Shown: one piece after another, positions 1 to 64,000 of the stretch | Position numbering within the stretch: the first letter of the stretch is position 1 | How the letters are laid out: each line of letters opens with the position of its first letter | Source of the DNA: Escherichia phage vB_EcoM_OE5505 | Sequence record: NC_054926.1 | Length of the DNA: 64,000 bases | Direction: 5' to 3' (one strand) | The notes under the pieces: model-generated | Seen by the model: the letters and a program-made list of their open reading frames with translations, nothing else | The model's database searches: none | Told to the model about the DNA's origin: nothing | Made by a program: the position numbers and the translations under genes

Positions 1-1653
<1,653 letters not shown>

Positions 1654-1681
1654 TATTAAAGCATATTAAAGAGGATTAAAA

Positions 1682-3661
1682 ATGACTTTATTATCTCCGG
1701 GCATTGAGCTCAAAGAAACTACGGTTCAAAGCACCGTGGTTAATAACTCTACTGGTACAGCAGCTTTGGCCGGTAAATTCCAGTGGGGTCCTGCTTTTCA
1801 GATTAAACAGGTTACAAACGAAGTAGATTTAGTTAATACTTTTGGTCAACCTACAGCTGAAACTGCTGACTATTTTATGTCTGCAATGAATTTCTTACAA
1901 TATGGAAATGATTTGCGAGTTGTGCGCGCTGTCGATAGAGATACCGCTAAAAACTCATCTCCGATTGCTGGTAATATTGAATACACAATTTCTACCCCAG
2001 GTAGTAACTACGCGGTTGGAGATAAAATCACGGTCAAATATGTTTCAGAAGATGTTGAAACAGAAGGTAAAATTACCGAAGTAGATGATGATGGAAAAAT
2101 TAAGAAAATTAATATTCCTACCGCAAAAATTATCGCTAAAGCAAAAGAAGTAGGTGAATATCCAGCATTAGGTTCTAATTGGACCGCGGAAATTTCTTCG
2201 TCTTCCTCTGGTTTAGCTGCAGTAATAACTCTTGGAAAAATTATTACTGATTCTGGTATTTTATTAGCTGAAATTGAAAATGCCGAAGCTGCTATGACAG
2301 CTGTTGACTTTCAGGCAAATCTCGAAAAATATGGAATTCCTGGAGTAGTAGCTCTTTATCCAGGCGAGTTGGGCGATAAAATCGAAATTGAAATCGTATC
2401 TAAAGCTGACTACGCAAAAGGTGCTTCTGCATTACTTCCAATTTATCCAGGTGGCGGAACACGCGCATCTACTGCTAAAGCGGTGTTTGGATATGGACCG
2501 CAAACTGATTCACAATACGCTATCATAGTTCGTCGCAATGATGCTATTGTTCAAAGCGTTGTTCTTTCAACAAAGCGTGGTGAAAAAGATATTTACGATA
2601 GTAACATCTATATTGATGACTTTTTCGCAAAAGGTGGTTCAGAATATATTTTCGCAACTGCGCAAAACTGGCCAGAAGGCTTCTCTGGAATTTTAACTCT
2701 GTCTGGTGGATTATCATCAAATGCTGAAGTAACAGCAGGAGATTTGATGGAAGCTTGGGACTTCTTTGCTGACCGCGAATCTGTTGACGTTCAGTTGTTT
2801 ATTGCGGGTTCTTGTGCCGGTGAATCTTTAGAAACAGCATCTACTGTCCAAAAACACGTCGTTTCAATTGGAGATGCTCGCCAAGATTGCTTAGTATTGT
2901 GCTCACCACCGCGTGAAACTGTTGTTGGAATTCCTGTAACTCGTGCTGTTGATAACTTAGTCAATTGGAGAACCGCATCAGGTTCATACACTGATAATAA
3001 CTTTAATATCAGTTCAACCTACGCAGCAATTGATGGTAACTACAAGTATCAGTATGACAAATATAATGATGTAAATCGTTGGGTTCCATTAGCAGCTGAC
3101 ATTGCTGGTTTATGCGCGAGAACTGATAACGTTTCTCAGACTTGGATGTCTCCAGCTGGTTATAATCGTGGCCAGATTCTTAACGTTATTAAACTTGCTA
3201 TTGAAACTCGTCAGGCGCAGCGCGACCGTTTATATCAAGAAGCTATCAACCCAGTAACTGGTACAGGTGGTGATGGTTACGTATTGTATGGTGATAAAAC
3301 AGCTACTTCTGTTCCTTCTCCATTTGATCATATTAACGTTCGTCGTCTGTTTAATATGTTGAAAACGAATATCGGACGTAGTTCAAAATATCGTTTGTTC
3401 GAATTAAACAACGCGTTTACTCGTTCATCATTCCGCACAGAAACTGCCCAATACTTACAGGGAATTAAAGCTCTCGGTGGAATTTATGAATATCGTGTAG
3501 TTTGCGATACAACAAATAACACTCCGTCAGTAATTGATAGAAATGAGTTTGTTGCAACATTCTACATTCAACCGGCTAGAAGCATTAACTACATTACCTT
3601 GAACTTCGTAGCAACTGCTACTGGTGCAGATTTCGATGAGTTAACTGGTCTTACAGGTTAA
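1682..3661 (+). CDS. 18: Tail sheath protein gp18
   Basis: 659-aa ORF, same length as T4 gp18; sequence recognised; position after gene 17. Confidence 0.95.
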   Translation: MTLLSPGIELKETTVQSTVVNNSTGTAALAGKFQWGPAFQIKQVTNEVDLVNTFGQPTAETADYFMSAMNFLQYGNDLRVVRAVDRDTAKNSSPIAGNIEYTISTPGSNYAVGDKITVKYVSEDVETEGKITEVDDDGKIKKINIPTAKIIAKAKEVGEYPALGSNWTAEISSSSSGLAAVITLGKIITDSGILLAEIENAEAAMTAVDFQANLEKYGIPGVVALYPGELGDKIEIEIVSKADYAKGASALLPIYPGGGTRASTAKAVFGYGPQTDSQYAIIVRRNDAIVQSVVLSTKRGEKDIYDSNIYIDDFFAKGGSEYIFATAQNWPEGFSGILTLSGGLSSNAEVTAGDLMEAWDFFADRESVDVQLFIAGSCAGESLETASTVQKHVVSIGDARQDCLVLCSPPRETVVGIPVTRAVDNLVNWRTASGSYTDNNFNISSTYAAIDGNYKYQYDKYNDVNRWVPLAADIAGLCARTDNVSQTWMSPAGYNRGQILNVIKLAIETRQAQRDRLYQEAINPVTGTGGDGYVLYGDKTATSVPSPFDHINVRRLFNMLKTNIGRSSKYRLFELNNAFTRSSFRTETAQYLQGIKALGGIYEYRVVCDTTNNTPSVIDRNEFVATFYIQPARSINYITLNFVATATGADFDELTGLTG

Positions 3662-3677
3662 TACGGTGCATTCTAAA

Positions 3678-3695
3678 GGCCTGTTTCGGCAGGCC
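3678..3695 (+). terminator. Hairpin after gene 18 (GGCCTG-tttcgg-CAGGCC), possible terminator/attenuator
   Basis: 6-bp perfect inverted repeat 17 nt after the gene 18 stop; no clear U-run, so weak. Confidence 0.35.
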
Positions 3696-3696
3696 A

Positions 3697-3763
3697 TATA
3701 AATACACTATATCCTTAATTCTTTAATTCTATATGCCCTAGGTTAAACATAGGGATATAAATA
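3697..3763 (+). promoter_or_regulatory. Two late promoter cores TATAAATA upstream of gene 19
   Basis: Exact TATAAATA at 3697-3704 and 3756-3763 in the 18/19 intergenic region. Confidence 0.5.
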
Positions 3764-3777
3764 CTACAGAGGCTAAT

Positions 3778-4269
3778 ATGTTTGTAGATGATGTAACACG
3801 AGCGTTTGAATCTGGTGATTTTGCTCGACCTAACTTATTCCAAGTAGAAATTTCTTATCTTGGACAAAATTTTACGTTTCAATGTAAAGCCACTGCTTTA
3901 CCAGCTGGTATTGTAGAAAAAATTCCAGTCGGTTTTATGAACCGTAAAATTAACGTAGCAGGCGATCGTACATTCGATGACTGGACTGTTACAGTAATGA
4001 ACGATGAGGCACATGATGCTCGTCAGAAGTTTGTTGATTGGCAAAGCATTGCTGCTGGGCAAGGGAACGAAATTACTGGTGGAAAACCAGCAGAGTATAA
4101 AAAGAGCGCTGTTGTTCGCCAATATGCTCGTGACGCTAAAACTGTAACAAAAGAAGTTGAAATTAAAGGCCTGTGGCCTACTAACGTGGGTGAACTTCAA
4201 TTAGATTGGGATTCAAACAATGAAATCCAAACCTTTGAAGTAACTCTCGCTCTCGATTATTGGGAATAA
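3778..4269 (+). CDS. 19: Tail tube protein gp19
   Basis: 163-aa ORF, same length as T4 gp19; sequence recognised. Confidence 0.95.
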   Translation: MFVDDVTRAFESGDFARPNLFQVEISYLGQNFTFQCKATALPAGIVEKIPVGFMNRKINVAGDRTFDDWTVTVMNDEAHDARQKFVDWQSIAAGQGNEITGGKPAEYKKSAVVRQYARDAKTVTKEVEIKGLWPTNVGELQLDWDSNNEIQTFEVTLALDYWE

Positions 4270-4301
4270 AATGAATGGGGAGAAATCCCCATCCTGCTTA
4301 A

Positions 4302-5926
<1,625 letters not shown>

Positions 5927-5927
<1 letters not shown>

Positions 5928-6166
5928 TGGAAGGTTTAATTGAAGCTATTAAATCAAACGACCTCGTAGCCGCTCGTAAATTATTTGCTGAAGCCATGGC
6001 TGCAAGAACGATTGATTTAATTAAAGAAGAAAAAATCGCTATCGCTCGTAATTTCTTAATCGAAGGTGAAGAACCTGACGATGAAGATGACGAAGATAGC
6101 GATGATAAAGACGACAAAAAAGACAAAAACTCTGATGAAGATGACGAAGACGAGGATGATGAATAA
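5927..6166 (+). CDS. 67: Prohead core protein gp67 (acidic C-terminal tail)
   Basis: 79-aa ORF with a D/E-rich C-terminus; TAATG overlap with the gene 20 stop; position between 20 and 21 as in T4. Confidence 0.8.
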
Positions 6167-6591
6167 TGCTTCTGATCCCTGAAACTCATGAATTAGTTCT
6201 CGAGAATGTCGAAGCACTTATTCCTGAAGCACAGGGTCGCTTTGACGAATTGTCTTCTGCTTTAAATAAAGACGATATAAATACAATTGTCGAGAATATG
6301 CTTGATGATGAAACTGATTTAGCGGTTGCATTAGCTTCTATTAATGAAAATATGCCGTTAAATGAATTTATCGTTAAACATGTTTCTGCCCGTGGTGAAA
6401 TTACTCGCACTAAAGATCGCAAAACCCGCGAACGTAATGCATTTCAAACTACCGGGTTGTCTAAAGCAAAACGTAGACAAATTGCTCGTAAAGCTACCAA
6501 AACGAAGATTGCCAATCCAGCAGGTCAATCTCGTGCTCAGCGTAAGCGTAAAAAAGCTCTTAAACGCCGTAAAGCATTAGGATTAAGCTAA
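6166..6591 (+). CDS. 68: Prohead core protein gp68
   Basis: 141-aa ORF, T4 gp68 length; basic C-terminus; coupled starts (TAATG) on both sides. Confidence 0.8.
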
Positions 6592-7229
6592 TGAATGAAC
6601 CCCAATTACTAATTGAAACTTGGGGTCAACCTGGCGAAATTATTGATGGCGTGCCAATGCTTGAATCTCATGATGGAAAAGACCTAGGTTTAAAACCCGG
6701 TTTATACATCGAAGGAATATTCATGCAAGCGGAAGTCGTCAATAGAAATAAACGTCTTTATCCAAAACGCATATTAGAAAAAGCGGTAAAAGACTATATC
6801 AATGAGCAAGTTTTAACTAAACAAGCTCTCGGAGAATTAAATCATCCTCCACGCGCTAATGTTGACCCGATGCAAGCCGCTATCATTATAGAAGATATGT
6901 GGTGGAAAGGAAATGACGTATACGGACGAGCTCGTGTTATTGAAGGTGACCACGGTCCTGGAGATAAATTAGCAGCTAATATTCGTGCCGGATGGATTCC
7001 AGGAGTTTCTTCTCGTGGATTAGGTTCATTGACTGACACAAATAAAGGTTATCGTATCGTAAACGAAGGATTCAAATTAACTGTAGGTGTTGATGCAGTA
7101 TGGGGTCCAAGTGCTCCAGATGCATGGGTAACTCCTAAGGAAATTACCGAATCACAGACGGCGGAAGCCGATACAAGTGCCGATGACGCCTATATGGCTC
7201 TCGCAGAGGCCATGAAAAAAGCGTTATAA
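6591..7229 (+). CDS. 21: Prohead core protease gp21
   Basis: 212-aa ORF, T4 gp21 length; sequence recognised. Confidence 0.9.
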   Translation: MNEPQLLIETWGQPGEIIDGVPMLESHDGKDLGLKPGLYIEGIFMQAEVVNRNKRLYPKRILEKAVKDYINEQVLTKQALGELNHPPRANVDPMQAAIIIEDMWWKGNDVYGRARVIEGDHGPGDKLAANIRAGWIPGVSSRGLGSLTDTNKGYRIVNEGFKLTVGVDAVWGPSAPDAWVTPKEITESQTAEADTSADDAYMALAEAMKKAL

Positions 7230-7232
7230 ATA
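7225..7232 (+). promoter_or_regulatory. Late promoter core TATAAATA upstream of gene 22
   Basis: Exact TATAAATA overlapping the gene 21 stop codon. Confidence 0.5.
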
Positions 7233-7259
7233 TTATTATCTAAACAACAGGACTACAAA

Positions 7260-8069
7260 ATGCTTAAAGAACAACTGATTGCTGAAGCGCAAAAAATTGA
7301 TGCTTCCGTTGCTCTTGATAGTATTTTCGAATCAGTTAATATTTCTCCGGAAGCAAAAGAAACTTTCGGCACTGTATTCGAAGCTACCGTCAAGCAGCAC
7401 GCCGTTAAATTAGCTGAATCTCATATCGCTAAAATTGCTGAAAAAGCAGAAGAAGAAGTAGAAAAAAATAAAGAAGAAGCAGAAGAAAAAGCTGAGAAGA
7501 AAATCGCTGAGCAAGCTTCTAAATTCATCGACCATCTTGCGAAAGAATGGCTCGCTGAAAATAAATTAGCAGTTGATAAAGGCATCAAAGCCGAACTGTT
7601 TGAATCCATGCTTGGTGGATTAAAAGAGCTCTTTGTTGAACACAACGTTGTTGTTCCAGAAGAATCAGTTGATGTTGTAGCTGAAATGGAAGAAGAGCTG
7701 CAAGAACATAAAGAAGAATCAGCTCGTCTGTTCGAAGAACTCAATAAGCGTGACGCATATATCAATTATGTGCAGCGTGAAGTGGCATTGAGCGAAAGTA
7801 CTAAAGATCTGACTGAGTCTCAAAAAGAAAAAGTCTCTGCTCTGGTCGAAGGTATGGATTATTCAGATGCATTCTCAAGTAAATTGAGTGCCATCGTAGA
7901 AATGGTGAAGAAGTCTAATAAAGATGAAAGCACTATTACTGAGAGTATAAATACTCCTGATACTGAAGCAGCCGGACTGAATTTCGTCACTGAAGCTGTA
8001 GAAGATAAAACTGCACCTGGTGCAGAAGATATTGTAAGTGTATATGCGAAAGTCGCATCTCGTTTCTAA
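7260..8069 (+). CDS. 22: Prohead scaffold protein gp22
   Basis: 269-aa acidic, coiled-coil-rich ORF; T4 gp22 length and position. Confidence 0.9.
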   Translation: MLKEQLIAEAQKIDASVALDSIFESVNISPEAKETFGTVFEATVKQHAVKLAESHIAKIAEKAEEEVEKNKEEAEEKAEKKIAEQASKFIDHLAKEWLAENKLAVDKGIKAELFESMLGGLKELFVEHNVVVPEESVDVVAEMEEELQEHKEESARLFEELNKRDAYINYVQREVALSESTKDLTESQKEKVSALVEGMDYSDAFSSKLSAIVEMVKKSNKDESTITESINTPDTEAAGLNFVTEAVEDKTAPGAEDIVSVYAKVASRF

Positions 8070-8087
8070 TTTTAAAGGTTAACACAA

Positions 8088-9653
8088 ATGACTATCAAAA
8101 CTAAAGCTGAACTTTTGAACAAATGGAAGCCATTACTGGAAGGTGAAGGTTTACCGGAAATTGCTAATAGCAAACAAGCGATTATCGCTAAAATCTTTGA
8201 AAACCAGGAAAAAGATTTCCAGACAGCTCCAGAGTACAAAGACGAAAAAATCGCCCAGGCATTTGGTTCTTTCTTAACAGAAGCTGAAATCGGTGGTGAC
8301 CACGGTTACAACGCTACTAACATTGCTGCTGGTCAGACTTCTGGCGCAGTAACTCAGATTGGCCCAGCTGTTATGGGTATGGTACGTCGTGCTATTCCTA
8401 ACCTGATTGCTTTCGATATTTGCGGTGTTCAGCCGATGAATAGCCCGACTGGCCAGGTATTCGCACTGCGTGCAGTATATGGTAAAGACCCAATCGCTGC
8501 TGATGCTAAAGAAGCATTCCACCCAATGTATGGTCCAGATGCAATGTTCTCTGGTCAGGGTGCTGCTAAGAAATTCCCAGCTCTGGCTGCTAGCACACAA
8601 ACCAAAGTAGGTGATATCTATACTCACTTCTTCCAGGAAACTGGTACTGTATATCTGCAAGCTTCTGCTCAAGTAACAATTAGTTCTACTGCAGATGATG
8701 CAGCTAAATTAGATGCTGAAATTAAGAAACAAATGGAAGCTGGCGCATTGGTAGAAATCGCTGAAGGTATGGCTACTTCTATCGCTGAACTTCAGGAAGG
8801 TTTCAACGGTTCTACCGATAACCCATGGAATGAAATGGGCTTCCGTATCGATAAACAAGTTATCGAAGCTAAATCTCGTCAGCTGAAAGCTGCTTACTCT
8901 ATCGAATTAGCACAAGACCTCCGCGCTGTTCACGGTATGGATGCTGATGCTGAACTGTCTGGTATTCTGGCTACCGAAATCATGTTGGAAATCAACCGTG
9001 AAGTTGTTGATTGGATTAACTACTCAGCTCAGGTTGGTAAATCTGGTATGACCCTGACTCCGGGTTCTAAAGCTGGTGTATTTGACTTCCAGGATCCGAT
9101 TGATATTCGTGGTGCTCGCTGGGCGGGTGAATCCTTTAAAGCTCTGTTGTTCCAGATTGACAAAGAAGCAGTTGAAATTGCTCGTCAGACCGGTCGTGGT
9201 GAAGGTAACTTCATTATCGCTTCCCGTAACGTAGTTAACGTTCTGGCTTCAGTTGATACTGGCATTTCTTATGCTGCACAGGGTCTGGCTACCGGCTTTA
9301 ACACTGATACTACCAAGTCAGTATTTGCTGGTGTTCTGGGTGGTAAATACCGTGTATATATCGACCAGTATGCTAAACAGGATTATTTCACCGTAGGTTA
9401 TAAAGGTCCGAACGAAATGGATGCTGGTATTTACTATGCTCCATATGTAGCTCTGACTCCGCTGCGTGGTTCTGATCCGAAGAACTTCCAACCGGTAATG
9501 GGATTCAAAACTCGTTACGGTATCGGTATCAACCCATTTGCAGAATCCGCTGCTCAGGCTCCGGCTTCTCGCATCCAGAGCGGTATGCCTTCTATTCTGA
9601 ATAGCCTTGGTAAAAACGCTTACTTCCGCCGTGTATATGTTAAAGGTATCTAA
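8088..9653 (+). CDS. 23: Major capsid protein gp23
   Basis: 521-aa ORF, T4 gp23 length; sequence recognised. Confidence 0.97.
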   Translation: MTIKTKAELLNKWKPLLEGEGLPEIANSKQAIIAKIFENQEKDFQTAPEYKDEKIAQAFGSFLTEAEIGGDHGYNATNIAAGQTSGAVTQIGPAVMGMVRRAIPNLIAFDICGVQPMNSPTGQVFALRAVYGKDPIAADAKEAFHPMYGPDAMFSGQGAAKKFPALAASTQTKVGDIYTHFFQETGTVYLQASAQVTISSTADDAAKLDAEIKKQMEAGALVEIAEGMATSIAELQEGFNGSTDNPWNEMGFRIDKQVIEAKSRQLKAAYSIELAQDLRAVHGMDADAELSGILATEIMLEINREVVDWINYSAQVGKSGMTLTPGSKAGVFDFQDPIDIRGARWAGESFKALLFQIDKEAVEIARQTGRGEGNFIIASRNVVNVLASVDTGISYAAQGLATGFNTDTTKSVFAGVLGGKYRVYIDQYAKQDYFTVGYKGPNEMDAGIYYAPYVALTPLRGSDPKNFQPVMGFKTRYGIGINPFAESAAQAPASRIQSGMPSILNSLGKNAYFRRVYVKGI

Positions 9654-9668
9654 TCTTTGACGATTTAA

Positions 9669-9700
9669 GGGACCTTCGGGTCCCTTTAGTTGTTTTTATG
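9669..9700 (+). terminator. Rho-independent terminator after gene 23
   Basis: GGGACC-UUCG-GGUCCC hairpin (UUCG tetraloop) followed by TTTAGTTGTTTTT. Confidence 0.7.
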
Positions 9701-9701
9701 G

Positions 9702-9709
9702 TATAAATA
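9702..9709 (+). promoter_or_regulatory. Late promoter core TATAAATA upstream of gene 24
   Basis: Exact TATAAATA directly after the gene 23 terminator. Confidence 0.5.
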
Positions 9710-9736
9710 AATCATATAAACTGAAAGGAAAGCGCA

Positions 9737-11020
9737 ATGGCTAAAATCAACGAACTTCTGCGCGAATCAACCACAACGAATAGCAACTCAATCGGTCGCC
9801 CAAATCTCGTTGCTTTGACTCGCGCTACCACTAAATTAATATATTCTGACATTGTAGCAACGCAAAGAACTAATCAACCTGTTGCTGCTTTTTATGGTAT
9901 CAAATACCTTAACCCGGATAACGAATTTACATTTAAAACTGGTGCTACTTACGCCGGCGAAGCTGGGTATGTAGACCGAGAACAAATCACAGAATTAACA
10001 GAAGAGTCTAAATTAACTCTCAATAAAGGCGATTTATTCAAATATAATAACATCGTTTATAAAGTATTAGAAGATACACCATTTGCTGATATTGAAGAAA
10101 GCGATTTAGAATTAGCTCTTCAGATTGCAATTGTTCTTTTAAAGGTTCGTCTATTTTCTGATGCTGCAGTAACAAGCAAATTTGAAAACTCTGATAGCGA
10201 AATTGCGGATGCTAGATTCCAGATTAATAAATGGCAAACCGCAGTTAAATCTCGTAAACTTAAAACTGGCATCACAGTCGAATTAGCACAAGATTTAGAA
10301 GCAAATGGATTTGATGCTCCTAATTTCTTGGAAGATTTGCTTGCAACTGAAATGGCGGATGAAATCAATAAAGATATTCTACAGTCTTTGATTACAGTAT
10401 CAAAACGCTATAAAGTTACAGGAATTACTGATACTGGATTCATTGATTTGAGTTATGCATCTGCACCTGAAGCTGGTCGTTCATTATACCGAATGGTGTG
10501 TGAAATGGTTTCACATATCCAAAAAGAATCAACTTATACAGCAACGTTCTGTGTTGCTTCAGCTCGTGCCGCTGCGATTCTTGCTGCATCAGGTTGGTTA
10601 AAACATAAACCAGAAGATGACAAATATCTTTCACAAAATGCCTACGGGTTCTTAGCTAATGGTTTACCGCTTTATTGCGATACCAACAGTCCATTAGATT
10701 ATGTAATCGTTGGTGTAGTAGAAAATATTGGTGAAAAAGAAATTGTTGGATCAATTTTCTATGCCCCGTATACAGAAGGTCTTGACTTAGATGACCCTGA
10801 ACATGTAGGTGCATTTAAAGTTGTAGTTGATCCAGAAAGTTTGCAGCCATCTATCGGTTTATTAGTTAGATATGCTTTATCTGCAAATCCTTACACTGTA
10901 GCAAAAAATGAAAAAGAAGCAAGAGTAATTGATGGTGGAGACATGGATAAAATGGCGGGTCGTTCAGATTTGTCTGTTTTATTAGGTGTTAAGCTACCAA
11001 AAATTATCATTGATGAATAA
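9737..11020 (+). CDS. 24: Capsid vertex protein gp24
   Basis: 427-aa ORF, T4 gp24 length; paralogue of gp23; no ORF between 23 and 24 (segD position empty). Confidence 0.95.
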   Translation: MAKINELLRESTTTNSNSIGRPNLVALTRATTKLIYSDIVATQRTNQPVAAFYGIKYLNPDNEFTFKTGATYAGEAGYVDREQITELTEESKLTLNKGDLFKYNNIVYKVLEDTPFADIEESDLELALQIAIVLLKVRLFSDAAVTSKFENSDSEIADARFQINKWQTAVKSRKLKTGITVELAQDLEANGFDAPNFLEDLLATEMADEINKDILQSLITVSKRYKVTGITDTGFIDLSYASAPEAGRSLYRMVCEMVSHIQKESTYTATFCVASARAAAILAASGWLKHKPEDDKYLSQNAYGFLANGLPLYCDTNSPLDYVIVGVVENIGEKEIVGSIFYAPYTEGLDLDDPEHVGAFKVVVDPESLQPSIGLLVRYALSANPYTVAKNEKEARVIDGGDMDKMAGRSDLSVLLGVKLPKIIIDE

Positions 11021-11026
11021 AACAAA

Positions 11027-11050
11027 GGGACCGAAAGGTCCCCCTTTTTA
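11027..11050. terminator. Bidirectional terminator between gene 24 (+) and rnlB (-)
   Basis: GGGACC-GAAA-GGUCCC hairpin flanked by T-runs, between convergent genes. Confidence 0.6.
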
Positions 11051-11051
11051 T

Positions 11052-12056
11052 TTAACTTACCAATTCAATCCAAGCCGGACGAAGTACATCTTGTACCATT
11101 TTAACTAATTCCTTCTTAATCAAAGAAGGATTATCCGCTTGAGTTAGAGTAATACCTTCACGAGAAGTTTCTTCCAAAATATCTTGAACCGTTAGTCCCA
11201 TCACCTTTCCAAAATCTTTTGGACCAATTTCACCAATTTTAGAAATAACGTTATTTACTCGGTTCAGTGTAACGTAACAAGCTAAAATTCCAACCAATTT
11301 GTTATCAGCTTCTGACAACTCAACTTTAGCTTTAATAGGCTTATCAGACTTTTTCTTTTCACTAAATTTAGAGTTCTTGCATTTGATAGCTACGCGATTG
11401 CCATTAGGCATCCAAGAAGGATAACAAGGTTTCAATACATATCCTTCAGCGGTAAATACTTCGCCTTTTACTTCAGCATTCCAAACGCATTTATTTGCAT
11501 CAACTAATCCAGCATGGTCTACCGTAAAATTATAATCCTGGACGACAGAATCTAAATCATTTGGCAATTTAATAAGTTCTTCAAATTTACCGCGACCTAA
11601 AAGTGGAGCCATTTTAAATTTAAATGTATTGCAGAATGATTCCATCATATAATCATCGACATAAGTCACATCACCACTTTCTGTAGTAACAATAATGTCA
11701 AATACATAAAAATCTTTATCGCCATAATCGACATTCTTCTGAATGCCAGGTCCGGCGAATTCACCGAAGACTTGATAAGATACAACCGCTGAAGTTTCCA
11801 TAATATCTTGTACTGCTTTAATGGAATCAGCGTAATTCTTCAAAATAATTTCATACCCAAAGAAATCTTCAGCAGGAAGAATAGGACCAGTGCGTTTAGC
11901 ACAAGTTACTTTATCACGCTCAATAATTAATGAGAAATTTGTGCCATGAATCTTTTCACGAGCTACCCATTCGCCACCAGTCAATCCTAAACTATAAAGT
12001 TTTTCAATGAATTTAGAATTGTAATGATTTTCAAGACTGCTATACTTTTTAAACAT
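11052..12056 (-). CDS. rnlB: RNA ligase 2 (Rnl2)
   Basis: 334-aa ORF, T4 Rnl2 length; nucleotidyltransferase lysine motif KIHGTN; sequence recognised. Confidence 0.9.
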
Positions 12057-12065
12057 AATTAATCC

Positions 12066-12344
12066 TCAAAATGTAATTTCTAACCAATCACCATCACGCT
12101 GATCACTATTGACTTTAAAGCTAAATCCTTCTTTTCTCAGCCAATCACCAATTTCTTCAGTAATCAATTTATCGCGAGCAGTACAATAATAACTAAAATA
12201 TGTTTTACCTTGTTCAGCTGCTTTATTAGCAAGTTCCGAAAAATCTTTAATAAAACACTCTAGCTTAAACTGTTTACTTTTAAGTGCTTTTTCGCGTAAT
12301 CGATTAGCAAAAGATTCATTTTCATAAAGATCATACTGTTCCAT
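12066..12344 (-). CDS. Hypothetical protein (position of T4 24.2)
   Basis: 92-aa ORF with ATG start, tightly packed upstream of rnlB. Confidence 0.6.
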   Translation of the reverse strand: MEQYDLYENESFANRLREKALKSKQFKLECFIKDFSELANKAAEQGKTYFSYYCTARDKLITEEIGDWLRKEGFSFKVNSDQRDGDWLEITF

Positions 12345-12347
12345 TTT

Positions 12348-12545
12348 TCACCTTTTATTAATATGTCTTTTTCTATAGACAACTTTTTCTCGAGTTTCAA
12401 ATTTATTCTTAGCAGTCATAGCTCGAGCCCATAATACAGCCACTTCTTTCGCCTGTAAGTTTAATTCACGAGCAATTTCAATGAATGACTTTCCAGACTC
12501 ATGAAGAGTAAACACCACAACCTCAGTTCTCATAATCAATCTCAT
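12348..12545 (-). CDS. Small hypothetical protein with possible helix-turn-helix (position of T4 24.3)
   Basis: 65-aa ORF; the segment SGKSFIEIARELNLQAKEV looks like an HTH; basic C-terminus. Confidence 0.55.
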   Translation of the reverse strand: MRLIMRTEVVVFTLHESGKSFIEIARELNLQAKEVAVLWARAMTAKNKFETREKVVYRKRHINKR

Positions 12546-12599
12546 GTTATCGAGTTGATGCCATTATATACATCATTTTCTGAGTATGTTTTGTGTGCT

Positions 12600-12628
12600 T
12601 TCAAAATGAAGAAAGGGGCCGAAGCCCC
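12600..12628 (-). terminator. Terminator-like hairpin after hoc
   Basis: On the minus strand GGGGC-uucg-GCCCC followed by a T-rich run, just past the hoc stop. Confidence 0.5.
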
Positions 12629-12640
12629 TTATGATTATGA

Positions 12641-13777
12641 TTATGGATAGGTATAGATGATACCAGTTTCTAAAGCAGTTTTATGAATGATGTATCCATT
12701 GCGTGATTCTTGAACATCAACTTCTGGATAGTCTTTCATCATCTTCTGAAGAGTGTAACGATGCAGGTAGTATTTACTGTCTGGATCTTCAGTTTTCCAA
12801 TCTTTACCTTCTTCGGTCATTTTTTGGATTTCATCCATAACCCACCAACCGCACCAGATATAAGCTGAAGTACGATGTGGAAGAGGATGAACATAAGGCA
12901 ATTCACCTTCTGGTTCCGGAGCAACTTTATCAGTTACCTGAACTTGGCCTGTTGCTTTAACTGTTTTACTATCATAGTCGGTTGCTGTAACGACAGCAGT
13001 AACTTCAATAGTTTGACTTCCAATAGATGAGGTGTCAATGGTGTATACGTTAGTTGACCCTTCTACAGGAGAAGAATCTTTCTTCCATGAATAAGTAATT
13101 TATGCTGCTTCAGGTGCTCCAGTAACATTAGCCGTAAATGTAGCCGAAGCATCTTGCTGAACGTTAATAGAAGGAGGAGTCAATGTAACCTGTGGATTCA
13201 TTGTCTTCTTATTAACTGTCAATGATACTTCATTAGAAGTAACTTCCTTTTCATTGTAATTTTCTGCAGTTACTTGCGCTACACATTTAATTCTTTTTAC
13301 TCCACTTGTAGTTGGAGTATAGTTAAATGTAGAGTTAGTTTCTCCACCAATTTGAGAATCATCTACATACCACTTATATGTAGCAGACGCTCCATCAGGT
13401 TGAGAAGCTAAGGCAGCAGTAAATTGAACTGGAGTTCCGATTACTCCTTCCGAAGGACTATCAGGAGTTACTGTTATTGTAGTAGTCTGTGTCTTATTTT
13501 GAACTGTGATAGTTGTCGTAGTTTCTGCTGTTTCAGGTTCAGCTTCAGATTCTGGAACTGTATTTGTTGCAACCACCTTAATAGTCTTTTGACCTGCAGG
13601 TCCTTTTAGTACATAGCTAAAAGTTGCTTCAGCTCCATCCTGTGGAACATTATCTACACTCCAAGCATAGGTAATAGTTCCACCTTCAGTTTGACCACTG
13701 GGTGCAGCAGTAAACTGCTTGGTTTCATCAATAACTCCTGTTGGGGTTTTAGGAGTTATATCAACTGTAAAAGTCAT
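12641..13777 (-). pseudogene. hoc: hoc (outer capsid decoration protein) interrupted by one in-frame TAA
   Basis: The 225-aa ORF (13100-13777) and the 86-aa ORF (12641-12901) are in the same frame. Translating across the gap gives ...TGAPEAA*ITYSWKKDSSPVEGSTNVYT...EGELPYVHPLPHRTSAY..., with the only stop at plus 13100-13102 (TAA on the minus strand). The downstream part is the recognisable Hoc C-terminal domain. Confidence 0.85.
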
Positions 13778-13786
13778 AAGTTATCC

Positions 13787-14467
13787 TTATTTTAATGTTA
13801 CGAAAGAAGAATTGCGTGTTTCACGAATTAGAACTGATCCATCACGATTAATGTAGTAAATTAAGCTAAATAACGTTTGGTGCGCCGACGCGTGTTCAAA
13901 ACTAGTTGGGTGAGATTTCCAATCCGGAGTTTCAGCAATCCATTGATAAATCCACCAAGGAACAGTACAGAATCCTGGATTTTTTCCAATCAGCTGAAGA
14001 TTCGGACTAAAGTTTTCCGGAAGAGTAAATACAGACGGCTTTTCAAATTCAATAATCTCAGCTACAGCCTGTTCGAATTTTTCTTCAACAAAAGGAGTAT
14101 CTTCAATCAAAACATCAGTATTTTCAGGAATTTTATCCGTTTCTACTACTTCAATTTTAATGTCAGATTTAACCGGAGAATCAATCAGAAGTGCTGCCTC
14201 TGGATTGACTTCTTCATCGTCATATTTTAATCCGTCTGCGGCATCAGCAGCATCGATTAAGTCTTTAATAGATAACCCATCAGTCTCTGGCATAGGTTCA
14301 CTAGCGAGCTTCTGGAGGGCTTCTTCAATATCATTAACGATATTATCAAAAGATTTATTCTTTTTGACCTTTATACCAAACTGTTCAGCATATTCAGCTA
14401 ATTTAGCTTTAGCTTCTTTATTATCATCAAGAGCCTTCAGCTCTGCAATATAATCTTTATCTATCAT
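13787..14467 (-). CDS. inh: Inhibitor of prohead protease (Inh)
   Basis: 226-aa ORF, T4 Inh length; position next to hoc. Confidence 0.8.
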   Translation of the reverse strand: MIDKDYIAELKALDDNKEAKAKLAEYAEQFGIKVKKNKSFDNIVNDIEEALQKLASEPMPETDGLSIKDLIDAADAADGLKYDDEEVNPEAALLIDSPVKSDIKIEVVETDKIPENTDVLIEDTPFVEEKFEQAVAEIIEFEKPSVFTLPENFSPNLQLIGKNPGFCTVPWWIYQWIAETPDWKSHPTSFEHASAHQTLFSLIYYINRDGSVLIRETRNSSFVTLK

Positions 14468-14480
14468 AATATTTCCTCAG

Positions 14481-14488
14481 TATAAATA
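14481..14488 (+). promoter_or_regulatory. Late promoter core TATAAATA upstream of uvsW
   Basis: Exact TATAAATA about 30 nt upstream of the uvsW ATG. Confidence 0.45.
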
Positions 14489-14517
14489 TAGATATATTTA
14501 TTACATGGTATTTAGAC

Positions 14518-16029
14518 ATGACTGACATTAAAGTACATTTTTATGATTTTAGTCACGTGAGAATTGATTGTGAAGAAAGTACATTTCATGAACTCCGTGA
14601 TTTCTTTAGCTTTGAAGCTGATGGGTATCGTTTTAATCCGAAGTACAAATATGGTCACTGGGATGGACGAATTCGTCTTTTAGATTATAATCGCCTTCTT
14701 CCATTCGGTTTAGTCGGGCAAATTAAAAAGTTCTGTGATAACTTTGGCTATAAAGCCTGGATTGACCCGCAAATTAACGAAAAAGAAGAATTATCAAGAA
14801 AAGATTTTGATGAATGGCTTTCTAAATTAGAAATCTATTCAGGAAATAAAAGAATTGAACCGCATTGGTATCAAAAAGATGCAGTGTTCGAAGGATTAGT
14901 TAATCGTCGTAGAATTCTTAATCTTCCAACATCCGCAGGTAAATCTTTAATTCAAGCTTTGCTTGCTCGGTATTATTTGGAAAATTATGAAGGCAAAATT
15001 CTTATTATTGTTCCAACAACTGCTCTGACAACTCAGATGGCTGATGACTTTGTTGACTATCGTTTATTCAGTCATGCAATGATAAAGAAAATCGGTGGTG
15101 GAGCATCAAAAGATGATAAATATAAAAATGATGCACCGGTCGTTGTTGGTACATGGCAAACTGTAGTAAAACAACCGAAAGAATGGTTCTCACAGTTTGG
15201 AATGATGATGAATGATGAATGTCATCTTGCTACAGGAAAAAGTATTTCATCTATCATATCAGGTTTAAATAACTGCATGTTCAAATTCGGTTTGTCTGGT
15301 TCATTACGTGATGGCAAAGCCAATATCATGCAGTATGTTGGAATGTTCGGTGAAATATTTAAGCCAGTAACGACCTCTAAATTAATGGAAGATGGACAAG
15401 TAACTGAGTTAAAAATTAATAGTATTTTTCTTCGCTATCCCGATGAGTTCACTACTAAATTAAAGGGAAAAACTTACCAAGAAGAAATAAAAATTATTAC
15501 TGGGCTTAGTAAAAGAAATAAATGGATCGCTAAATTAGCTATTAAGCTTGCACAAAAAGATGAAAACGCTTTTGTCATGTTTAAACACGTATCGCACGGT
15601 AAAGCTATTTTCGATTTAATTAAAAATGAATACGATAAAGTTTATTACGTATCAGGGGAAGTTGATACCGAAACCCGCAATATAATGAAAACCTTAGCTG
15701 AAAACGGTAAAGGAATAATTATAGTAGCTAGTTATGGTGTATTTTCTACTGGTATTTCAGTTAAAAATCTGCATCACGTTGTTTTAGCACACGGTGTTAA
15801 ATCTAAAATTATTGTATTGCAAACAATAGGTCGCGTATTACGTAAACATGGTTCTAAAACAATCGCAACAGTCTGGGACCTCATAGATGATTGTGGTGTT
15901 AAGCCAAAATCTGCTAATACGAAAAAGAAATACGTTCATTTGAACTATCTTTTAAAACACGGCATTGATCGTATTCAGCGCTACGCAGATGAAAAATTTA
16001 ATTACGTAATGAAAACAGTTAATTTATAA
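14518..16029 (+). CDS. uvsW: UvsW DNA/RNA helicase (SF2)
   Basis: 503-aa ORF; Walker A (PTSAGKS) and DExH-like (NDECH) motifs; sequence recognised; no ORF between inh and uvsW (segE position empty). Confidence 0.9.
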   Translation: MTDIKVHFYDFSHVRIDCEESTFHELRDFFSFEADGYRFNPKYKYGHWDGRIRLLDYNRLLPFGLVGQIKKFCDNFGYKAWIDPQINEKEELSRKDFDEWLSKLEIYSGNKRIEPHWYQKDAVFEGLVNRRRILNLPTSAGKSLIQALLARYYLENYEGKILIIVPTTALTTQMADDFVDYRLFSHAMIKKIGGGASKDDKYKNDAPVVVGTWQTVVKQPKEWFSQFGMMMNDECHLATGKSISSIISGLNNCMFKFGLSGSLRDGKANIMQYVGMFGEIFKPVTTSKLMEDGQVTELKINSIFLRYPDEFTTKLKGKTYQEEIKIITGLSKRNKWIAKLAIKLAQKDENAFVMFKHVSHGKAIFDLIKNEYDKVYYVSGEVDTETRNIMKTLAENGKGIIIVASYGVFSTGISVKNLHHVVLAHGVKSKIIVLQTIGRVLRKHGSKTIATVWDLIDDCGVKPKSANTKKKYVHLNYLLKHGIDRIQRYADEKFNYVMKTVNL

Positions 16030-16054
16030 GGGCTTCGGCCCTTTGGAGAAAAAG
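16030..16054 (+). promoter_or_regulatory. Hairpin plus Shine-Dalgarno between uvsW and uvsW.1
   Basis: GGGC-UUCG-GCCC hairpin immediately after the uvsW stop, then TTTGGAGAAAAAG before the ATG. Confidence 0.4.
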
Positions 16055-16285
16055 ATGTTACTAGAATTTAAACAATTTCTTTATGAAGCTTCTATTGATG
16101 AATTTATGGGTAAAATTGCCTCTTGTCAAACAATAGAAGGTCTAGAAGAACTTGAAGCTTATTATAAGAAAAGAGTTAAAGAAACTGAATTAAAAGATAC
16201 TGATGACATCTCAGTCAGAGATGCTTTGGCAGGAAAAAGAGCTGAATTAGAAGATTCAGACGATGAAGTAGAAGAAAGCTTTTAA
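16055..16285 (+). CDS. uvsW.1: UvsW.1-like small acidic protein
   Basis: ORF track starts at a TTG (16043); ATG at 16055 with GGAG upstream gives 76 aa, the T4 UvsW.1 length. Confidence 0.7.
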   Translation: MLLEFKQFLYEASIDEFMGKIASCQTIEGLEELEAYYKKRVKETELKDTDDISVRDALAGKRAELEDSDDEVEESF

Positions 16286-16340
16286 ATTAAAAAAGGCCCA
16301 ACCAAAAAGGAAGGGCCAAAACTATAGACTAAAGGTCACA

Positions 16341-16508
16341 CTATAGCAAAAGTTGTGTTTCATTTAATTGTTCTTCCGAACTTTCTGAAACTGGTAGTTC
16401 TTTAATGTAATTATAACAAGGCCCAGGATGTACAGGACCTTTGTCTGTTTCAACAACCAATGCAGAATCGATTGGAGTTTTACAGACAACGCAAATCTTA
16501 TCTGACAT
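16341..16508 (-). CDS. Small Cys-containing protein (position of T4 uvsY.-2), 55 aa
   Basis: Not in the ORF track (below 60 aa). ATG at 16508, stop at 16341; translation MSDKICVVCKTPIDSALVVETDKGPVHPGPCYNYIKELPVSESSEEQLNETQLLL. Confidence 0.55.
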   Translation of the reverse strand: MSDKICVVCKTPIDSALVVETDKGPVHPGPCYNYIKELPVSESSEEQLNETQLLL

Positions 16509-16533
16509 GATTGTCTCCTCTAAATTATATATC

Positions 16534-16541
16534 TATTTATA
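16534..16541 (-). promoter_or_regulatory. Late promoter core (TATAAATA on the minus strand) upstream of the 55-aa ORF
   Basis: Plus strand TATTTATA at 16534-16541 is TATAAATA on the minus strand, about 26 nt upstream of the ATG at 16508. Confidence 0.4.
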
Positions 16542-16761
16542 TAACTCTCATATGCATATCAATGCCCATATCTTTAGAATAAAAATATTCATCAAGATAT
16601 CCGGCAAATTTTCCTTTAATATAAAGAACATCTTCACCGCACGGGTGGTCGGCCAGGATACGAATATCCTGACGCTTAAGATTATGCTTTTTCATTAAGA
16701 ATTGAATTTCCGTTTCGAATTCTTCTTCATAATTAAAAGCATCATCAATGCTATATTTCAT
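16537..16761 (-). CDS. Hypothetical protein (position of T4 uvsY.-1)
   Basis: 74-aa ORF with ATG start; its start overlaps the uvsY stop. Confidence 0.6.
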   Translation of the reverse strand: MKYSIDDAFNYEEEFETEIQFLMKKHNLKRQDIRILADHPCGEDVLYIKGKFAGYLDEYFYSKDMGIDMHMRVI

Positions 16762-17174
16762 TATTTTCCAGCCTCAAATGCTCGCATGTCTTGAATATGC
16801 TTAATAGCAAATCCGCGTGATTTAATAGCATCAAGAGCTCCGCTACAGAAATCCAATAAAATTCCCCAATATTGCAATGAAGTATCAACTTTTAAAACAT
16901 CCTTATCAGCTGATAGAACTGTCTTCATTTCTGATTTCTCATAACGGTCCATACTAAATTCATCACCATCTCCTCGTCCCGAGTAGTAGTCTAATTTAGC
17001 TTTAAGAGCAACTTTTTTCTGTGCTTCAATTCTAAGCATTTCCTTTTTAATACTTGAATGCTTATTAAGCCATTTACTATATAACATCACATTATTAGCT
17101 GCTTCATACTGTAATTTAGTCGAATCTATAAACACATCTTTCTTCAATTCTTCTTGAAGATCTTCTAATCTCAT
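16761..17174 (-). CDS. uvsY: UvsY recombination mediator
   Basis: 137-aa ORF, T4 UvsY length; sequence recognised. Confidence 0.9.
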   Translation of the reverse strand: MRLEDLQEELKKDVFIDSTKLQYEAANNVMLYSKWLNKHSSIKKEMLRIEAQKKVALKAKLDYYSGRGDGDEFSMDRYEKSEMKTVLSADKDVLKVDTSLQYWGILLDFCSGALDAIKSRGFAIKHIQDMRAFEAGK

Positions 17175-17214
17175 ATTGTTCTCTATTCAATTGTTATTGG
17201 ATGGACTTAGATTC

Positions 17215-17240
17215 ATTATACCACGTTTATACGTGAAGCA
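17215..17240 (-). promoter_or_regulatory. Middle (MotA-dependent) promoter upstream of uvsY
   Basis: Minus strand reads aaTGCTTCA-(13 nt)-TATAAT: a MotA-box-like element spaced correctly from a -10 hexamer, about 40 nt upstream of the uvsY ATG. Confidence 0.5.
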
Positions 17241-17636
17241 TTATACTCTGTTACTGGAAGCCAGTTGTAGTTTTATCTGCTCAATATCATCAGGGTTATC
17301 GATGACTGAAAAGCGTATTTCTACTATCAGAGTATAATCATCATAAACCGGTATTACATTAACTGCTAATTTATCAATACGTGGCTCGTAGTTTCTTACT
17401 GCGCTTTCAATGTTACGCTCAACGGTATCAGCAGTAAGAGGAGTCATATTCTCAAAAAGCTGATCAGATAAATCGCATCCAAATTCAGGGTCAAACGGTC
17501 TTGAACCTTTTCTTGTTGTAATAATTCCTAAAAGACTATTTTTAATTGACCTTAATCCAAGTGATCTTGAAACGTCTTTGTTCCAATCCATTTTCATCTC
17601 TGGGTCAATATCAGAATAAAGCTTATTAATTGCCAT
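17241..17636 (-). CDS. 25: Baseplate wedge protein gp25
   Basis: 131-aa ORF; sequence recognised (T4 gp25 is 132 aa). Confidence 0.9.
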   Translation of the reverse strand: MAINKLYSDIDPEMKMDWNKDVSRSLGLRSIKNSLLGIITTRKGSRPFDPEFGCDLSDQLFENMTPLTADTVERNIESAVRNYEPRIDKLAVNVIPVYDDYTLIVEIRFSVIDNPDDIEQIKLQLASSNRV

Positions 17637-18262
17637 TACAATAGCTCAAAGAATTCTTTGAGTCCTCTTATTACATGAGCGTGAGTTTTTCCACACTCTG
17701 GACATTTAATTGGAACAGCCAAATAAACAGTAGGCTTTAAAAGCATATCTTTTATAGCTACAATATCTGACTCTGTGATGATAGAATATAAATCTTCTAG
17801 TTCCTTTTCATTTAAGTCTTCAACTGGAATGCTTTCCCCGTTAGCATGAATCGTTTCTATACATGATACTATCATGTGGGCTATATTTTTATCATCAAAA
17901 ATTTTAGGGTATCGGAATTTAATTTTAATGTCACCCAGTGTATACCAAAGGTCTTCTGGTGCATCTATTTGTGTATGTAATAGATTTATATGGGTTGGTA
18001 TTTCAGTTCCGCAGGTGCACTTCCAGGAGTTTTCGTGATTAACTTCTCCAAGAGAATGCGCCCATAAATGAATCAACAATAGTTCTGATTCTTGGCGATT
18101 TAAATCTTTTGCATTTGTGCAGTCTTTGATTAGCTTTTTAACAATTACTTCTACAGAACCATTATTTTTGGCAGTAATAAGTTCTAGATATTCTTTAAGA
18201 GTAAATGCGCGACAGTTGATTATTTTAGAACCAACTCTCACATCAAATTTGTATTCATACAT
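17636..18262 (-). CDS. 26: Baseplate hub protein gp26
   Basis: 208-aa ORF, T4 gp26 length; overlaps the gene 25 start. Confidence 0.85.
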
Positions 18263-18283
18263 ATTTAGCTCCTTTATTTATCA

Positions 18284-18295
18284 TATTTATAAATA
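18284..18295. promoter_or_regulatory. Overlapping divergent late promoters for genes 26 (-) and 51 (+)
   Basis: TATTTATAAATA: TATAAATA on the plus strand (18288-18295) and on the minus strand (18284-18291), between the divergent ATGs. Confidence 0.5.
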
Positions 18296-18312
18296 GAATA
18301 AAAGGAGCATCT

Positions 18313-19065
18313 ATGGCAAACATTATTCGTTGTAAATTACCAGATGGTGTTCATCGTTTTAAACCATTTACGGTAGAAGATTATCGAGATTTTTTGTTAG
18401 TTCGAAACGATATAGAACATCGGTCACCACAAGAACAAAAAGAAATAATTACTGATTTAATTGATGATTATTTTGGAGACTATCCGAAGACTTGGCAACC
18501 ATTTATATTTTTGCAGGTATTTGTAGGTTCAATAGGTAAAACTAAAGTACCAGTCACATTTGTATGTCCAAAATGTAAAAAAGAAAAGACAGTTCCATTT
18601 GAAATATATCAAAAAGAATTAAAGGAACCTATTTTTGATGTAGCTAATGTTAAAATTAAATTAAATTTTCCTTCTGAGTTTTATGAAAATAAAGCAAAGA
18701 TGATTACTGAAAATATTCATTCTGTTCAAGTAGATGAAATGTGGTATGATTGGAAGGAAATTAGTGAATCGAGTCAAATAGAACTTGTTGACGCCATCGA
18801 GATAGAAACATTAGAAAAAATTCTCGATGCAATGAATCCTATTAATTTAACATTGCACATGTCGTGTTGTGATAAGTACATTAAAAAATACACTGATATA
18901 GTAGATGTGTTTAAGCTATTAGTTAATCCAGATGAGATATTTACTTTTTATCAAATTAATCACACGCTTGTAAAAAGTAATTATAGCTTAAATTCAATAA
19001 TGAAAATGATTCCTGCCGAGCGCGGATTCGTATTAAAACTGATTGAGAAGGATAAACATCAATGA
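18313..19065 (+). CDS. 51: Baseplate hub assembly protein gp51
   Basis: 250-aa ORF; position between 26 and 27 as in T4. Confidence 0.85.
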
Positions 19066-20237
19066 GTATGTTACAACGTCCTGGATATCCAAATCTCAGC
19101 GTTAAATTATTTGAGAGTTATGACGCTTGGAGTAATAATAGATTTGTTGAATTAGCTGCTACTATTACCACATTAACTATGCGTGACTCTCTTTATGGTC
19201 GAAATGAAGGAATGCTGCAGTTTTATGATTCTAAAAATATCCACACAAAAATGGATGGAAATGAAATAATTCAAATTTCTGTAGCTAATGCAAACGATAT
19301 TAATAATGTTAAAACACGAATTTATGGATGCAAGCATTTTTCCGTGTCAGTAGATTCAAAAGGCGATAACATCATTGCTATTGAATTGGGAACTATTCAT
19401 TCTATAGAAAATCTTAAATTTGGTAGACCATTTTTCCCTGATGCAGGTGAATCTATAAAAGAAATGCTTGGTGTCATTTATCAAGACCGCACATTATTAA
19501 CTCCAGCAATAAATGCTATAAATGCTTATGTTCCTGATATTCCATGGACTAGTACATTTGAAAATTATTTGTCCTATGTAAGAGAAGTTGCTCTAGCTGT
19601 AGGAAGTGACAAATTTGTATTTGTGTGGCAAGACATCATGGGAGTTAACATGATGGACTATGATATGATGATAAATCAAGAACCATATCCAATGATTGTA
19701 GGTGAGCCATCTTTAATAGGTCAATTCATCCAAGAATTAAAATATCCATTGGCATATGATTTTGTTTGGTTGACTAAATCAAACCCGCATAAACGTGATC
19801 CAATGAAAAATGCTACTATCTATGCTCATTCGTTTTTAGATTCTTCACTGCCAATGATTACTACAGGAAAGGGTGAAAACTCTATTGTAGTGTCAAGGTC
19901 AGGTGCTTATTCTGAAATGACTTATAGGAATGGCTATGAAGAAGCTATTCGTCTTCAAACTATGGCGCAATATGATGGCTATGCTAAATGTTCTACTGTC
20001 GGTAATTTTAACTTGACTCCTGGTGTTAAAATTATTTTTAATGATAGTAAAAACCAATTTAAAACAGAATTTTACGTTGATGAAGTTATCCATGAATTAT
20101 CAAATAATAATTCAGTAACTCATCTATATATGTTCACTAATGCAACGAAACTGGAAACAATAGACCCAGTTAAGGTTAAAAATGAATTTAAATCTGATAC
20201 TACCACTGAAGAAAGTAGTTCTTCCAATAAGCAATAA
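19062..20237 (+). CDS. 27: Baseplate hub protein gp27
   Basis: 391-aa ORF, T4 gp27 length; ATGA overlap with gene 51. Confidence 0.9.
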
Positions 20238-20715
20238 AGAAGTTTCTATTCCTAAAATGGGTCTTAAACATTATAACATTTTAAAAGATGTTAAAGGCCC
20301 TGATGAAAATTTAAAACTTCTTATTGATTCTATTTGTCCGAATTTGTCACCGGCAGAAGTTGATTTCGTTTCTATTCATTTATTGGAATTTAATGGAAAG
20401 ATTAAATCTCGTAAAGAAATAGATGGCTATACTTATGACATTAATGATGTTTATGTATGCCAAAGATTAGAATTTCAATACCAAGGAAATACATTTTATT
20501 TTAGACCTCCTGGAAAATTTGAACAATTTTTAACGGTGAGCGATATGTTATCTAAATGCTTGCTTAAGGTCAACGATGAAGTTAAAGAAATTAATTTTCT
20601 TGAGATGCCAGCATTCGTTTTAAAATGGGCAAATGATATTTTTACAACTTTAGCAATTCCTGGCCCTAATGGTCCAATAACTGGAATTGGCAATATTATT
20701 GGATTATTTGAATGA
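20182..20715 (+). CDS. 28: Baseplate hub distal subunit gp28
   Basis: 177-aa ORF, T4 gp28 length; overlaps the gene 27 3' end by 56 nt in another frame. Confidence 0.8.
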
Positions 20716-22484
20716 AAAAGCCACAAGAAATGCAAACGATGCGTAGAAAAGTTATTTCAGATAATAAACCAACACAGGAAGCGGCTAAATCCGCTTCCAA
20801 TACTTTATCTGGACTTAATGACATTTCTACAAAATTGGATGATGCTCAAGCTGCTTCTGAATTAATAGCTCAAACCGTTGAAGAAAAATCGAATGAAATA
20901 ATTGGAGCAATTGACAATGTAGAAAGCGCAGTGAGTGATACTACTGCTGGTTCTGAGTTAATTGCTGAAACTGTAGAAATTGGCAACAATATTAATAAAG
21001 AAATCGGTGAATCACTCGGAAGTAAATTAGATAAATTAACGAGTTTACTAGAACAAAAAATTCAAACAGCTGGAATTCAACAGACAGGAACCAGCTTAGC
21101 TGTAGTCGAAAGTGCTATTCCCGTTAAAGTTGTTGAGGATGATACAGCTGAATTTGTTGGTCCATTATTACCAGCTCCTGAAGCAGTTAATAATGATCCT
21201 GACGCTGATTTTTTCCCTGCCCCTCAACCAGTTGAACCTAAGCGAGAGTCACCGGAAGAAAAACAGAAAAAAGAAGCATTTAATTTAAAATTATCTCAAG
21301 CTTTAGATAAATTAACAAAGACTGTTGATTTTGGATTTAAAAAATCCATTTCAATTACTGATAAAATATCAAGCATGCTATTTAAGTATACTGTCAGTGC
21401 TGCTATTGAAGCTGCTAAAATGGTTGCATTAATAATGGCTGTTGTTATTGGAATAGACCTACTGATGGTTCATTTTAAATATTGGTCAGATAAATTTTCA
21501 AAAGCCTGGGATTTGTTTAGCACTGATTTTAAAACTTTTTCAAGCGAAACCGGAACTTGGGGTCCTTTATTACAGAGCATCTTTGAATCTATTGATGAAA
21601 TTAAAAAGTTCTGGGAAGCGGGAGATTGGGGCGGTTTGACGGTAGCTATTGTAGAAGGGCTTGGAAAGGTTCTTTATAATTTAGGAGAGCTTATTCAATT
21701 AGGTATGGCTAAATTATCTGCAGCAATTCTTCGAGTCATTCCTGGCATGAAGGATACTGCTGATGAAGTAGAAGGAAGAGCATTAGAAAATTTCCAAAAT
21801 TCTACTGGAGCATCTCTTAATAAAGAAGACCAAGAAAAAGTAGCAAATTATCAAGATAAACGAATGAATGATGATCTTGGCCCAATAGCAAAAGGATTAG
21901 ACAAAATTGCGAACTGGAAAACTCGTGCATCTAACTGGATTCGTGGTGTAGATAATAAAGAAGCATTGACTACTGACGAAGAACGTGCAGCAGAAGAAGA
22001 AAAATTAAAACAACTTTCACCGGAAGAAAGAAAAAATGCTTTAATGAAAGCTAATGAAGCCCGTGCCGCGATGATTCGTTTTGAAAAATATGCTGATTCA
22101 GCTGATATGAGTAAAGACTCAACAGTTAAATCAGTTGAAGCTGCCTATGAAGACCTTAAAAAACGGATGGATGACCCGGATTTAAATAATTCACCGGCAG
22201 TTAAAAAAGAACTTGCTGCTAGATTTTCTAAAATTGATGCTACTTATCAAGAGCTCAAGAAAAATCAGCCTAATGCCAAACCTGAAACTTCTGCTAAATC
22301 GCCAGAAGCAAAACAAGTCCAGGTAATAGAAAAGAACAAAGCACAACAAGCTCCTGTTCAACAAGCATCTCCTTCAATCAATAATACTAATAATGTTATT
22401 AAGAAAAATACTGTCGTTCATAATATGACACCCGTAACGAGCACAACTGCTCCTGGTGTATTTGGCGCGACTGGAGTTAATTAA
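20712..22484 (+). CDS. 29: Baseplate hub / tail length determinator gp29
   Basis: 590-aa ORF, T4 gp29 length; ATGA overlap with gene 28. Confidence 0.9.
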   Translation: MKKPQEMQTMRRKVISDNKPTQEAAKSASNTLSGLNDISTKLDDAQAASELIAQTVEEKSNEIIGAIDNVESAVSDTTAGSELIAETVEIGNNINKEIGESLGSKLDKLTSLLEQKIQTAGIQQTGTSLAVVESAIPVKVVEDDTAEFVGPLLPAPEAVNNDPDADFFPAPQPVEPKRESPEEKQKKEAFNLKLSQALDKLTKTVDFGFKKSISITDKISSMLFKYTVSAAIEAAKMVALIMAVVIGIDLLMVHFKYWSDKFSKAWDLFSTDFKTFSSETGTWGPLLQSIFESIDEIKKFWEAGDWGGLTVAIVEGLGKVLYNLGELIQLGMAKLSAAILRVIPGMKDTADEVEGRALENFQNSTGASLNKEDQEKVANYQDKRMNDDLGPIAKGLDKIANWKTRASNWIRGVDNKEALTTDEERAAEEEKLKQLSPEERKNALMKANEARAAMIRFEKYADSADMSKDSTVKSVEAAYEDLKKRMDDPDLNNSPAVKKELAARFSKIDATYQELKKNQPNAKPETSAKSPEAKQVQVIEKNKAQQAPVQQASPSINNTNNVIKKNTVVHNMTPVTSTTAPGVFGATGVN

Positions 22485-22492
22485 GGAATAAT

Positions 22493-23587
22493 ATGGCAAT
22501 TGTTAAAGAAATAACTGCTGATTTAATTAAAAAGTCCGGTGAGAAAATTTCAGCCGGACAGAGTACTAAATCAGAAGTAGGAACTAAAACATACACAGCC
22601 CAGTTTCCAACTGGGCGTGCTAGTGGGAATGACACTACAGGGGACTTCCAGGTAACAGATCTATATAAGAATGGATTATTATTTACTGCATACAATATGT
22701 CATCTAGGGATTCTGGAAGTCTCAGAACGATGAGATCTAACTACTCTTCTTCATCTTCTAGTATTTTACGTACAGCCAGAAACACTATCAGTAATACAGT
22801 ATCAAAACTGTCAAATGGATTAATATCAGATAATAATTCAGGAACAATAAGTAAAGTTCCTGTTGCAAATATTCTTTTACCGAGATCTAAATCTGATGTT
22901 GATACATCATCACATAGATTTAACGATGTTCAAGATAGTCTTATTACAAAAGGTGGAGGTACTGCTACTGGCGTGTTAAGCAATATGGCTTCAACTGCAG
23001 TATTTGGAGCACTGGAAAGTATAACACAAGGTATAATGGCTGATAATAATGAACAGATTTATACGACAGCCAGAAGTATGTATGGTGGTGCTGAGAATAG
23101 AACTAAAGTGTTCACTTGGGATTTGACTCCGCGTTCCACAGAAGATTTAATGTCTATTATTAATATCTATCAATATTTTAACTATTTTTCTTATGGTGAA
23201 ACGGGTAAATCTCAATATGCTGCTGAAATAAAAGGATATCTAGATGAGTGGTACCGTTCTACTTTTATTGAGCCGTTAACTCCAGAAGATGCAGTTAAAA
23301 ATAAGACGTTATTTGAGAAAATGACATCGAGTTTAACTAACGTTCTTGTAGTTTCAAACCCGACAATTTGGATGGTGAAAAACTTTGGTGCAACATCTAA
23401 GTTTGATGGAAAAACGGAAATATTCGGTCCATGTCAAATCCAGAGTATCAGATTTGATAAAACACCTAATGGTAACTTTAACGGATTAGCTATTGCTCCA
23501 AATCTCCCTAGTACATTTACTCTCGAGATTACTATGAGAGAAATTATCACGTTAAACCGTGCTTCTTTATATGCGGGGACTTTTTAA
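22493..23587 (+). CDS. 48: Baseplate-tail tube junction protein gp48
   Basis: 364-aa ORF, T4 gp48 length. Confidence 0.9.
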   Translation: MAIVKEITADLIKKSGEKISAGQSTKSEVGTKTYTAQFPTGRASGNDTTGDFQVTDLYKNGLLFTAYNMSSRDSGSLRTMRSNYSSSSSSILRTARNTISNTVSKLSNGLISDNNSGTISKVPVANILLPRSKSDVDTSSHRFNDVQDSLITKGGGTATGVLSNMASTAVFGALESITQGIMADNNEQIYTTARSMYGGAENRTKVFTWDLTPRSTEDLMSIINIYQYFNYFSYGETGKSQYAAEIKGYLDEWYRSTFIEPLTPEDAVKNKTLFEKMTSSLTNVLVVSNPTIWMVKNFGATSKFDGKTEIFGPCQIQSIRFDKTPNGNFNGLAIAPNLPSTFTLEITMREIITLNRASLYAGTF

Positions 23588-24552
23588 TGTATTCTTTAGA
23601 GGAATTTAATAATCAAGCAATAAACGCAGATTTCCAACGTAATAATATGTTCAGCTGTGTTTTTGCTACAACTCCATCAACTAAAAGCTCTTCGTTGATA
23701 AGTTCAATTAGCAACTTTTCTTATAATAACTTGGGCCTAAATTCAGATTGGTTAGGATTAACTCAAGGCGATATTAATCAGGGAATTACTACGCTAATTA
23801 CAGCTGGCACACAAAAACTGATAAGAAAATCAGGGGTTAGTAAATATCTTATTGGTGCCATGAGTCAACGTACAGTTCAAAGTTTATTAGGCTCATTTAC
23901 AGTTGGTACATATTTAATTGACTTCTTTAACATGGCATATAACTCATCTGGATTGATGATATACTCTGTAAAAATGCCAGAGAATAGATTATCCTATGAA
24001 ACTGACTGGAACTATAATTCTCCTAATATTCGTATAACTGGGAGAGAATTAGACCCTTTGGTTATTTCATTCAGAATGGATTCAGAAGCTTGTAACTATC
24101 GTGCAATGCAAGACTGGGTTAACGCTGTTCAAGACCCAGTAACTGGATTGCGTGCTTTGCCGCAAGATGTCGAGGCAGATATTCAGGTTAATCTTCATTC
24201 TCGCAATGGATTACCACATACTGCGGTGATGTTCACTGGATGCATTCCAGTGTCCGTAAGCGCTCCTGAGTTATCATATGATGGAGATAACCAAATAACT
24301 ACATTTGATGTTACTTTTGCGTATAGAGTGATGCAGGCTGGAGCAGTTGATAGACAAGCTGCCATTGAATGGCTTGAATCTGCTACTATAAATGGTATTC
24401 AAAGCGTTCTCGGAAATAGTGGAGGTGTTACTGGACTATCTAATTCGCTTTCACGACTTAGTAGATTAGGGGGAACTGCAGGAAGCATTTCAAATATTAA
24501 CACTATGACAGGAATTGTCAATTCGCAAAGTAAAATATTAGGAGCAATATAA
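23587..24552 (+). CDS. 54: Baseplate-tail tube initiator gp54
   Basis: 321-aa ORF; TAATG coupling with gene 48. Confidence 0.9.
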   Translation: MYSLEEFNNQAINADFQRNNMFSCVFATTPSTKSSSLISSISNFSYNNLGLNSDWLGLTQGDINQGITTLITAGTQKLIRKSGVSKYLIGAMSQRTVQSLLGSFTVGTYLIDFFNMAYNSSGLMIYSVKMPENRLSYETDWNYNSPNIRITGRELDPLVISFRMDSEACNYRAMQDWVNAVQDPVTGLRALPQDVEADIQVNLHSRNGLPHTAVMFTGCIPVSVSAPELSYDGDNQITTFDVTFAYRVMQAGAVDRQAAIEWLESATINGIQSVLGNSGGVTGLSNSLSRLSRLGGTAGSISNINTMTGIVNSQSKILGAI

Positions 24553-24556
24553 CAAT

Positions 24557-24585
24557 GGGGACCGAAAGGTCCCCATATTTTATTT
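24557..24585. terminator. Bidirectional terminator between gene 54 (+) and the minus-strand early cluster
   Basis: GGGGACC-GAAA-GGUCCCC hairpin followed by ATATTTTATTT. Confidence 0.65.
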
Positions 24586-24870
24586 ACGGAATGAAATAAA
24601 AGCAGCAACTGAAGCAACAGAGGTTTCTTCAATATAAACCTCAATTTTTACCGGAGCTTCTGACTCAAATTTACCTGTTACTACACCTTGGAAAATACTT
24701 TCAGTCTGTTCTGGCTTTGAAAAATTTTCAGAAGGAAAAATTCCGAACTTTTTATCTGTTCCAAAAATTTTGATAAATTCATCATAAACTGCTTCATTAA
24801 AAGCGTTATCAGCAGGAATAACGCCTTCAACTACAAGTTCTTGACCTAAAAAGCGTAAAGAAGATTTCAT
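24580..24870 (-). CDS. Hypothetical protein (position of the T4 alt.-x ORFs)
   Basis: 96-aa ORF with ATG start and GAGG Shine-Dalgarno; preceded by an early-promoter-like element. Confidence 0.5.
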   Translation of the reverse strand: MKSSLRFLGQELVVEGVIPADNAFNEAVYDEFIKIFGTDKKFGIFPSENFSKPEQTESIFQGVVTGKFESEAPVKIEVYIEETSVASVAAFISFRK

Positions 24871-24931
24871 TTTGTGTTCCTCATGTTATGTCAGTAAGAC
24901 TACTATAACACAACACGAGGGACTTGTAAAC
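24871..24931 (-). promoter_or_regulatory. Early-type promoter plus conserved leader, copy A
   Basis: Minus strand reads GTTTAC-(18 nt)-TATAGT, then the leader AGTCTTACTGACATAACATGAGGA before the ATG at 24870. A 38-nt block (24878-24915) is identical to 40697-40734. Confidence 0.4.
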
Positions 24932-26982
24932 TACATTTTGAACTTTTTAGACATTCCGTTGATGTTAACCAAAGAAGCTAAGATTTGAGAAACTTCGCTT
25001 TCCTCTTCTTTTGATTCTTCTACAAGGAATTGATTAAATCCAGCCATTGGACGAACTTCACCAGTTTCCATTAGATGGTCGCCATCATATACTGATTCTT
25101 CTAATTGTTCAGAAGGAGGAACGATTGTACCTTCGATTAGATACTTGTTATAAGCAGTTTCTTTCATAAAGTAAGTACTTACTTTATTAATCTTCAGTAA
25201 AATTCCACGTGGTAGAATAATTTCAGCTTCTGACGGAAATCCTGATAAATGACCCGGAACGATAACTTTGATTCGCTCAGCTCCTTTAATTACCATACCC
25301 ACGCTAGTTTCAGCATCTTCATTAGCATATGTAGAATGACTACCCATATGCATCAAATCTTCTGCATCAACGGAACCTTCTCCTTCACCAGAAAATACTG
25401 CGCCGGAATCATCTAGAGCCATATAGTTTTTACCATGCTCACCGAAGATATTTGGTTTAAGCGATGTGGATACGAAGTTCTTGAAATAGAACATTTTATT
25501 TTCAATGTTATGACGCAAAGTTTTAAAGGTAACTTCTTGTCCACGGTAAAGTGTAGTTCCTGGAGGAAGAACTGAACCTTTAGCGAATGCAGAATCAAGC
25601 GTCTCAATATGTTTAATAGCTCGTTCCATATATTCTTCACGGGTAGAATCTGGTTTACCCAAAAGGAACGAGTTCATTTCAACATATGAATCTGCACAAT
25701 AATCTTCAATTACATCAGATTCAGCTTGAGTTAATCCTTTTGGAGTTACTTCAGTGCTTGCGTATTCATATGCCTGAGCAGCAGATTCATTAATCAATTT
25801 ATAAATGCCATTCATGACAAATTGAATAATAGCTGTCTTTTCATCTGGCGTAGCTTTAGAACCTTTAACCAAATCATTGATAATTTTCTTAATAACATCA
25901 AAGCTATTAGAAATATTAATATCAGCAAGATCGCTTAAAATTTTATCAGTCTTATAATCAAAGAATTCTTTATTCTTTAAATATTCTTGAGAACCTTGAT
26001 ATGTTATATCGCTCTGTAACTTGATAGATGGATCACGTAAACGTGCATGGGCTAATGCAATATGATTTCGGAAGCTTTCGAGTTCATAATCACTAGATTT
26101 AAAACGAGAAGCGCTTCTCATACCGCCTATAGCTCCTTTGCTGAAGTTTGAACCAATTTGAATAACGCCAGAGTTCATTGGTCCTTCTGCTTTATACACC
26201 GGAACTTTAGATTCAAACTCTTGATATTTCTTAGCAGCGAAGCTATCACCCTGAAGTGAAGCATCAACAGTAGAATATTGAGCTTGTGCTGCTAATCGAC
26301 GACTAATTTTAGTTTTCTGAATAACAGCTTGGTCCGTGCGCTTATCATTTTCTAAAGCAATAGAAGCAGCAACAGCTTTAGGAACAGCATTACCTGTTTT
26401 AACATCTACATAAACATCACCAACCTTTGATTCAACTTTTGTGAATAACTCAGTTGAAATAGGAGGTACACCTGGAATGTCTTCTAAATTGGCATTTTTA
26501 CGATAAACCATAATATATGCGTACTTTTTATCATAATCCCAGATTTCCTTTAAAAGAACATATCGACCTGCTCCTTTAGTACGTACTAAACGGTCAGCAA
26601 TAACTTGCATTTGACGAGCTGCGCCATTTGTTTTACTCTTTAGTACACGGAATAAGCACGCGTCAATTTTATACTGCTTCATTGTTTGAAGAGCAGTATC
26701 AAAAACGGCATTAATGACACCAATTGGATTTCCACCCAAGTTTTTAAGCTTAACTAATGATAGTTTCTCATTAACACCTATCATTACGATATGCATCATT
26801 TTATCGCCTGGCTTAACGTTTTTATTCGTATCACCACCAGAGGTGTATGTACAAAATCTAAATCCAGGAAGCACGCTTTCTTCGCCGGCTTGAATAGCAA
26901 AAATTTGTGGTATTTTATGCTTAGGATTTAAGTTAACAACCGGCGCCGAAGCGCCGTCAAATAATTCTGTAATAAGTTCCAT
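24931..26982 (-). CDS. Alt-family ADP-ribosyltransferase paralogue (second copy, 683 aa)
   Basis: Begins MELITELFD like Alt and has the same architecture; R/STS/ExE-like motifs are retained (LYRGQ, FVSTSL, SEAEIILPRG); the central region diverges from the upstream copy; its own AAGGA Shine-Dalgarno lies inside the upstream gene's 3' end. Confidence 0.8.
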   Translation of the reverse strand: MELITELFDGASAPVVNLNPKHKIPQIFAIQAGEESVLPGFRFCTYTSGGDTNKNVKPGDKMMHIVMIGVNEKLSLVKLKNLGGNPIGVINAVFDTALQTMKQYKIDACLFRVLKSKTNGAARQMQVIADRLVRTKGAGRYVLLKEIWDYDKKYAYIMVYRKNANLEDIPGVPPISTELFTKVESKVGDVYVDVKTGNAVPKAVAASIALENDKRTDQAVIQKTKISRRLAAQAQYSTVDASLQGDSFAAKKYQEFESKVPVYKAEGPMNSGVIQIGSNFSKGAIGGMRSASRFKSSDYELESFRNHIALAHARLRDPSIKLQSDITYQGSQEYLKNKEFFDYKTDKILSDLADINISNSFDVIKKIINDLVKGSKATPDEKTAIIQFVMNGIYKLINESAAQAYEYASTEVTPKGLTQAESDVIEDYCADSYVEMNSFLLGKPDSTREEYMERAIKHIETLDSAFAKGSVLPPGTTLYRGQEVTFKTLRHNIENKMFYFKNFVSTSLKPNIFGEHGKNYMALDDSGAVFSGEGEGSVDAEDLMHMGSHSTYANEDAETSVGMVIKGAERIKVIVPGHLSGFPSEAEIILPRGILLKINKVSTYFMKETAYNKYLIEGTIVPPSEQLEESVYDGDHLMETGEVRPMAGFNQFLVEESKEEESEVSQILASLVNINGMSKKFKM

Positions 26983-26985
26983 GAT

Positions 26986-29043
26986 TTATCCTTGAACGAA
27001 CTTGTAAGGCATGTTTGCAATATCTATACAAGACGCAATAATTCCAAGAGATGATTCTACTTTCTGTTTAACATTTGATGAAACAAATGATGCAAAGTCA
27101 ACTCTGTCTTCTACTTCAATATCACCTGTCATTGTAACTACTTCGCCGGTTTCCATTAGACGGTCACCGTCATAAATTACCGATTCGGTGAGTTCTTCTG
27201 TGGTCATAACTTCAGCTTGAATAAGCTTGTTGTTAGTTTTAACTGTTCCATCATTGTAAGATGCATCGGTTATTTTATTAACTTTGACCATTAATCCACG
27301 TGGCAAAATGACTTCCATTTCATTTGAAGGTGCTAAACTTCCACCTGGTAAAACAACATTGACTTTATCAGCCCCAGTAATAACCCATCCAATTCCAACT
27401 AAATTATCGCTAGAATTTACTAGTCCTTCATCAGTTTTATCAATAGAAACACTTAAACGCTTTTCGTCTGGTAAAACACCCACAGATGAATCAGTCATCC
27501 AGGTACCAAAAATATTTGGATATAATGATGTTGACACAAAATTTCTAAAATAAAAAACTCGATTTTTTACCAGTGCTTCATATATTGAAGGTAACATTCG
27601 TTGTGAACGATACAAAGTAATACCTTTTGGTAATCGTTCACCATTTTTAAAGGCTGAATCTAAATTATCAATAGCTTTTTCTATGTCAGATGCTGTCAAA
27701 ATACTTGTACGCTCATCTGGATTATATAATCCCAAAAGAGCATTATTTATGTCTACATATCCTGAACCTACGTATTCACGAATTCCGCGTTTTTGTGCTG
27801 GTGTGTATTTAGATGAATCTTTATTTTCGACTATAGGATGTAATGACCATCCAGCGGTAAGAGCATATCCACGCAATTCTCTTCGAATAATCTTTGTTTT
27901 TATTGCATTCCAAGAATTTTGTACTAACTCATTCGCAGCATCTTGATTTAAATGCGAATGCTTGTTAATGTTTCTTTCTAACCAAGCACCTTTATATTTT
28001 TCTAAAGTATCATCAACTATAGAAGCAATAGTTTCTAAAGTTTTTATTGAAGTAATAGATTCTTTTCGTAATCTTTCTAAAGCTTTATTTTTTATTTCTG
28101 CATTAACATCAGATTCTTTATCTTCAGGAATTATAGAAGCTTCTCTGAATGCCATTCCAGCTGTAACACTACTAAGAGCATTCTCTAATGCAAATCCTGA
28201 AGTAGAAATAACAGTTAATTCATTAGCGTCAGAAATTAAAGGAGCGTCAGCAGGTTTATTTAATTCTGCTGCTGAAGCCTCAAATTTTTGAAACATCGGC
28301 GTTTCAAATCTAGAAGATTCCAATGATTGACTTTGCGCAATTGCTCTACGGGAAATTTTAACTTTAACGATTACAGCTTGGTCAGAACGTTTATCATTTT
28401 CTTGCGCAATAGATGCTGCAATTGCCTCATTTTTAGTTACTTGAGCTCCAGTATCTTTATTGATATAAACATCACCGACCTTCGATTCAACTTTAGTAAA
28501 GAGCTCAGTACTAATTTCCGGAACTCCCGGAATGTCTTCTAGTGATACATTTTTGCGATGTATAAGAATATATGCATACTTTTTATCGTAATCCCAGAGT
28601 TCCTTAAGAAGGACGTATCTGCCACCTGAACGACTGCGGATAAGTCTATCAGCAATAAGTTGAATTTGACGAGCTTGACCAGCAGTTTTAGACTTAAGAA
28701 TACGGAGCATGCAGGCATCAATTTTATACTGACGCATCGTTTGCATTGCAACTGTAAAAACTGAATTGATATAATTAATTGGGCTTGGACCAAGACCTTT
28801 TAATTTAGCAATTGAACCTTTAGCAGTTAATGTAAAAGGAACAATATGCATCATTTTATCGCCCATCTTTAAATCGCGATTAGTATCACCTCCAGATGTA
28901 TAGGTACATAAACGAAAGCCTGGTTGTTCAATTGCATCATCAACATGAACTGAAAAAATTTGCGGTATTTTCTTCTTTGGATTTAAGTTTGTAATCGGAA
29001 GAGTAGTATCTTCGTCAAATAATTCTGTAATAAGTTCCATCAT
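26986..29043 (-). CDS. alt: Alt ADP-ribosyltransferase (685 aa)
   Basis: Sequence recognised as T4 Alt (about 682 aa in T4): MMELITELFDEDTTLPITNL...; R/STS/E motifs (LYRSQ, FVSTSL, EVILPRG). Confidence 0.9.
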   Translation of the reverse strand: MMELITELFDEDTTLPITNLNPKKKIPQIFSVHVDDAIEQPGFRLCTYTSGGDTNRDLKMGDKMMHIVPFTLTAKGSIAKLKGLGPSPINYINSVFTVAMQTMRQYKIDACMLRILKSKTAGQARQIQLIADRLIRSRSGGRYVLLKELWDYDKKYAYILIHRKNVSLEDIPGVPEISTELFTKVESKVGDVYINKDTGAQVTKNEAIAASIAQENDKRSDQAVIVKVKISRRAIAQSQSLESSRFETPMFQKFEASAAELNKPADAPLISDANELTVISTSGFALENALSSVTAGMAFREASIIPEDKESDVNAEIKNKALERLRKESITSIKTLETIASIVDDTLEKYKGAWLERNINKHSHLNQDAANELVQNSWNAIKTKIIRRELRGYALTAGWSLHPIVENKDSSKYTPAQKRGIREYVGSGYVDINNALLGLYNPDERTSILTASDIEKAIDNLDSAFKNGERLPKGITLYRSQRMLPSIYEALVKNRVFYFRNFVSTSLYPNIFGTWMTDSSVGVLPDEKRLSVSIDKTDEGLVNSSDNLVGIGWVITGADKVNVVLPGGSLAPSNEMEVILPRGLMVKVNKITDASYNDGTVKTNNKLIQAEVMTTEELTESVIYDGDRLMETGEVVTMTGDIEVEDRVDFASFVSSNVKQKVESSLGIIASCIDIANMPYKFVQG

Positions 29044-29063
29044 AGCCTCTCTAGTGTTTATTC

Positions 29064-29071
29064 TATTTATA
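29064..29071 (-). promoter_or_regulatory. Late promoter core (TATAAATA on the minus strand) upstream of alt
   Basis: Plus strand TATTTATA is TATAAATA on the minus strand, about 20 nt upstream of the alt ATG. Alt is a head-packaged protein in T4, so late expression is expected. Confidence 0.5.
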
Positions 29072-29095
29072 AAATTAAAGGCCCGAAGGCCTTTA
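29071..29095 (-). terminator. Hairpin after the 62-aa ORF, upstream of alt
   Basis: AAAGGCC-cgaa-GGCCTTT palindrome overlapping the stop codon of the 62-aa ORF. Confidence 0.4.
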
Positions 29096-29281
29096 ATAAT
29101 CTAGTGGTAAGAGAGTACGGTATATTTCAAACTTTGGACCTTTTTCATAGGCATCAAATGTTTCTGTGAATTTATTATAAGCGTATGCATCTACAAATTC
29201 GAGAATGACTTGTGATACAGAAGTAGAAACATCTCCACCTTCTTTTTGAGCAATGACAATTGTTTCTAAGTAAGCTTTCAT
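29093..29281 (-). CDS. Hypothetical small protein (62 aa)
   Basis: ATG start overlapping the gene 30 stop (ATGA-type coupling). Confidence 0.45.
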   Translation of the reverse strand: MKAYLETIVIAQKEGGDVSTSVSQVILEFVDAYAYNKFTETFDAYEKGPKFEIYRTLLPLDY

Positions 29282-30741
29282 AAACCAGTTACCTCATGAA
29301 AATCACCAAATACATCCTCGAATGTATTAGCTTTAGTTTTATCTTCACGCAAACGAATCGCAATCGGAAGAAATAATTTAACGTAATCAGTGCGGCCATC
29401 AGATTTTAACCAACCGTTGCATTCGCACTCTAGAATTTTTCCAATATAATAATTTTGGTTTTCCATAATGCGAGTACGGTCAAGTTCATGCGATTTTACA
29501 CCGGCTTTATCTTTTAAGCCTGAACCAGCATTTACCTTAATTTTTCCACACTCTGATTCAAGAATAAATCCACCCGCTTTAGTAGGGTCTTTACGGTGAG
29601 GATAAATTCCTACAATTTTTAAATCAACATCAATTACTTCTTTAAATTTATAGAGATTTTTTGAACGAGCATTTTCCCATAATCCATCGATATTTTTGAG
29701 AATAATACCTTCAAGACCTTGGTCAATATACTTTTTATAAATTACCTTAGCTTCATCTAGGTTATTTACTACTTGGTTTTCAATTAAAATTACTTTATCA
29801 TATCCTGATGTCATTTGTTCTAGTTTAGAAAAACGTACATCATATTTTAAACGAAACGCCGGAAGACCGTATATTTCTACTAACGGGACATAATCCCAGA
29901 CCTGAAACTTCATGCATTGAGCTTCTTTTTCTGAAATAGTTCCCTTTAAAGATTTATTGGCAATTCCATTAGAAGCAGTACGAGATTCAGCTACTTCGGC
30001 GAATTCTTTAGCTTTACTAATTTCAGGATAAGCATCAAAAAGAAAATCTAGGCCTTCTGGTTCCTTTTCAACTTGCTCATGGTATACCAATTCGCCATCA
30101 ATTAACACACCTTCTGGATGAATCTGGCGGGCTTCAGCGGTCATTTTGATTAACTCTTCCTTAAGAAGGTCTAATCCTAGATATTCATTACCAGCTCGTG
30201 ATAAAAGACGAACATCATCTAATTCATCACCTCTAACTTCAGCAAAACACCGAGCTCCATCAGCTTTTAACTGGGCAAAGGCTGGAAATTTAATATTCTT
30301 ATTAATGCCTTTTTCATCATAAGAACTTGCCAGCATTTGAGGTTGTTCAGGAATTAAACCTGGCCAAACTTTGTTTGCAATAGATACTGAAGCACCACAT
30401 TCAAGGTCTCGCATCATCACTCGACGCAAAACTTCAACATCATCTTTTTTACCATCGGTGATGTATCCAGTTAATTCCTCAATTGCCGCATTTCCAGTCA
30501 ATTTCCGAGTAGCTAACGTGAATTCAATGAAGTCAAGCATATCGGTAAGAGTCAACATTCCAAAACTCTGGGTAGCAATACCAGGTTTAGGCCATTTCTT
30601 GATATAATACTGTAACCCACGAGAATAAGTCAGACGATATACTCGTTTAAGCAATTCATTATCTTTATTCTTTTCAAGAATTGCTTGCTTCTGTTTAGTT
30701 GAACCAATAGATGCTATTTCGTTCAGAATTTTAAGAATCAT
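29278..30741 (-). CDS. 30: ATP-dependent DNA ligase gp30
   Basis: 487-aa ORF, T4 DNA ligase length; adenylation motif KADGAR; sequence recognised. Confidence 0.95.
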   Translation of the reverse strand: MILKILNEIASIGSTKQKQAILEKNKDNELLKRVYRLTYSRGLQYYIKKWPKPGIATQSFGMLTLTDMLDFIEFTLATRKLTGNAAIEELTGYITDGKKDDVEVLRRVMMRDLECGASVSIANKVWPGLIPEQPQMLASSYDEKGINKNIKFPAFAQLKADGARCFAEVRGDELDDVRLLSRAGNEYLGLDLLKEELIKMTAEARQIHPEGVLIDGELVYHEQVEKEPEGLDFLFDAYPEISKAKEFAEVAESRTASNGIANKSLKGTISEKEAQCMKFQVWDYVPLVEIYGLPAFRLKYDVRFSKLEQMTSGYDKVILIENQVVNNLDEAKVIYKKYIDQGLEGIILKNIDGLWENARSKNLYKFKEVIDVDLKIVGIYPHRKDPTKAGGFILESECGKIKVNAGSGLKDKAGVKSHELDRTRIMENQNYYIGKILECECNGWLKSDGRTDYVKLFLPIAIRLREDKTKANTFEDVFGDFHEVTGL

Positions 30742-31007
30742 TGTTCATCCTTTAGAGTTTGGTTTACAGCTCTATTATAAATCAATTCATCATTAAGCTC
30801 AGTCAAAGACCTGTGGTACGTGGTTCTAACTTTATTTCCTTGCATCCAGTGCTTGACGTAAATGAAACCTTGCTCTACACATTTTTTAAAAATTCGTTCG
30901 TCTTTTTGAGCTCGGAATTCTGGATTGCATCTAAAAAATTGATTTACGTGACCGTAATCACGTGTAGTATTACCTTCATTTTCATAAATAGTGTGAACAA
31001 CAAACAT
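30738..31007 (-). CDS. Hypothetical protein (position of T4 30.1)
   Basis: 89-aa ORF, ATG start, overlaps the gene 30 start. Confidence 0.5.
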   Translation of the reverse strand: MFVVHTIYENEGNTTRDYGHVNQFFRCNPEFRAQKDERIFKKCVEQGFIYVKHWMQGNKVRTTYHRSLTELNDELIYNRAVNQTLKDEQ

Positions 31008-31846
31008 TAGAATGCTCCTTGGAAAATATTATCACCACTAGTAGGTCTATTATACAAATACTCTATGCCACCAGGTTTAATATAGTTCCATGTCTGAAAC
31101 GGATGTGTCTGATATGGATGATATAGATGATTATAAGGATTAAATCCAGGAGTTCTCCAGGTAGTGTTCCAAGGAAAAGAATCGTTTTTGATCATCTTCT
31201 CGATTGCATCTTTTATAGCTTTTTCACTATCAAAGCTTTCTTTATTTTCCTTTGGTGAAAAAAGCTTATTCTCTACATCGTTCCATGTATAAACTCGCTG
31301 AGCAGTTTTTGGAATATTGTCACGCTCTCCTCGAGCCATCCAATAAACAGGAACATTTAATATTTCACTCGCGTGATCGCAGTGGTGAGCGAGATCGTCA
31401 ATATAACAAATTACGTTATATTTCTCTTTTGCCTTTTTGAACAACTCTTCTTTTGAAGAATCATGACCACACATCATTACTTCTGAGAAGGCACCAGGAA
31501 AAAGAGCATTCAAATTAAATTGACGATTCAGCAGAGCGTCAATAGAATCACCCAGTGCTGTAACAGCTACAAAATTATAATCTTCTTTTAATTTGTTAAT
31601 TACACACAGAGCATCTTTATATGGAGACAAGTAACGAATAAAATCCGAACGATTGTATTTTTCAATTAACTTGACGCCAAGTTCTTCATCACAATTAAAA
31701 AGTTTACCTGGAGAAATAAATTTCTCATCTTGGATCATTTTTAAAATATGTTCCAACGGAAGGTTATATTTCTGGGCAAAATAAGGAAGGCCTGATTGCC
31801 AGCTTAAACATACTCCATCAATATCAGTTAAAATAGTAGGCTTCAT
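31007..31846 (-). CDS. Hypothetical protein, possible HAD-like hydrolase (position of T4 30.2)
   Basis: 279-aa ORF; N-terminal ILTDIDGV resembles HAD motif I (weak). Confidence 0.55.
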   Translation of the reverse strand: MKPTILTDIDGVCLSWQSGLPYFAQKYNLPLEHILKMIQDEKFISPGKLFNCDEELGVKLIEKYNRSDFIRYLSPYKDALCVINKLKEDYNFVAVTALGDSIDALLNRQFNLNALFPGAFSEVMMCGHDSSKEELFKKAKEKYNVICYIDDLAHHCDHASEILNVPVYWMARGERDNIPKTAQRVYTWNDVENKLFSPKENKESFDSEKAIKDAIEKMIKNDSFPWNTTWRTPGFNPYNHLYHPYQTHPFQTWNYIKPGGIEYLYNRPTSGDNIFQGAF

Positions 31847-32301
31847 AAAGAGTCTCTTAATAGGTTTAACACATCAATAAATTCAGCTTCGGTTAGTATT
31901 GTATCATCTTTTGTTAGACCACTAGCCATGCTGTGCTTCAAAACTTTTCCTTTCGAGGCTTGTAATGCATCGCGAAAGCCCCTATTTTGGATCGCTGCTT
32001 CAAAATATGCATTTGTGTATAATTCTTTCCACGCTGGGGAGTATCTTGAAAATGGAACTCCAAGCCAGAAGAGGGTCCCACGGTCCTGAGCTCTAGCATA
32101 AGACCTTCCAGCTTGTTGGGCGGCAAGCCCGGATAACCCAAATATACGACGTTGTTGTTCAACGTTTTTCACCTTGCATCCTTGGAGGAATCCTTCAAGA
32201 CCTCCAAATTGAATACCATCCATAACGAAAGGCCAATGGGCGAAATTACTTAATGCACATGATGGCCACCTAAAATTACTTCTAATCTCTAACTCAGACA
32301 T
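31843..32301 (-). CDS. NADAR/YbiA-like (DUF1768) protein (position of T4 30.3)
   Basis: ORF track starts at a TTG (32307); ATG at 32301 gives 152 aa. The W/F/G-rich sequence (FRWPSCALSNFAHWPF...FQGCK...GLSG...) resembles the NADAR fold as I remember it. Confidence 0.55.
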   Translation of the reverse strand: MSELEIRSNFRWPSCALSNFAHWPFVMDGIQFGGLEGFLQGCKVKNVEQQRRIFGLSGLAAQQAGRSYARAQDRGTLFWLGVPFSRYSPAWKELYTNAYFEAAIQNRGFRDALQASKGKVLKHSMASGLTKDDTILTEAEFIDVLNLLRDSL

Positions 32302-32500
32302 TTTCAATGCTTATAATTTCAACATCAGCCCAATGACCATAGCAAGGAAGACGAAATTCAACTGGCCAGTTAGGGTCCTTTTCTAATATAATAGACTTAA
32401 CTTGTGGTTCTTCATGTTCATCAGTATATGGATTTTTATCTGTTACTTTATATGTGACCTTAATGTACTGAATTCCAAAAATCTTATTAATTATATTCAT
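32294..32500 (-). CDS. Hypothetical small protein (68 aa)
   Basis: ATG start; tightly packed in the gene 30 downstream cluster. Confidence 0.45.
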   Translation of the reverse strand: MNIINKIFGIQYIKVTYKVTDKNPYTDEHEEPQVKSIILEKDPNWPVEFRLPCYGHWADVEIISIENV

Positions 32501-32694
32501 ACTAGTTCCTTTAATCCGTAGATAGGAGATAATTCATCGCCCATATGAAGGTCTTCATTTCCATCTACCCAAGAAACAATATAAGCCTCTTTTATTTGAA
32601 TACCACTCCATTTAAACGGAGGTAGAACCTTAGAAATTAATCCAGGTATACCAACTCCCTTTAATTCAACGGTTTGACCTAAAAAGAATTTCAT
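32497..32694 (-). CDS. Hypothetical small protein (65 aa)
   Basis: ATG start; ATGA overlap with the upstream ORF. Confidence 0.45.
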   Translation of the reverse strand: MKFFLGQTVELKGVGIPGLISKVLPPFKWSGIQIKEAYIVSWVDGNEDLHMGDELSPIYGLKELV

Positions 32695-32981
32695 TAGAAC
32701 CTCATCTGAAAACCGTGCGATTTAACATTACCGCCATTAATATCAGAACTATTAATTTCGCGTGCAATTGAAGGATCAATGTCAATTTCACGATTGAGTT
32801 TAGCGATAGCTAGAGTATCACGCCCATTTACAGTACGAAACTCTAAAGGGCAGACTGCATTAACATAGTTTTTAATCGATTCACTGGTAGGTTGCAAATG
32901 AGCAGGAAGGTCTTTAGGCGCCTTAGAGAAAACCACTTCACAGAAATTTTTGCGGGTATCAAAATAAGTAGTCATAAACAT
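32694..32981 (-). CDS. Hypothetical protein (95 aa from ATG)
   Basis: ORF track starts at a TTG (33032); ATG at 32981 is preceded by GAGGAAAATACT; a GGGGC-cgaa-GCCCC hairpin sits just upstream (33001-33014). Confidence 0.5.
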   Translation of the reverse strand: MFMTTYFDTRKNFCEVVFSKAPKDLPAHLQPTSESIKNYVNAVCPLEFRTVNGRDTLAIAKLNREIDIDPSIAREINSSDINGGNVKSHGFQMRF

Positions 32982-33021
32982 AGTATTTTCCTCAGTAAGG
33001 GGCCGAAGCCCCTGTTTTATT

Positions 33022-33387
33022 TTAAATATCAAATTCGTTAAGAACTACATCAAAGATTGCTTCAAGATGCTCAGGTTTAGCTCTGTTACTCAAAATATGA
33101 CGAATCCAAGTTTTAACCAGAAGCTTACGATTGACGCCATTCCAGCAAGGATGAGTCCCTAAATCACGTTGACGAAAATCATCATCTAATGCGATTTTAA
33201 AAGAAGAACCTTCTTTCGTGATTGAAACCGTGATGCCATTTTCAAATCGCATATAAACGTAGTTAGGAGTCATATACTGTTCAATTTCGCATACTGATCC
33301 ATTTTGATGTTTCCAAAGGCAGATGGTATCAATAGAACCTGCAATACCATTAGAAACATATTTACGTTCAAAGTTGATGTAGTTCAT
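33022..33387 (-). CDS. Hypothetical protein (121 aa)
   Basis: ATG start with GGAGAATAAAA Shine-Dalgarno. Confidence 0.5.
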   Translation of the reverse strand: MNYINFERKYVSNGIAGSIDTICLWKHQNGSVCEIEQYMTPNYVYMRFENGITVSITKEGSSFKIALDDDFRQRDLGTHPCWNGVNRKLLVKTWIRHILSNRAKPEHLEAIFDVVLNEFDI

Positions 33388-33455
33388 TTTTATTCTCCGA
33401 GATGTTTAATTGTGGTACAGGTATATAATATCATGTCCTGTACCAAAGTAAACAA

Positions 33456-33788
33456 TTATTTTACTACTTTCCAATGCTTCATGTCAAGTTTACCAACTTT
33501 TTTCATCTTCTCAATTAAGCGTTCGGCACGTTGGCGAGCTGTAACATAATGCCATTCGCCTAATTCATTTTGTTCAATTTTTCCAACGATTACTGTATTC
33601 AATTCATAAATCCAACCAGTAAAGAAATTATGAACTTGAATTGTAAAGGTGAAATCTGTTCCCATACCTTCTGTTGTTTCTACTTCAATAATATCACCTT
33701 CAACTGCCATTAAGAACCACATAGTTTCATCATATTTACCATTGAAGCATTTAGTTTTAACTGCAGCGTTCAGATTAATCGTTTTCAT
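33456..33788 (-). CDS. Hypothetical protein (110 aa)
   Basis: ATG start with AGGAGAATAAA Shine-Dalgarno. Confidence 0.5.
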   Translation of the reverse strand: MKTINLNAAVKTKCFNGKYDETMWFLMAVEGDIIEVETTEGMGTDFTFTIQVHNFFTGWIYELNTVIVGKIEQNELGEWHYVTARQRAERLIEKMKKVGKLDMKHWKVVK

Positions 33789-33898
33789 TTTATTCTCCTT
33801 TGTTTGTGTAAGATAATACTATCACAAAGGAACTATACTGTAAACAACTTTATGCAATCTTTGGAAAATAAAAAAGGACTCCCGAAGGAGTCCTCAAC

Positions 33899-34075
33899 TT
33901 ATGCTTTCTGCTTACCAAAACGAGAAGCATCATCTCGAAGAACCGCACGTGCTCGACGCATGATCTTCTCAACAGTTTGATTGATACGAGAGTTCGACAC
34001 ACGCTTGTAGCCAGCGCGTTTAGAATCACCAACTTTCTTTTCAACTGCTTTCTTTGCTTTAACTTGTTTTGCCAT
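33899..34075 (-). CDS. Small basic protein (58 aa from ATG at 34075; alternative ATG at 34117 gives 72 aa)
   Basis: K/R-rich ORF (MAKQVKAKKAVEKK...); the choice of start is uncertain. Confidence 0.4.
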   Translation of the reverse strand: MAKQVKAKKAVEKKVGDSKRAGYKRVSNSRINQTVEKIMRRARAVLRDDASRFGKQKA

Positions 34076-34362
34076 TATAAATTCTCTTTTAAATGAAAAT
34101 GCAGGACTTATTGGCATTGCCTGCGCAAGCCCTCAAGGGGAACATAGGTTTTGAATATTTACCGACAGGATAACCATAAACCTCGTCAACATACCACCAA
34201 GACTTACACAGATAACACTTTTCTGACGCATGATAGTAACATTCAAGAGGTACACCATAAAACTGCCGGGGTCTTAAAACTATAATGATTCGCAAATCAT
34301 TAATCAGACAGTTCGATGGCTCCTCGATTTAGCTCACACTAAGGCAGTGAATCTCCAATAAA

Positions 34363-34611
34363 TTACTTCAGTGTTACCACAAAGTGACGAACTGCTTTTC
34401 GTGCAGCAGAAGCCAAAGGCTTAGCATATTTAAGTTCATCTTTTTCCTGAAGCTCAGCAGCTAATGCAGTTTGAGCAGGATTCAGATGTTTGAAATAACG
34501 CAGGATTTCAAGAGCTTCGGCTTCAACATCAATAGATGCGCCATAGTTTTCGTGACCATTATTCCATGCGTTTCGTTGCAGTTCAAGAGCGTGTTGTAAT
34601 TGTTTAATCAT
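34363..34611 (-). CDS. rIII: rIII lysis inhibition accessory protein
   Basis: 82-aa ORF, T4 RIII length; sequence recognised. Confidence 0.9.
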   Translation of the reverse strand: MIKQLQHALELQRNAWNNGHENYGASIDVEAEALEILRYFKHLNPAQTALAAELQEKDELKYAKPLASAARKAVRHFVVTLK

Positions 34612-34750
34612 TTAAAAATTCTCGTTAGAGATTAAAACTCGGTAGTCACGTTCTTCTGAATTTCATCTTCTTTCGACAGATCTCTCAGTTGTAGACTACC
34701 ACATAGAATTGTTCGGTTAACTTATTATTCCGACATCCAATTCATATTAT

Positions 34751-34758
34751 TATTTATA
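34751..34758 (-). promoter_or_regulatory. Late promoter core (TATAAATA on the minus strand) upstream of rIII
   Basis: Plus strand TATTTATA is TATAAATA on the minus strand, directly after the gene 31 stop, about 140 nt upstream of the rIII ATG. Confidence 0.4.
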
Positions 34759-35094
34759 TCACTTATAAAGACACGGAATAGCTTTATAGTGACAGGTAAC
34801 GAATTTTTGTTTAATTTCTTTTGGCTGCTTAAGACCCAGAGCTACAAAAGGATGCGGAACATTTCGAATTTGACCAACTGGAAGAGAAGTCAAATCACCA
34901 ACTTCGCAGAAACCTTCAGGAACATCAGGACCGACAGAGTGAACTACACACAGTTCAGGAACTTCACCTTGGACACGTTTACCGATAATAAGTCCTGATT
35001 CTGTAACTTCTTCATCACCCGCCTGTGCGGGTTCAGAAACTAAAATAACATATTCACCGACAGCACGAATTGGTAGCTGTTGTACTTCAGACAT
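34759..35094 (-). CDS. 31: Co-chaperonin gp31 (GroES-like)
   Basis: 111-aa ORF, T4 gp31 length; sequence recognised. Confidence 0.9.
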
Positions 35095-35124
35095 TGTTTT
35101 TCCTTTTTGTTAACAGATGAATTA

Positions 35125-35149
35125 ATAATAACAAATAATTCTTAAAGCA
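35125..35149 (-). promoter_or_regulatory. Middle (MotA-dependent) promoter upstream of gene 31
   Basis: Minus strand reads aaTGCTTTA-(12 nt)-TATTAT, about 30 nt upstream of the gene 31 ATG. Confidence 0.5.
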
Positions 35150-35150
35150 T

Positions 35151-35459
35151 TTATTTACCAATAAATTGAAGCAAATGCTCAACTTTCATACCATTAACGG
35201 AAATCAATTTGTCAATAGAAAAACCTCGCCATGCACCAAGCTCAACATCAAATACTGGAATCATATCAGTAGATTCTTTCCGAGTAGATTCAGTTAATTT
35301 ACCAGTTTGCATGGTTGGCATAAAGTCTGCGTCACGAGTACCTTTCATAGTACGAATAGTACCATCAGACTTTTCAAAAACTACGTTTGAAACACCCATG
35401 GACAATTTAGTTTTCAAAATTTCACGAATTGCTACTTTCTGCTCAGTTGTCAGTTTCAT
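35151..35459 (-). CDS. Hypothetical protein (position of T4 31.1)
   Basis: 102-aa ORF, ATG start. Confidence 0.5.
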   Translation of the reverse strand: MKLTTEQKVAIREILKTKLSMGVSNVVFEKSDGTIRTMKGTRDADFMPTMQTGKLTESTRKESTDMIPVFDVELGAWRGFSIDKLISVNGMKVEHLLQFIGK

Positions 35460-35696
35460 TTATTTACCTATCACAGTTTTAATATGAGTTGTTCCACGTT
35501 CTTTAAGGGTGGAAAGTAATTTTTGGCATTTTTCTAAATCAGATTTCCAACTATATGGTCTATCAATACTAGTCCAATCAGTTTTATAATACTGTTTCCA
35601 TTTAGAGAAAAAATATTTCTTATACTCTACAGCAAATGAGATGTTCTCATTAGAATAAGAACTAATTGCTGTGAGCTTTACCAAACGAAATTTCAT
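35460..35696 (-). CDS. Hypothetical protein (position of T4 31.2)
   Basis: 78-aa ORF, ATG start. Confidence 0.5.
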   Translation of the reverse strand: MKFRLVKLTAISSYSNENISFAVEYKKYFFSKWKQYYKTDWTSIDRPYSWKSDLEKCQKLLSTLKERGTTHIKTVIGK

Positions 35697-36277
35697 TATT
35701 CACCACAGAATTCGTTGATATTTTCCCAGTTTAACTTATTCAAGTTTTTCTTAGGAACATTAAACACTTCAATACCTGCATTTCGCAGAATATCATCCCA
35801 GCCAGGTTTATTTTTATCGTATGTTTCGCAATAAACCAGCTTTTTAATACCAGATTGAGCTATCGCTTTTGCACAATCTGGACAAGGAGAAAGTGTTACA
35901 TACATAGTAGCACCTTCAATAGAAGAACCATTTCGTGCAGCAAACAAAATTGCATTTAGTTCAGCATGAATTTCATTTTTAGACGACCATTCAGAGTGAG
36001 CGCTGCGATGTTCTTTCGCCAAGACAAAACGATCAGTTGAACAAAATGATACGCATTCAGGCTTATGGCCTTGAATGATAGTGTGTTTAGGCTTATTCAA
36101 CAACCAACCTTGCTCAGCGGCATAATCACAACAGTTCACACCACCAGCAGGTGAACCATTATATCCGGTAGAAATAATACGTCCATTCTTTTCAATTACT
36201 GCTCCTACCTTCCAGGAGCAGCATTTTGATTCTTGTGATACTAAATATGCAATTTGAAGTACTGTACTCGCTTTCAT
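35696..36277 (-). CDS. cd: dCMP deaminase
   Basis: 193-aa ORF, T4 Cd length; zinc-binding deaminase motifs (HAELNA, PCxxC). Confidence 0.95.
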   Translation of the reverse strand: MKASTVLQIAYLVSQESKCCSWKVGAVIEKNGRIISTGYNGSPAGGVNCCDYAAEQGWLLNKPKHTIIQGHKPECVSFCSTDRFVLAKEHRSAHSEWSSKNEIHAELNAILFAARNGSSIEGATMYVTLSPCPDCAKAIAQSGIKKLVYCETYDKNKPGWDDILRNAGIEVFNVPKKNLNKLNWENINEFCGE

Positions 36278-36612
36278 TTCATAATCACCAGATAAGCAGA
36301 TTTAGCAGTTTCAACACGATAAATTTCATGACGAAGTTTAGTTATACTTTTAATAACAGAACTAATTATATTCTGCCCATCTTTAAAGCGGTTTTTCTTA
36401 TCAATAAAAATTGCGCCAGCCATCTTTTTGTGAAGCTCAACTGGATACTTCGTCACAATAATAGCATCATACACAGAAGGATGAATACTGTTCACCAGAG
36501 TATCATTCATTAAAGTTATTCTAATGAACTGTGCTGTTTCAGAATCAAGCGCTCTATGATCGCCAGTATCATTTTCAAGACAATTATCAATTATATCAGT
36601 TAAATTCATCAT
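36274..36612 (-). CDS. Hypothetical protein (position of T4 cd.1)
   Basis: 112-aa ORF, ATG start overlapping the neighbouring ORFs. Confidence 0.5.
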   Translation of the reverse strand: MMNLTDIIDNCLENDTGDHRALDSETAQFIRITLMNDTLVNSIHPSVYDAIIVTKYPVELHKKMAGAIFIDKKNRFKDGQNIISSVIKSITKLRHEIYRVETAKSAYLVIMK

Positions 36613-36845
36613 AGTACGCCATACACCCTTTGTGCTTCAACTAATCCATCAAAATCCAATTTGAGATGTGTTATTTGGTCACCATCACCTGGATTCACAA
36701 TTACTAATACTGAACGAGGAGTCTCGGTAATAACACGAACCGATGTTTCAGGAAATCGTTCAGAAACCTTATTTACCAATTCTTGAGCAAATAGTTTAAC
36801 TTTTTCTTGGAATTCTTTAACAGTAATTGGTTTTTCGCTTAGCAT
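36609..36845 (-). CDS. Hypothetical protein (78 aa)
   Basis: ATG start. Confidence 0.5.
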   Translation of the reverse strand: MLSEKPITVKEFQEKVKLFAQELVNKVSERFPETSVRVITETPRSVLVIVNPGDGDQITHLKLDFDGLVEAQRVYGVL

Positions 36846-37366
36846 GTTGATCCCAGCTCCTTACTTTCAACGTTTTTAACTAATTTGACAGAAACTAATT
36901 CGGCATCTTGGGTAATCATTACCGGGCCTTCTTCATACTCTTCAAGATATTCTAGAGCTTTCTTTTTAGCTTCTTCCTTCGTATCAGTTTGAGCATAGAT
37001 ATAGAACATACAACCAGTAATACCTACTACTTTCCACTTAATTTCTTTATCAGCTTTAATTTCAAATTTACTGACAGAATCATCTTTTTGAACTTCTTCG
37101 AAAAAAGAATATTCTAACATATAAGCAATTGAAAATAACGGGCTAACTTTATAGGATTCGCCCATTACATCAACAGCTTTATACCAGCAATCGTCAATTT
37201 CGCGTTTAATGCTAATAACATTTTTCGCAGGATCTATTTTTACTTTAAATGAATTTTCCCCAATAAACTGGGCAATTCGTTTATTAGCCCCACAAGTTTC
37301 ATTAAAAATATCTTTATATCCAGCTTTAAAGCGATAAACCTTACCTTCTTCAAACCATTCGCTCAT
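36839..37366 (-). CDS. Hypothetical protein (175 aa)
   Basis: ATG start. Confidence 0.5.
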   Translation of the reverse strand: MSEWFEEGKVYRFKAGYKDIFNETCGANKRIAQFIGENSFKVKIDPAKNVISIKREIDDCWYKAVDVMGESYKVSPLFSIAYMLEYSFFEEVQKDDSVSKFEIKADKEIKWKVVGITGCMFYIYAQTDTKEEAKKKALEYLEEYEEGPVMITQDAELVSVKLVKNVESKELGSTC

Positions 37367-37428
37367 TTCAATTTCCTCATTTGTTTTGGTAGAGCTATAA
37401 TATCACAACTCTACCGTAAAGTAAACTA

Positions 37429-37704
37429 TTAAATTGCTTTGAATTCTGATGTCTGTGATTCAAAACGAATATCGCCTTTGATAACTAACTCAGCATCAAG
37501 ACCAAATACGACAATGATATGCGCAGAACCTGGATACAGCGTAATGGCGATAGAATCCACCTGGTCTGGAAGCAAAGTGTTCAATACATGAGTCACTTGA
37601 GCATGAATTCGAAGCTCAGCTGCGTTATCAAGCTTTTCAAACATATTATTAGCGATAATTTGGCTAAACACTACTTCTACGATTTTAGAATAAGTCGGAA
37701 ACAT
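37429..37704 (-). CDS. Hypothetical protein (91 aa)
   Basis: ATG start. Confidence 0.5.
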   Translation of the reverse strand: MFPTYSKIVEVVFSQIIANNMFEKLDNAAELRIHAQVTHVLNTLLPDQVDSIAITLYPGSAHIIVVFGLDAELVIKGDIRFESQTSEFKAI

Positions 37705-37706
37705 AT

Positions 37707-37907
37707 TTACCTCACATAATTTTCTTCAAGCCAATCAATAACATCCAACGCATTATCAAAAGTTGAACCATCTACTTTGTCTTCTGTTTCATAATCAAGA
37801 ACATCTAAACCTACTCTTCCATCAACAATAGGCCATAAACAAAATAGATATTTCTTTTCTTTTTCAATCTTATCACAAAGACGATAAATCTTTTCTATGT
37901 TATTCAT
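37707..37907 (-). CDS. Hypothetical protein (66 aa)
   Basis: ATG start. Confidence 0.45.
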   Translation of the reverse strand: MNNIEKIYRLCDKIEKEKKYLFCLWPIVDGRVGLDVLDYETEDKVDGSTFDNALDVIDWLEENYVR

Positions 37908-38096
37908 AAGTTTTCCATGGTAAAGGCAGTTTAGTTTTCTTTACTGTTAGTTCAACATCAGGATTCTTTTCTCTTAATTTAAGGCATTCCTCCCATGCTC
38001 TATTTTCACTAGTAAATACACAAAATTGCCCATTACTAGTACCAACTAAACCGCTATTTACAATAACAATAGCCCAAGTTTCATGGTGCCAAGCCA

Positions 38097-38097
<1 letters not shown>
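37900..38097 (-). CDS. Hypothetical protein (65 aa)
   Basis: ATG start; ends at the pseT start. Confidence 0.45.
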
Positions 38098-39318
<1,221 letters not shown>

Positions 39319-39322
<4 letters not shown>

Positions 39323-39549
39323 TTATTTTTCTCAACCAATGATTGAATATAATCATGCAGGTCTTTAGATGCTTTGCCCCACTTATTTTGATATTCATTT
39401 TTGAGATTAGCACGTGATTGAGCTAATAAAACATCATTAGTTGGAGGTAAAGATTCTAATCGTTGAATCTGGCGTCCATAAATCATTGCAGCCATCTCAG
39501 ATTCATAAATCAATCCTTTGAGATGTTCAAATTGATGCCATGAAATCAT
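39319..39549 (-). CDS. Hypothetical protein (76 aa)
   Basis: ATG start. Confidence 0.45.
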
Positions 39550-39845
39550 TTACATTTATCCTCTTTTAGCTCTTGACGATAATAACATATCATAGTTTTT
39601 TGGTCATGTACATATCGTTTTACATCATTAAGCCAAATGCGAAATTCCTGGGAATCTTCAAATGGCATACCGACCCAAGCTTTGCCATCAATAACTTTAA
39701 CTTGCCAAGATAGTTTAGCTTCGTCATATGACTTTATTTGCACAGGCCAATTAGGATGAACTGTTTCTTTCTTTACTTCTAGAGGCTTTGTCGAACAACC
39801 AACTAGAAGACCAATAGATAATATTACTGCTGATAGTTTAATCAT
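39546..39845 (-). CDS. Outer-membrane lipoprotein, o-spanin-like (Rz1 equivalent)
   Basis: Signal peptide with lipobox LLVGC near the N-terminus; C-terminal cysteine (KCK); lies directly downstream of the TM plus coiled-coil ORF. T4 is reported to carry separate spanin genes in the pseT.2/pseT.3 region. Confidence 0.65.
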   Translation of the reverse strand: MIKLSAVILSIGLLVGCSTKPLEVKKETVHPNWPVQIKSYDEAKLSWQVKVIDGKAWVGMPFEDSQEFRIWLNDVKRYVHDQKTMICYYRQELKEDKCK

Positions 39846-40195
39846 TTAGAAAGGTCCTGGATGTCTTCTGCGAACTTGTTGAAGGAGTTGTTGATTTGTT
39901 TTTCAACCAATCCTGGCTTATGAGCCACCACATCCGCCTTCTTTGCATCTTTGCGCAGTTTTTCATTTTCACGCTCAATAGCAGCAATTGCCTCACGATT
40001 TTTATTATTCATCGCATCAATATAATTATACTGAATTCGCAAATTATCTAATGCTAAAGCGTTTTCATTGGCCGTTTTTGTAATTTCAGTAACCGATGTT
40101 TCTAATCTTTCTACCTTATTTTTTAAAATAATAGATGTTCCGCCAAATGCTATTACAAGTAATAGCAATCCAGCTGTAAAATTACTTACATGCAT
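39842..40195 (-). CDS. Inner-membrane coiled-coil protein, i-spanin-like (Rz equivalent)
   Basis: 117 aa; N-terminal transmembrane helix (FTAGLLLLVIAFGGTSIIL) followed by a charged coiled-coil domain; adjacent to the lipoprotein gene. Confidence 0.65.
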   Translation of the reverse strand: MHVSNFTAGLLLLVIAFGGTSIILKNKVERLETSVTEITKTANENALALDNLRIQYNYIDAMNNKNREAIAAIERENEKLRKDAKKADVVAHKPGLVEKQINNSFNKFAEDIQDLSK

Positions 40196-40692
40196 AAAGT
40201 TTTAATAACCTCTACAATATCGTCTTGAGAAAGACCGTTAATTAAAATATGATGTTCAGCTGGAGATTTAGAAATTTTAAAGCATGCCTCAACATCTTCT
40301 GCCATATCTGATGCACTACGATTTGGATTACTAATTCCAAGACGATGTTTTCCAGTCAAAGGATTAACGATGATATAGCATTTACAACTATTGATATGAA
40401 CATTAGGTTGAGTCTGATTAATGAACACTTCACAATCATACTTAGCGAGTTGATTTTCTAAAAAGACTTTCATCTCCTCAACCGCATCAGGAAGCATATC
40501 ACGGGCTTGCTCAAGACGACGATTTCGATATTCTTTAATGGTCGTTTTCCGCTTGACTTGCTTAGCTAAATCTTTCTTAAGATCAGTGATATATCCAACT
40601 CGACGATTTCCTTTGAATACAGAAATCCCATCTGTAGTATCACCGTATGCTTCAACGACCATTTCAGTAGTAATAAGCTGCAAATCCATCAT
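40186..40692 (-). CDS. alc: Alc, inhibitor of host transcription
   Basis: 168-aa ORF; sequence and position (between the pseT cluster and rnlA) match T4 Alc as remembered. Confidence 0.8.
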   Translation of the reverse strand: MMDLQLITTEMVVEAYGDTTDGISVFKGNRRVGYITDLKKDLAKQVKRKTTIKEYRNRRLEQARDMLPDAVEEMKVFLENQLAKYDCEVFINQTQPNVHINSCKCYIIVNPLTGKHRLGISNPNRSASDMAEDVEACFKISKSPAEHHILINGLSQDDIVEVIKTLCM

Positions 40693-40750
40693 AAAGTCCT
40701 CATGTTATGTCAGTAAGACTACTATAACACAACATAAGGAACGTGTAAAC
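40693..40750 (-). promoter_or_regulatory. Early-type promoter plus conserved leader, copy B (upstream of alc)
   Basis: Minus strand reads GTTTAC-(18 nt)-TATAGT and the same leader as copy A; 38-nt identity with 24878-24915. Confidence 0.4.
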
Positions 40751-40753
40751 AGC

Positions 40754-42341
<1,588 letters not shown>

Positions 42342-42371
42342 AATAAAATGGGCCTTGCGGCCCACTCCTTA
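42342..42371 (-). promoter_or_regulatory. Hairpin-split ribosome binding site for denA / terminator-like hairpin after nrdB
   Basis: Minus strand reads TAAGGAG-TGGGCC-gcaa-GGCCCA-TTTTATT-ATG. The nrdB stop overlaps AAGGAG; a 6-bp stem with GCAA loop separates the Shine-Dalgarno from the denA ATG. Confidence 0.5.
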
Positions 42372-43547
42372 AAAGTATTTTTTAAAACTCATCATAACTT
42401 TATCATCAACATCATTATCAATCTGTGCAACAAGGTAAGATGACAATTCTACTTCTTGTGGCGCAGATTGAACATTATCAGAATTAAGATATTCACGAAT
42501 CCAAGGATATGGATGTTTAACCGGAGCATCGGTAATTGGGCATGGAAGACCACACTGCTTCATACGAGATACAGTTAAGTAATCAATAAAGCTCCACATG
42601 CTATTTGTATTTAATCCAGGAACATCTCCATCTTTAAATAAATGAACTGCCCAATCTTTTTCTTGGCGGTTAACTTCCATGAAAATATCAACTGCTTCTT
42701 GTTCACACTCTTGAGCAATTTTAACCCATTCATCGCCATCAGTACCAGATTGAAGTTGACGAATAATATATTGGGTGCCTTTAAGGTGAAGCTGTTCATC
42801 GCGTGCAATGAACTTCATAATCTTGGCATTACCTTCCATGATTTCCATGTTCTTATGGAAGTTAAAGGTACATGCAAAAGATACATAAAAACGAATAGCT
42901 TCCAATGCGTTGATTACATGCAAACAGAGGTAAAGAGATTTCATTAGCTCACGCTTCCAATATGTCTCATGCTCAATAGCATCTTCAATAACGTCTTCGT
43001 CTGCATTAATTTCTTTTTGGTATTCGATATCAGCTTTAGCGTTTTCCCAATAACGAGTTTTAATCAGAACATCATCATAATAACGTCCAATGGATTCAGC
43101 ACGTTTCATAATAGCTTCATCTAATACAATCTCATCAAATACCTTCGATGGATCAGTATAAAGATTTCGCATGATATGAGTATATGAACGACTGTGAATA
43201 GTTTCACTAAAAGTCCATGTAGCAACCCATGTATCAAGACTTGGGTCTGAAATTAATGACATAAGTACAGCAGACGGCGCACGACCCTGAATGCTATCTA
43301 AAAGTGATTGATACTTCAGGTTGTTAGTAAAAATATTTTGCTGGTACTGAGGAAGCTTATTAAACTGTGCAGCATCCATCATTAAGTTTACTTCTTCAGG
43401 ACGCCAGAAAAATGACAACTGCTTTTCGGTTAAATCTTCAAAAACTTTATGACGTTGAATATCATAACGCGCAATACCAAGACCTGAACCAAAAAACATA
43501 GGTTCTTTTAAAACATCAACTGGGTTTGTATTAAAAACTGTGCTCAT
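42369..43547 (-). CDS. nrdB: Ribonucleotide reductase small subunit NrdB (no intron)
   Basis: Continuous 392-aa ORF with the di-iron/tyrosyl radical protein signature; T4 nrdB is interrupted by a group I intron, this one is not. Confidence 0.95.
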   Translation of the reverse strand: MSTVFNTNPVDVLKEPMFFGSGLGIARYDIQRHKVFEDLTEKQLSFFWRPEEVNLMMDAAQFNKLPQYQQNIFTNNLKYQSLLDSIQGRAPSAVLMSLISDPSLDTWVATWTFSETIHSRSYTHIMRNLYTDPSKVFDEIVLDEAIMKRAESIGRYYDDVLIKTRYWENAKADIEYQKEINADEDVIEDAIEHETYWKRELMKSLYLCLHVINALEAIRFYVSFACTFNFHKNMEIMEGNAKIMKFIARDEQLHLKGTQYIIRQLQSGTDGDEWVKIAQECEQEAVDIFMEVNRQEKDWAVHLFKDGDVPGLNTNSMWSFIDYLTVSRMKQCGLPCPITDAPVKHPYPWIREYLNSDNVQSAPQEVELSSYLVAQIDNDVDDKVMMSFKKYF

Positions 43548-43598
43548 AAATTTTCCACTTAGTTAATAGATAGTGACTCGTCCATGAGTCAAATTATA

Positions 43599-45863
43599 TC
43601 ATAATTTACAGGATGAACAATCTTCAGCTTTTGGAGTTTCTATTTCATAATCATCAGTACCAGAACCATCACGGGTATTATGATAATAGAAATTTTTTCC
43701 GCCAAAATACCAAAAATACAAAAGGTCATCAATCATTATTGACATTGGAACCTTTCCTTTTGGAAAAATCTGCGGGTCATAATATGTATTCGCTGAAGCT
43801 GATTGACATACCCATTTCAGCATAATAGCTACCTGCGTAAGATAAGGTTTATTACCTTTCTTAGCTAATTTCCACGTATAATCATATAGGTCTATGTTAT
43901 GCTCAATATTGGGCACGACTTGATTAAAGGAGCCCTCTTTTGATTCTTTAACAGAGACTGGTCCACGTGGAGGCTCGATACCGTTTGTACTGTTAGAAAC
44001 TTGGGAAGATGACTCACATGGCATAAGTGCTGATAATGTGCTATTACGGATGCCAAAGAGCTTAAGGTCTTCCCGCAGCGCCGACCAGTCACAAACGTAT
44101 TTTGGAGCTGCGATTTGGTCAATCTTTTTATTGTACCAGTCGATAGGTAATTCGCCTCGAGACCAACGAGTGTCTGAATAATATTCGCAAGGTCCTTTTT
44201 CTTTGGCGAGCTTAATGGATGCTTTAATGAGTCCATACTGTAATCTCTCAAATAGTTCATGTGTTAAATCATTAGCATCTTCATAAGAAGCAAAGTTACT
44301 TGCCAGCCAAGCTGCATAGTTGGTAACACCTACACCGAGGTTACGACGCTTTTTAGCTTTTTCTGCTTCAGGAACTGGATATCCTTGGTAATCCAACAGA
44401 TTATCAAGAGCACGAACTTGAACTTCTGCCAATTCATTAATTTTATCTTGGTCTTGCCAGTCAAAATTATCTAGTACGAATGCAGAGAGAGTACACAATC
44501 CAATTTCAGCATCAGGACTATTCACATCATTTGTTGGAATAGCAATTTCACAGCACAAGTTACTCTGGCGAATAGGTGCCTTTTCACGAATAAACGGAGT
44601 ATAGTTATTCGTATTATCAATGAACTGCACATAAATCCTTGCTGTTCCTGAACGTTCAGTCATGAGCAATTCAAATAGTTCACGGGCTTTAATACGCTTT
44701 TTACGAATATTAGGGTCTTTTTCTGCTGCTTCGTATAATTCACGGAAACGGTCTTGGTCTTTAAAATAAGAATAATAAAGCTCTCCACCCATTTCATGGG
44801 GACTGAACAAAGTAATGTAATCGTTCTTTCCAAAACGTTCCATCATCAAATCATTCAGTTGAACACCATAATCCATATGACGAATGCGGTTTTCTTCTAC
44901 GCCTTTGTTATTTTTCAAAACGAGAAGATTTTCAACTTCCAAATGCCAAATAGGATAATAAGCAGTAGCAGCGCCGCCACGAATTCCACCCTGTGAACAT
45001 GATTTAACTGCAGTCTGAAAATGTTTCCAAAAAGGAATAACACCAGTATGGCGTACTTCACCCATGCCAATCTTAGAACCTTCAGCACGAATCATACCAA
45101 CGTTAATACCAATTCCAGCGCGTTTAGAGATATATTCAACAATCGAAGCGGAAGCCTTATTGATAGACTTCAATGAATCTCCTGCCTCAATAACAACGCA
45201 TGAACTGAACTGTCGAGTCGGAGTACGGCAACCAGCCATAATAGGAGTTGGCAGTGAAATCTGTCGAGTAGATACTGCTTCATAAAAACGAATAACATGT
45301 TTTAATCTATCAACAGGTTCATCTTGATGCAATGCCATTCCAATAGTCATAAATGCAAACTGTGGAGTTTCATAAATTTGACCAGTGGTTTTATCTTTAA
45401 CTAAATATTTTTCTTTTAATTGCATCGCCCCGGAATAAGTAAATTCCATATCCCGTTCGTGCTTAATTTTTGATTCTAAAAATGTAATTTCTTCTGCTGA
45501 ATATTTTGACAACAATTCAGGGTCATATTTACCTTCATTTACACAGTAAGAAATATGGTCAATAAATGAACGTGGTTCATACTGCCCATAAACATGCTTA
45601 CGAAGAGCAAACATTAAACAGCGTGCAGCTACATATTGATAATCAGGCTCTTCAACCGAAATAGAATTCGCAGCGGCCTTAATGACAATAGTCTGAATAT
45701 CATCAGTTGTCATTCCATCACGGAGATAAGATTTAATATTTTCATATAATTCATAAGGATCTACTGATGTTCCTTCAGCTGCCCAAGATAAAACTTTAAT
45801 AATTTTTTGCGGGTCAAAGCTCTGAGAAACACCACTACTTTTGATAACATTAATTAATTGCAT
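43599..45863 (-). CDS. nrdA: Ribonucleotide reductase large subunit NrdA
   Basis: 754-aa ORF, T4 NrdA length; sequence recognised. Confidence 0.95.
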   Translation of the reverse strand: MQLINVIKSSGVSQSFDPQKIIKVLSWAAEGTSVDPYELYENIKSYLRDGMTTDDIQTIVIKAAANSISVEEPDYQYVAARCLMFALRKHVYGQYEPRSFIDHISYCVNEGKYDPELLSKYSAEEITFLESKIKHERDMEFTYSGAMQLKEKYLVKDKTTGQIYETPQFAFMTIGMALHQDEPVDRLKHVIRFYEAVSTRQISLPTPIMAGCRTPTRQFSSCVVIEAGDSLKSINKASASIVEYISKRAGIGINVGMIRAEGSKIGMGEVRHTGVIPFWKHFQTAVKSCSQGGIRGGAATAYYPIWHLEVENLLVLKNNKGVEENRIRHMDYGVQLNDLMMERFGKNDYITLFSPHEMGGELYYSYFKDQDRFRELYEAAEKDPNIRKKRIKARELFELLMTERSGTARIYVQFIDNTNNYTPFIREKAPIRQSNLCCEIAIPTNDVNSPDAEIGLCTLSAFVLDNFDWQDQDKINELAEVQVRALDNLLDYQGYPVPEAEKAKKRRNLGVGVTNYAAWLASNFASYEDANDLTHELFERLQYGLIKASIKLAKEKGPCEYYSDTRWSRGELPIDWYNKKIDQIAAPKYVCDWSALREDLKLFGIRNSTLSALMPCESSSQVSNSTNGIEPPRGPVSVKESKEGSFNQVVPNIEHNIDLYDYTWKLAKKGNKPYLTQVAIMLKWVCQSASANTYYDPQIFPKGKVPMSIMIDDLLYFWYFGGKNFYYHNTRDGSGTDDYEIETPKAEDCSSCKL

Positions 45864-46180
45864 AAGTCCTCAACTTGAAAATCGTCTTTAAACAGTCGGT
45901 TAACTATATGAGCTATTATATCACCATGACACGGCTTTGGTTTACATGTGCATCCTAGCCTCATTCCACGTAAAGGCTCTAAATGCGCTTTAGTTATTTC
46001 TCCGGATTTAATTCGACGTATAAAATCTTTTTTGAATAATTCAATGGCAGCCTCCCGGCTGCCAGCATCTTTACCGACGTAATTTCCCCAAAATGTACCA
46101 CGGTGAATATTAACATCAAAGTCGGATTTATATTTATTCACTACCTGGCATAGACGGCCCGCGCGGTGATAATTCGTCAT
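45854..46180 (-). CDS. Hypothetical Cys-containing protein (position of T4 nrdA.1)
   Basis: 108-aa ORF; C-terminal [11 protein letters not shown] cysteine cluster; overlaps the nrdA start. Confidence 0.55.
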
Positions 46181-46397
46181 ATTGTTTTTCCGTTAAAACA
46201 GTAATATCATAGTAACAATCTGAAGAAGTTTTAACTGTAGAAATTTTATTATCAAAATACTCACGAGTCATTTTATGAGTATAATATTTTTTGCCATAAA
46301 TGATAATAGGCTGATTTGGTCCTGGAACTTCTAACTCACTTGGGTTAGGAAGTGTAAAAAGAACTACACCAGAAGTATCTTTAAATCGTAAAATCAT
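46134..46397 (-). CDS. Hypothetical protein (position of T4 nrdA.2)
   Basis: 87-aa ORF, ATG start; overlaps the next ORF in another frame. Confidence 0.5.
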
Positions 46398-46420
46398 AAA
46401 TCCTCACAATTAAATTAAAA

Positions 46421-47281
46421 TTACACCGCCATTTTTCCTTTAATAGGAGGGTGTGATTCATAGTTGTTAAGAACAAAATTATGCGGCTTTGCGAATTGAC
46501 TCAACCAAAATACCTGCGATTCTGTGTCCCATTCATCAAATTCATCTGGAAATTTTAATTGCAATTCGCATAAATCCATAGGTTCACGACGTAAAATTTC
46601 TTTACATTGTTCTACGTGATTCATATAGATATGAGTATTACCACCGGAAAATATCAAATCTCCCGGAATAAGATTACACATCTTAGCTACAATATGAACT
46701 AACGCAGCATATGATGCAATGTTGAATGGCAAGCCCAAGAACACGTCAACACTTCTTTGATACCACTGTAAATCCAAATAGCCATTACGCACATTAAATT
46801 GATAGAACATATGACAAGGCGGTAATGCCATCTGCTTGAGTTCAGCTGGATTCCATGCAGAAACAATTTGACGCCTATCATTTGGCAGTTTTTTAATACG
46901 ATCAATAACTTCTATAATTTGGTCTACACCGCCAAAATCACGCCACTGTTTTCCATAAATTGGACCAAGTTCACCGCTATTGTATCCTAAATCTTTTGCT
47001 TGATTTTCGTAATTTTCATCCCAGACTGTTTTGCCTTGGATTAACGAATCATGTTGAATTAATCGCAAATCATTGACATTTGTGCTTCCCGATAAAAACC
47101 ATATTAGCTCAGCAATGCAAGCTTTCCAGGCGAGCTTCTTAGTTGTTACTGCAGGAAAACCTTTAGTTAAATCCCAGCGTAATTTAGTACCGAACAAAGC
47201 AATTGTTCCTGTGCCTGTTCGGTCATCGGTTTCATAGCCATTTTCAAAAATGTCTTTAATTAAATCTTGGTATTGTTTCAT
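46421..47281 (-). CDS. td: Thymidylate synthase (no intron)
   Basis: Continuous 286-aa ORF, T4 TS length; active-site region PPCH; T4 td carries the I-TevI intron, this one does not. Confidence 0.95.
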   Translation of the reverse strand: MKQYQDLIKDIFENGYETDDRTGTGTIALFGTKLRWDLTKGFPAVTTKKLAWKACIAELIWFLSGSTNVNDLRLIQHDSLIQGKTVWDENYENQAKDLGYNSGELGPIYGKQWRDFGGVDQIIEVIDRIKKLPNDRRQIVSAWNPAELKQMALPPCHMFYQFNVRNGYLDLQWYQRSVDVFLGLPFNIASYAALVHIVAKMCNLIPGDLIFSGGNTHIYMNHVEQCKEILRREPMDLCELQLKFPDEFDEWDTESQVFWLSQFAKPHNFVLNNYESHPPIKGKMAV

Positions 47282-47326
47282 TTAGTACCTTATATAAATT
47301 ATAATACATTTTATGAAGCTAAATAA

Positions 47327-47674
47327 TCAATACGGTTTAGCATCAAATTTTCTCTCAATTTCAGGTGTGAAATATAATTCTTTACCACGTTTGGAAAAGC
47401 GACCAATAATATGATAATTATTCTCATCAAACATGATATTACCAATATCCATAGCTTTCAACCAAATATCGATATTTCTATCCAGCTTTATGTCAAAATT
47501 CCAATACGGAGAACTATTACCGAAAATACTGCAAGCGGATTCAGTGAAACAACTGCTATAAATCTTGTCTTTAGGAACTACTAATTGATAGACACCTTTA
47601 ATAAACTGAGGACCTTGCCATTTTGGCTGTTTCGCGTCTTCTTCTAATAGAATAGGGTAATAATTAAAATTCAT
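47327..47674 (-). CDS. Hypothetical protein inserted between frd and td (115 aa from ATG)
   Basis: ORF track starts at a GTG (47686); first ATG at 47674. No family recognised. Confidence 0.5.
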   Translation of the reverse strand: MNFNYYPILLEEDAKQPKWQGPQFIKGVYQLVVPKDKIYSSCFTESACSIFGNSSPYWNFDIKLDRNIDIWLKAMDIGNIMFDENNYHIIGRFSKRGKELYFTPEIERKFDAKPY

Positions 47675-47694
47675 ATTTTCCGCCACGCGTTATT

Positions 47695-48521
<827 letters not shown>

Positions 48522-48531
48522 ATTATTTTCC

Positions 48532-48774
48532 TTAAACAGACTTTTTCACAATTTTCCAATCAGCTTTAAACTGCTCGACGTCAGAATGGTAAATCCAAAA
48601 TCCTGCGCTTTCTCCATCCTCATAAAGAGGGCATCCATCACATTCATCTTCCCATCCCATGCCACGTAAAAGATGTTCAGCTTTTTCAACAAGTTCAGAA
48701 TCTTTACCGATGATATTAAAATACCATTTACCTCTAACTTCTGAATCTTTGATGCTCTGGCGTTGTAATCTCAT
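48532..48774 (-). CDS. Hypothetical protein (80 aa)
   Basis: ATG start with strong AAGGAG Shine-Dalgarno. Confidence 0.5.
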   Translation of the reverse strand: MRLQRQSIKDSEVRGKWYFNIIGKDSELVEKAEHLLRGMGWEDECDGCPLYEDGESAGFWIYHSDVEQFKADWKIVKKSV

Positions 48775-48912
48775 TTTATTCTCCTTAGCAAGCTTTAATC
48801 AAAAGATATAAACAGACCAACATAACTGCTGCCATAATATAAGGTGCGAACATTTTCTTTTCTCCATTAGTTTTGATAGGGTAATAGTATCACACTACTA
48901 CCCTTCTGTAAA

Positions 48913-49278
48913 CTACTTTTTGAAAGTTTTTCGCAAAAGTTCAATGATTTCATCTACATTGTTTTCGTCAACAATGCAGTGAATTTTTGTTACGCCAGAA
49001 ACTTTGTCTTTGACTTCATCTTCTTCAGAAGTCGGTTCTTTATACTCACGAAAACAATGAAATTCGTCTTCACAAACGTTAAAGTAAAAATGCTTTCCAT
49101 TTGCGCATTCAATGTGTTTTATTACTCTAAATCCATCAACAAAGAAAGCTTCTTTAACTTCAAACCATCCGCCATTTTCTTGAATAATTTTAACTATTGC
49201 TGAATTAGAACGTGGGCGATAATTAATAAATGTATCAATAAGTCTTGGAACAAGTTCATACTTTTTACCGATATACAT
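48913..49278 (-). CDS. Hypothetical protein (121 aa)
   Basis: ATG start; contains several Cys/His (CANGKH...CEDEFHC). Confidence 0.5.
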   Translation of the reverse strand: MYIGKKYELVPRLIDTFINYRPRSNSAIVKIIQENGGWFEVKEAFFVDGFRVIKHIECANGKHFYFNVCEDEFHCFREYKEPTSEEDEVKDKVSGVTKIHCIVDENNVDEIIELLRKTFKK

Positions 49279-49322
49279 TATGTTTTCCTCATTTTAACGG
49301 GGCTGTAATAGCCCCTTGATAA

Positions 49323-49550
49323 TTATTGTTCAATCAATCCCATGTAAAATTCTGCGTCTTCAGAATCCATACCATCACAATATTCATTAGCCATAAAGCG
49401 GGTGAGGTCTTCAAGAGGACCTTCAATAACGATTTGAATACTCCAAAAATTAGAATCTTGCACGCTTGTGATACTAAGTTCAGGATAACGATTACGAATA
49501 ATTTCTTCGATATATTCAAAATCAACGATGTCAATATCAACTTTAGCCAT
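49323..49550 (-). CDS. Hypothetical acidic protein (75 aa from the internal ATG)
   Basis: ORF track gives 96 aa from 49613, but the ATG at 49550 is preceded by AAAGAGGAAAATAAT; the upstream part overlaps the gene 32 terminator region. Confidence 0.45.
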
Positions 49551-49635
49551 ATTATTTTCCTCTTTAATCATCAGCAGTATTGCCGATAGTTGTATAGTAC
49601 CATGGAAGGACAAGGATGTAAACAGTTTTGTGAAA

Positions 49636-49672
49636 AAATTTTTGAAATAAAAAGGGGACCTCTAGGGTCCCC
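49636..49672 (-). terminator. Rho-independent terminator after gene 32
   Basis: On the minus strand GGGGACC-cuaga-GGUCCCC followed by TTTTTATTTC. Confidence 0.65.
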
Positions 49673-49694
49673 AATTAATTAGTAATATAATCTA

Positions 49695-50600
49695 TTAAAG
49701 GTCATTCAAAAGGTCATCTAGGTCCGTGTCATCAGCACTAGATGAACTGCCAGAGCTTGAGCTCATAAAATCATCTTCAGTTTTTGTATTGAAGTCATCA
49801 ACATTGAATGCATCCAAATCATCAGCAACTTTATCAGCTTTCTTAGCAGCAGTTGCAGCAGCACCGCCCATCACAGCAGTTCCCATAACTTGACCGAATT
49901 TAGTGCTCAGTTCTTCAAACGATTTGAATTTATCTTTAGAAGTCATTTCAGAAAGGTCAACCATTTGTTCGAACAGTTCTTTCTGGAAAGATTCATCGTC
50001 AATGTTTGGAATCGCAGATTGATTCAGGAATTTAGATTCGTCGTAGTTACTAAATCCAGAAACCTGTTTAACTTTCAGTACAAAGTTAGCACCTTCCCAC
50101 GGACAAGTTACATCAACCGGAGTTTCACCCATTTCAACATCAACCGCAATCATCGCGTTGATTTTATCCCAGATTTTCTTACCGAAACGATATTTAAATA
50201 CTTTACCTTCATTTTCTGGAGCAGCTGGGTCTTTTACAACAAGAATATTAGCCCAGTAAGAAGTTTTACGTTTAACAAGACTGTACTCTTTATTGTCAGT
50301 GTTGTACAGATCATTTTTACTGATGTACTGACATACTGGACAAGAATCGTAATCACCATGGGTAGATGAACATGTTTCAATATACCATTTACCATTTTTC
50401 TTGAAACCGTGATTTACAAGAATTGCGAATGGTGCTTGTTCATCATTTTTAGACGGAAGAAAACGAATTACTGCTTGACCGTTACCCGCATTATCGAGTT
50501 TCAGTTTCCACTCGCCTTTATCTTCAGAAGAAAAACCTTTATTGCCATTCAGTTTAGCCATTTGTGCAGCAAGTTCAGCAGTAGATTTACGTTTAAACAT
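49695..50600 (-). CDS. 32: Single-stranded DNA-binding protein gp32
   Basis: 301-aa ORF, T4 gp32 length; acidic C-terminal tail; sequence recognised. Confidence 0.95.
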
Positions 50601-50660
50601 TTTATTTCCTTTTTAATTTAATTTAATTAACAGTTGGTGCTATGACACTTTACCTCATAG
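50601..50660 (-). promoter_or_regulatory. gp32 translational operator (AU-rich leader with upstream hairpin)
   Basis: Minus strand reads CUAUGA-gguaaagug-UCAUAG then UUAAUUAAAUUAAAUUAAAAAGGAAAUAAA-AUG: an unstructured repeated UUAAA region like the T4 gene 32 autoregulatory site, with a hairpin in the position of the T4 pseudoknot. Confidence 0.55.
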
Positions 50661-51287
50661 CTGGCATAATTCGCAATACTCTGGGTCTTCGAGAGGTATC
50701 CAACCTGAGTTGAAATACTTTACCATCGATTTAGCAGTTGTATCAGTTATATTTATATTACCTTTAACTCTTCGCCATCCAGGAGTTTTACCGTACAGAT
50801 TAGAGGATAATAATAACACATAATTCTCGTAAGCAATATGAGATAATTTCCAAGACTCTATATTAGCTCGTGATGTTTTCCAAGGTCTAAAATCGTCACG
50901 GTTCATATAATTAGCCAATCTCATATGCTCTCTAACTTCCGGGTCTTTGGCTGGATGAGTTTCACCACTCACACCAAATCCACCACCAGCATATACCAGA
51001 TTAAAATAGTCTGGATTATCTCTGGCATTTACTTCAAGTTGGTATTTTCGTTCTGCTTCAATAACATCCAAGTCATCATCAATTTGAATTATTTTAACGC
51101 TCGGTTTTTGAAGCATTAGCGCATTCAAAAATCTTTTTTGTTTACATGAGCTCCAGTATTCCTTTCCGGAAGAGTCATATATTATTCCGTTCTCAAATGA
51201 GCAATTTAATTTACTACCGATATAATAGTATGGCGGAGTCTTATTTTTGACACGGTCTTCAAATGTAAACCAATATACTATATTCAT
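50655..51287 (-). CDS. Hypothetical protein between genes 59 and 32; possibly a degenerate GIY-YIG (Seg-like) endonuclease
   Basis: 210-aa ORF in the position occupied by segG in T4. Weak GIY-YIG-like pattern: IVYWFTF...YYYIGSK, later ERKYQLEVNARDNPDYFNL; the spacing is atypical. Confidence 0.5.
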   Translation of the reverse strand: MNIVYWFTFEDRVKNKTPPYYYIGSKLNCSFENGIIYDSSGKEYWSSCKQKRFLNALMLQKPSVKIIQIDDDLDVIEAERKYQLEVNARDNPDYFNLVYAGGGFGVSGETHPAKDPEVREHMRLANYMNRDDFRPWKTSRANIESWKLSHIAYENYVLLLSSNLYGKTPGWRRVKGNINITDTTAKSMVKYFNSGWIPLEDPEYCELCQL

Positions 51288-51288
51288 A

Positions 51289-51942
51289 TCAATACTTGCA
51301 AGATTTCACAGTTTCAATGAAAACATTTTTAGCTTTCTGTGAATCAATATTTAAAATTTTTCTATAAGCCTTTAACTTTATAGAATAATTATTCCAGACT
51401 AAATTATCAGTCTGTTCATCATGTTTATCAATTATATTTAAAAACGAATCAAGCAAGATAAACGTCTCAAACGAAATTATGTTCGATTGAAGTAGTTTAA
51501 AAATATAACTTGATTGAACTTTTGGATTATATTCAAAAATTTCTTTAAAAGCAGAAACTTCAACTTTTTTACTGAAATAGTAAATGTTGCGAATATCTTC
51601 TTCAAACTTAAATTTAATTTGCTTCAAGCGTCCGATATATTCACGATAAAACACAAGTGCATCAGCGTCAGAGATGTCACCAATCCAAGCATCTTGGTTA
51701 GCTACAAGATTGCTAATAAAAATTAAAGTTAATTCTTTTAATTTATACTTTTCTGATAGCTTTTGGAAAAAATACTTATCCCTTCGCTTTTGATAAGCGG
51801 CATCAGACACCCGCATGCACCAATTATACTTAATTACATCATACTTTCCATTCATATGTTGTTTTATCATTAAGTATAATTTATAAACTGATTTACCATC
51901 AATGTATCTTTCACCACCAGCAGGCATGCGGAGTTTAATCAT
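51289..51942 (-). CDS. 59: Helicase loader gp59
   Basis: 217-aa ORF, T4 gp59 length; sequence recognised. Confidence 0.9.
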   Translation of the reverse strand: MIKLRMPAGGERYIDGKSVYKLYLMIKQHMNGKYDVIKYNWCMRVSDAAYQKRRDKYFFQKLSEKYKLKELTLIFISNLVANQDAWIGDISDADALVFYREYIGRLKQIKFKFEEDIRNIYYFSKKVEVSAFKEIFEYNPKVQSSYIFKLLQSNIISFETFILLDSFLNIIDKHDEQTDNLVWNNYSIKLKAYRKILNIDSQKAKNVFIETVKSCKY

Positions 51943-52277
51943 AGTAGAAAATCTAATGTATTAGTTTTTTCACAACGAACAACAGAAGGACGCAAAAGAT
52001 TTTCGTCGATAGCTTCTGACTGAATTTTTTCAATTATACCCGAAGGAATAAATTTAGCAAATTGAGTTTCAGGAATAGAGTTTTCTTCTAAGAATGCTGT
52101 TGTAGCTTCAAGATAACTCATTCCAAACTCTTCTACCATTTTTTCAATAATAAATCCATTTTCTTGACGATCAAGAAGCTTTGCTATTTCATCCTTTTCT
52201 TTCTTGATTGAAAGTTCTTTTTCTGAAAGACCGGTCTCATCGACCGGACGAATGTCATTTAGAGAAAACTGTGTCAT
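51939..52277 (-). CDS. 33: Late transcription co-activator gp33
   Basis: ORF track starts at a TTG (52286); ATG at 52277 gives 112 aa, the T4 gp33 length. Confidence 0.85.
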   Translation of the reverse strand: MTQFSLNDIRPVDETGLSEKELSIKKEKDEIAKLLDRQENGFIIEKMVEEFGMSYLEATTAFLEENSIPETQFAKFIPSGIIEKIQSEAIDENLLRPSVVRCEKTNTLDFLL

Positions 52278-52524
52278 AAAGTTCAACTACCTCTTCAGTT
52301 TCAGCTTCAAACACATCACGGTTATCTTTATGATACAAAGCTAATAGACGATTAAACATCTTACCATCAACGCCAAGTTCATCTTTGGCACGAATTCGAA
52401 TATCTTTAATCAGTTCATTATAACCGGAAATTTTCAGTTTATGATCAGATGCTTCTTTAATAAATTTAGCCAAGTCTTCGCCATGGATAGCTTCATCAAA
52501 TTCAACCATTTCTTTTTTAGCCAT
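52255..52524 (-). CDS. dsbA: DsbA, double-stranded DNA-binding protein
   Basis: 89-aa ORF, T4 DsbA length; position between rnh and 33. Confidence 0.8.
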   Translation of the reverse strand: MAKKEMVEFDEAIHGEDLAKFIKEASDHKLKISGYNELIKDIRIRAKDELGVDGKMFNRLLALYHKDNRDVFEAETEEVVELYDTVFSK

Positions 52525-52532
52525 TATTCACC

Positions 52533-53450
52533 TCAAAATTCATTAATGCTATTAGTTAATTTAGAAAGACCCGCTTTTACAAAATATGAATAAATTTTGC
52601 CACGCGGTGGTAATTTATATGAATTATAGTAATTCACAATGTTTGAAGCAATATTATCAGGAATATAATCAAAATCAATTAGAACTAAATTTTCTTTATA
52701 ACGATTATACTCAGATTCTGAGAGAAGCACCTTAGCTTGCTCACGGTCATTAGCAATAGCTTCAACGATTGAAGTTTTCATTGAAGGAGTTCGTTCACCT
52801 TCAACTCTGGTAAACCAAAAGTCAGATCGTACTTTAACTGAAGCAACGTTATCCTTTTTGTCGCCTTTAAGGATTTTAGTCATACAGTCAATTTCAGCAG
52901 AACCGCTTTTAATTTTAACCCATTTCTTATGCATCGGTGACCATTGCTTAACATTTGGATATTTGTGAAGCTGTGTAAAGTCACCATCCGACGAAATGAT
53001 TAAAATCTTGTGTCCTTCTAAAGAGAACTTTTTAACAAGAACAGCAATATGGTCATCTGCTTCATACTTATCAATATCCATAACAATGTATGGCATATAA
53101 GCTTTCAATTCATCTATAACTTTATGGCTGGATTCAAAATAACCTTCCCAGTCCCAAGTAGATTCTTCTCGTGCTTTTCCACGGTTTTTCTTATAATAAT
53201 AAGCAAAATCACGACGCCAGTATCCAGATTTCGCGTTATCAATACACAGCACAATTTTAGTGTATCCAAGCGTTTTTGCTTTTTTGACATTAAACTTAAT
53301 TGAGTTCAATATCAAATGACGAACCATTGATAAATTAATTTTTTCTTTATCTGGGAAGTTTACCAGAGCAGTTGAAAGAGCAATTTGACTAAAGTCAATA
53401 AAGCAAATTCCTTCTTTGTAATCTTCATCCAGCATCATTTCTAAATCCAT
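52533..53450 (-). CDS. rnh: RNase H (5'-3' exonuclease / flap endonuclease)
   Basis: ATG at 53450 with GAGG upstream gives 305 aa (MDLEMMLDEDYKEG...), the T4 RNase H length; the ORF track start is 15 nt further upstream. Confidence 0.9.
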   Translation of the reverse strand: MDLEMMLDEDYKEGICFIDFSQIALSTALVNFPDKEKINLSMVRHLILNSIKFNVKKAKTLGYTKIVLCIDNAKSGYWRRDFAYYYKKNRGKAREESTWDWEGYFESSHKVIDELKAYMPYIVMDIDKYEADDHIAVLVKKFSLEGHKILIISSDGDFTQLHKYPNVKQWSPMHKKWVKIKSGSAEIDCMTKILKGDKKDNVASVKVRSDFWFTRVEGERTPSMKTSIVEAIANDREQAKVLLSESEYNRYKENLVLIDFDYIPDNIASNIVNYYNSYKLPPRGKIYSYFVKAGLSKLTNSINEF

Positions 53451-53512
53451 ATGAACCTCGTTCAATTAGTTAGATTTCTATTATATACTATCTAAATCTT
53501 AAAGTAAACAGG

Positions 53513-53520
53513 TATAAATA
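53513..53520 (+). promoter_or_regulatory. Late promoter core TATAAATA upstream of gene 34
   Basis: Exact TATAAATA about 35 nt upstream of the gene 34 ATG, in the divergent rnh/34 region. Confidence 0.5.
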
Positions 53521-53554
53521 CTTATTATTGAAAACACAATAGGAGCCCGGGAGA

Positions 53555-56500
53555 ATGGCCGAGATTAAAAGAAAGTTCAGAGCAGAAGATGGTCTGGACG
53601 CAGGTGGCGATAAAATAATCAACGTAGCTTTAGCTGATCGTACCGTAGGAACTGACGGTGTTAACGTTGATTACTTAATTCAAGAAAACACAGTTCAGCA
53701 ATATGATCCAACTCGTGGATATTTAAAAGATTTTGTAATCATTTATAATAATCGTTTTTGGGCAGCAACGGATAATATTCCAAAACCTGCTGGAAATTTT
53801 AATAGAATTCGTTGGAAAGCATTACGTACTGATGCCGTATATACAACCGTATCATCTGGACCATATCAATTAAAATCCGGAGAAGCAATTTCAGTAGATA
53901 CATCAGTTGGCAATGACATTGAGTTTACTTTACCACCTTCTCCGCTTGATGGAGAAACCGTAATAATTCAAGATATCGGTGGAAAACCTGGCATAAATCA
54001 GGTTAAAATAAATTCTTCAAATCAGAGTATTGTCAATTTTAGAGGTGAACAGGTACGTTCAGTTTTAATGACTCATCCAAAGTCACAGATGATATTCATT
54101 TTTAATAATCGTTTGTGGCAAATGTATGTTGCTGATTATAGCAGAGAAGCTGCGATTGTTACTCCATCGACTGCGTATCAAGCACAATCTAATGATTTTA
54201 TCGTACGTAGATTTACTTCTGCTGCACCAATTAATGTTAAACTTCCGAGATTTGCTAATCATGGCGATATTATTAATTTCGTTGATTTAGATAAACTGAA
54301 TCCACTTTATCATACAATTGTTACTACATACGATGAAACGACTTCAGTACAAGAAGTTGGAACTCATTCCATTGAAGGCCGTACATCGATTGACGGTTTC
54401 TTGATGTTTGACTATAATGAGAAATTGTGGAGATTGTTTGACGGGGATAGTAAAGCACGTTTACGCATTATAACAACTAATTCAAATATTCGTCCAAATG
54501 AAGAAGTCATGGTATTTGGCGCGAATAATGGAACAACCCAAACAATTGAACTTCAGCTTCCGACTGATATTTCTGTTGGTGATAATGTTAAAATTTCCAT
54601 GAATTACATGAGAAAAGGACAAACAGTTAAAATCAAAGCTGCTGGTGAAGATAAAATTGCTTCTTCAGTTCAATTGCTGCAATTCCCAAAACGTTCAGAA
54701 TATCCGCCTGAAGCTGAATGGGTAACAGTTCAAGAATTAGTTTTTAATGGTGAAACTAATTATGTACCAGTTTTGCAACTTGCTTATATAGAAGATTCTG
54801 ATGGAAAATACTGGGTTGTACAGCAAAACGTTCCAACAGTTGAAAGAGTCGATTCTTTAAATAATTCTACTAGAGCAAGATTAGGCGTAATTGCTTTAGC
54901 TACACAAGCTCAAGCAAATGCTGATTTAGAAAATTCTCCACAAAAAGAATTAGCAATTACTCCAGAAACGTTAGCTAATCGTACTGCTACTGAAACTCGC
55001 AGAGGTATTGCAAGAATAGCAACTACTGCTCAAGTGAATCAGAACACCACATTCTCTTTTGCTGATGACCTTATCATTACTCCTAAAAAGCTGAATGAAA
55101 GAACTGCTACAGAAACTCGCAGAGGTGTTGCTGAAATTGCTACGCAGCAAGAAACTAATACAGGAACCGATGATACTACAATCATCACTCCTAAAAAGCT
55201 TCAAGCTCGACAAGGTTCTGAATCATTATCTGGTATTGTAACTTTTGTATCTACCGCAGGAGCTACTCCAGCTTCTAGTCGTGAATTAAATGGTACGAAT
55301 GTTTATAATAAAAACACTAATAATTTAGTTGTTTCACCTAAAGCTTTGGATCAGTATAAAGCTACTCCAACGCAACAAGGCGCAGTAATTTTAGCAGTTG
55401 AAAGTGAAGTAATTGCTGGACAAAGCCAAGAAGGATGGGCAAATGCGGTTGTAACGCCAGAAACGTTACATAAAAAGACATCAACTGATGGAAGAATTGG
55501 TTTAATTGAAATTGCTACGCAAAGTGAAGTTAATACAGGAACTGACTATACTCGTGCAGTCACTCCTAAAACTTTAAATGACCGTAGAGCAACTGAAAGT
55601 TTAAGTGGTATAGCTGAAATTGCTACGCAAGTTGAATTCGACGCAGGCGTCGACGATACTCGTATCTCTACACCATTAAAAATTAAAACCAGATTTAATA
55701 GTACTGATCGTACTTCTGTTGTTGCTCTATCTGGATTAGTTGAATCAGGAACTCTCTGGGACCATTATACCCTTAATATTCTTGAAGCAAATGAGACACA
55801 GCGTGGTACACTTCGTGTAGCTACACAAGTTGAAGCTGCTGCAGGAACATTAGATAATGTTTTAATAACTCCTAAAAAGCTTTTAGGTACTAAATCTACC
55901 GAATCGCAAGAAGGTGTTATTAAAGTTGCAACTCAGTCTGAAACTGTGACTGGAACGTCAGCAAATACTGCTGTATCTCCAAAAAATTTAAAATGGATTG
56001 TGCAGAGTGAACCTACATGGGCAGCTACTACTGCGATAAGAGGTTTTGTTAAAACCTCATCTGGTTCAATTACGTTCGTTGGTAATGATACAGCTGGTTC
56101 TACGCAGGACTTAGAACTATATGAGAAAAATAACTATGCAGTATCACCATATGAATTAAACCGCGTATTAGCAAATTATTTGCCGTTAAAAGCAAAAGCT
56201 GTAGATAGTAATTTATTAGATGGTTTAGATTCACTCCAGTTCATTCGTAGGGATATTGCGCAGACGGTTAATGGTTCACTAACCTTAACACAACAAACGA
56301 ATCTGAGTGCCCCTCTTGTATCATCTAGTACTGCTACGTTTGGTGGATCAGTTTCGGCAAATAGTACATTAACTATTTCTAATACTGGAACAGCAACTCG
56401 TCTGATTTTTGAGAAAGGACCTCAAACTGGGACGAACCCAGCTCAAACGATGACAGTCAGAGTGTGGGGAAATCAATTCAGCGGTGAATCGGACACAACA

Positions 56501-57424
56501 CGTTCTACTGTATTTGAAGTTAGTGATGAAACGTCTAGTCACTTTTATTCTCAGCGCAATAAAGCTGGTAATATAACATTTAATATCAATGGTACAGTAA
56601 CACCAATAAATGTGAATGCTTCAGGCACATTGAATGTGAATGGCGTAGCAACATTCGGCAGTTCGGTGACCGCACAGGGTGAATTTATAACCTATAGTGC
56701 AAACGCATTTAGAGCTATTAGTGGTAATTACGGATTCTTTATCAGGAATGGTGGCAGCATCACACATTTTATGCTCACTGAATCTGGCGACCAGACCGGT
56801 GGATTTAATGGATTACGTCCTTTATCTATTAATAATGCATCTGGTCAAGTAACGATTGGTGAAAGCTTAATCATTGCCAAAGGTGCTACTATAAGTTCAG
56901 GTGGTTTAACTGTCAACTCGAGAATTCGTTCTCAGGGTACTAAAACCTCTGATTTATATACTCGTGCGCCAACATCTGATACTGTAGGATTCTGGTCAAT
57001 CGATATTAATGATTCAGCCACTTATAACCAGTTCCCGGGTTATTTTAAGATGGTTGAAAAAACTAATGAAGTGACTGGGCTTCCATACTTAGAACGTGGC
57101 GAAGAAGTTAAATCTCCTGGTACATTGACTCAGTTTGGTAACACACTTGATTCGCTTTACCAAGATTGGATTACTTATCCAACTACCCCAGAAGCGCGCA
57201 CCACTCGCTGGACACGCACATGGCAGAAAACCAAAAACTCTTGGTCAAGTTTTGTTCAGGTATTTGATGGGGGTAACCCTCCTCAGCCGTCTGATATCGG
57301 TGCTTTACCATCTGATAATGCTATAATGGGGAATCTTACTATTCGTGATTTCTTACGAATTGGTAATGTTCGCATTATTCCTGACCCAGTGAATAAAACG
57401 GTTAAATTTGAATGGGTTGAATAA
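53555..57424 (+). CDS. 34: Long tail fibre proximal subunit gp34
   Basis: 1289-aa ORF, T4 gp34 length; internal repeated ITPKKL...ATE(T/S)...G...A motifs. Confidence 0.95.
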   Translation: MAEIKRKFRAEDGLDAGGDKIINVALADRTVGTDGVNVDYLIQENTVQQYDPTRGYLKDFVIIYNNRFWAATDNIPKPAGNFNRIRWKALRTDAVYTTVSSGPYQLKSGEAISVDTSVGNDIEFTLPPSPLDGETVIIQDIGGKPGINQVKINSSNQSIVNFRGEQVRSVLMTHPKSQMIFIFNNRLWQMYVADYSREAAIVTPSTAYQAQSNDFIVRRFTSAAPINVKLPRFANHGDIINFVDLDKLNPLYHTIVTTYDETTSVQEVGTHSIEGRTSIDGFLMFDYNEKLWRLFDGDSKARLRIITTNSNIRPNEEVMVFGANNGTTQTIELQLPTDISVGDNVKISMNYMRKGQTVKIKAAGEDKIASSVQLLQFPKRSEYPPEAEWVTVQELVFNGETNYVPVLQLAYIEDSDGKYWVVQQNVPTVERVDSLNNSTRARLGVIALATQAQANADLENSPQKELAITPETLANRTATETRRGIARIATTAQVNQNTTFSFADDLIITPKKLNERTATETRRGVAEIATQQETNTGTDDTTIITPKKLQARQGSESLSGIVTFVSTAGATPASSRELNGTNVYNKNTNNLVVSPKALDQYKATPTQQGAVILAVESEVIAGQSQEGWANAVVTPETLHKKTSTDGRIGLIEIATQSEVNTGTDYTRAVTPKTLNDRRATESLSGIAEIATQVEFDAGVDDTRISTPLKIKTRFNSTDRTSVVALSGLVESGTLWDHYTLNILEANETQRGTLRVATQVEAAAGTLDNVLITPKKLLGTKSTESQEGVIKVATQSETVTGTSANTAVSPKNLKWIVQSEPTWAATTAIRGFVKTSSGSITFVGNDTAGSTQDLELYEKNNYAVSPYELNRVLANYLPLKAKAVDSNLLDGLDSLQFIRRDIAQTVNGSLTLTQQTNLSAPLVSSSTATFGGSVSANSTLTISNTGTATRLIFEKGPQTGTNPAQTMTVRVWGNQFSGESDTTRSTVFEVSDETSSHFYSQRNKAGNITFNINGTVTPINVNASGTLNVNGVATFGSSVTAQGEFITYSANAFRAISGNYGFFIRNGGSITHFMLTESGDQTGGFNGLRPLSINNASGQVTIGESLIIAKGATISSGGLTVNSRIRSQGTKTSDLYTRAPTSDTVGFWSIDINDSATYNQFPGYFKMVEKTNEVTGLPYLERGEEVKSPGTLTQFGNTLDSLYQDWITYPTTPEARTTRWTRTWQKTKNSWSSFVQVFDGGNPPQPSDIGALPSDNAIMGNLTIRDFLRIGNVRIIPDPVNKTVKFEWVE

Positions 57425-57432
57425 GAGGTATT

Positions 57433-58548
57433 ATGGAAAAATTTATGGCAGAGTTTGGACAAGGATACGTCCAAACGCCATTTTTATCGGAAAGTAATTC
57501 AGTAAGATACAAAATAAGCATAGCGGGTTCTTGCCCGCTTTCTACTGCGGGGCCATATGTTAAATTTCAGGATAATCCCGTTGGAAATCAAACATTTAGT
57601 GCAGGTCTTCATTTAAGAGTTTTTGACCCTTCTACGGGAGCATTAGTTGATAGCAAGTCATATGCTTTTTCTGCTTCAAACAATACAACATCTGCCGCTT
57701 TTGTCAGTTTCATGAATTCTTTGTCAAACAATAGACTTGTTGCTATATTAACTAGCGGAAAGGTTAATTTTCCTCCTGAAGTGGTATCTTGGTTAAGGGG
57801 AGCAGGAACTTCAGTTTTTCCATCAGATTCAGTATTGTCAAGATTTGACGTATCATATGCTGCTTTTTATACTTCTTCTAAAAGAGCTATTGCATTAGAG
57901 CATGTTAAACTAAGTAATAGAAAAAGCACAGATGATTATCAAACTATTTTAGATGTTGTATTTGATAGTTTAGAAGACGTCGGAGCGACAGGATTTCCAA
58001 AAAGAACTTATGAAAGTGTAGAGCAATTCATGTCAGCAGTTGGTGGAACTAATAACGAAATTGCGCGATTGCCAACTTCAGCTGCTATAAGTAAACTTTC
58101 TGACTATAATTTAATTCCTGGTGATGTTCTTTATCTTAAAGCACAGTTATATGCTGATGCTGATTTACTTGATCTTGGAACTACAAACATATCCATTCGT
58201 TTTTATGATGCATCAAATGGATATATTTCCTCGACCCAAGCTGAGTTTACTGGGCAAGCTGGGTCTTGGGAATTAAAAGAAGACTATGTAGTTGTTCCAG
58301 AAAACGCCGTAGGATTTACGATATATGCACAAAGAACTGCTCAAGCAGGTCAAGGCGGCATGAGAAATTTAAGTTTTTCTGAAGTATCAAGAAATGGCGG
58401 CATTTCAAAACCTGCCGAATTTGGCGTCAACGGTATTCGCGTTAATTATGTCTGTGAATCGGCTTCACCTCCAGATATAATGGTACTTCCTACACAAGCC
58501 TCTTCTAAAACTGGCAAAGTGTTTGGGCAAGAATTTAGAGAAGTTTAA
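57433..58548 (+). CDS. 35: Long tail fibre hinge (knee) protein gp35
   Basis: 371-aa ORF; position after gene 34. Confidence 0.9.
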   Translation: MEKFMAEFGQGYVQTPFLSESNSVRYKISIAGSCPLSTAGPYVKFQDNPVGNQTFSAGLHLRVFDPSTGALVDSKSYAFSASNNTTSAAFVSFMNSLSNNRLVAILTSGKVNFPPEVVSWLRGAGTSVFPSDSVLSRFDVSYAAFYTSSKRAIALEHVKLSNRKSTDDYQTILDVVFDSLEDVGATGFPKRTYESVEQFMSAVGGTNNEIARLPTSAAISKLSDYNLIPGDVLYLKAQLYADADLLDLGTTNISIRFYDASNGYISSTQAEFTGQAGSWELKEDYVVVPENAVGFTIYAQRTAQAGQGGMRNLSFSEVSRNGGISKPAEFGVNGIRVNYVCESASPPDIMVLPTQASSKTGKVFGQEFREV

Positions 58549-58553
58549 ACTGA

Positions 58554-58580
58554 GGGAGCCTTCGGGTTCCCTTTTTCTTT
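58554..58580 (+). terminator. Hairpin/terminator after gene 35
   Basis: GGGAGCC-UUCG-GGUUCCC followed by TTTTTCTTT. Confidence 0.5.
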
Positions 58581-58587
58581 ATAAATA
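58580..58587 (+). promoter_or_regulatory. Late promoter core TATAAATA upstream of gene 36
   Basis: Exact TATAAATA about 25 nt upstream of the gene 36 ATG. Confidence 0.5.
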
Positions 58588-58610
58588 ATATTAAAATAAA
58601 GGGGCATATA

Positions 58611-59261
58611 ATGGCTGATTTAAAAGTAGGTTCAACTGTAGGTGGATCTGTCATTTGGCATCAAGGAAATTTTCCATTGAATTCAGCCGGTGACGATGTA
58701 CTCTACAAATCATTTAAAATATATTCAGAATATAATAAACCACAGGCAGCTGATAACGATTTCGTTTCTAAAGCTAATGGTGGTACTTACACCGGTCCAA
58801 TTACTATTAATTACGGGGTAAATAGTTATCTTCAATTAAGTAATAATGAAACCCCCATTCGAATTCGTTCTGGTGGCGGTACCGGTAATACTCTTGTAGT
58901 TGGCGGCTCTTCCGGCGGTATTAGTTTTAGACCTGCAGGTAGTGAAATCACTACTGGACAAATTACTATTACACCAGAAGGTTTGACAACATTTACCAGG
59001 GCTGTAACGGCTCCATCGATAACTGTTACATCTACTCCTTCCGCAGCATCTGATGTTACTCGTAAAGATTATGTTGATGGAGCAATAAATACTGTTACAG
59101 CAAATGCAAACTCTAGGGTATTACGCTCTGGAGACACTATGACAGGAAATTTAACTGCGCCAAACCTTTTTTCACAGAATCCTGCATCTCAACCTTCACA
59201 CGTTCCACGATTTGACCAAATCGTAATTAAGGATTCTGTTCAAGATTTCGGCTATTATTAA
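58611..59261 (+). CDS. 36: Long tail fibre distal connector gp36
   Basis: 216-aa ORF; N-terminus [23 protein letters not shown] typical of gp36. Confidence 0.9.
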
Positions 59262-59269
59262 GAGGACTT

Positions 59270-62254
59270 ATGGCTACTTTAAAACAAATACAATTTAAAA
59301 GAAGCAAAACTGCAGGTCAACTTCCTGCTGCTTCAGTATTAGCCGAAGGTGAATTGGCTATTAATTTAAAAGATAAAACAATTTTCACAAAAGATGACTC
59401 AGGCAATGTTATAGAATTAGGTTTAAAATATGGAGGAACTATAAATGGATCTTTAGAGGTTACAGAAAATATAACTGGAACTTTAATTGGAAATTCTAGT
59501 ACAGCTACTAAATTGCAAACACCTAGGAAAATTAATGGTATATCTTTTGATGGATCAAAGGACATTACACTAACTCCATCTGATATAAATGTAAATAGTA
59601 CAACATTTATAAAAAATAATGGCGAATTACCTGTTGATGCTAATTTAGATGAGTATGGGCCTGTTGAAGAATATCTTGGTGTTTGGTCGAAAGCAACTTC
59701 AACCAACGCTCAACCAGCAAATAAATTTCCAGAAGAAAATGCTGTAGGTGTGCTAGAAGTATTTGTGGCCGGTCAATTTGCTGGTACTCAGAGATATACA
59801 ACTAGATACGGAAATGTTTATATTCGTTCCTTGACTGCTACATGGAACGGAGTAAATGGTCCGTGGAGTGTGTGGCGAAATATTCAATCCGGTACTCGTC
59901 CACTGTCAACAACAATTGATCTTAATGATCTAGGAGGCGCTGAACACTTTGGTTTGTGGCGAAATAGTTCAAATTCTATTGCTACCTTTGACAGAAATTT
60001 CCCAGAAGAGGGGTTGTCAGCTCAAGGACTTTTAGAAGTATATGAAGGTGGAAACTATTCTCGCACACAGAGATATACGACCAGATTTGGTGTTGTTTAT
60101 ACTCGCTGTCTTGCTGCTGCATGGGATGCATCTGCGCCTAATTGGGGACCGTGGCAACAAGTCGGTAATGTCACACCAGCGACTTTCTATGATGGAGATC
60201 TGAATGATTTTAAAACTCCTGGGTTATATAATATTTTAGGCACTGATGCCGTTATTAACTGTCCTACCGGTGAAGGTTTGCCGACTGTTATTGTTGGTTT
60301 GCTGGAAGTTAAACAGCGTGCTTCTGGTGGTGCTATTTTCCAAAAATTTACTACTGCCGGAACAGGTGCAACTACCCGCGATCGTATTTTTGAGCGTGCA
60401 TATACCGGCGGTGTTTGGGGTACATGGAACGAAGTATATACATCTTACTCTCTTCCAATTACTTTGGGTATGGGTGGTATTAAATCTAACTTAGCAGAGT
60501 TAGACTGGCAAACATTTGATTTTGTTCCTGGTAGTATGTTTAGCGTTCCTTTGAACAAAATAAAGAACATGCCAGCTAATATGGATTGGGGTACGATTGA
60601 CGGAAACTTAATTATGTTTTCTGTTGGTCCTAGCGAGCACACTAGCACAGGACGTACTGTTCAGGTTTGGCGTGGTACTGTATCCCAGACAAACTACCGT
60701 TATTTTGTCGTTCGTGTGTTCGGTAATTCTGGAAATAGAACTTGCACAGTCCGCCGTGTTGTTCTTGAAGATGGTCGCCACACATGGACAGCTCAACAAG
60801 ATTTTAATGGTGCTGTTAACTTCGGTGCTCCTACCAATTTTAACTCTACTGTTAACCTTAATAACACTACCACATTTAAAACAGAAGTTAAATTCCGCTC
60901 GTCGACTGCATTCCGTATGTATGGCGGAAAATTTGGTACATTTTTACGTAATGATGGAGAGAGTCTTTATATTCTTTCCACCGACGAAGATGATCAAGAT
61001 GGAAACTTTAATACAAATAGACCTTTCCGTTATGAATTAAGAACTGGTGATGTTACTTTAGGTGGTACTAGTGGTGCTAACGTTTTAATTTTAAAACGTG
61101 ATTCTCTCACCGCATTTTTTGGTGGTGATATTAACATGAAAGGCTTGATGACTTTTGACGCCGGACGTTTAGGATCACGAGATTATTTTAAATTTAACCA
61201 TTGGGGTGATAGCAATAACGCTCGTGATAACATTATTCAGTTAGAAGACAGCAAAGGCGCTCATTTTTCCACTGAACGTACTTTAGCGACTGGTGCAATT
61301 AAGACTAAATTTTTTGGTGAAATTGAATCCGATGGTAAATTGGTTATTAAACGTCCGGGTGATTCTATTGTATTATCAGCACCTGCTAGTAATTCTTTGC
61401 ATATTCGTGGTGACGTAGACGGGACTGGTAACTGGTATATTGGTAAGGGTGGTGATGATAATGGATTAGCGTTCTATAGTTATGCTACTAATGCTGGTGT
61501 ATACATTACAAACGCAGGGGATATCACGCTAAGTCCAAAAGGCGTCGAAATGGCTCAGGTCAATAACGTTCGATTATATGTTCATGGTGAACGTTGGACC
61601 GCTAGTCAACCAGGTGATTGGGGCAGTCAGTGGCAAGTGGAAGCGCCAATATTCGTCGATCATGGTTATGTTTCACAGGATTGTTATTATCCAATTATTA
61701 AAGGAAGAAGTGTAGTCACCAATCAAGGGTTTGTAACTGCCGTCGATCTTGGTATTCGTCGTGTCAATAACAATTGGGGACAAGCAATTATTCGTGTTGG
61801 ATCTGCGGAGGCATCGCCAGCGGCTGGACACCCTAACGCGGTATTTGAATTTCATTACGACGGTACTTTCTATTCTCCTGGTAATGGTAACTTTAACGAT
61901 GTGTATATTCGTTCCGATGGTCGTCTTAAGATTAATAAAAAAGAGCTAGAAAACGGAGCACTTGAAAAAGTATGCCGACTGAAAGTTTATATTTACGATA
62001 AGGTTAAGTCTATTAAAGATCGTAGTGTTATTAAACGTGAAGTTGGTATTATTGCTCAGGACCTTGAAAAGGAATTACCGGAAGCTGTATCTAAAGTTGA
62101 AGTTGATGGATCTGATGTTCTGACAATTTCTAACTCCGCTGTAAATGCTCTTTTAATTAAGGCTATCCAAGAAATGAGCGAAGAAATTAAAGAATTGAAA
62201 ACTCCTTTCTTTACTAAAATTACTCGCAAAATTAGTAAATATTTTAAATTCTAA
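59270..62254 (+). CDS. 37: Long tail fibre distal subunit gp37 (T2/T6-type C-terminus)
   Basis: 994-aa ORF (T4 gp37 is 1026 aa); conserved N-terminus; three internal roughly 60-aa repeats; the C-terminal ~120 aa look like the cleaved chaperone-like segment of T2-type fibres. Confidence 0.93.
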
Positions 62255-62260
62255 CAACAA

Positions 62261-62277
62261 GGGGCAACGCCCCCTTT
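62261..62277 (+). other. Small hairpin between genes 37 and 38
   Basis: GGGGC-aac-GCCCC followed by CTTT, directly upstream of the gene 38 GGAG. Confidence 0.35.
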
Positions 62278-62288
62278 GGAGATAAATT

Positions 62289-63089
62289 ATGGCAGTAGTT
62301 GGTGTTCCTGGTTGGATTGGTAGTTCATCCGTAAATGAAACAGGACAACGATGGATGAGTCAAGCGGCTGGTCAATTAAGATTGGGTGTTCCTTGCTGGA
62401 TGAGCCAATTCGCCGGACGCTCAAAAGAGATTATTCATACCGTAACAGCAAACCACAATTTTAATGGTCAGTGGTTCCGTGATAGATGCTTTGAAGCTGG
62501 CGGTGCACCTATTGTATTCAATATTGTTGGTGATATCGTTTCTTATTCTAAAGATGTGCCACTTTTCTTTATGTATGGTGATACGCCTAATGAATATGTT
62601 GTTCTTAATATTCATGGTGGTGTTCATATGTGGGGTCGTGGTGGTAATGGTGGATACACTCACTCAGGAGGCGACGGTAACGGTACACAAGGCGGTCATG
62701 TTATTCAAAATGATATCGGTGGACGGCTTCGTATTTGGAACTACGGTGTTATAGCTGCTGGCGGTGGCGGCGGTGGTGGTATTGCATATCGTCCACACTC
62801 AGGGGCAAACTGGCAAGATATCGGTGGCGGTGGTGGTCGACCTTTCGGTGGCGGTGGTGGTGGCGGTTATTCCGGTGGTGCTGCTTCGTATGAAGGTCCG
62901 GGTGGTGGTTATGACTATGGTAACGCACACTCCGGCGCAGGTGGTAATGCTGGTGCTGCTGGTCAGAATGCATGGTATGACGGTGGTAAAGTTCTTAAAG
63001 TTGGTGTTGGTGGTGCGTCTGGTCATGCAGTGTTTGGGTCTTCTCCAACTTGGGGTGCTGTTGGAGCAATATATGGTCCAAGAGTATAA
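62289..63089 (+). CDS. 38: Tail fibre adhesin gp38, glycine-rich (T2/T6 type)
   Basis: 266-aa ORF with poly-glycine motifs ([22 protein letters not shown]) separated by short variable segments; unlike the 183-aa T4 gp38 assembly chaperone. Confidence 0.85.
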
Positions 63090-63119
63090 TTTGAATAAAT
63101 ATCCTTAAAAGGAGGGTCT

Positions 63120-63776
63120 ATGGCAGCACCTAGAATATCATTTTCGCCCTCTGATATTCTGTTGGGTGTTCTAGATCGCTTGTTCAAAGATAACGCTACC
63201 GGGAAGGTTCTTGCTTCCCGGGTAGCTGTCGTAATTCTTTTGTTTATAATGGCGATTGTTTGGTATAGGGGAGATAGTTTCTTTGAGTACTATAAGCAAT
63301 CAAAGTATGAAACATACAGTGAAATTATTGAAAAGGAAAGAAATGCACGCTTTGAATCTGTCGCCCTGGAACAACTCCAGATAGTTCATATATCATCTGA
63401 GGCAGACTTTAGTGCGGTGTATTCTTTCCGCCCTAAAAACTTAAACTATTTTGTTAATATTATAGCATATGAAGGAAGATTACCTTCAACAATAACTGAA
63501 AAATCACTTGGAGGATATCCTGTTGATAAAACTATGGATGAATATACAGTTCATTTAAATGGACGTCATTATTATTCCAACTCAAAATTTGCTTTTTTAC
63601 CAACTAAAAAGCCTACTCCCGAAATAAACTACATGTACAGTTGTCCATATTTTAATTTGGATAATATCTATGCTGGAACGATAACCATGTACTGGTATAG
63701 AAATGATCATATAAGTAATGACCGCCTTGAATCAATATGTGCTCAGGCGGCCAGAATATTAGGAAGGGCTAAATAA
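63120..63776 (+). CDS. t: Holin T
   Basis: 218-aa ORF, T4 T length; single N-terminal transmembrane helix and large periplasmic domain; sequence recognised. Confidence 0.95.
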   Translation: MAAPRISFSPSDILLGVLDRLFKDNATGKVLASRVAVVILLFIMAIVWYRGDSFFEYYKQSKYETYSEIIEKERNARFESVALEQLQIVHISSEADFSAVYSFRPKNLNYFVNIIAYEGRLPSTITEKSLGGYPVDKTMDEYTVHLNGRHYYSNSKFAFLPTKKPTPEINYMYSCPYFNLDNIYAGTITMYWYRNDHISNDRLESICAQAARILGRAK

Positions 63777-64000
63777 TTATTTGTTCGTATACATCTCTAA
63801 ATATCGATATACACTCTCAAAACCCTCGTTGAATTCGTCGATGAGGGTTTTCTTATCTTCTTGAGTTAATTCAGAAACAATTTTACGGAATGAATTCTGA
63901 TTTAACTTTCTACCTTCATGCGTTACTCCAATCTCATTCAGAAATGCAATAAAATTAGCACGATTTTCAACAATATCTTCTCTGGAAAATTTAATCAAAA
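63777..64000 (-). CDS. asiA: Anti-sigma-70 factor AsiA, partial (N-terminal part lies beyond the window end)
   Basis: The C-terminal 73 residues (...IKFSREDIVENRANFIAFLNEIGVTHEGRKLNQ...YLEMYTNK) match AsiA as remembered; the ORF runs off the window. Confidence 0.85.
   Translation of the reverse strand, partial: LIKFSREDIVENRANFIAFLNEIGVTHEGRKLNQNSFRKIVSELTQEDKKTLIDEFNEGFESVYRYLEMYTNK

Follow-up and report, generated by a model that had tools for sequence, protein, structure and literature searches.

The stretch of DNA analysed here, hereafter the window, comprises 64,000 nucleotides of Escherichia phage vB_EcoM_OE5505 (NC_054926.1). Its gene order gp24, rnlB, 24.2, 24.3, hoc, inh and uvsW is that of phage T4, with hoc lying between 24.3 and inh and read in the direction opposite to gene 24. 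Translation of the minus strand from 13777 to 12641 gives a single hoc frame of 378 codons with a terminal TAA, interrupted once by an internal TAA at codon 226 (plus-strand positions 13100-13102) in the context ...TGAPEAA*ITYSWKKDSS.... Two minus-strand open reading frames are listed in this frame, namely 13100-13777 (225 amino acids, ATG start) and 12641-12901 (86 amino acids from an internal TTG). The first-pass annotation had proposed that the two were one full-length Hoc-like gene of about 378 codons, split by a single ochre codon as its sole interruption. The coordinates and the shared frame were reproduced by translation, T4 Hoc could be aligned from end to end, and neither the translation nor the T4 Hoc alignment disclosed any further internal stop or any frameshift in 13777..12641 beyond the TAA at codon 226. 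The features of the locus are as follows.

12641-13777, minus strand: the whole hoc frame, made up of 378 codons and closed by its regular stop, TAA, at 12641-12643 (from the sequence, its translation, the T4 Hoc alignment and phrog_1149).
13100-13102, minus strand: the premature ochre codon TAA, codon 226, equivalent to T4 Gln224; from CAA, by a C-to-T transition at plus-strand position 13102.
13103-13777, minus strand: the part still translated, 225 residues, covering Ig-like domains 1 and 2 and approximately the first third of domain 3 (from the open reading frame list, Pfam and phrog_1149).
12644-13099, minus strand: the untranslated remainder, codons 227-378, covering what is left of Ig-like domain 3 together with the capsid-binding domain, with its sequence intact (C-terminal end of phrog_1149).
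12644-12931, minus strand: the capsid-binding domain at the C-terminus, codons 283-378 (T4 281-376), with all gp23-contact residues conserved.
13039, minus strand: the second private substitution, G739A on the sense strand, which gives Val247Ile and lies 63 nt downstream of the premature stop (from comparison with relatives).
13784-13788, minus strand: an AAGGA resembling a Shine-Dalgarno sequence, placed six bases upstream of the ATG of hoc and overlapping the inh stop codon (sequence ...aaaataaggataacttATG).
12603-12630, minus strand: an intrinsic-terminator-like hairpin, AAGGGGCTTCGGCCCCTT, with a T-rich tail, directly after the normal hoc stop (from the sequence).

Both the ribosome-binding site of hoc and the terminator hairpin after its normal stop are in place in the window, and a terminator has been annotated in phage G29 at the position matching the hairpin at 12603..12630.

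The frame is that of a full-length Hoc homologue. Compared with T4 Hoc (PDB 5vf3_Z), the window frame gives a full-length match with an E value of 9e-222 and 339 identical residues out of 376 (about 90%), and tblastn with T4 Hoc as the query aligned residues 1-376 at 88%, with one stop in the window. The family phrog_1149 (‘Hoc-like head decoration’) is matched by both halves, with E values of 1.7e-56 for the N-terminal and 2e-69 for the C-terminal half. T4 Hoc consists of three Ig-like domains and a C-terminal capsid-binding domain at residues 281-376 (Fokine et al. 2023); the latter attaches at the centre of each gp23 hexamer, so that a head carries 155 copies, and the protein is dispensable in the laboratory. 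The window hoc has the expected series of Ig-like (PKD / I-set) domains on its N-terminal side: the Pfam PKD model is matched at Hoc 102-173 with 32.4 bits against a cut-off of 23.5, I-set at 195-280 with 23.9 bits against 23.7, and Ig_3 at 195-262. Since the Ig_3/I-set domain spans 195-280, the stop at codon 226 falls inside Ig-like domain 3.

The capsid-binding domain is likewise encoded, downstream of the stop, with its Tyr/His, Arg, Trp-Trp and Glu-Ser-Arg-Asn-Gly motifs, and 93 of its 96 positions match T4. Using the list of gp23-contact residues from Fokine et al. (2023), the T4 residues Y293, H295, H299, R300, Y304, W306, W309 and W310 were found to be identical within window codons 283-378, as were Q354, E355-G359 and Y360. 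The earlier claim that the truncated 225-residue product lacks the capsid-binding domain is borne out, as this domain (T4 281-376, window 283-378) lies beyond the stop. The resemblance to intact T4 Hoc therefore extends to the architecture, about 90% identity and identical gp23-contact residues (PDB 5vf3 and related entries); the difference is that the window frame closes at codon 226, so that only the N-terminal 60% can be made. An uninterrupted frame linking the Ig-like domains to the capsid-binding domain is what the window hoc lacks, the break being the TAA at codon 226. Judged from its sequence, the locus is hoc by descent and would by function be a null allele or incipient pseudogene.

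It had also been predicted that T4 would carry CAA at the codon homologous to window codon 226, and the comparison returned exactly that. The codon is CAA (Gln) in T4, T2, T6, phage ESh25 and the metagenomic contig L031, and ESh25 and L031, both CAA, are the two closest relatives of the window hoc. Across the best 120 cluster representatives of 922 Hoc homologues, the homologous position is Gln in 119 and Asn in one, and no amino-acid state other than the ochre sets the window Hoc apart from all of these representatives. Because the homologous codon is CAA in the five sequences named and Gln in 119 of the 120 representatives, the two open reading frames amount to more than a chance pair.

The distribution of the allele was assessed with 55-mers that have the variant base in the middle, a design that forces any megablast seed to include it. 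The TAA version matched 0 phage records and the CAA version found seeds in 86; the TAA 55-mer was also absent from complete E. coli genomes, and an exact 32-mer with TAA was absent from IMG/VR, metagenome contigs and prokaryote genome contigs. Only two substitutions in hoc are private to the window with respect to eight DNA relatives, C676T (Gln226 to ochre) and G739A (Val247Ile), both of them G:C-to-A:T transitions and 63 nt apart. The same two, both inside hoc, are the only private changes across the 3,439 aligned bases from rnlB to inh (window 11040-14480), the flanks of hoc, including the upstream Shine-Dalgarno region, showing no window-private substitution within that interval. Ile247 is a natural polymorphism present in other intact Hoc alleles that keep Gln226. 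The scarcity of private changes and the lack of decay downstream of the stop point to an ochre allele that, as far as the alignments tell, is evolutionarily very young, or else an error.

The second of these options is the main rival to a genuine mutation, namely that sequencing or the consensus introduced the T as an artefact, or that the assembly caught one allele out of a mixed lysate, while the phage population carries CAA and makes normal Hoc. It is in keeping with the occurrence of the TAA allele in no other sequence of any collection searched, with its distance of one base from the nearest intact alleles and with the undecayed downstream sequence, as an error would look alike in being both unique and young. 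Against it, the quality of the remaining sequence can be set. A tblastn comparison of 91 T4 proteins with the 64 kb window found homologues for 80, and the 79 homologues other than hoc displayed no stop or frameshift suggestive of error; this clean background indicates a consensus of high quality, which makes random error less likely. Apart from hoc, stops were shown in two T4 homologues only, the uvsW/uvsW.1 split and a shorter cd.5, and both are explained. The uvsW region (window 14524-16282, plus strand) contains an open reading frame of ~510 codons and a separate uvsW.1 read in a different frame, which is how T2 and T6 records annotate it; in the T4 reference, UvsW is annotated as a single protein of 587 amino acids, with a flag for a sequence discrepancy there. 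In the cd.5 homologue (window 37900-38130, minus strand), two in-frame stops lie near the 5' end and the probable start is an internal Met (MAWHHETW...). Poor sequence was considered as the cause of these stops and rejected, given that they precede the internal Met and that the open reading frame is simply shorter.

Two further points weigh against an artefact. Few structural genes are known to tolerate nonsense, and the sole nonsense codon seen here is in such a gene. Phages sequenced independently of one another also repeatedly show an inactivated hoc, and for T2 as well as for T6 two records agree in the lesions; these identical lesions in independent records imply that real loss of hoc is common. 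An artefact or mixed stock is hence judged distinctly unlikely, and we infer that the change is a real mutation rather than a consensus error. The preferred reading, to which a probability of roughly 0.78 is assigned, is that the window hoc has suffered a real and very recent CAA-to-TAA loss of function, which would leave a truncated Hoc and a viable phage with Hoc-less capsids.

The proposed course of events is brief. One C-to-T transition would have converted Gln226 (CAA) into an ochre codon (TAA), and translation would end inside Ig-like domain 3, leaving a 225-residue product made up of the first two Ig-like domains and a fragment of the third. This product would be devoid of the C-terminal domain through which Hoc docks onto the middle of each gp23 hexamer and, lacking a capsid-binding domain, could not be incorporated. 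A free N-terminal Hoc fragment may thus be made without entering the capsid. The virion is expected to be viable and to bear none of the 155 Hoc fibres typical of the T4 head, Hoc (normally one per gp23 hexamer) being predicted by analogy to be absent from the mature capsid. The traits that would be lost with it are the Hoc-dependent ones of T4: adherence to mucin and to cell surfaces, the dominant capsid antigen and pH-dependent clustering.

Production of a separate capsid-binding domain through re-initiation was contemplated and deemed unlikely, as past the stop the frame offers a single canonical start, the TTG at 12901. An AGGTGA motif lies only ~2 nt upstream of this TTG, which is itself 199 nt beyond the ochre stop, and no in-frame start with a usable Shine-Dalgarno sequence was found in the hoc frame after the ochre. 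Nor does the window contain a second capsid-binding domain or another Hoc-like gene.

Full-length Hoc might still be made in useful amounts if the ochre were read through or suppressed, whether by a phage suppressor tRNA, by a suppressor host or by readthrough that depends on the context. A tRNA-Gln is part of the tRNA cluster of T4-type phages, and T4 tRNA mutants that suppress ochre codons have been described (T4 psu tRNA-Gln). The fully intact hoc coding sequence downstream of the stop would suit such a mechanism, and so would the position of the T4-type tRNA cluster outside the window; the window itself, however, holds no tRNA gene, and the young age of the mutation suffices to account for the undamaged sequence downstream. 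UAA is the stop codon least prone to readthrough in E. coli. The flanks of the stop are colinear with intact alleles, the nearest being those of ESh25 and L031, and therefore give no hint of bypassing or recoding signals. Nor does the locus have the marks of programmed recoding, the stop being unique to the window (119 Gln and 1 Asn in the 120 representatives) and its surroundings being those of intact alleles. Moreover, an analogous ochre in the T4 mutant HAP1 gives Hoc-less capsids. Suppression of the stop is accordingly regarded as extremely improbable, and truncation of Hoc stays the favoured outcome.

HAP1 (T4 delta-Hoc) offers the closest precedent for that outcome. It carries a spontaneous hoc mutation, C496T, which turns the CAA of Gln166 into TAA, and the absence of Hoc from its capsid has been shown by ELISA and display work. 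The two alleles share the gene, the CAA-to-TAA change and a truncation upstream of the capsid-binding domain, and HAP1 is viable, as the window phage is expected to be. They differ in the codon affected (T4 166 as opposed to the T4 equivalent 224, window 226), in the product, which retains two full Ig-like domains in the window phage and about 1.7 in HAP1, and in the background, which is T4 for HAP1 and a mosaic Tequatrovirus with T2-type tail-fibre genes for the window phage. Loss of Hoc is an experimental fact for HAP1, whereas for the window phage it is a prediction, drawn from the analogy with HAP1 and from the known function of the domains. With a single CAA-to-TAA transition upstream of the capsid-binding domain in a gene otherwise intact, the window ochre allele belongs to an already published class of hoc knockout, and it would be notable only as a clean, very young single-base knockout.

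A further rival reading is that the window allele was deliberately made or selected in a laboratory, for capsid display or through mutagenesis, rather than being a spontaneous variant. Hoc-minus strains are standard display platforms, and two G:C-to-A:T transitions 63 nt apart fit mutagenesis of the hydroxylamine type, although they fit spontaneous deamination equally. On the other hand, laboratory hoc mutants are built in T4, and the window phage has a hoc only about 89% identical to that of T4 together with T2-type gp37/gp38; Ile247 is a natural polymorphism, and the 64 kb hold no other engineered-looking change or nonsense codon. As laboratory hoc mutants derive from T4, and the window phage is not T4, a laboratory origin is considered very unlikely, and a spontaneous loss of function continues to be preferred.

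The comparisons identify the window phage, as far as its 64 kb go, as a mosaic T4-like Tequatrovirus distinct from T2, T4 and T6. Many of its proteins are 96-100% identical to those of T4, and by megablast, in which 678 phage records matched the hoc region, identity reaches at best 97.5% for hoc and 97.1% for a block of 24 kb. Exact protein look-ups with the 225-residue Hoc product and with gp37 gave no match. The distal tail fibre is T2-type (window 59270-63089, plus strand), with a gp37 of 994 amino acids followed by a gp38 adhesin of 266 amino acids with glycine-rich repeats; the best match of gp37/gp38 is phage EcNP1 (95.8%), and the T4-type gp38 chaperone is absent. No tblastn match in the window was obtained for segD, segE, mobE, I-TevI, I-TevIII or nrdB.1, the intervals without these T4 genes being 9650-9737, 14467-14524, 42365-43602 and 46397-47698. 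As I-TevIII and I-TevI found no match, the nrdB and td introns that carry them in T4 are presumably absent. The gene segG is present and 100% identical to that of T4 (window 50658-51287). Two full-length alt-like ADP-ribosyltransferase genes stand in tandem on the minus strand, one at 24940-26982 with 41% to T4 Alt, the other at 26989-29040 with 98%; all that T4 retains of the second alt copy are the remnants alt.-1 and alt.-2. Relative to T4, there is extra sequence of ~600 bp between cd.2 and cd.3 (window 36827-37432) and of ~320 bp between pseT and pseT.1 (window 39002-39328), in both places probably representing additional small open reading frames.

Broken hoc genes were also encountered in other members of the T-even group. 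T2 capsids have classically been described as Hoc-less. The first-pass annotation had pointed to Hoc deficiency in T2 as a parallel to the window phage, and the genomic evidence assembled here is consistent with it in that T2 genomes do carry a broken hoc; the lesion is a different one, however, consisting of three frameshifting deletions and no ochre codon. Relative to T4, these deletions remove 11 nt (codons 56-59), 1 nt (codon 160) and 2 nt (codon 331). Over 1,191 nt of the hoc region, two independent T2 records (L007 5400-6600, AP018813; L033 2353-3598, MH751506) show no difference, and hoc is annotated as three fragments in one of the records and not at all in the other. In T6, a +1 insertion near T4 codon 158 (GTTAAAAAG as against GTAAAAAG in T4) runs into an immediate TAA; two independent records (L035 1590-2850, MH550421; L036 2603-3845, AP018814) are identical over 1,243 nt including this insertion, with hoc left unannotated in one and given as two fragments in the other. 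No usable statement on Hoc in T2 or T6 virions was found in the open-access literature. As in the window phage, the inactivated hoc of T2 and T6 lies between 24.3 and inh with its flanking genes intact. The lesions of T2 and T6 are frameshifts, whereas that of the window is one base substitution without decay, and the decay of T2 hoc through multiple lesions therefore bespeaks an older loss.

Split genes of a similar kind occur in Escherichia phage vB_EcoM_G29 and in IMG/VR UViG 2700989062 (L028), where a frameshift divides hoc into two overlapping open reading frames. These are environmental T4-like genomes which, like the window phage, show hoc in the form of two open reading frames; unlike it, they owe this to a frameshift instead of a nonsense codon. 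Such a frameshift-split hoc accounts for roughly 1 in 60 of the best megablast matches, a figure that refers to deposited genomes at the consensus level. Given the broken genes of T2, T6, G29 and the IMG/VR genome, inactivation of hoc is therefore recurrent. One further candidate, an IMG/VR T4-like contig (L026 78-3197), was rejected as an interrupted hoc, as it encodes an intact Hoc-like protein; at 1039 amino acids, this giant has many Ig-like repeats before a canonical capsid-binding domain. In addition, the Hoc of many close relatives possesses one or two extra Ig-like domains, with lengths of 472 and about 568 amino acids (L003 1642-3066, PYps32T; P0001-P0037), and from these extra domains it follows that the length of hoc varies by whole-domain duplication within the clade.

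The practical value of these observations is modest and pertains to annotation and phenotype prediction, for what is seen would be an ordinary loss of function in a dispensable gene. The locus would be better labelled as a hoc pseudogene or null allele than as two hypothetical open reading frames. Hoc-dependent mucus adherence, antigenicity and display behaviour should not be assumed for the window phage, a caution relevant to any use in therapy or for mucosal retention. Conversely, a naturally Hoc-less Tequatrovirus other than T4 could take Hoc fusions in trans, as has been done with HAP1.

Two more speculative ideas should also be given consideration. Loss of Hoc could be a recurrent and positively selected outcome in T-even phages rather than neutral decay, although this appears unlikely. 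Were it true, the selection would come from laboratory passage, or from environments in which the immunodominant and aggregation-prone Hoc fibre is a liability, and the known cases would form a series of decay that begins with the window phage, at the earliest stage with one substitution, and with T6, which has one frameshift, and ends with T2 and its three frameshifting deletions. More speculative still, the free fragment of two Ig-like domains released at lysis may have a function of its own, for instance as a decoy that binds glycans in solution. Published work treats Hoc as seemingly universal in the family; despite this, the window phage taken together with T2, T6, G29 and the IMG/VR cases shows that hoc has been repeatedly inactivated in T-even phages.

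Follow-up and report, generated by a model that had tools for sequence, protein, structure and literature searches.

T4 Alt is packaged in the phage head, injected, and acts as an arginine-specific mono-ADP-ribosyltransferase. The T4 ModA and ModB proteins are early products of ~200 aa that are not packaged and lack the Alt N-domain and the propeptides. Both are members of the same R-S-E phage ADP-ribosyltransferase (ART) clade as Alt (PMC5512222). Cleavage of T4 Alt by gp21 at ITE-6 and LTE-619 has been mapped by mass spectrometry (PMC5694885), and variants of Alt do not replace one another functionally against Mokosh type I (preprint 10.1101/2025.11.20.689424). The secreted toxins C3, VIP2, Vis and CDTa (PF03496) have a catalytic fold and motifs like those of the protein described here, Alt2, at about 17% identity, but they lack the phage N-domain, the central module and the gp21 propeptides. 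Tandem duplication of alt beside the baseplate genes recurs in T4-like genera (PMC1524935), and the tandem alt paralogs of 44RR (ORF187c), RB49 (ORF183c), Citrobacter CF1 and Krischvirus MIZ3 are 29–51% identical to Alt2.

Here we analyzed the alt locus of Escherichia phage vB_EcoM_OE5505 in a window of 64,000 nucleotides (NC_054926.1). An earlier sequence-only reading had implied that the second, full-length alt gene at this locus was new. This was not borne out: alt2 is a known feature, annotated in hundreds of genomes (as 'Alt-like RNA polymerase ADP-ribosyltransferase', and as "Alt2" in the GenBank record of BASEL Bas43), and is not a discovery.

Layout of the alt–alt2 unit

The genes and signals of the locus are, in the direction of transcription:

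29077..29094, minus strand: terminator-like GC hairpin aaaggccttcgggccttt followed by aatttt, overlapping the alt.1 stop codon (read from the sequence)
29064..29071, minus strand: T4-type late promoter TATAAATA, upstream of alt and conserved in T4
26986..29040, minus strand: alt, the T4 Alt ortholog, 684 aa from the second ATG (685 aa from the first ATG at 29043)
26989..26993, minus strand: Shine-Dalgarno AAGGA of alt2, within the last alt codons and 6 nt before the alt2 ATG
24931..26982, minus strand: alt2, 683 aa, full-length alt paralog and intact form of T4 alt.-1/alt.-2
24902..24930, minus strand: sigma-70/T4-early-like promoter (TTTACA, 17-nt spacer, TG-TATAGT), a consensus match only
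24580..24870, minus strand: alt.-3 (96 aa, DUF5498), the downstream neighbour of alt2
24555..24576, no strand assigned: bidirectional intrinsic terminator separating alt.-3 from gene 54

The two full-length minus-strand ORFs that had been proposed (26986–29043, 685 aa; 24931–26982, 683 aa) were found at these positions in the ORF list. The frame of the first, whose product matches phrog_802, stood, but its start probably did not: the second ATG (29040), which is the start annotated in T4, lies 5 nt after a GAGG, compared with 2 nt for the first (29043), and is therefore favoured, giving 684 aa. The junction reads ...caaggaTAAatcATGgaa, so that alt and alt2 are separated by 3 nt, as claimed.

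The GC hairpin upstream of alt was missed by an automatic terminator scan. T4 has this element too, and the hairpin probably shields alt from early transcription out of gene 30. The late promoter at 29064..29071 is the only minus-strand copy of TATAAATA within 18284–34751, with no further copy inside the alt–alt2 unit. No terminator was found between alt and alt2 or in the interval from alt2 to alt.-3, where the early-like promoter lies immediately past the alt2 stop codon, ahead of alt.-3. The terminator at 24555..24576 is predicted to close the alt–alt2–alt.-3 transcription unit. From the late promoter before alt, the 3-nt gap and the Shine-Dalgarno sequence of alt2, all read from the DNA only, we infer that alt2 would be transcribed late, from TATAAATA, and translated from its own start signal. 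The C-terminal extensions of T4 Alt.-3 permit escape from CmdTAC (PMC11618068).

Modules and motifs of Alt2

The alt2 coding sequence can be divided as follows:

26965..26982, minus strand: codons 1–6 (MELITE), predicted N-terminal propeptide, with the gp21 motif I-T-E at its end
26278..26964, minus strand: aa 7–235, N-terminal alpha/beta domain (PF26846, Tevenvirinae_ADPRT), 68% identical to that of Alt
25729..26277, minus strand: aa 236–418, paralog-specific central module, predicted all-helical
25096..25728, minus strand: aa 419–629, ADP-ribosyltransferase domain (PF03496 match, motifs and model)
25543–25545, minus strand: Arg480
25462–25470, minus strand: STS505–507
25222–25230, minus strand: E585-A-E587
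24934..25095, minus strand: aa 630–683, predicted C-terminal propeptide after L-E-E629

The PF26846 assignment was taken from the precomputed annotation of a 98%-identical ortholog (P0001) and of the hybrids described below; this domain is presumed to be the head-targeting module.

Alt and Alt2 aligned over their full length in BLASTP with 41% identity (E=1e-160), well above chance. The similarity is modular: 68% in the N-terminal domain, 33–51% in the ART domain and 43% in the C-terminal tail. The strong divergence reported for the central regions was evident, with 19.6% identity over 158 aligned positions and 43 gap columns in the central ~180 aa. Comparison of Alt2-type with Alt-type central modules by hhalign gave a probability of 0.6%, i.e., no detectable homology; because these alignments are shallow (Neff about 2), extreme divergence looks the same as replacement of the centre by a cassette. 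A HMMER search with the Alt2 centre (aa 236–425) against 1.84 billion cluster representatives returned 0 matches, itself included, a result that carries little weight since the representative of the 50% cluster containing Alt2 must be a protein whose centre is different. Within the ART domain, the PN/ARTT-side insert is 28% identical, and the acidic insert after STS (aa 512–556 in Alt2, of low model confidence) differs between the paralogs. T4 Alt (gpAlt, NP_049811) compares with Alt2 in the same way: length, four-module build, predicted late operon, R/STS/ExE and the gp21 motifs (ITE at the N-terminal, LxE at the C-terminal end) are alike and the N-domain is 68% identical, whereas the ~180-aa centre has no detectable similarity and the ART domain is 33–51% identical.

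The catalytic motifs expected of an intact second copy are all present. Alt2 contains YRG 479–481 (with Arg480), STS 505–507 and EAE 585–587, and Alt contains YRS 478–480, STS 504–506 and EME 575–577 (numbered with the extra first Met); R/STS/ExE, in the expected order and spacing, are invariant in 14 Alt-family members. Both proteins scored above the PF03496 (ADPrib_exo_Tox) cut-off of 23.4 bits (Alt, 121.7; Alt2, 71.9). The ExE and Arg columns of Alt2 align with the QxE and R of C3cer. An AF2 model of Alt2, built from 14 sequences (mean pLDDT 60.7; core strands about 70–85), was used solely to read secondary structure and the ART fold, the central and N-terminal folds being left aside. Foldseek matched the model at probability 1.0 to Vis (4xzk, E=6e-8), C3 and CDTa, and also to Certhrax. 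Searches of the PDB gave no match to the Alt2 sequence and only distant ART toxins with the family profile, with no Alt structure present; no NCBIfam model matched Alt or Alt2. HMM score, motifs and model fold thus classify Alt2 as a putative R-S-E ADP-ribosyltransferase of the Alt/VIP2/C3 type (PF03496), and ExE in place of QxE predicts, by analogy, specificity for arginine.

The shared MELITELFD N-terminus, with its I-T-E, was recovered in both proteins. The proposed I-x-E prohead-protease site is thus kept in Alt2, which has a C-terminal LxE site in addition. ITE 4–6 and LEE 627–629 of Alt2 align with the ITE-6 and LTE motifs of Alt, the P1 Glu being invariant. Across 14 family members ITE and LxE-S..YDGD..ETGE do not vary; the YDGD..ETGE motif lies in the predicted C-terminal propeptide of Alt2, which ends in ...KF. 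Applied to T4 Alt, the ITE/LTE cleavage rule computes a mature mass of 68.1 kDa, compared with the published 68.2 kDa (PMC5694885).

Conservation, the T4 remnant and natural hybrids

Full alt2 was found in about 400 phage records at at least 90% aa identity, including T2, RB51 and Bas43, and no intermediates between this level and 60% identity were detected among phage records. In T2, RB51, SH7, fFiEco06, Bas43 and about 400 other Tequatrovirus records Alt2 is 97–99.6% identical, and these orthologs again sit between alt and alt.-3. Most carry a 2-aa insertion (KAVAVAAS) that the OE5505 protein lacks; otherwise nothing material differs. Among five orthologs (dS 0.09–0.23) dN/dS was 0.03–0.08, with every domain constrained; Alt2 is under strong purifying selection. 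For alt against T4 alt, dN=0.008.

The sequence-only reading had left open whether T4 has a full-length equivalent at the alt.-1 position. It does not: T4 alt.-1 and alt.-2 (NP_049810, NP_049809) are what is left of alt2 after a frameshift and an internal deletion, with nt 1–339 now joined to the last 20 nt. The T4 segment is 95.8% identical to alt2 deleted in silico (15 mismatches in 358 nt), and its frameshift is a 1-nt deletion in the A-run at alt2 nt 160. The absent segment is:

24942..26634, minus strand: 1,693 bp missing from T4, flanked by the direct repeat CTAAA(A/G)AGT

The 9-bp CTAAAAAGT repeats lie at alt2 nt 340–348 and 2033–2041. The PHROGs of Alt.-1 and Alt.-2 are matched better by Alt2 than by Alt, and the remnant lies in the same slot, between alt and alt.-3. 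By collinear DNA identity and position, T4 alt.-1/alt.-2 are orthologous to alt2; an alt duplication was already remarked in the T4 record.

The T4-type deletion occurs in 91 records (T4 and 90 others), and alt2 is therefore dispensable on laboratory hosts. Since T4 carries only a broken remnant, loss of alt2 does occur, as would be expected if Alt2 were a duplicate in decay or a pseudo-enzyme without catalytic activity. We regard this explanation as highly improbable, because the ORF is uninterrupted, R, STS and ExE are intact, dN/dS is 0.03–0.08 in all domains and the gene persists at at least 97% identity in hundreds of isolates. On the dN/dS values and the intact motifs, a pseudogene was rejected at the sequence level.

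T4 has lost alt2 and is not known to suffer for it on laboratory hosts, which also fits an active Alt2 that is redundant with Alt. As an extra dose or backup, such an enzyme would, like Alt, chiefly modify RNA polymerase alpha at Arg265, along with the other usual substrates of Alt, and the two proteins do have the same architecture, catalytic class (ExE) and operon. Redundancy is nonetheless unlikely: the centres have no detectable homology (hhalign 0.6%, 20% identity), the PN/ARTT-side insert is 28% identical, and two redundant copies would hardly both be held, across ~400 genomes, at dN/dS about 0.04. Activity against Mokosh varies even between alleles of Alt (preprint 10.1101/2025.11.20.689424). 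Alt2 probably acts on a different set of substrates from Alt, since the centre and the STS-to-ExE loops are unrelated or strongly diverged between the paralogs.

In phage ECML-134 a single alt::alt2 hybrid was found, in which the N-terminus of Alt is joined to the centre and ART domain of Alt2, and in the near-identical SCS4 a hybrid is likewise the only alt gene. Logan contigs contained hybrids with four other crossover points; isolate support was for the ECML-134 type. Shared k-mers could have made assembly chimeras of the hybrid proteins P0003–P0006. As the isolate genome of ECML-134 and SCS4 carry the same kind of hybrid, at least one hybrid is real, and the remaining Logan-contig crossover points are candidate hybrids. 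The existence of natural single-gene hybrids shows that the N-domains are interchangeable and that the catalytic half of Alt2 can serve as the sole Alt.

Packaging and possible roles of Alt2

By its N-terminal domain and gp21 motifs Alt2 is a putative Tevenvirinae Alt-type protein that would be packaged and injected. Virion mass spectrometry of SH7, a two-copy phage, reported the upstream copy only. The data were shallow (2 peptides; 14 proteins listed), so that the absence of Alt2 is weak evidence. It could mean that Alt2 is active but unpackaged, and acts late inside the producing cell as an analogue of ModA/ModB. This, too, seems improbable to us: Alt2 keeps the whole Alt N-domain, both gp21 motifs and the propeptides, which have no obvious role outside the prohead, its N-domain swaps with that of Alt in natural hybrids, and ModA and ModB have neither the N-domain nor the propeptides. 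In the literature searched, mostly outside subscription journals, we found no functional study, virion proteomics, enzymology or targets of Alt2.

We therefore favour, as on balance the probable explanation, that alt2 is a functional alt paralog encoding a late, packaged and injected ADP-ribosyltransferase, probably with different substrates. Specifically, (i) an old tandem duplication of alt would have given rise to alt2, expressed from the late promoter and ribosome-binding site described above; (ii) the product would consist of a 6-residue N-terminal propeptide, a ~230-aa N-domain, a ~180-aa helical centre, an R-S-ExE domain (C3/VIP2-type) and an acidic C-terminal propeptide; (iii) it would enter the prohead core via the shared N-terminal, and possibly also C-terminal, modules, and cleavage by gp21 after ITE-6 and LEE-629 would leave a mature enzyme of ~69 kDa; and (iv) this enzyme would be ejected with the DNA and mono-ADP-ribosylate arginines on host proteins.

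The alt locus occurs in several states, with two Alt alleles and with Alt2 present, deleted or fused. A more specific and rather speculative reading is that Alt2, as a second effector delivered from the head, uses a centre of its own to steer its ART domain to a host protein, of immunity or a toxin, that Alt leaves alone, the alt locus being a fast-shuffling counter-defence cassette.

Nearly all knowledge of injected phage ADP-ribosyltransferases comes from T4, which is a deletion mutant at the alt2 locus. Judging from the sequences, most natural Tequatroviruses, T2 included, probably deliver a pair of distinct Alt enzymes. Recent findings implicate Alt, whose alleles are not interchangeable, in countering the defences MazF and Mokosh type I, and Alt2 is therefore a genetically tractable candidate for a second early host-takeover or anti-defence activity. 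If the counter-defence reading is true, the loss of alt2 from T4 would explain part of the differences in defence sensitivity between T2-like phages and T4.

Two adjacent Alt-family genes

The window comes from a T-even (Tequatrovirus) genome, and the nearest deposited genomes (vB_EcoM_JB75, PYps55T and UPWr_E2) share 97-98.7% identity with it. On the plus strand lie gp29, gp48 and gp54, followed on the minus strand by alt.-3, two long ORFs, alt.1, gene 30 (DNA ligase) and 30.1 onward. The two ORFs were found exactly where the sequence-only reading had placed them, 3 nt apart (TAA atc ATG):

26986-29043, minus strand: upstream ORF (alt), 685 aa
24931-26982, minus strand: downstream ORF (alt2), 683 aa

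As in T4, alt opens with two consecutive in-frame ATGs (atgatg, 29038-29043, minus strand). Because the second lies 5 nt after GAGG and is the annotated start in T4, the alt product is likely 684 aa long (26986-29040). The Alt propeptide is given as 7 residues in a review (PMC9026906) vs. six in a mass spectrometry paper (PMC5694885); use of the first ATG would account for this discrepancy, although Shine-Dalgarno spacing favours the second.

As a feature alt2 is already known, because it is annotated in T2 and hundreds of relatives, and its T4 remnant is documented. It is termed 'Alt-like RNA polymerase ADP-ribosyltransferase' in many Tequatrovirus RefSeq records and in T2, the Bas43 (BASEL) record names 'ADP-ribosyltransferase Alt' and 'ADP-ribosyltransferase Alt2', and in the fFiEco06 record aa 1-54 and 62-112 match T4 Alt.-1 and Alt.-2. 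Paralogs adjoining alt were described in T4, RB49 and 44RR, with a full-length duplicate in 44RR (Nolan et al., 2006; PMC1524935). No study of the protein, packaging or targets of the second copy was found in the literature searched.

Catalytic motifs, modules and selection

Alt and Alt2 aligned over their full length with 41% identity (BLASTP, E=1e-160), and both exceeded the PF03496 gathering score and gave end-to-end matches to phrog_802 ('Alt-like RNA polymerase ADP-ribosyltransferase'). The complete R-S-E signature is present in both proteins. As proposed, the catalytic triad of the second copy is intact, with R, STS and ExE all present on alignment (Y479-R480-G, S505-T-S507 and E585-A-E587) in columns that are invariant across the 14 members of the family alignment. 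The Arg and ExE columns aligned with the R and QxE of C3cer, a structurally solved enzyme. Foldseek placed the ADP-ribosyltransferase (ART) core of Alt2 on Vis, C3, CDTa and Certhrax with probability 1.0, using an AlphaFold2 model to be taken with caution (mean pLDDT 60.7).

Similarity to Alt varies along Alt2.

Modules of Alt2 and their identity to Alt
aa 1-235: propeptide and N-terminal alpha/beta domain (PF26846 Tevenvirinae_ADPRT), 68%
aa 236-418: central module, 19.6%, 43 gap columns
aa 419-470: ART helices, 39%
aa 471-511: R to STS, 51%
aa 512-556: acidic insert after STS, 28%, pLDDT below 50
aa 557-629: remaining ART core, 33%
aa 630-683: C-terminal tail, 43%

The strong divergence of the central regions noted earlier was borne out: beyond the low identity, Alt2-type and Alt-type central modules had no profile-profile similarity (hhalign probability 0.6%). 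The Alt2 module is predicted to be all-helical. Given these modular identities and the central-module comparison without a match, the ends and the catalytic chemistry appear common to Alt and Alt2, and the middle private to each.

An exhaustive search with Alt2 aa 236-425 (25708-26277, minus strand; 190 aa) returned 0 matches, self included, among 1.84 billion cluster representatives. Hence the representative of the 50%-identity cluster to which Alt2 belongs must have another central module, perhaps being linked via alt::alt2 hybrids, and the empty result carries little weight.

Among five alt2 orthologs (window, fFiEco06, RB51, T2 and SH7), dS was 0.09-0.23 and dN 0.004-0.009 (dN/dS 0.03-0.08), and four regions of the gene were all constrained, with ratios from 0.014 to 0.071. 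Judged by these ratios, alt2 is to all appearances a working gene; that it is a dead duplicate is highly improbable. In a phage collection, tblastn identities to Alt2 were bimodal: 401 records had at least 80%, all but one of them at least 90%, and the rest, below 60%, carry Alt only or distant Alt homologs. Further tandem pairs were found in Citrobacter CF1 and Krischvirus genomes.

The T4 remnant and the hybrid genes

Whether T4 has a full-length equivalent at the alt.-1 position had been left as a question, and the answer is no. According to the T4 record, alt.-1 and alt.-2 'reflect an old duplication of the first part of gene alt'. The segment matched nt 1-347 of alt2 at ~95% and is one base short in an A-run at nt 160; this frameshift divides it into alt.-1 and alt.-2. 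Beyond nt 347, the T4 sequence resumes directly at the final 20 nt of alt2, and this jump lies between two copies of CTAAAAAGT, which are exact in T2, RB51 and SH7; in the window one copy has a mismatch. An in-silico 1,693-bp deletion between the repeats plus the 1-nt loss yielded a sequence that differs from that of T4 at 15 of 358 nt. The Alt.-1 and Alt.-2 PHROG families matched Alt2 (E=2e-40 and 3e-38) better than Alt (1e-21 and 2e-19). By sequence, the T4 segment is evidently alt2 itself, frameshifted and deleted. The T4-type junction was present in 91 phage records, and the intact gene in ~400; two intact genes are the common state, and that of T4 is derived.

The upstream gene also varies. 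T4-type alleles of 682-686 aa and T2/RB51/Bas43-type alleles of 697 aa differ by dN ~0.21 (dN/dS ~0.4, T4-type vs. T2/RB51-type), next to a nearly invariant alt2; the window pairs a T4-type alt with the standard alt2. In some phages the locus holds one hybrid gene, whose Alt-type N-terminus is joined to the centre, ART domain and tail of Alt2. In the isolate ECML-134 (and SCS4), which lacks a second copy, the change from one to the other falls at ~aa 150; a 65-kb Logan contig (assembled sequence) is arranged likewise, with the change near aa 175-195.

863-2959 of the RB51 locus: T2/RB51-type alt
904-2997 of the T2 locus: T2/RB51-type alt
3201-5261 of the ECML-134 locus: hybrid alt
4001-6055 of a further locus (L007): hybrid alt

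P0003, P0004 and P0006 are likewise hybrid proteins. More hybrid assemblies switch near aa 50, 100 and 225, giving crossovers at five different N-domain points, of which those other than ECML-134's come from Logan assemblies that could in principle be chimeric. The alt locus is a mosaic of alleles, and unequal crossover in the 68%-identical N-domains would explain the hybrids. These genes show that the N-domains can replace one another and that the Alt2 catalytic half can serve as the only Alt of a phage.

Probable late expression, head packaging and role of Alt2

Upstream of alt, a GC hairpin with a T-run overlaps the alt.1 stop codon and is followed by TATAAATA (29064-29071), GAGG and the alt start codon. 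TATAAATA is the T4 late-promoter consensus, and this is its only minus-strand copy between 18284 and 34751. Alt2 has its own Shine-Dalgarno (AAGGA, 6 nt before ATG), and no terminator was found among alt, alt2 and alt.-3. We infer that alt and alt2 would be co-transcribed late.

24902-24930, minus strand: T4-early-like promoter (TTTACA, 17 nt, TG-TATAGT; consensus match only), directly after the alt2 stop codon and before alt.-3
24580-24870, minus strand: alt.-3
24555-24576: strong bidirectional terminator after alt.-3

T4 escapes the CmdTAC defence system through mutations in its alt.-3 that extend the C-terminus (PMC11618068). Because of the early-type promoter match before it, alt.-3 may be transcribed early alone and late via read-through from alt and alt2.

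In T4 heads, mass spectrometry showed that the prohead protease gp21 trims six N-terminal (ITE-6) and 63 C-terminal (LTE-619) residues from Alt, leaving 68.2 kDa (PMC5694885; see also PMC9026906). Applied to the window Alt, these sites gave 68.1 kDa, validating the mapping. The argument from an I-x-E site in the shared N-terminus stood, since Alt2 has ITE at 4-6, the site mapped in T4 Alt. It is strengthened by the conserved C-terminal LxE site: Alt2 has L-E-E629, then S..YDGD.L.ETGE, and across the family neither the P1 Glu nor this motif varies. Mature Alt2 is predicted to have 623 aa (69.0 kDa), with an acidic C-terminal propeptide of 54 aa. In the C-terminal propeptides of Alt-family proteins (24934-25095 and 26989-27183, minus strand, in the window), Y-D-G-D..L.E-T-G-E and the K-F end are invariant in 14/14 sequences although gp21 removes the segment, which suggests a function of its own, e.g., core targeting or holding the enzyme inactive before maturation.

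In the sole two-copy virion proteome found, that of SH7, one ADP-ribosylase was reported with two peptides (119150-121210, the upstream alt), and the alt2 product was not among the 14 proteins listed; this absence weighs little because only 14 proteins are listed. That Alt2 is a late-acting enzyme left unpackaged, with this absence in its favour and the gp21 sites against it, has a low probability, as has redundancy of Alt2 with Alt.

T4 Alt ADP-ribosylates RNA polymerase alpha and many other proteins, and counteracts MazF. It is also reported to aid evasion of Mokosh type I, in which Bas37 Alt cannot substitute (2025 preprint, 10.1101/2025.11.20.689424).

Every part of the earlier interpretation that sequence can test was upheld: two full-length genes, intact motifs and the ITE site. 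We favour, with some reserve, the reading that Alt2 is a second arginine ADP-ribosyltransferase that would be made late, processed by gp21 and delivered via the head, its private central module and ART loops setting a different range of substrates. For alt2, the model phage T4 amounts to a naturally occurring deletion mutant.

Follow-up and report, generated by a model that had tools for sequence, protein, structure and literature searches.

Early-promoter cassettes upstream of alc and alt.-3 in a T4-like phage carry a predicted hairpin that reaches the Shine-Dalgarno sequence

Why should a T4-like phage carry the same 38 nucleotides, letter for letter, in front of two early genes that lie 15.8 kb apart, and what might such a sequence do beyond starting transcription?

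A repeated early promoter

In the 64-kb window (the whole stretch of 64,000 nucleotides of DNA that was analysed), the 38-mer TCCTCATGTTATGTCAGTAAGACTACTATAACACAACA has exactly two copies, at 24878-24915 and at 40697-40734, both on the minus strand and each in front of a gene. A sequence-only reading had placed these copies upstream of alc and of a 96-aa open reading frame by gene 54, and its coordinates, gene names and spacing all proved correct. No further copy occurs in the window even at up to three mismatches, and 100 dinucleotide-preserving shuffles gave 0 matches, so that none is expected by chance; the repeat is real and far beyond chance. With a repeat finder the match lengthens to 54 nt, of which 93% (50/54) are identical, 24878-24931 aligning with 40697-40750, and the whole cassettes, taken from the -35 box to the start codon, are longer still. 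Cassette 1 (24868-24931, minus strand; covariance model match 24.7 bits) occupies the entire gap between the stop codon of a second alt paralog (an open reading frame of 683 aa, 24931-26982, minus strand) and the gene that it serves, an alt.-3 homologue of 96 aa (24580-24870, minus strand; open reading frame and homology to T4 Alt.-3). Cassette 2 (40687-40750, minus strand; 21.9 bits) starts 3 nt past the stop codon of rnlA (40754-41914, minus strand, by homology; the stop ends at 40754) and serves alc, the inhibitor of host transcription (40186-40692, minus strand, by homology). The ATG of alt.-3 is at 24870 and that of alc at 40692 or 40689, which sets the spacing from GAGGA to ATG at 8 nt for alt.-3 and at 4 or 7 nt for alc.

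Each cassette contains a promoter of the T4 early type, as had also been proposed from the sequence. Read along the minus strand, both copies present GTTTAC, 18 nt and TATAGT, with a TG one base before the -10 hexamer, and then GAGGA and ATG. The -35 hexamer GTTTAC lies at 24926-24931 in copy 1, where its G doubles as the final base of the TAG that ends the alt paralog, and at 40745-40750 in copy 2; the extended -10 element, TGT and then TATAGT, lies at 24902-24910, where the scan flagged the TG, and at 40721-40729. The promoter scan found 10/12 consensus positions plus the TG. Against the PST/T4 early form TTTACW-N17-TAYWAT, the match of TTTACA-17-TATAGT is 11/12, the departure being the G at position 5 of the -10 hexamer, and in some relatives this hexamer reads TATAAT. 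Transcription is predicted to start at an A, 24895 in copy 1 and 40714 in copy 2, 7 nt downstream of the -10 box. In the published time-resolved transcriptome and proteome of T4, alt.-3 and alc are early in RNA and in protein, alt (just upstream of alt.-3) is late, and alt.-1/alt.-2 are middle. An early gene such as alt.-3, some 60 nt downstream of a late gene, consequently needs an early promoter of its own, and, as far as sequence can tell, the promoter reading is sound. In their GTTTAC -35 element, TGn extended -10, good -10 hexamer and the early genes that they drive, the cassettes resemble the early 'uber' promoters of T4 (UP/-35/TGn/-10; Hinton 2010, PMC2988021). However, a promoter consensus leaves the 38/38 identity of the copies unexplained. 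Under global alignment, unrelated early cassettes are 0.6-0.75 identical, whereas the alc and alt.-3 pair reaches 0.84 over 64 nt.

The pair is a conserved feature of its genus, type phage T4 included, insofar as the sequenced genomes represent it. The window phage is a Tequatrovirus. Over this region it shares 99.8% identity with Escherichia phage a51, and several hundred Tequatrovirus genomes match it at 95-99%. T4 itself has the exact 38-mer (38/38) upstream of alc and a 37/38 version upstream of alt.-3. A sensitive blastn search with a 60-nt module found 1080 places in 583 records, with two places in essentially every listed Tequatrovirus; phage G28 has three by the same search. Both cassettes are present in about 500 Tequatrovirus relatives, mostly unannotated, which gives the finding some immediate use in annotation. 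A scan of IMG/VR with TTACTNACATAACATGAGGA returned only alc and alt.-3 contexts, on five phage contigs.

The predicted hairpin and its reach into the Shine-Dalgarno sequence

When RNA that reads through from upstream is folded, both copies give an 18-bp hairpin in which a lower stem of 14 bp and an upper stem of 4 bp flank a 2-nt bulge, with GUCU as the loop. Hairpin 1 (24879-24920, minus strand) pairs 24907-24920 with 24879-24892, has an AU bulge and carries its GUCU loop at 24897-24900, and hairpin 2 (40698-40739, minus strand) has the same geometry. Folded as 60-nt segments, hairpin 1 has a predicted energy of -23.0 kcal/mol (z -4.96) and hairpin 2 one of -21.3 kcal/mol (z -4.55), and in both cases 0/200 shuffles were as stable. 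A-U and G.U pairs abound in the hairpin, and that it forms in the cell, on an RNA being translated upstream, is a prediction.

Promoter and hairpin are laid one over the other. The 5' arm is the promoter spacer (CCCUCGUGUUGUGUU) and holds an anti-Shine-Dalgarno CCUC; at the stem top, the -10 hexamer spans the bulge; the predicted start falls on the 3' side of the upper stem; and the 3' arm (UACUGACAUAACAUGAGG) ends in the Shine-Dalgarno (SD) sequence. The SD of alt.-3, GAGGA at 24878-24882 on the minus strand, is predicted to pair with the CCUC of the spacer, and that of alc, entered in the computation of opening cost, is GAGGA at 40697-40701 on the same strand. On the 5' side the 38-nt identity of the copies sets in five base pairs within the arm, and on the 3' side it runs to the final base of the SD, one nucleotide beyond the stem. 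Over the 54-nt core the copies differ at four positions, two of them in the stem, and both of the latter preserve pairing (C-G to U.G and G.U to A-U).

The consequences for access to the SD are, by prediction, large. With a read-through context of -150 to +35, the SD of alt.-3 would take 11.2 kcal/mol to open, compared with 1.7 when transcription begins at the cassette's own promoter; for the SD of alc the two figures would be 9.9 and 1.4 kcal/mol. In a scan of the 53 SD-bearing starts of open reading frames in the window, alt.-3 and alc rank first and second (11.1 and 10.2 kcal/mol; median 2.2, 90th percentile 4.9). The difference between the two RNAs follows their geometry: with the -10 box at the stem top and the predicted start in its 3' side, own-promoter RNA would be without the 5' strand of the helix. 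This bears on the sequence-only view of the shared block as a simple identical leader, which does not stand in that form, in that the block coincides with the 18-bp hairpin and the 5' arm is untranscribed spacer as far as own-promoter RNA is concerned. Given that this arm is absent from own-promoter RNA, any shared post-transcriptional control would act on read-through transcripts and not on the short leader.

We favor, with slightly more belief than doubt, the reading that these are composite cassettes of the promoter-early stem-loop (PeSL) type in which the SD is free only in own-promoter RNA, and whose copies are kept identical by gene conversion. A strong sigma-70 early promoter (GTTTAC, 18 nt, TGn-TATAGT) would be built into the 18-bp hairpin, so that RNA from this promoter would begin inside the hairpin, without the 5' arm, and its SD would be free, allowing alc or alt.-3 to be translated immediately after infection. 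RNA arriving from upstream would have both arms, would fold and would hide the SD; such read-through would consist of late transcripts across the alt genes in the case of alt.-3, and of early or middle transcripts across rnlA in the case of alc. These longer RNAs would then not yield Alc or Alt.-3. If the gate works in this manner, it would explain how synthesis of an immediate-early protein halts after promoter shut-off even though later transcripts cross the gene.

Read-through into both cassettes is to be expected, since the terminator scan found no terminator-like site between the upstream genes and either cassette, the late-promoter motif TATAAATA occurs upstream of the first alt paralog (29064-29071, minus strand; motif search), and the alt.-3 unit ends only at a two-way terminator hairpin (24555-24576; terminator scan) that closes it against gene 54. 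The late motif at 29064-29071 is the likely source of late read-through RNA into cassette 1, and transcripts of rnlA read into cassette 2. Translational coupling, in which a ribosome arriving from the upstream gene unwinds the stem, was considered and set aside. Between the upstream stop codons and the 14-bp stem there are 10 to 15 nt, and in view of this distance and of the known ribosome footprint a terminating ribosome is probably out of reach and probably does not melt it.

Conservation of the hairpin and probable exchange between the copies

The junction of rnlA and alc was compared in ten further genera. At this site Gelderlandvirus, Karamvirus, Jiaodavirus, Dhakavirus (two species), Kanagawavirus and Winklervirus have different arm sequences in the same layout, namely GTTTAC, the 5' arm, the -10 box in the loop and a 3' arm that ends in the SD; together with Tequatrovirus, the SD-covering architecture at alc is therefore found in seven genera. 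In the six other genera the predicted cost of opening the SD is 5.7-13.8 kcal/mol in read-through RNA versus 0.6-3.0 in own-promoter RNA. The SD and anti-SD covary, CUCC occurring with GGAG in Gelderlandvirus, Karamvirus and Kanagawavirus, CCUC with GAGG in Tequatrovirus, Jiaodavirus and Winklervirus, and CUCCUC with GAGGAG in Dhakavirus. Inner stem pairs likewise show exchanges of A-U for G-C, for example between the Gelderlandvirus-like loci L008 and L014.

A plain MAFFT alignment across genera places the arms 1-3 columns out of register, so that a common structure is not scorable on it. A covariance model (R1), trained solely on sequences from outside Tequatrovirus (five genomes and one metagenomic contig), finds the two Tequatrovirus copies in each genome to which it was applied; its reverse-strand matches, which arise from the palindromic nature of the element, were removed before pairs were counted. 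On the alignment made with the model, which is itself fitted to the structure, 88.6% of cells form standard pairs versus 74.0% (maximum 77.6%) in 500 shuffles. On the same alignment, the number of pairs changed on both sides (10/17) is not above that in the shuffles (mean 8.5, maximum 11). The case for the structure is made by the paired fraction, the per-sequence folding statistics and the covariation of SD with anti-SD.

The gate is not kept everywhere. At alc, Mosigvirus, Tegunavirus and Lazarusvirus keep promoter and hairpin with the SD uncovered, and Gaprivervirus has a different arrangement; the SD-sequestering form at this site is widespread, if not universal, and on comparative grounds probably ancestral. 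At the alt.-3 site, Gaprivervirus, Mosigvirus, Marfavirus, Kanagawavirus and Kagamiyamavirus combine the promoter with nothing more than a small hairpin in the spacer, with predicted SD opening costs of 1.9-7.0 kcal/mol. With three genera at alc and five at alt.-3 lacking a strong SD hairpin, the gate must be regarded as dispensable. Within the window, six of the eight minus-strand promoters of early type have a clear hairpin across the -10 box, those other than the two copies being at 48913 (z -3.6), 37426 (z -4.1), 33453 (z -3.3) and 33845 (z -2.2). The SD is covered only in the two copies and in a third cassette, of other sequence and the same architecture, upstream of a 30.8 homologue (33786-33845, minus strand; 20.6 bits with model R1), where a 9-bp stem is predicted to sequester the SD GGAG. 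The three remaining hairpins, all clearly significant, stop before the SD. Sequestration is thus a special case among early-promoter hairpins, and the stem-loop may have a more general role in which inclusion of the SD is secondary.

Such a general role is the substance of the alternative that survives best, unlikely as we judge it: that the stem-loop is a transcription attenuator, a terminator or an element of RNA ends, that it insulates alc and alt.-3 from upstream transcription, and that its overlap with the SD is incidental. The hairpins elsewhere in the window that span the -10 box and end before the SD speak for it, as does the report that one PeSL stem-loop of phage RB49 cut expression of a downstream lacZ about as much as rrnB T1 did (Arbiol et al. 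2010, PMC2839356). Further, an untranslated downstream cistron could provoke Rho-dependent polarity. The RB49 stems are G/C-rich, however, unlike those at alc and alt.-3, and although a stable stem-loop directly after a stop codon is also what a Rho-independent terminator presents, neither hairpin is followed by a U-run. Intrinsic termination was examined as a candidate in its own right and rejected: the terminator scan called neither cassette, the stems are AU- and G.U-rich, and the tails are AACACAAAAUG and CUUUAUGAUG. The 3' arm at alc includes the SD in seven genera, with anti-SD and SD changing together, which a mere terminator would not need.

A second alternative, which we regard as quite improbable, keeps a plain early promoter with a shared short leader and makes that leader, on own-promoter RNA, the target of a common trans-acting post-transcriptional regulator. 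Its appeal is that the 3' arm with the leader, CTTACTGACATAACATGAGGA, is almost invariant at both sites in the sampled Tequatrovirus genomes, and that a related leader precedes ndd.1 in Mosigvirus. Yet own-promoter RNA would contain only about half of the identical block, the rest being located before the predicted start, and the other genera keep the pairing, not the leader sequence. The Tequatrovirus SD is also without a RegB GGAG site; as a target of the RegB endoribonuclease the element was rejected, no GGAG occurring in the SD region, AUGAGGAA or AUGAGGAC. Matches to Rfam 15 at the gathering score number 0 in the whole window.

The identity of the copies calls for an explanation of its own, and the polymorphism of the two sites in T4, seven other Tequatrovirus genomes and contigs from IMG/VR offers one. 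The loop variant GACU is found at alc in SHBML-50-1 and at alt.-3 in RB3; the variant CCCTCATG at alc in contig L012 and at alt.-3 in UAB_60; the linked triple change TTCCTTATG at alc in the window phage and JB75 and at alt.-3 in contig L018; and the double change TATAATAAT at both sites in PP01. Six identical changes are shared between the 8 substitutions at the alc site and the 9 at the alt.-3 site (hypergeometric P = 1e-7, or 4e-5 if only transitions are possible). Because identical variants recur at both sites in different phages, the pattern indicates ectopic gene conversion between the alc and alt.-3 cassettes. Part of this sharing could, however, be due to there being only a few substitutions that the sites tolerate. 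Conversion of this kind would keep the cassettes identical, with a tract that would be bounded by the shared GTTTAC and ATGAGGA motifs, and the shared polymorphisms provide a clean natural example of gene conversion between regulatory repeats of about 54 bp lying 13-16 kb apart in a phage genome.

The expectation that a dispersed repeat would serve as a substrate for recombination was accordingly right with respect to conversion, common haplotypes being present at both sites, and not with respect to deletion. Genes 30 and 31 are essential according to established T4 genetics. Both lie in the 15.8-kb interval, and deletion between the copies is consequently not expected; looking for such deletions in phage stocks, as had been suggested, is an unworkable test, since they would remove these genes.

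The direction of copying is less certain. In Tequatrovirus the alt.-3 cassette resembles one of the alc type set down at the alt.-3 site: 3' of the SD it retains a spacer of the alt.-3 type, AACACAAAATG (compare GAGGAAAACAAAATG in Gaprivervirus), and its most likely source is the alc copy. In Mosigvirus the alc and alt.-3 cassettes are both of the spacer-hairpin type and are 0.82 identical to each other versus 0.62-0.69 to their orthologues in other genera, which hints that conversion there ran the opposite way, although with unrelated early cassettes at 0.6-0.75 the comparison comes close to the noise level. In Mosigvirus, moreover, ndd.1 has in front of it a related module that carries the same GAGGAACACAAAATG, so that the cassette can serve other genes, and conversion bears more broadly on how promoter cassettes spread between genes. 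The neighborhood of the alt.-3 copy is itself variable, in that the alt-paralog region is full-length in the window phage, RB3, RB18 and PP01, while T4 retains of it only the remnants alt.-1/alt.-2 and FL44 and slur03 have truncated forms.

Conversion might also be all that there is to explain, the hairpin being a neutral by-product of a recent duplication or conversion of one promoter and having no function beyond that of a working promoter. The good support for gene conversion between the sites and the fact that alt.-3 manages in other genera without an SD hairpin are both in keeping with this, but we hold it to be very improbable, in that the alc hairpin is maintained across seven genera with compensatory changes and the stem substitutions within Tequatrovirus mostly preserve pairing (C-G to U.G, G.U to A-U and U.G to U-A). 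Least probable of all is a palindrome acting as DNA, whether as an operator bound by a protein dimer of phage or host origin or as a cruciform over the -10 box, that shuts both promoters off together, for although the inverted repeat is centered on the -10 box and start site, a typical operator position, and how T4 shuts off its early promoters is understood only in part (Hinton 2010, PMC2988021), stems elsewhere differ in sequence and keep a complementarity, including G.U pairs, that is meaningful only in RNA, which points to structure and not to a sequence-specific site.

Known systems with similar architecture

The composite early-promoter cassette with a gated SD, which we prefer, has two precedents, one for its architecture and one for its logic. 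The first is the PeSL cassettes of T4-like phages, described by Arbiol et al. (2010, PMC2839356) and extended by Comeau et al. (2014, PMC4122927) to the PST/T4 pair with the consensus TTTACW-N17-TAYWAT. Like these, the alc and alt.-3 cassettes have a sigma-70-like early promoter, a stem-loop over the -10 box, and an SD and start codon at the 3' end. The element is likewise repeated in the genome, and the published PeSL crossovers, mapped between the -10 box and the SD, fall where the identity block ends here. The stem motif given there for T4/PST, 'AGNA-loop-TCNT', resembles the AGTA-GTCT-TACT of the present cassettes. In both systems copies recombine and variable gene content adjoins, as the shared haplotypes, the alt-paralog region and the ndd.1 module illustrate. 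Judged at the level of sequence, the cassettes agree with the PeSL description on every point and are of the PeSL type, already present in T4. They differ in that their stems are long (18 bp), AU-rich, without a U-run and reach into the SD, and in that the copies are 15.8 kb apart and flank essential genes, so that the pattern observed is that of gene conversion and not of mini-circle excision.

The published role of the PeSL stem-loop is that of a terminator or attenuator and of a recombination site (PMC2839356, PMC4122927). The PeSL text searched has 0 occurrences of 'translation' and of 'hairpin' and does not discuss sequestration of the SD, and our searches and the reviews consulted returned no earlier description of an SD-sequestering early-promoter hairpin at alc or alt.-3, within a T4 literature that is large and mostly beyond the reach of such searches. 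Relative to the literature reached, the conserved and covarying hairpin that is predicted to sequester the SD around an embedded early promoter appears to be new, as does the evidence for conversion. If the reading is right, the PeSL stem-loop gains a second role beyond termination and recombination.

The second precedent is the hairpin-gated translation, with an internal promoter, of T4 e (lysozyme), soc, 49, I-TevI/II/III and segB (Uzan and Miller 2010, PMC3014915). There, as is predicted here, the SD is sequestered in a helix on a longer RNA, an internal promoter lies within the DNA of the 5' strand so that its own RNA is translatable, and the arrangement is kept in related phages. The internal promoter of that family is, however, late (TATAAATA) and delays translation until late in infection, whereas that of alc and alt.-3 is early and of the sigma-70 kind, and the late-promoter motif TATAAATA occurs in neither cassette. 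Further, the gates of that family have been shown experimentally, whereas the gate at alc and alt.-3 is predicted. The element would consequently work like the e/soc/49/I-TevI family with its timing reversed and is not a strict member of it.

In its fullest form, this comparison makes the cassettes an early-only counterpart of the late-only gate, with Alc and Alt.-3 made solely from own-promoter RNA and never from the plentiful read-through RNA of later stages, the gate at alc kept by compensatory evolution in at least seven genera, and the whole copied in Tequatrovirus to alt.-3 and maintained there without divergence by recurrent ectopic conversion, a proposal that we advance tentatively and with a little more doubt than belief. 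The basic picture of T4 gene control would be unchanged by it. What it would add is a simple timing mechanism that needs no further factor and that mirrors the hairpins of lysozyme and I-TevI.

Related cassettes and hairpins at early promoters

A cassette that shares the architecture, but not the sequence, of those preceding alt.-3 and alc lies upstream of the 30.8 homologue (33786-33845, minus strand), where folding and the covariance model built from other, non-Tequatrovirus genera both pointed to it. In the predicted fold, a 9-bp stem that pairs UUCCUUUGU with ACAAAGGAG sequesters the GGAG Shine-Dalgarno (SD) sequence, and the predicted cost of opening that SD is 9.2 kcal/mol in read-through RNA, which carries both arms of the hairpin, as opposed to 0.2 kcal/mol in RNA from the cassette's own promoter. 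Beyond the window, a related cassette containing TATAGTAGTCCTACTGAAACATGAGGAACACAAAATG is found upstream of ndd.1 in Mosigvirus, at 1140-1243 of the SQ17 locus (L053) and 958-1061 of the phiC120 locus (L054). Between SD and ATG it has exactly the spacer seen at alt.-3 in Tequatrovirus, and its hairpin covers the -10 box and leaves the SD outside. Further, the 60-nt module used as the blastn query matched NC_054916.1 (Escherichia phage vB_EcoM-G28) at three places rather than two.

Three more early-type promoters with hairpins were identified on the minus strand by motif and folding z-scores, at 48854-48913, 37367-37426, and 33394-33453. Each combines GTTTAC, a spacer of 16 or 17 nt, and TAnnAT with TG, and each has a perfect 9-12-bp hairpin over the -10 box (z of -3.6, -4.1, and -3.3, respectively). 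The stems of these three are mutually unrelated in sequence and end short of the SD.

The alc gene in a Gaprivervirus-like lineage

In three Gaprivervirus-like contigs (L009, L010, and L013) the alc match, at 1501-2242, is about 740 nt long versus the usual length of about 500. In the annotation of MW269952.1 (phage P479), a pair of CDSs named 'inhibitor of host transcription' are joined from two pieces. Taken together, the longer match and the joined annotation suggest that alc of this lineage contains an insertion.

Overlapping late-promoter motifs, repeats, and alt paralogs in the window

A motif scan of the window placed overlapping late-promoter motifs, TATAAATA, on both strands (18284-18291, minus; 18288-18295, plus), within the region 18262-18313 that separates divergent ORF starts at 18262 (minus) and 18313 (plus). 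For both ORFs the predicted cost of opening the SD is unusually high, at 9.4 and 8.2 kcal/mol. The repeat search returned diverged direct repeats, each about 30-70 nt long (54956-55881, plus), that are internal to a 1289-aa ORF; this ORF starts at 53555 and presumably encodes the proximal long tail fibre. Between the convergent alt.-3 and gene 54, the terminator scan predicted a two-way terminator, a G+C-rich 9-bp hairpin (24555-24576) flanked on either side by T-runs.

The same repeat search revealed two full-length paralogs of alt (ADP-ribosyltransferase) in tandem on the minus strand (24931-26982 and about 26986-29040), with 72-78% DNA identity and nearly identical 5' ends. Both are present in RB3, RB18, PP01, UAB_60, and SHBML-50-1; the second copy is truncated in FL44 and slur03, and in T4 the downstream paralog is cut down to the alt.-1/alt.-2 remnants.

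Follow-up and report, generated by a model that had tools for sequence, protein, structure and literature searches.

The 287-nt spacer between rIII and 30.9 appears to be a chain of six independently folding RNA stem–loop modules (A, B, C, M1, D and E) which, judging from the substitutions found in related phages, are kept folded by selection. An earlier note on this DNA had read the gap as non-coding, structured and possibly recombinational; the finding is real and this reading has turned out to be largely right. T4 is the reference phage, and in the records inspected the spacer carries no RNA or regulatory feature: it is left blank or is given dubious protein labels such as '11.1 kDa protein' or 'glycogen branching enzyme'. 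In the literature searched we found no transcript mapping, stability or translation data for the spacer and no description of it.

The rIII–30.9 spacer and its modules

The window, by which we mean the whole stretch of 64,000 nt that was analysed, is a segment of a T4-like (Tequatrovirus) genome. All genes around the gap lie on the minus strand in the order cd, 31.2, 31.1, 31 (34759-35094), rIII, the gap, 30.9, a terminator and 30.8. The features are given below in the direction of transcription.

34363..34611, minus strand: rIII, 82 aa, upstream cistron (ORF list)
34076..34362, minus strand: rIII–30.9 spacer, 287 nt, non-coding and modular (ORF list and relatives)
34334..34350, minus strand: module A, predicted 4-bp hairpin TCAC-[9 nt]-GTGA (covariation)
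34243..34327, minus strand: module B, predicted 85-nt composite stem–loop with three helices (covariation and MFE)
34192..34238, minus strand: module C, predicted hairpin TACTATCA...TGGTGGTA with two G-U pairs, around an inner CAGA...TCTG hairpin (folding of homologues)
34147..34192, minus strand: module M1, the conserved core, predicted hairpin and A/U-rich tail (covariation and covariance model)
34130..34140, minus strand: module D, candidate small G-C hairpin CCCC-TTGA-GGG, then CTTG (by eye across lineages)
34101..34124, minus strand: module E, predicted stem GCAGG-(CAATGCCAATAAGT)-CCTGC (covariation in one lineage)
33899..34075, minus strand: 30.9, 58 aa, very basic, downstream cistron (ORF list and T4 annotation)
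33874..33895, minus strand: predicted intrinsic terminator, 9-bp stem and T-run, ending the ...31-rIII-30.9 transcription unit (scan)

The rIII protein of the window is 100% identical to T4 rIII (tblastn). The 30.9 protein matches PHROG 1427, which is labelled 'unknown function', and searches of Pfam, NCBIfam and the PDB gave nothing significant for it. The length of 287 nt between rIII and the next ORF had been given correctly in the earlier note. Its remark that neighbouring genes are 0-60 nt apart was overstated, the local spacers being 56 nt (31.1-31), 147 nt (31-rIII), 110 nt (30.9-30.8) and 68 nt (30.8-30.7), and the 287-nt gap is still the largest of them. A GGAG (34353-34356) follows the rIII stop codon just before module A. 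At the other end the 30.9 ATG (34073-34075) is preceded by a weak Shine-Dalgarno site, AAGAG (34084-34088), and by a U-rich tract (34091-34100).

A promoter scan of 34076-34362 found no sigma-70-like, MotA-type/middle or late consensus, and a terminator scan (loop of 3-8 nt) called no terminator inside this region. Since the gap contains neither a promoter-like site nor a scan-detectable terminator, we place rIII and 30.9 in the same transcription unit, and the spacer is probably transcribed within one ...31-rIII-30.9 mRNA up to the terminator at 33874-33895, which is also annotated as a terminator in wV7 and ASO78A. The only late promoter of the unit, TATAAATA at 34751-34758, lies upstream of rIII, and in the old T4 record X54536 promoters are placed only before 31, before rIII and after 30.9. 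The spacer thus lacks the pair of signals by which an independent small-RNA gene would be recognized, its own promoter and terminator, neither being predicted inside it.

A megablast search with the region matched 780 phage records, 506 of them at ≥95% identity, and the spacer is present in 771 phage records. For the comparative analysis we took 40 loci encoding relatives of rIII (54-100% protein identity) together with annotated records and extracted every rIII–30.9 spacer; the sequences that were aligned are representatives picked by hand.

Taken alone the gap sequence is only mildly unusual, because 2000 dinucleotide shuffles of the gap gave a perfect 8-bp hairpin with a 3-8-nt loop in 50 cases (2.5%), 25 such hairpins are found in the 64-kb window (about 0.11 per 287 nt) and the fold of the whole gap is modestly better than that of its shuffles (z = -2.05). 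We judge the hairpins to be real because of the compensatory changes in the relatives. Two-sided changes above the shuffled and slid controls, on one strand, were found for modules B, M1 and A and more weakly for E; several of the helices draw on few independent events, and the shuffle control ignores the kinship among the sequences. Covariation across relatives had been proposed as a check in the earlier note, and it returned compensatory changes in B, M1 and A and, for E, in one lineage only. G-U pairs occur only on the rIII sense strand; these conserved pairs fix the orientation, the RNA strand being the rIII sense strand.

Module B is the largest of the structures. Its outer helix (TCGAGGAG/CCTCTTGA) is invariant among 13 aligned sequences, the middle helix is CCAT..CTGTC/GGCAG..ATGG, and the apical helix is the perfect 8-bp hairpin TAATGATT-tgcg-AATCATTA. 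This hairpin had been pointed out before at 34288-34307; it exists, and its correct position on the minus strand is 34283-34302, 5 nt away. Over the 27 pairs of the module 99.1% of the cells are paired versus 35-57% with the partner slid; five pairs are compensatory and four G-U pairs are conserved. Mosigvirus-type sequences show two-sided changes at two of the eight pairs of the tip hairpin (TATCGATT...AATCGGTA). The three helices recur almost unchanged in the single-sequence MFE structure (-24.5 kcal/mol, z = -3.0).

In module A 92% of the cells are paired, compared with 23-69% when the partner is slid, and two of the four pairs change on both sides (TCAC/GTGA, TCGC/GCGG, TTGC/GCAG). Because the MAFFT alignment had a misplaced gap in the outer stem, module C was scored on the individual folds of its homologues and with a pairing table made by hand. 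Its predicted folding energy is -10.2 kcal/mol (z = -1.9), and distant lineages keep the fold with other stems (GGCTCTA/TAGAGCT, CAGC/GCTG).

M1, which is present in almost every lineage with a spacer, is separated from the downstream 30.9 ATG by about 70 nt. The hairpin (34164-34187) is a bulged 6-bp stem, GAC-g-AGG [11-nt loop] CCT-GTC, followed by the tail GGUAAAUAUUCAAAACC (34147-34163). Four of the six pairs change on both sides, the variants being GAC/GTC, GTC/GAC, GGC/GCC and GTG/CAC in one half of the stem and AGG/CCT, TGG/CCA and TAG/CTA in the other, and the covariation score is 0.465 versus 0.13 for the shuffles. Loop and A/U-rich tail are conserved in sequence. Thermodynamically the hairpin is weak (z = +0.5). 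A covariance model of M1 has one match in the window (66.9 bits, the next best being 16 bits) and one match per locus with a rIII–30.9 spacer, always within the spacer; lineages without the spacer give none.

For module D comparison by eye points weakly to a conserved hairpin: the stem is kept and the loop varies (CCCTTCGAGG, CCCTATGGGG, CCCTTTATGGGG), with a compensatory change in one lineage (L036, CCTCTTAGAGG). Around this module the MFE structure of the window sequence prefers a competing pairing which is not conserved in the relatives. The stem of module E had been described before as a GCAGG-(14 nt)-CCTGC stem just before the next gene, and it is indeed found at 34101-34124, 26 nt upstream of the 30.9 ATG. 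Two of its seven pairs (8-31 and 10-29) show two-sided changes, in one lineage only (L024/L039, AACTGG/CCAGTT), where the 14-nt loop sequence is kept; the loop CAATGCCAATAAG is conserved also across lineages with different stems. Compensatory substitutions on the transcribed strand thus support both hairpins named in the earlier note, which had considered a processed leader or a small RNA. As a terminator module E would consist of a 5-bp stem with four G-C pairs and a 14-nt loop followed by AUUUUCAUUU; the scan, limited to loops of 3-8 nt, does not pick it up. Hairpins at the equivalent position in other lineages look like better terminators, and in every lineage with a spacer a hairpin is followed by a U-rich tract and the 30.9 ribosome binding site. 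Outside the T-even and Mosigvirus type a short CUCC...GGAAG pairing covers the 30.9 Shine-Dalgarno site. The hairpins of M1, D, E and A have little thermodynamic stability (z about 0), and those of the window would be poor exonuclease blocks or terminators.

Several other structural assignments were rejected. A long-range helix closing the whole-gap MFE structure, formed by UUUAUUGG after the rIII stop codon and CCAAUAAG in the loop of E, has no 5' partner in Mosigvirus-type spacers, which keep the E loop. For an alternative MFE pairing, AGGGCUUG/UAAGUCCU, the changes in L024 produce an A-A mismatch and no compensation. A dispersed repeat was also considered; blastn-short detected no second copy of the spacer in the 64-kb window, and the M1 model matches there once. 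The shared sequence TTTATTGGAGATT raised the possibility that module A is a decayed 5' half of a tRNA-Gln; the covarying stem is no D-arm and there is no wider similarity. ARAGORN found no tRNA or tmRNA gene in the window between 33000 and 35500 or in five related loci, and T4 rnaC, T4 rnaD and the T4 tRNA region have no similarity to the spacer. The Rfam scan proposed in the earlier note matched no family even at permissive thresholds, either with the spacer itself (Rfam 15; best DUF2815 RNA, 14.5 bits versus a gathering score of 41.2, E = 5.8) or within the spacer in a 2.5-kb scan.

Coding potential and conservation

The only ORF that had been noticed in the gap, a TTG ORF at 34089-34295 (68 aa, Cys-rich, without a Shine-Dalgarno site), is present in the ORF list as described and has no ATG. 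It is not conserved. ASO78A, teqsoen and wV7 are >97% identical to the window and have 1-nt indels that put the C-terminus of the ORF into another frame, and in the alignment with T4 44 nt of the ORF region are missing, so that the ORF is truncated. All three sense frames of the spacer carry stop codons, and in the 43 distinct spacers the longest ORF is not the same one, its frame, strand and sequence all varying between phages. A conserved coding gene with a normal start had been named as the finding that would contradict the non-coding reading; among the 43 distinct spacers there is no intact homologue, and the conceptual peptide of the TTG ORF has no family in Pfam or PHROGs. A conserved ORF, a normal start with a Shine-Dalgarno site and indels in multiples of three are all wanting in the spacer. 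On these comparisons the rIII–30.9 spacer is non-coding, and the earlier wording 'rather than coding sequence' agrees with the broken TTG ORF.

It is very improbable that the spacer holds an unannotated small protein gene, be it the TTG ORF, an extended 30.9 of 72 or 97 aa, a short ORF beginning at the AUG(A/U)UG of M1 or an antisense ORF at 34093-34173. Coding sequences have been annotated here: of the inspected annotated records only wV7 has a separate CDS in the spacer (201 nt, TTG start, 'hypothetical phage protein'), 30.9 is annotated with 72 aa in ASO78A, and HX01 has an antisense ORF of 26 aa. The first T4 record (X17657) shows a 97-aa 'ORF D' across the gap, which was shortened in later records to 72 aa and then to 58 aa; the calculated size of the 97-aa product agrees with the label '11.1 kDa protein', which some annotations continue to copy. 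The AUGAUG at the start of M1 is also widely conserved. Against a gene speak, besides the frameshifts of the TTG ORF among nearly identical phages, the fate or variability of each of the other candidates. ORF D was dropped from the later T4 records. The 72-aa form of 30.9 would start at an ATG inside the loop of module E which has no Shine-Dalgarno site and is ACG or GTG in relatives. A leader peptide from the M1 AUG is not conserved, the ORF being 3 to 34 codons long and the AUG being absent, by eye, in three lineages (L027, L029, L047), and the antisense ORF has another length and another C-terminus in T4-type phages than in window-type ones.

Identity to Mosigvirus-type phages is 90-92% for the spacer, 85-87% for the rIII DNA, 63-66% for the third codon positions of rIII and 77-81% for the 30.9 DNA. 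Since the identity of the spacer exceeds that of the third positions of rIII, the spacer would be either constrained or horizontally more mobile than its neighbours, and the pair-preserving substitutions favour a constraint on folding. A decaying pseudogene or neutral junk that merely looks conserved through close kinship or recent horizontal spread could likewise show indels of several sizes and an ORF-like frame (LRIIIVLRPRQFYGVPLECYYHASEKCYLCKSWWY) persisting in many relatives, and it would explain why large parts are dispensable in RB33 and T4. We consider this improbable: the spacer is more conserved than the synonymous sites of rIII, its substitutions cluster in compensatory pairs, and M1 persists where the rIII protein is only about 70-77% identical. 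Nor does the survey of the 43 spacers, with the single separate CDS of wV7 among the inspected records and a conceptual peptide outside any protein family, reveal an intact homologous gene.

Alleles of the spacer and a second structured RNA

Phages with a 100% identical rIII protein differ at the position of module C, which is either empty, occupied by module C or occupied by an element of 136-147 nt. In the phage collection module C is represented by 261 records, the T4-type junction by 252 and the large element by 404. T4 itself has no module C: the comparison with the same interval of T4, which the earlier note had asked for, shows that 44 nt (34195-34238) are missing there, and the T4 junction GAATGT|GAATGATG resembles a microhomology deletion. 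RB33-type phages have a spacer of 121 nt without A, B and C, and in L041 a 30.9-like gene begins about 10 nt after rIII, with no spacer at all. Because T4 does without C, RB33-type phages without A to C and L041 without any spacer, much or all of the spacer would seem to be dispensable for phage viability and for expression of 30.9.

The large element, which is absent from the window, is itself a strongly covarying structured RNA of about 140 nt. It is single-copy, and its identity is 85-100% across Tequatrovirus, Mosigvirus and the T4-like phages that infect Klebsiella, Enterobacter, Serratia and Edwardsiella; many of the 404 records come from Klebsiella, Enterobacter and E. coli phages. In its eight helices 97.7% of the cells are paired versus 27-42% with the partner slid, 17 of the 44 pairs are compensatory, and there are invariant unpaired stretches. 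Among 500 shuffles none reached the element in four of five measures and one did so in the fifth. It has no match in Rfam, permissive thresholds included, an exact search for a 20-mer of it in 185,579 bacterial and archaeal genomes gave no hit, and we found no description of it in the literature searched. This widespread structured RNA occupies the same site as module C of the window.

In distant lineages M1, D, A-like and C-like modules occur in different orders. Several lineages have a further module just upstream of 30.9 which is homologous to a part of the 31-rIII spacer of the window (34647-34694; 87.5% identity over 48 nt, E = 2e-8); the stems differ yet pair, and the copy of the window has a z of -2.5. 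Two loci (L048/L049) carry a circularly permuted unit in the tRNA cluster, between tRNA-Gly and tRNA-Gln, made up of the spacer, the start of 30.9 and the last 27 codons of rIII and flanked by a 13-bp direct repeat, TTTATTGGAGATT. The first 13 nt of the spacer are the same as the 5 nt before the tRNA-Gln of that lineage plus the first 8 nt of the tRNA. A permuted copy of this kind would be the pattern expected of circle formation and integration, as proposed for the PeSLs, in which a terminator hairpin is directly followed by a sigma-70-like early promoter and which recur at many loci (Arbiol et al. 2010, PMC2839356; Comeau et al. 2014, PMC4122927). A recombination site, one of the possibilities raised in the earlier note, is borne out both by the three alleles at one position among phages that are otherwise about 99% identical and by the circularly permuted copy between 13-bp direct repeats in the tRNA cluster. 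We take the spacer to be a recombination hot spot and the position of module C to be a cassette site.

Possible functions and comparison with known systems

The reading we favour, at about even odds, is that the spacer is a cis-acting intercistronic mRNA structure which serves also as a recombination scaffold, a function that we infer from the comparisons described above. The modules would act in cis on the ...31-rIII-30.9 mRNA. The stable hairpins of B and C could shield the rIII segment against 3' exonucleases and hold the long untranslated stretch in a folded state. M1 may be recognized by a protein or an endoribonuclease; such a recognition site fits better than a passive hairpin, because M1 is conserved though weak and the sequence of its loop and tail is kept. 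The effect of the hairpin of E, the U-tract and the weak Shine-Dalgarno site would be to lower both read-through into 30.9 and its translation. That read-through or translation of 30.9 is attenuated is suggested by the hairpin and U-rich tract before the ribosome binding site in every lineage with a spacer and by the CUCC/GGAAG pairing in several. Finally, the conserved modules flanking the variable site might supply the homology for cassette exchange between co-infecting phages.

Two other readings have to be weighed against a cis-acting mRNA structure. According to one, the spacer would be a locus of trans-acting or protein-partnered ncRNAs, cut as stable small RNAs from the polycistronic transcript, with roles such as decoys, guides or partners of gp30.9; the ~140-nt element would belong to them as well and the window would carry a reduced set. 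This is conceivable, and we doubt it. Conservation extends to loops and tails (those of M1, and the loop of E across different stems), the retention of M1 in spite of its weak pairing suggests specific recognition, and the ~140-nt RNA, with its compensatory pairs and invariant unpaired stretches, is typical of RNAs that work as folded molecules. Moreover the modules lie directly upstream of 30.9 at every locus with a spacer, and one lineage has copied the spacer into the tRNA cluster, a region whose transcripts become stable RNAs. The absence of an own promoter or terminator, of an Rfam family and of any similarity to T4 rnaC and rnaD argues against such a locus, and the varying order and content of the modules are a poor fit to a single defined RNA. 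In a more specific and still rather doubtful form of the idea the rIII-30.9 junction would be a dedicated ncRNA locus, a docking site for exchanged structured RNA cassettes acting as folded molecules. The cassettes might include M1, module C and the ~140-nt RNA, and might have gp30.9 as partner or be directed against a host factor. If this were true, the window would represent one allele and T4 a further-reduced one, which could explain why the locus was overlooked by classical T4 genetics.

The other reading sees in the spacer mainly a DNA-level recombination scaffold of the PeSL kind, intergenic cassettes persisting by mediating homologous or mini-circle exchange between phages and the hairpins being leftovers of terminators with no current RNA function. 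The three alleles found next to an identical rIII protein, the shuffled order of the modules and the module that lies upstream of rIII in the window and downstream of it in other lineages all agree with this, as does the permuted copy with its repeat TTTATTGGAGATT, the signature of mini-circle integration described for PeSLs (PMC4122927). We nevertheless think it unlikely that recombination is the main function, since the defining promoter half of a PeSL is absent, the modules are single-copy and not dispersed, and the compensatory changes, together with the G-U pairs of the sense strand, point to selection for the folded RNA and not merely for DNA homology.

Whichever function applies, the covarying RNA chain is a concrete experimental target with ready genetics, for which the natural deletion alleles of T4 and the RB33-type phages can be used as controls. 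Should the RNAs affect the fate of mRNA, gp30.9 or the host, T-even biology would acquire an RNA layer, and they would be relevant also to the annotation of related phage genomes.

Like T4 rnaC and rnaD and the tRNA cluster, the spacer would give rise to structured phage RNAs of unknown function by cleavage of longer transcripts, the processing being putative in its case, and in one lineage it has been copied into the tRNA cluster. It differs from them in having no sequence similarity, no tRNA recognized by ARAGORN and, in module A, a stem that is no D-arm.

mRNA structures are known to control translation initiation in T4 at the gene 25/26 junction, in gene 38 and in the early transcripts of lysozyme e and soc, and gp43, gp32 and RegA act at translational operators (PMC3014915). 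The spacer resembles the former in having a hairpin beside the ribosome binding site of a small T4 gene and, in the lineages outside the T-even type, the CUCC...GGAAG pairing over the Shine-Dalgarno site. Unlike in e and soc, its hairpin contains no internal late promoter. M1 is like the operators a short bulged stem with a conserved loop and an A/U-rich tail. It differs from them in its position about 70 nt upstream of the 30.9 ATG, where it does not overlap the ribosome binding site, and no repressor is known for it.

The PeSLs share with the spacer the presence of conserved intergenic stem–loop sequences in a variable region of a T4-type genome. Like a PeSL, the spacer also lies at break-points of insertion, deletion and replacement between close relatives and has at its end the Shine-Dalgarno site and the start codon of the following gene, and the permuted copy between direct repeats matches the PeSL mini-circle mechanism. 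However, no early promoter follows the stem–loop in 34076-34362 (the PeSL promoter in the T4/PST pair reads TTTACW N17 TAYWAT) and none is annotated there in X54536. The spacer is found at one locus, whereas a PeSL recurs at many intergenic sites of one genome, and it consists of six distinct structured modules in single copy where the PeSL is one hairpin. Because of the missing promoter and the single-copy modules the spacer does not qualify as a PeSL by the defining test. The neighbouring 30.9-30.8 spacer does fit the PeSL pattern, with the terminator at 33874-33895 and a promoter-like site at 33816-33844.

Intercistronic stem–loops set differential mRNA stability in operons, as do the REP hairpins between malE and malF of E. 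coli. REP elements are dispersed repeats, whereas the modules of the spacer are unique to one locus, and only B and C are predicted from their folding to be stable enough to block exonucleases. What the two have in common is an array of hairpins between two cistrons of one transcript, without a promoter, conserved in structure and followed by a weaker downstream ribosome binding site. In kind the rIII–30.9 spacer belongs with the structured intercistronic mRNA segments and with the intergenic cassettes of T4-type phages.

Structured RNA at the cassette site and a permuted copy of the spacer

Two features in related loci concern the spacer between rIII and 30.9, the 58-aa basic ORF downstream of rIII:

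L005 (Escherichia phage Pinarejo), 637-772: structured RNA of 136-147 nt, CGGCAAGTGCATGC...GCTAACGGTGTGCAACAGATAAGAG, between rIII and 30.9
L048 (IMGVR_UViG_3300045988_074297), 1292-1636: inserted copy of the T4-type spacer, in circularly permuted order, between tRNA-Gly and tRNA-Gln

The structured RNA occupies the rIII-30.9 position in 404 phage records. It is present in one copy and its sequence is 85-100% identical across several genera. Among the loci compared it is also found in L007, L009, L019, L020, L022, L026, L028, L030-L038, L044 and L051-L068. Its fold comprises eight helices with compensatory pairs at 17 of 44. No match was obtained in Rfam, and a 20-mer of the RNA has no exact match among bacterial genomes. 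The window does not carry this RNA; the corresponding site is 34195-34238.

The permuted copy is inserted in the same way in a second contig, L049 (IMGVR_UViG_2974717474, 149,506 bp). On both contigs the insert includes the ribosome-binding site and the ATG of 30.9 joined to the final 27 codons of rIII, and an intact rIII was found on neither. A 13-bp direct repeat, TTTATTGGAGATT, lies on both sides of the insert (1292-1304 and 1624-1636 in L048). A permuted insert between direct repeats is the signature expected of mini-circle integration.

Hairpin modules around rIII and 30.9

Window 34647-34694, minus strand: long hairpin in the 31-rIII spacer, GGTAGTC...GACTACC, with inner stems CTGA/TCAG and ATCT/AGAT
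L041, 1726-1869: 30.9-like gene of 44 aa, starting about 10 nt after rIII

The hairpin upstream of rIII has a folding energy of -16.4 kcal/mol (z = -2.5). Its homologue in L028-L038 (stems GGGAGC...GCTCCC, CCGA/TCGG and AACT/AGTT) lies downstream of rIII, immediately 5′ of 30.9. The side of rIII on which this structured module lies therefore differs between phages.

When we compared the 30 nt 5′ of the 30.9 ATG in loci outside the T-even/Mosigvirus type (L024, L026-L039 and L047), we found CUCC 5-6 nt upstream of the Shine-Dalgarno sequence GGAAG, with which it is able to pair. This unit sits after a terminator-like hairpin, and the hairpins belong to at least four unrelated sequence types. 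Upstream of 30.9 the architecture is kept and the sequence swapped. In one distant lineage, L041, the structured spacer is absent between rIII and the 30.9-like gene. The spacer modules were therefore acquired by only some of the T4-like phages, and 30.9 expression does not depend on them.

Opposite strand and public annotation of the spacer

Window 34076-34083, plus strand: late-promoter-like TATAAATT, one mismatch to the T4 late promoter TATAAATA
Window 34093-34173, plus strand: ATG ORF of 26 aa downstream of TATAAATT

The late-promoter-like site adjoins the start of 30.9 and is oriented into the spacer; the ORF following it has 26 aa in the window compared with 49 aa in T4-type phages. Promoter-like site and antisense ORF are probably due to chance, but together they would define a candidate late transcript antisense to the spacer.

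Public labels over the equivalent of window 34076-34362 are inconsistent and in part spurious. The spacer is labelled '1,4-alpha-glucan (glycogen) branching enzyme, GH-13-type' in T4_ev240, T4_ev151, AV122 and EC128, and contains a TTG-start 'hypothetical phage protein' in wV7, an antisense 26-aa CDS in HX01 and several tiny CDSs in Pinarejo. In teqsoen 30.9 is labelled 'putative 11.1 kDa protein'; this label likely goes back to the first T4 record, X17657, whose 97-aa 'ORF D' was subsequently withdrawn.

The neighbouring spacer and PeSL cassettes

Window 33789-33898, minus strand: 30.9-30.8 spacer, terminator followed by an early-promoter-like site

This spacer is the neighbour of the rIII-30.9 spacer, which does not itself qualify as a PeSL (promoter-early stem-loop). 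Its strong terminator (33874-33895) is followed by the early-promoter-like TTTACA N17 TAGTAT (33816-33844), and by its predicted elements the 30.9-30.8 spacer is a textbook PeSL-type terminator-promoter cassette.

Follow-up and report, generated by a model that had tools for sequence, protein, structure and literature searches.

Split ribosome binding sites, in which a hairpin stands between the Shine-Dalgarno (SD) sequence and the start codon, are textbook curiosities known from very few genes. In bacteriophage T4 the mechanism is established for genes 38 and 25 (PMC3014915; PMC7297116), both of which were identified as SD-dependent split sites by fusions and mutations (PMC3014915). The gene 38 site goes back to Gold 1988, as summarised in PMC3014915 and PMC7297116, and the gene 26-25 site to Nivinskas 1999 and Malys & Nivinskas 2009. 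A 2010 review of post-transcriptional control in T4 names only these two genes (PMC3014915), and a 2020 paper on rpmE likewise mentions no others (PMC7297116). The prototype is the T4 gene 37/38 junction, which reads UAAGGAGAGGGGCUUCGGCCCUUCUAAAUAUGAAA.

Here, we analyse the junction between nrdB, encoding the small subunit of ribonucleotide reductase, and denA, encoding endonuclease II (EndoII), in a 64,000-nt stretch of Escherichia phage vB_EcoM_OE5505 (NC_054926.1), which we call the window. A sequence-only reading of this DNA had pointed to a stable hairpin separating the SD of denA from its start codon; it named genes 38 and 25 as folding-dependent precedents and knew of no such site described for denA. 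The two precedents are correct (PMC3014915, PMC7297116), and our own literature search turned up no account of a hairpin or a ribosome binding site at denA either; an earlier mention is possible. Judging from its sequence and its relatives, denA probably adds a third case, hitherto undescribed, to the split start-site design known from T4 genes 38 and 25.

Results

Layout and predicted fold of the nrdB-denA junction

The window is a Tequatrovirus (T4-like) genome, and its positions 41900-42800 match Escherichia phage vB_EcoM_JB75 (JB75) at 100% identity, and T2, RB14 and many others at 97-99%. Its nrdB has no intron, and mobE is absent upstream. Reading the minus strand from 42371 to 42339, we find UAA, GGAG, UGGGCC, GCAA, GGCCCA, UUUUAUU and AUG in that order, exactly as the sequence-only reading had it, within an intercistronic region of about 30 nt (Table 1). 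The gap from UAA to AUG amounts to 27 nt; overlapping or abutting stop and start codons of the coupling type do not occur here.

Table 1. Coordinates in the window of the genes and RNA elements around the nrdB-denA junction.
Feature	Position	Strand	Basis
nrdA	45863-43599	minus	
nrdB, ribonucleotide reductase small subunit, 392 aa	42369..43547	minus	ORF list; named nrdB in matching phage records
nrdB stop codon UAA, first three bases of the SD-complementary run UAAGGAG	42369..42371	minus	sequence; UAAGG or UAAAGGA in nearly all junction types
SD AAGGAG, 23 nt 5' of the denA AUG	42365..42370	minus	best anti-SD duplex in the 40 nt upstream examined; sole strong SD within 30 nt
In-frame GUG, denA start in T4 RefSeq (144 aa), rejected as start	42363..42365	minus	T4 RefSeq annotation
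Hairpin UGGGCC-GCAA-GGCCCA, 6 bp (5 G-C), GNRA tetraloop 42355-42358	42349..42364	minus	folding, covariation
U-rich spacer UUUUAUU, terminator-like U-tract and 7-nt stem-to-AUG gap	42342..42348	minus	sequence; weak GGAG pairing predicted
denA, EndoII, GIY-YIG, 136 aa plus stop, AUG 42341-42339	41931..42341	minus	ORF list, invariant M1, PDB 2WSH construct

A 34-nt segment of the junction is predicted to fold at -16.4 kcal/mol (z = -4.4), and none of 200 shuffled sequences was equally stable. The core hairpin alone accounts for a dG of -11.6 kcal/mol, and its six pairs have probabilities of about 1.0 whatever the context, over a tested range of 55 to 210 nt. The 6-bp stem that the sequence-only reading had drawn is thus stable by RNA folding prediction, and, because of its energy, its z score and shuffles and its pair probabilities, we do not regard the hairpin as a chance feature.

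The best match to the anti-SD upstream of denA is AAGGAG(U), at -7.9 kcal/mol; the 7-nt spacer contains neither an SD-like site nor a purine run. Among the 6-mers that end 3-11 nt upstream of the AUG, the best is CAAGGC, which lies inside the stem and reaches -3.0 kcal/mol versus -7.2 kcal/mol for AAGGAG. AAGGAG is thus the only SD, as had been claimed, and the distance of 22 nt that had been given for it has to be corrected: 23 nt lie between its last G and the AUG, beyond the roughly 15 nt at which an SD would be too far away in linear RNA.

We calculated the spacing in the folded RNA by subtracting the core hairpin from the aligned spacing, in the definition reportedly due to Chen et al. 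in 1994. By this measure, the hairpin would present the AUG at 5 nt from the SD, the optimum, in agreement with the normal spacing that had been predicted for the folded form. For T4 gene 38 the identical calculation returned 4 nt, where 5 nt has been published, and for gene 25 it returned 10 nt, where the published value is 11 nt (PMC3014915).

Folding also predicts an extension of the stem in which GGAG pairs with UUUU (G.U, A-U, G.U and G.U), at probabilities that range from 0.23 to 0.99 with the pair and the context. Since these pairs are predicted, the SD would be partly paired with the U-run in free RNA, and through this pairing the element could act against initiation instead of promoting it. 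The extension had been overlooked in the sequence-only reading. AU-rich pairing of the SD and the AUG with the 3' coding region of nrdB also appeared, in folds of 81-210 nt; it had a low ensemble frequency and depended on the length of the context, and we do not rely on it. An Rfam search of positions 41800-42700 returned no family above its gathering threshold, the hits below it being due to chance (L20_leader at 22.7 bits versus 58.7, plus a sub-threshold mir-8).

The hairpin is conserved, and covaries, where nrdB directly precedes denA

Two IMG/VR scans with DenA yielded 49 loci. Where nrdB lies directly before denA, the hairpin is present in all junction types but one, which gives 27 distinct hairpin-bearing types; in the phages concerned, identity to the DenA of the window ranges from 58 to 100%. 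One layout is common to all 27: a stop codon, an AGGA-type SD (mostly UAAGGA/G), 0-2 nt, a GC-rich stem, 6-10 nt and the AUG. Within this layout the stems measure 4-7 bp and the loops are UUCG, or GCAA or GUAA in T-even types, and also UUUG, UUAG and CUUGA. The sequence of the stem varies (UGGGCC, GGGAC, GGGGC, GGGAGAC, UAGGGC, CAGGGC, GAGGGC, AGGGCC, GGGAG and others).

This variation preserves pairing. When 24 junction sequences were aligned, 95.1% of the cells were paired, and four of the six pairs had changed on both sides. Double-change cells numbered 24, as against 7.0 +/- 1.9 in shuffles, and the covariation score of 0.46 (0.16 shuffled) was reached in none of 500 shuffles. As a control, we slid the 3' partners by one to three columns, and the covariation signal collapsed. 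The stems covary, and therefore the hairpin is maintained as a structure; conservation of the stem at other nrdB/denA junctions, a check that the sequence-only reading had proposed, is thus borne out by 27 types.

The position of the SD is conserved as well. Among the 27 types, the strongest complementarity to the 3' end of 16S rRNA is always found 17-23 nt before the AUG, at the stem or just 5' of it and never in the spacer. Once the hairpin is folded out, 14 types have an aligned spacing of 5 nt, and 24 of the 27 fall within 4-7 nt. A longer hairpin goes with a longer linear spacing, as at the junction L014, where an 18-nt hairpin comes with 25 nt. The near-constant linear spacing of 20-21 nt could be due in part to shared ancestry, rather than selection.

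In one phage each of Krischvirus, Slopekvirus and Schizotequatrovirus, and in one Acinetobacter phage, nrdB has no denA behind it and the module is absent after the nrdB stop. On these sequences, the module belongs to the nrdB-denA junction. The denA of Krischvirus is preceded by a hairpin, a U-run and then GAGGAAAGGA, with the SD placed 3' of the hairpin. In Yersinia phage fHe-Yen9-01, which has neither hairpin nor SD, the stop codon of nrdB and the start codon of denA overlap as AUGA; the hairpin is present in its sisters phiR1-RT and TG1. In Tulanevirus and KP15, denA is coupled to another upstream ORF, with an overlap of 4 nt in Tulanevirus. The DenA homologues of Krischvirus, Tulanevirus and Slopekvirus could not be used for the covariation series, because nrdB and denA are not adjacent there. 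Given these natural variants without the module, SD-driven initiation appears to be dispensable for denA, and since the gene can apparently be expressed by coupling alone, there is room for a component of reinitiation.

The design is rare

We scanned both strands of the window for an SD followed by a hairpin, at most 12 nt and an ATG. Three sites emerged: denA, gene 25 and an ATG at 19962, which is taken to be internal to a baseplate gene. The gene 25 split site, at 17637-17672 on the minus strand with its AUG at 17636, was thus recovered by the same scans as denA. Similarly, 53 of the 74 annotated CDS of JB75 have an SD 3-11 nt from the start, and among the 21 that do not, a strong SD farther upstream exists only at denA and gene 25.

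Our scans of T4 covered 1-99.9 kb, 134.5-141.5 kb and 159-161.5 kb, the stretch from 161.5 to 168.9 kb lying outside, and the JB75-like window served as a stand-in for roughly 97-160 kb. Between 1 and 99.9 kb of T4 there was no further annotated start with the design, and the two weak matches were both within annotated genes. In the window and about two thirds of T4, the design therefore occurs at annotated starts only at denA, gene 25 and T4 gene 38. At the other hairpin-then-gene junctions of the window, located at 16028 (+), 62259 (+), 33013 (-), 49315 (-) and 29097 (-), the SD lies 3' of the hairpin. The junction at 62259 (+) is that of a T2-type gene 38.

Which codon starts denA

In the T4 RefSeq record (NC_000866.4), denA begins at the GUG inside GGAGUG and encodes 144 aa; in the records of JB75 and phage 107 it begins at the AUG and encodes 136 aa. 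If the GUG at 42365-42363 were the start, the hairpin would be coding sequence. The RefSeq annotation speaks for this codon, as does the frame, which is free of stops up to the AUG in the window. Against it, the first G of this codon is also the last base of the SD, which leaves no spacing at all, and an in-frame start at -24 exists in only four of the 27 junction types, several types having in-frame stops before the AUG. Moreover, Met-1 of the 136-aa form is invariant in an alignment of 16 sequences, and the crystallised enzyme (PDB 2WSH) consists of a His tag followed by MKEIATEY, i.e. the AUG form. We thus rejected the GUG, and find initiation there scarcely credible.

The annotations of this locus are inconsistent beyond the choice of codon: next to the 144-aa GUG form in T4 RefSeq, there is a terminator in the JB75 record, and in that of phage 107 an automated ribosome binding site placed within the stem.

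Terminator features and transcription of denA

UUUUAUU follows directly 3' of the GC-rich stem-loop, with six U in 8 nt. On a d'Aubenton-Carafa-style score, which combines modern energies with the old formula and is a relative measure only, the hairpin obtains +24.7, the three best-scoring reference terminator hairpins of the window obtaining 20-36; clear terminators of comparable score lie at 49672, 33894 and 11042 (-). A simple terminator scanner missed the hairpin because the G.U-extended stem absorbed the Us, and we rescored it with our own script. Two phage records, one of them that of JB75, annotate the hairpin as a terminator.

Across the relatives, the spacers are 64% U, compared with 31% U and 42% A before other starts. 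Nonetheless, the terminator score exceeds zero in only 11 of the 27 junction types, the features being weak or absent in the other 16. In the Serratia phages PS2 and Muldoon the U-run is absent (the spacers are GUAAAGCU and AUAAAGCU), and SD, hairpin, 8 nt and AUG are kept. The remark of the sequence-only reading that the hairpin and its U-run resemble an intrinsic terminator of nrdB fits the window by its score and extends to a part of the relatives only.

Crude regular-expression scans of the nrdA-denA interval found no late, MotA-type or early promoter motif, weak promoters being possible; a MotA-type motif lies just 3' of denA, ahead of rnlA. Taken together, these two results make denA look like the last, read-through-dependent gene of its unit. 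In a T4 dual-omics study, denA RNA falls in the 'middle' class and that of nrdA, nrdB and rnlA in the 'early' class (PMC9697503 Table S2). The difference between denA and nrdB hints, indirectly, at a discontinuity at their junction. The mobE paper of Wilson and Edgell deals with a different terminator.

Discussion

A probable split ribosome binding site for denA

On balance, we favour the view that the nrdB-denA intercistronic region is a gene 38-type split (non-contiguous) ribosome binding site, which in T-even types probably serves at the same time as a leaky terminator or as a stabiliser of the 3' end. Its SD, UAAGGAG, begins with the nrdB stop codon and would pair with the 3' end of 16S rRNA, while the 16-nt GC/tetraloop hairpin would stay folded and loop out. 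The AUG, 23 nt away in the linear RNA, would thereby come to lie about 5 nt from the SD in aligned spacing, and translation from 42341 would yield the 136-aa DenA. The data show the sequence, its stable predicted fold, the covariation, the position of the SD, the conserved geometry, the rarity of the design and its match to that of gene 38; that ribosomes employ this SD with the hairpin folded in between is our inference. Takyar et al. in 2005 reportedly placed the mRNA entry site of the ribosome about 11 nt from the first P-site nucleotide; at that distance, a ribosome standing on the nrdB UAA would reach only the first pair of the stem, and the hairpin could persist while nrdB is being translated.

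In T-even types, hairpin and UUUUAUU would probably act in addition as a partial intrinsic terminator, or stabilise the 3' end of the nrdA-nrdB mRNA. RNA polymerase would then terminate at the hairpin at some frequency. Because denA has no recognisable promoter, the toxic nuclease would come only from read-through transcripts, at a lower level.

Could the element be nothing but a terminator or a stabiliser of the nrdA-nrdB 3' end? The AGGA would then be incidental, and denA would be weakly translated without a functional SD, for example through S1 on the U-rich leader. Such a role would account for the GC stem and UUUUAUU scoring like the best reference hairpins of the window, for spacers about twice as rich in U as those before other starts, for the two records that annotate a terminator and for the RNA kinetics of denA, unlike those of nrdB in the published T4 data; a low level of the nuclease would also be acceptable to the phage, the enzyme being toxic. 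However, it would leave UAAGG(A), directly 5' of the stem in 27 of 27 types, conserved although it is non-coding, and it would not predict that the folded spacing clusters at the 5-nt optimum. PS2 and Muldoon retain the rest of the module without a U-run, the score is non-positive in 16 of the 27 types, and nrdB has no such hairpin where denA is not next. Ordinary terminator-to-gene junctions in the same genome, moreover, have their own SD past the hairpin. We thus consider a pure terminator unlikely. A different possibility is coupling by termination and reinitiation, in which ribosomes that end nrdB at the SD-embedded UAA restart at the AUG 27 nt on, retained or positioned by the hairpin and the SD. 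In fact, the stop codon is part of the SD both here and at the T4 gene 37/38 junction, relatives without the hairpin have overlapping stops and starts (AUGA in fHe-Yen9-01, 4 nt in Tulanevirus), and the stem begins 8 nt past the first base of the UAA, at about the mRNA entry channel of a terminating ribosome, judging from its known footprint. But the prototypes at genes 38 and 25 proved by fusions and mutations to be SD-dependent split sites (PMC3014915), the sequence fits reinitiation and de novo initiation alike, and coupling is compatible with a split site, not exclusive of it. As the explanation of the element in its own right, we find it quite improbable.

The hairpin might instead be chiefly a negative element, which would hold down synthesis of the toxic nuclease by keeping SD and AUG far apart and by letting GGAG pair with the U-run. 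The GGAG of T-even types, at 42368-42365 in the window, may also be a site for RegB, which would shut denA off; in early T4 mRNAs, RegB cleaves at GGAG where this motif is part of the SD (PMC9409239). The predicted GGAG:UUUU pairing and the fact that EndoII is a nuclease are both in line with such a function. Yet the weak lower stem adds only about 5 kcal/mol (-16.4 versus -11.6), less than the -7.9 kcal/mol of the duplex between SD and anti-SD, the pairing between SD and spacer is not conserved among relatives, and GGAG stands 5' of the stem in only six of the 27 junction types. The functional gene 38 site is predicted to have the same partial pairing. Repression as the main function thus seems very doubtful to us.

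Implications of a probable split site at denA

The split site that we favour explains why denA has been annotated inconsistently, and it argues for the 136-aa form of the protein. More generally, gene finders that accept only starts with an SD at a distance of 5-10 nt will annotate sites of this kind wrongly. As a probable third T4 case accompanied by 27 natural variants, denA offers a covariation series on how the 30S subunit makes room for a hairpin that stands between SD and P site. If the terminator role is true as well, the phage would limit a nuclease for host DNA by means of one compact RNA element.

We also envision, more tentatively, a strictly bifunctional element: a single 16-nt hairpin, conserved across Tevenvirinae, might halt most polymerases after nrdB, set a low ratio of denA to nrdB mRNA and serve as the obligatory spacer between SD and AUG on the RNA that is read through. 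This is possible rather than probable. If it is true, one structure couples transcriptional attenuation to translational activation. Since the module also stands at the gene 37/38 junction, which is unrelated, it would then be a design of general use in T-even phages that arose by convergent evolution, and it may be suited to handing over ribosomes that terminate on the upstream gene.

Comparison with known systems

The denA hairpin has much in common with the intrinsic terminators of T4-like phages that carry UUCG or GNRA loops, namely a GC stem of 5-7 bp, a stable tetraloop, a U-run and a position a few nt past a stop codon. Unlike at these terminators, a start codon follows 7 nt past the stem with neither SD nor promoter between, the SD is conserved 5' of the stem, and the U-run is not kept in all relatives. 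A stable hairpin is also tolerated in the mRNA track of the ribosome in the initiation regions of E. coli rpmE and thrS, where it likewise arranges the elements of initiation (PMC7297116); rpmE and thrS, however, are cellular genes with an autoregulatory protein ligand.

With T4 gene 25, denA shares the order of SD (GAGGA at gene 25), hairpin, short spacer (8 nt at gene 25) and AUG, and a site that is kept in close T-even phages and lost in distant ones (for gene 25, PMC3014915). The two differ in the hairpin itself, which at gene 25 is AU-rich and weak (-9.3 kcal/mol, z = -1.9, versus -16.4 kcal/mol and z = -3.8 at denA in the same comparison). The gene 25 hairpin also lies inside the coding sequence of gene 26, with a UAAUG stop/start overlap, so that upstream ribosomes must melt it, and its folded spacing is 10-11 nt as compared with about 5 nt at denA.

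The closest counterpart is gene 38, whose design is nearly identical to that of denA. At both junctions the UAA of the upstream gene is embedded in UAAGGAG, the start reads AUGAAA and a GC-rich hairpin with an extra-stable tetraloop lies wholly between SD and AUG, with a linear spacing of 22-23 nt and a folded aligned spacing of 4-5 nt. RNAfold predicts the 3' part of the SD to pair at the base of the stem in both cases; since the functional gene 38 site is predicted to do so, this pairing is no argument against the function of the denA site. There are differences: the gene 38 spacer, CUAAAU, is not U-rich and thus provides no terminator-like tail, its loop is UUCG where the T-even denA loop is GCAA, and the two genes differ in context, gene 38 lying in a unit that is co-transcribed late and denA, a prereplicative gene for a nuclease, lying behind nrdB. 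While gene 38 is supported by mutations, the likeness of denA to it is one of sequence and predicted fold, and this likeness is close: by manual count, one of the denA junctions (L023) has about 30 of 35 bases in common with the T4 gene 37/38 junction.

The nrdB-denA junction in other phages

Yersinia phage fHe-Yen9-01 offers a natural variant of the junction that has neither a hairpin nor a Shine-Dalgarno (SD) sequence (comparison locus L028:1440-1510); instead, the denA start is overlapped by the nrdB stop (UUAUGA). Its sister phages phiR1-RT and TG1 retain a GGGAG-loop-CUCCC hairpin, and fHe-Yen9-01 nrdB diverges from theirs, which suggests that this gene was replaced through recombination. 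A different variant is found in Serratia phages PS2 and Muldoon (loci L033 and L034, about 35 nt before position 1501), which keep the SD, the hairpin, the 8 nt and the AUG but carry GUAAAGCU or AUAAAGCU in place of the U-run. Judged from their sequences, these phages have retained the predicted geometry of the ribosome binding site and lost the terminator-like tail.

The denA start codon itself is annotated in two ways. T4 RefSeq (locus L002, NC_000866.4 137517-137951) gives a protein of 144 aa initiated at a GUG within the SD/hairpin, whereas a 136-aa protein beginning at the AUG is given for JB75, phage 107 and PDB 2WSH. We consider that the T4 RefSeq start is probably wrong.

Split sites and gene 38

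Because our scans recovered the known split site of gene 25, we used it as their positive control. In the window this site reads GAGGA, CUCAAAG-AAUU-CUUUGAG, CUAUUGUA and AUG, the gene 26 stop overlapping the gene 25 start (UAAUG). Gene 38 comes in two types: T4 gene 38 has a split site, UAAGGAG-hairpin-AUG (locus L058:620-652; T4 159619-159651), whereas the T2-type gene of the window shows the ordinary order, in which the hairpin AAGGGG-CAACGC-CCCCUU precedes GGAG and the AUG. Thus, the same parts are oppositely arranged in the two types.

Features located in the window
Feature	Position	Strand	Remarks
Gene 26-25 split ribosome binding site	17637-17672	-	already known; recovered by scans
Paralogue, 683 aa	24931-26982	-	tandem with next
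Paralogue, 685 aa	26986-29043	-	
MotA-box-like motif TGCTTCCACATGGAGTGTGGTACTAT	41905-41930	-	directly after denA stop, ahead of rnlA (gene 63)
Weak hairpin UGACUCAUGGACGAGUCA	43548-43598	-	short nrdA-nrdB gap; flagged by terminator scan
Start region of T2-type gene 38 (266 aa)	62259-62291	+	hairpin, GGAG, AUG

Genomic and transcriptional context

Between about 14 and 42 kb, identity with JB75 (MH355584.1) is not complete throughout, and gene coordinates shift by ~114 bp between the denA and uvsW regions; therefore, indels separate the two genomes. Both tandem paralogues are annotated in JB75 as RNA polymerase ADP-ribosyltransferase Alt.

In a T4 time course, denA RNA (T4 137517-137951) falls in the 'middle' class and the flanking nrdA, nrdB and rnlA in the 'early' class (PMC9697503 Table S2). 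The MotA-box-like motif, which contains a CCACA/TGTGG inverted repeat, is probably the rnlA middle promoter. T4 has mobE and an nrdB intron, whereas the window phage carries neither.
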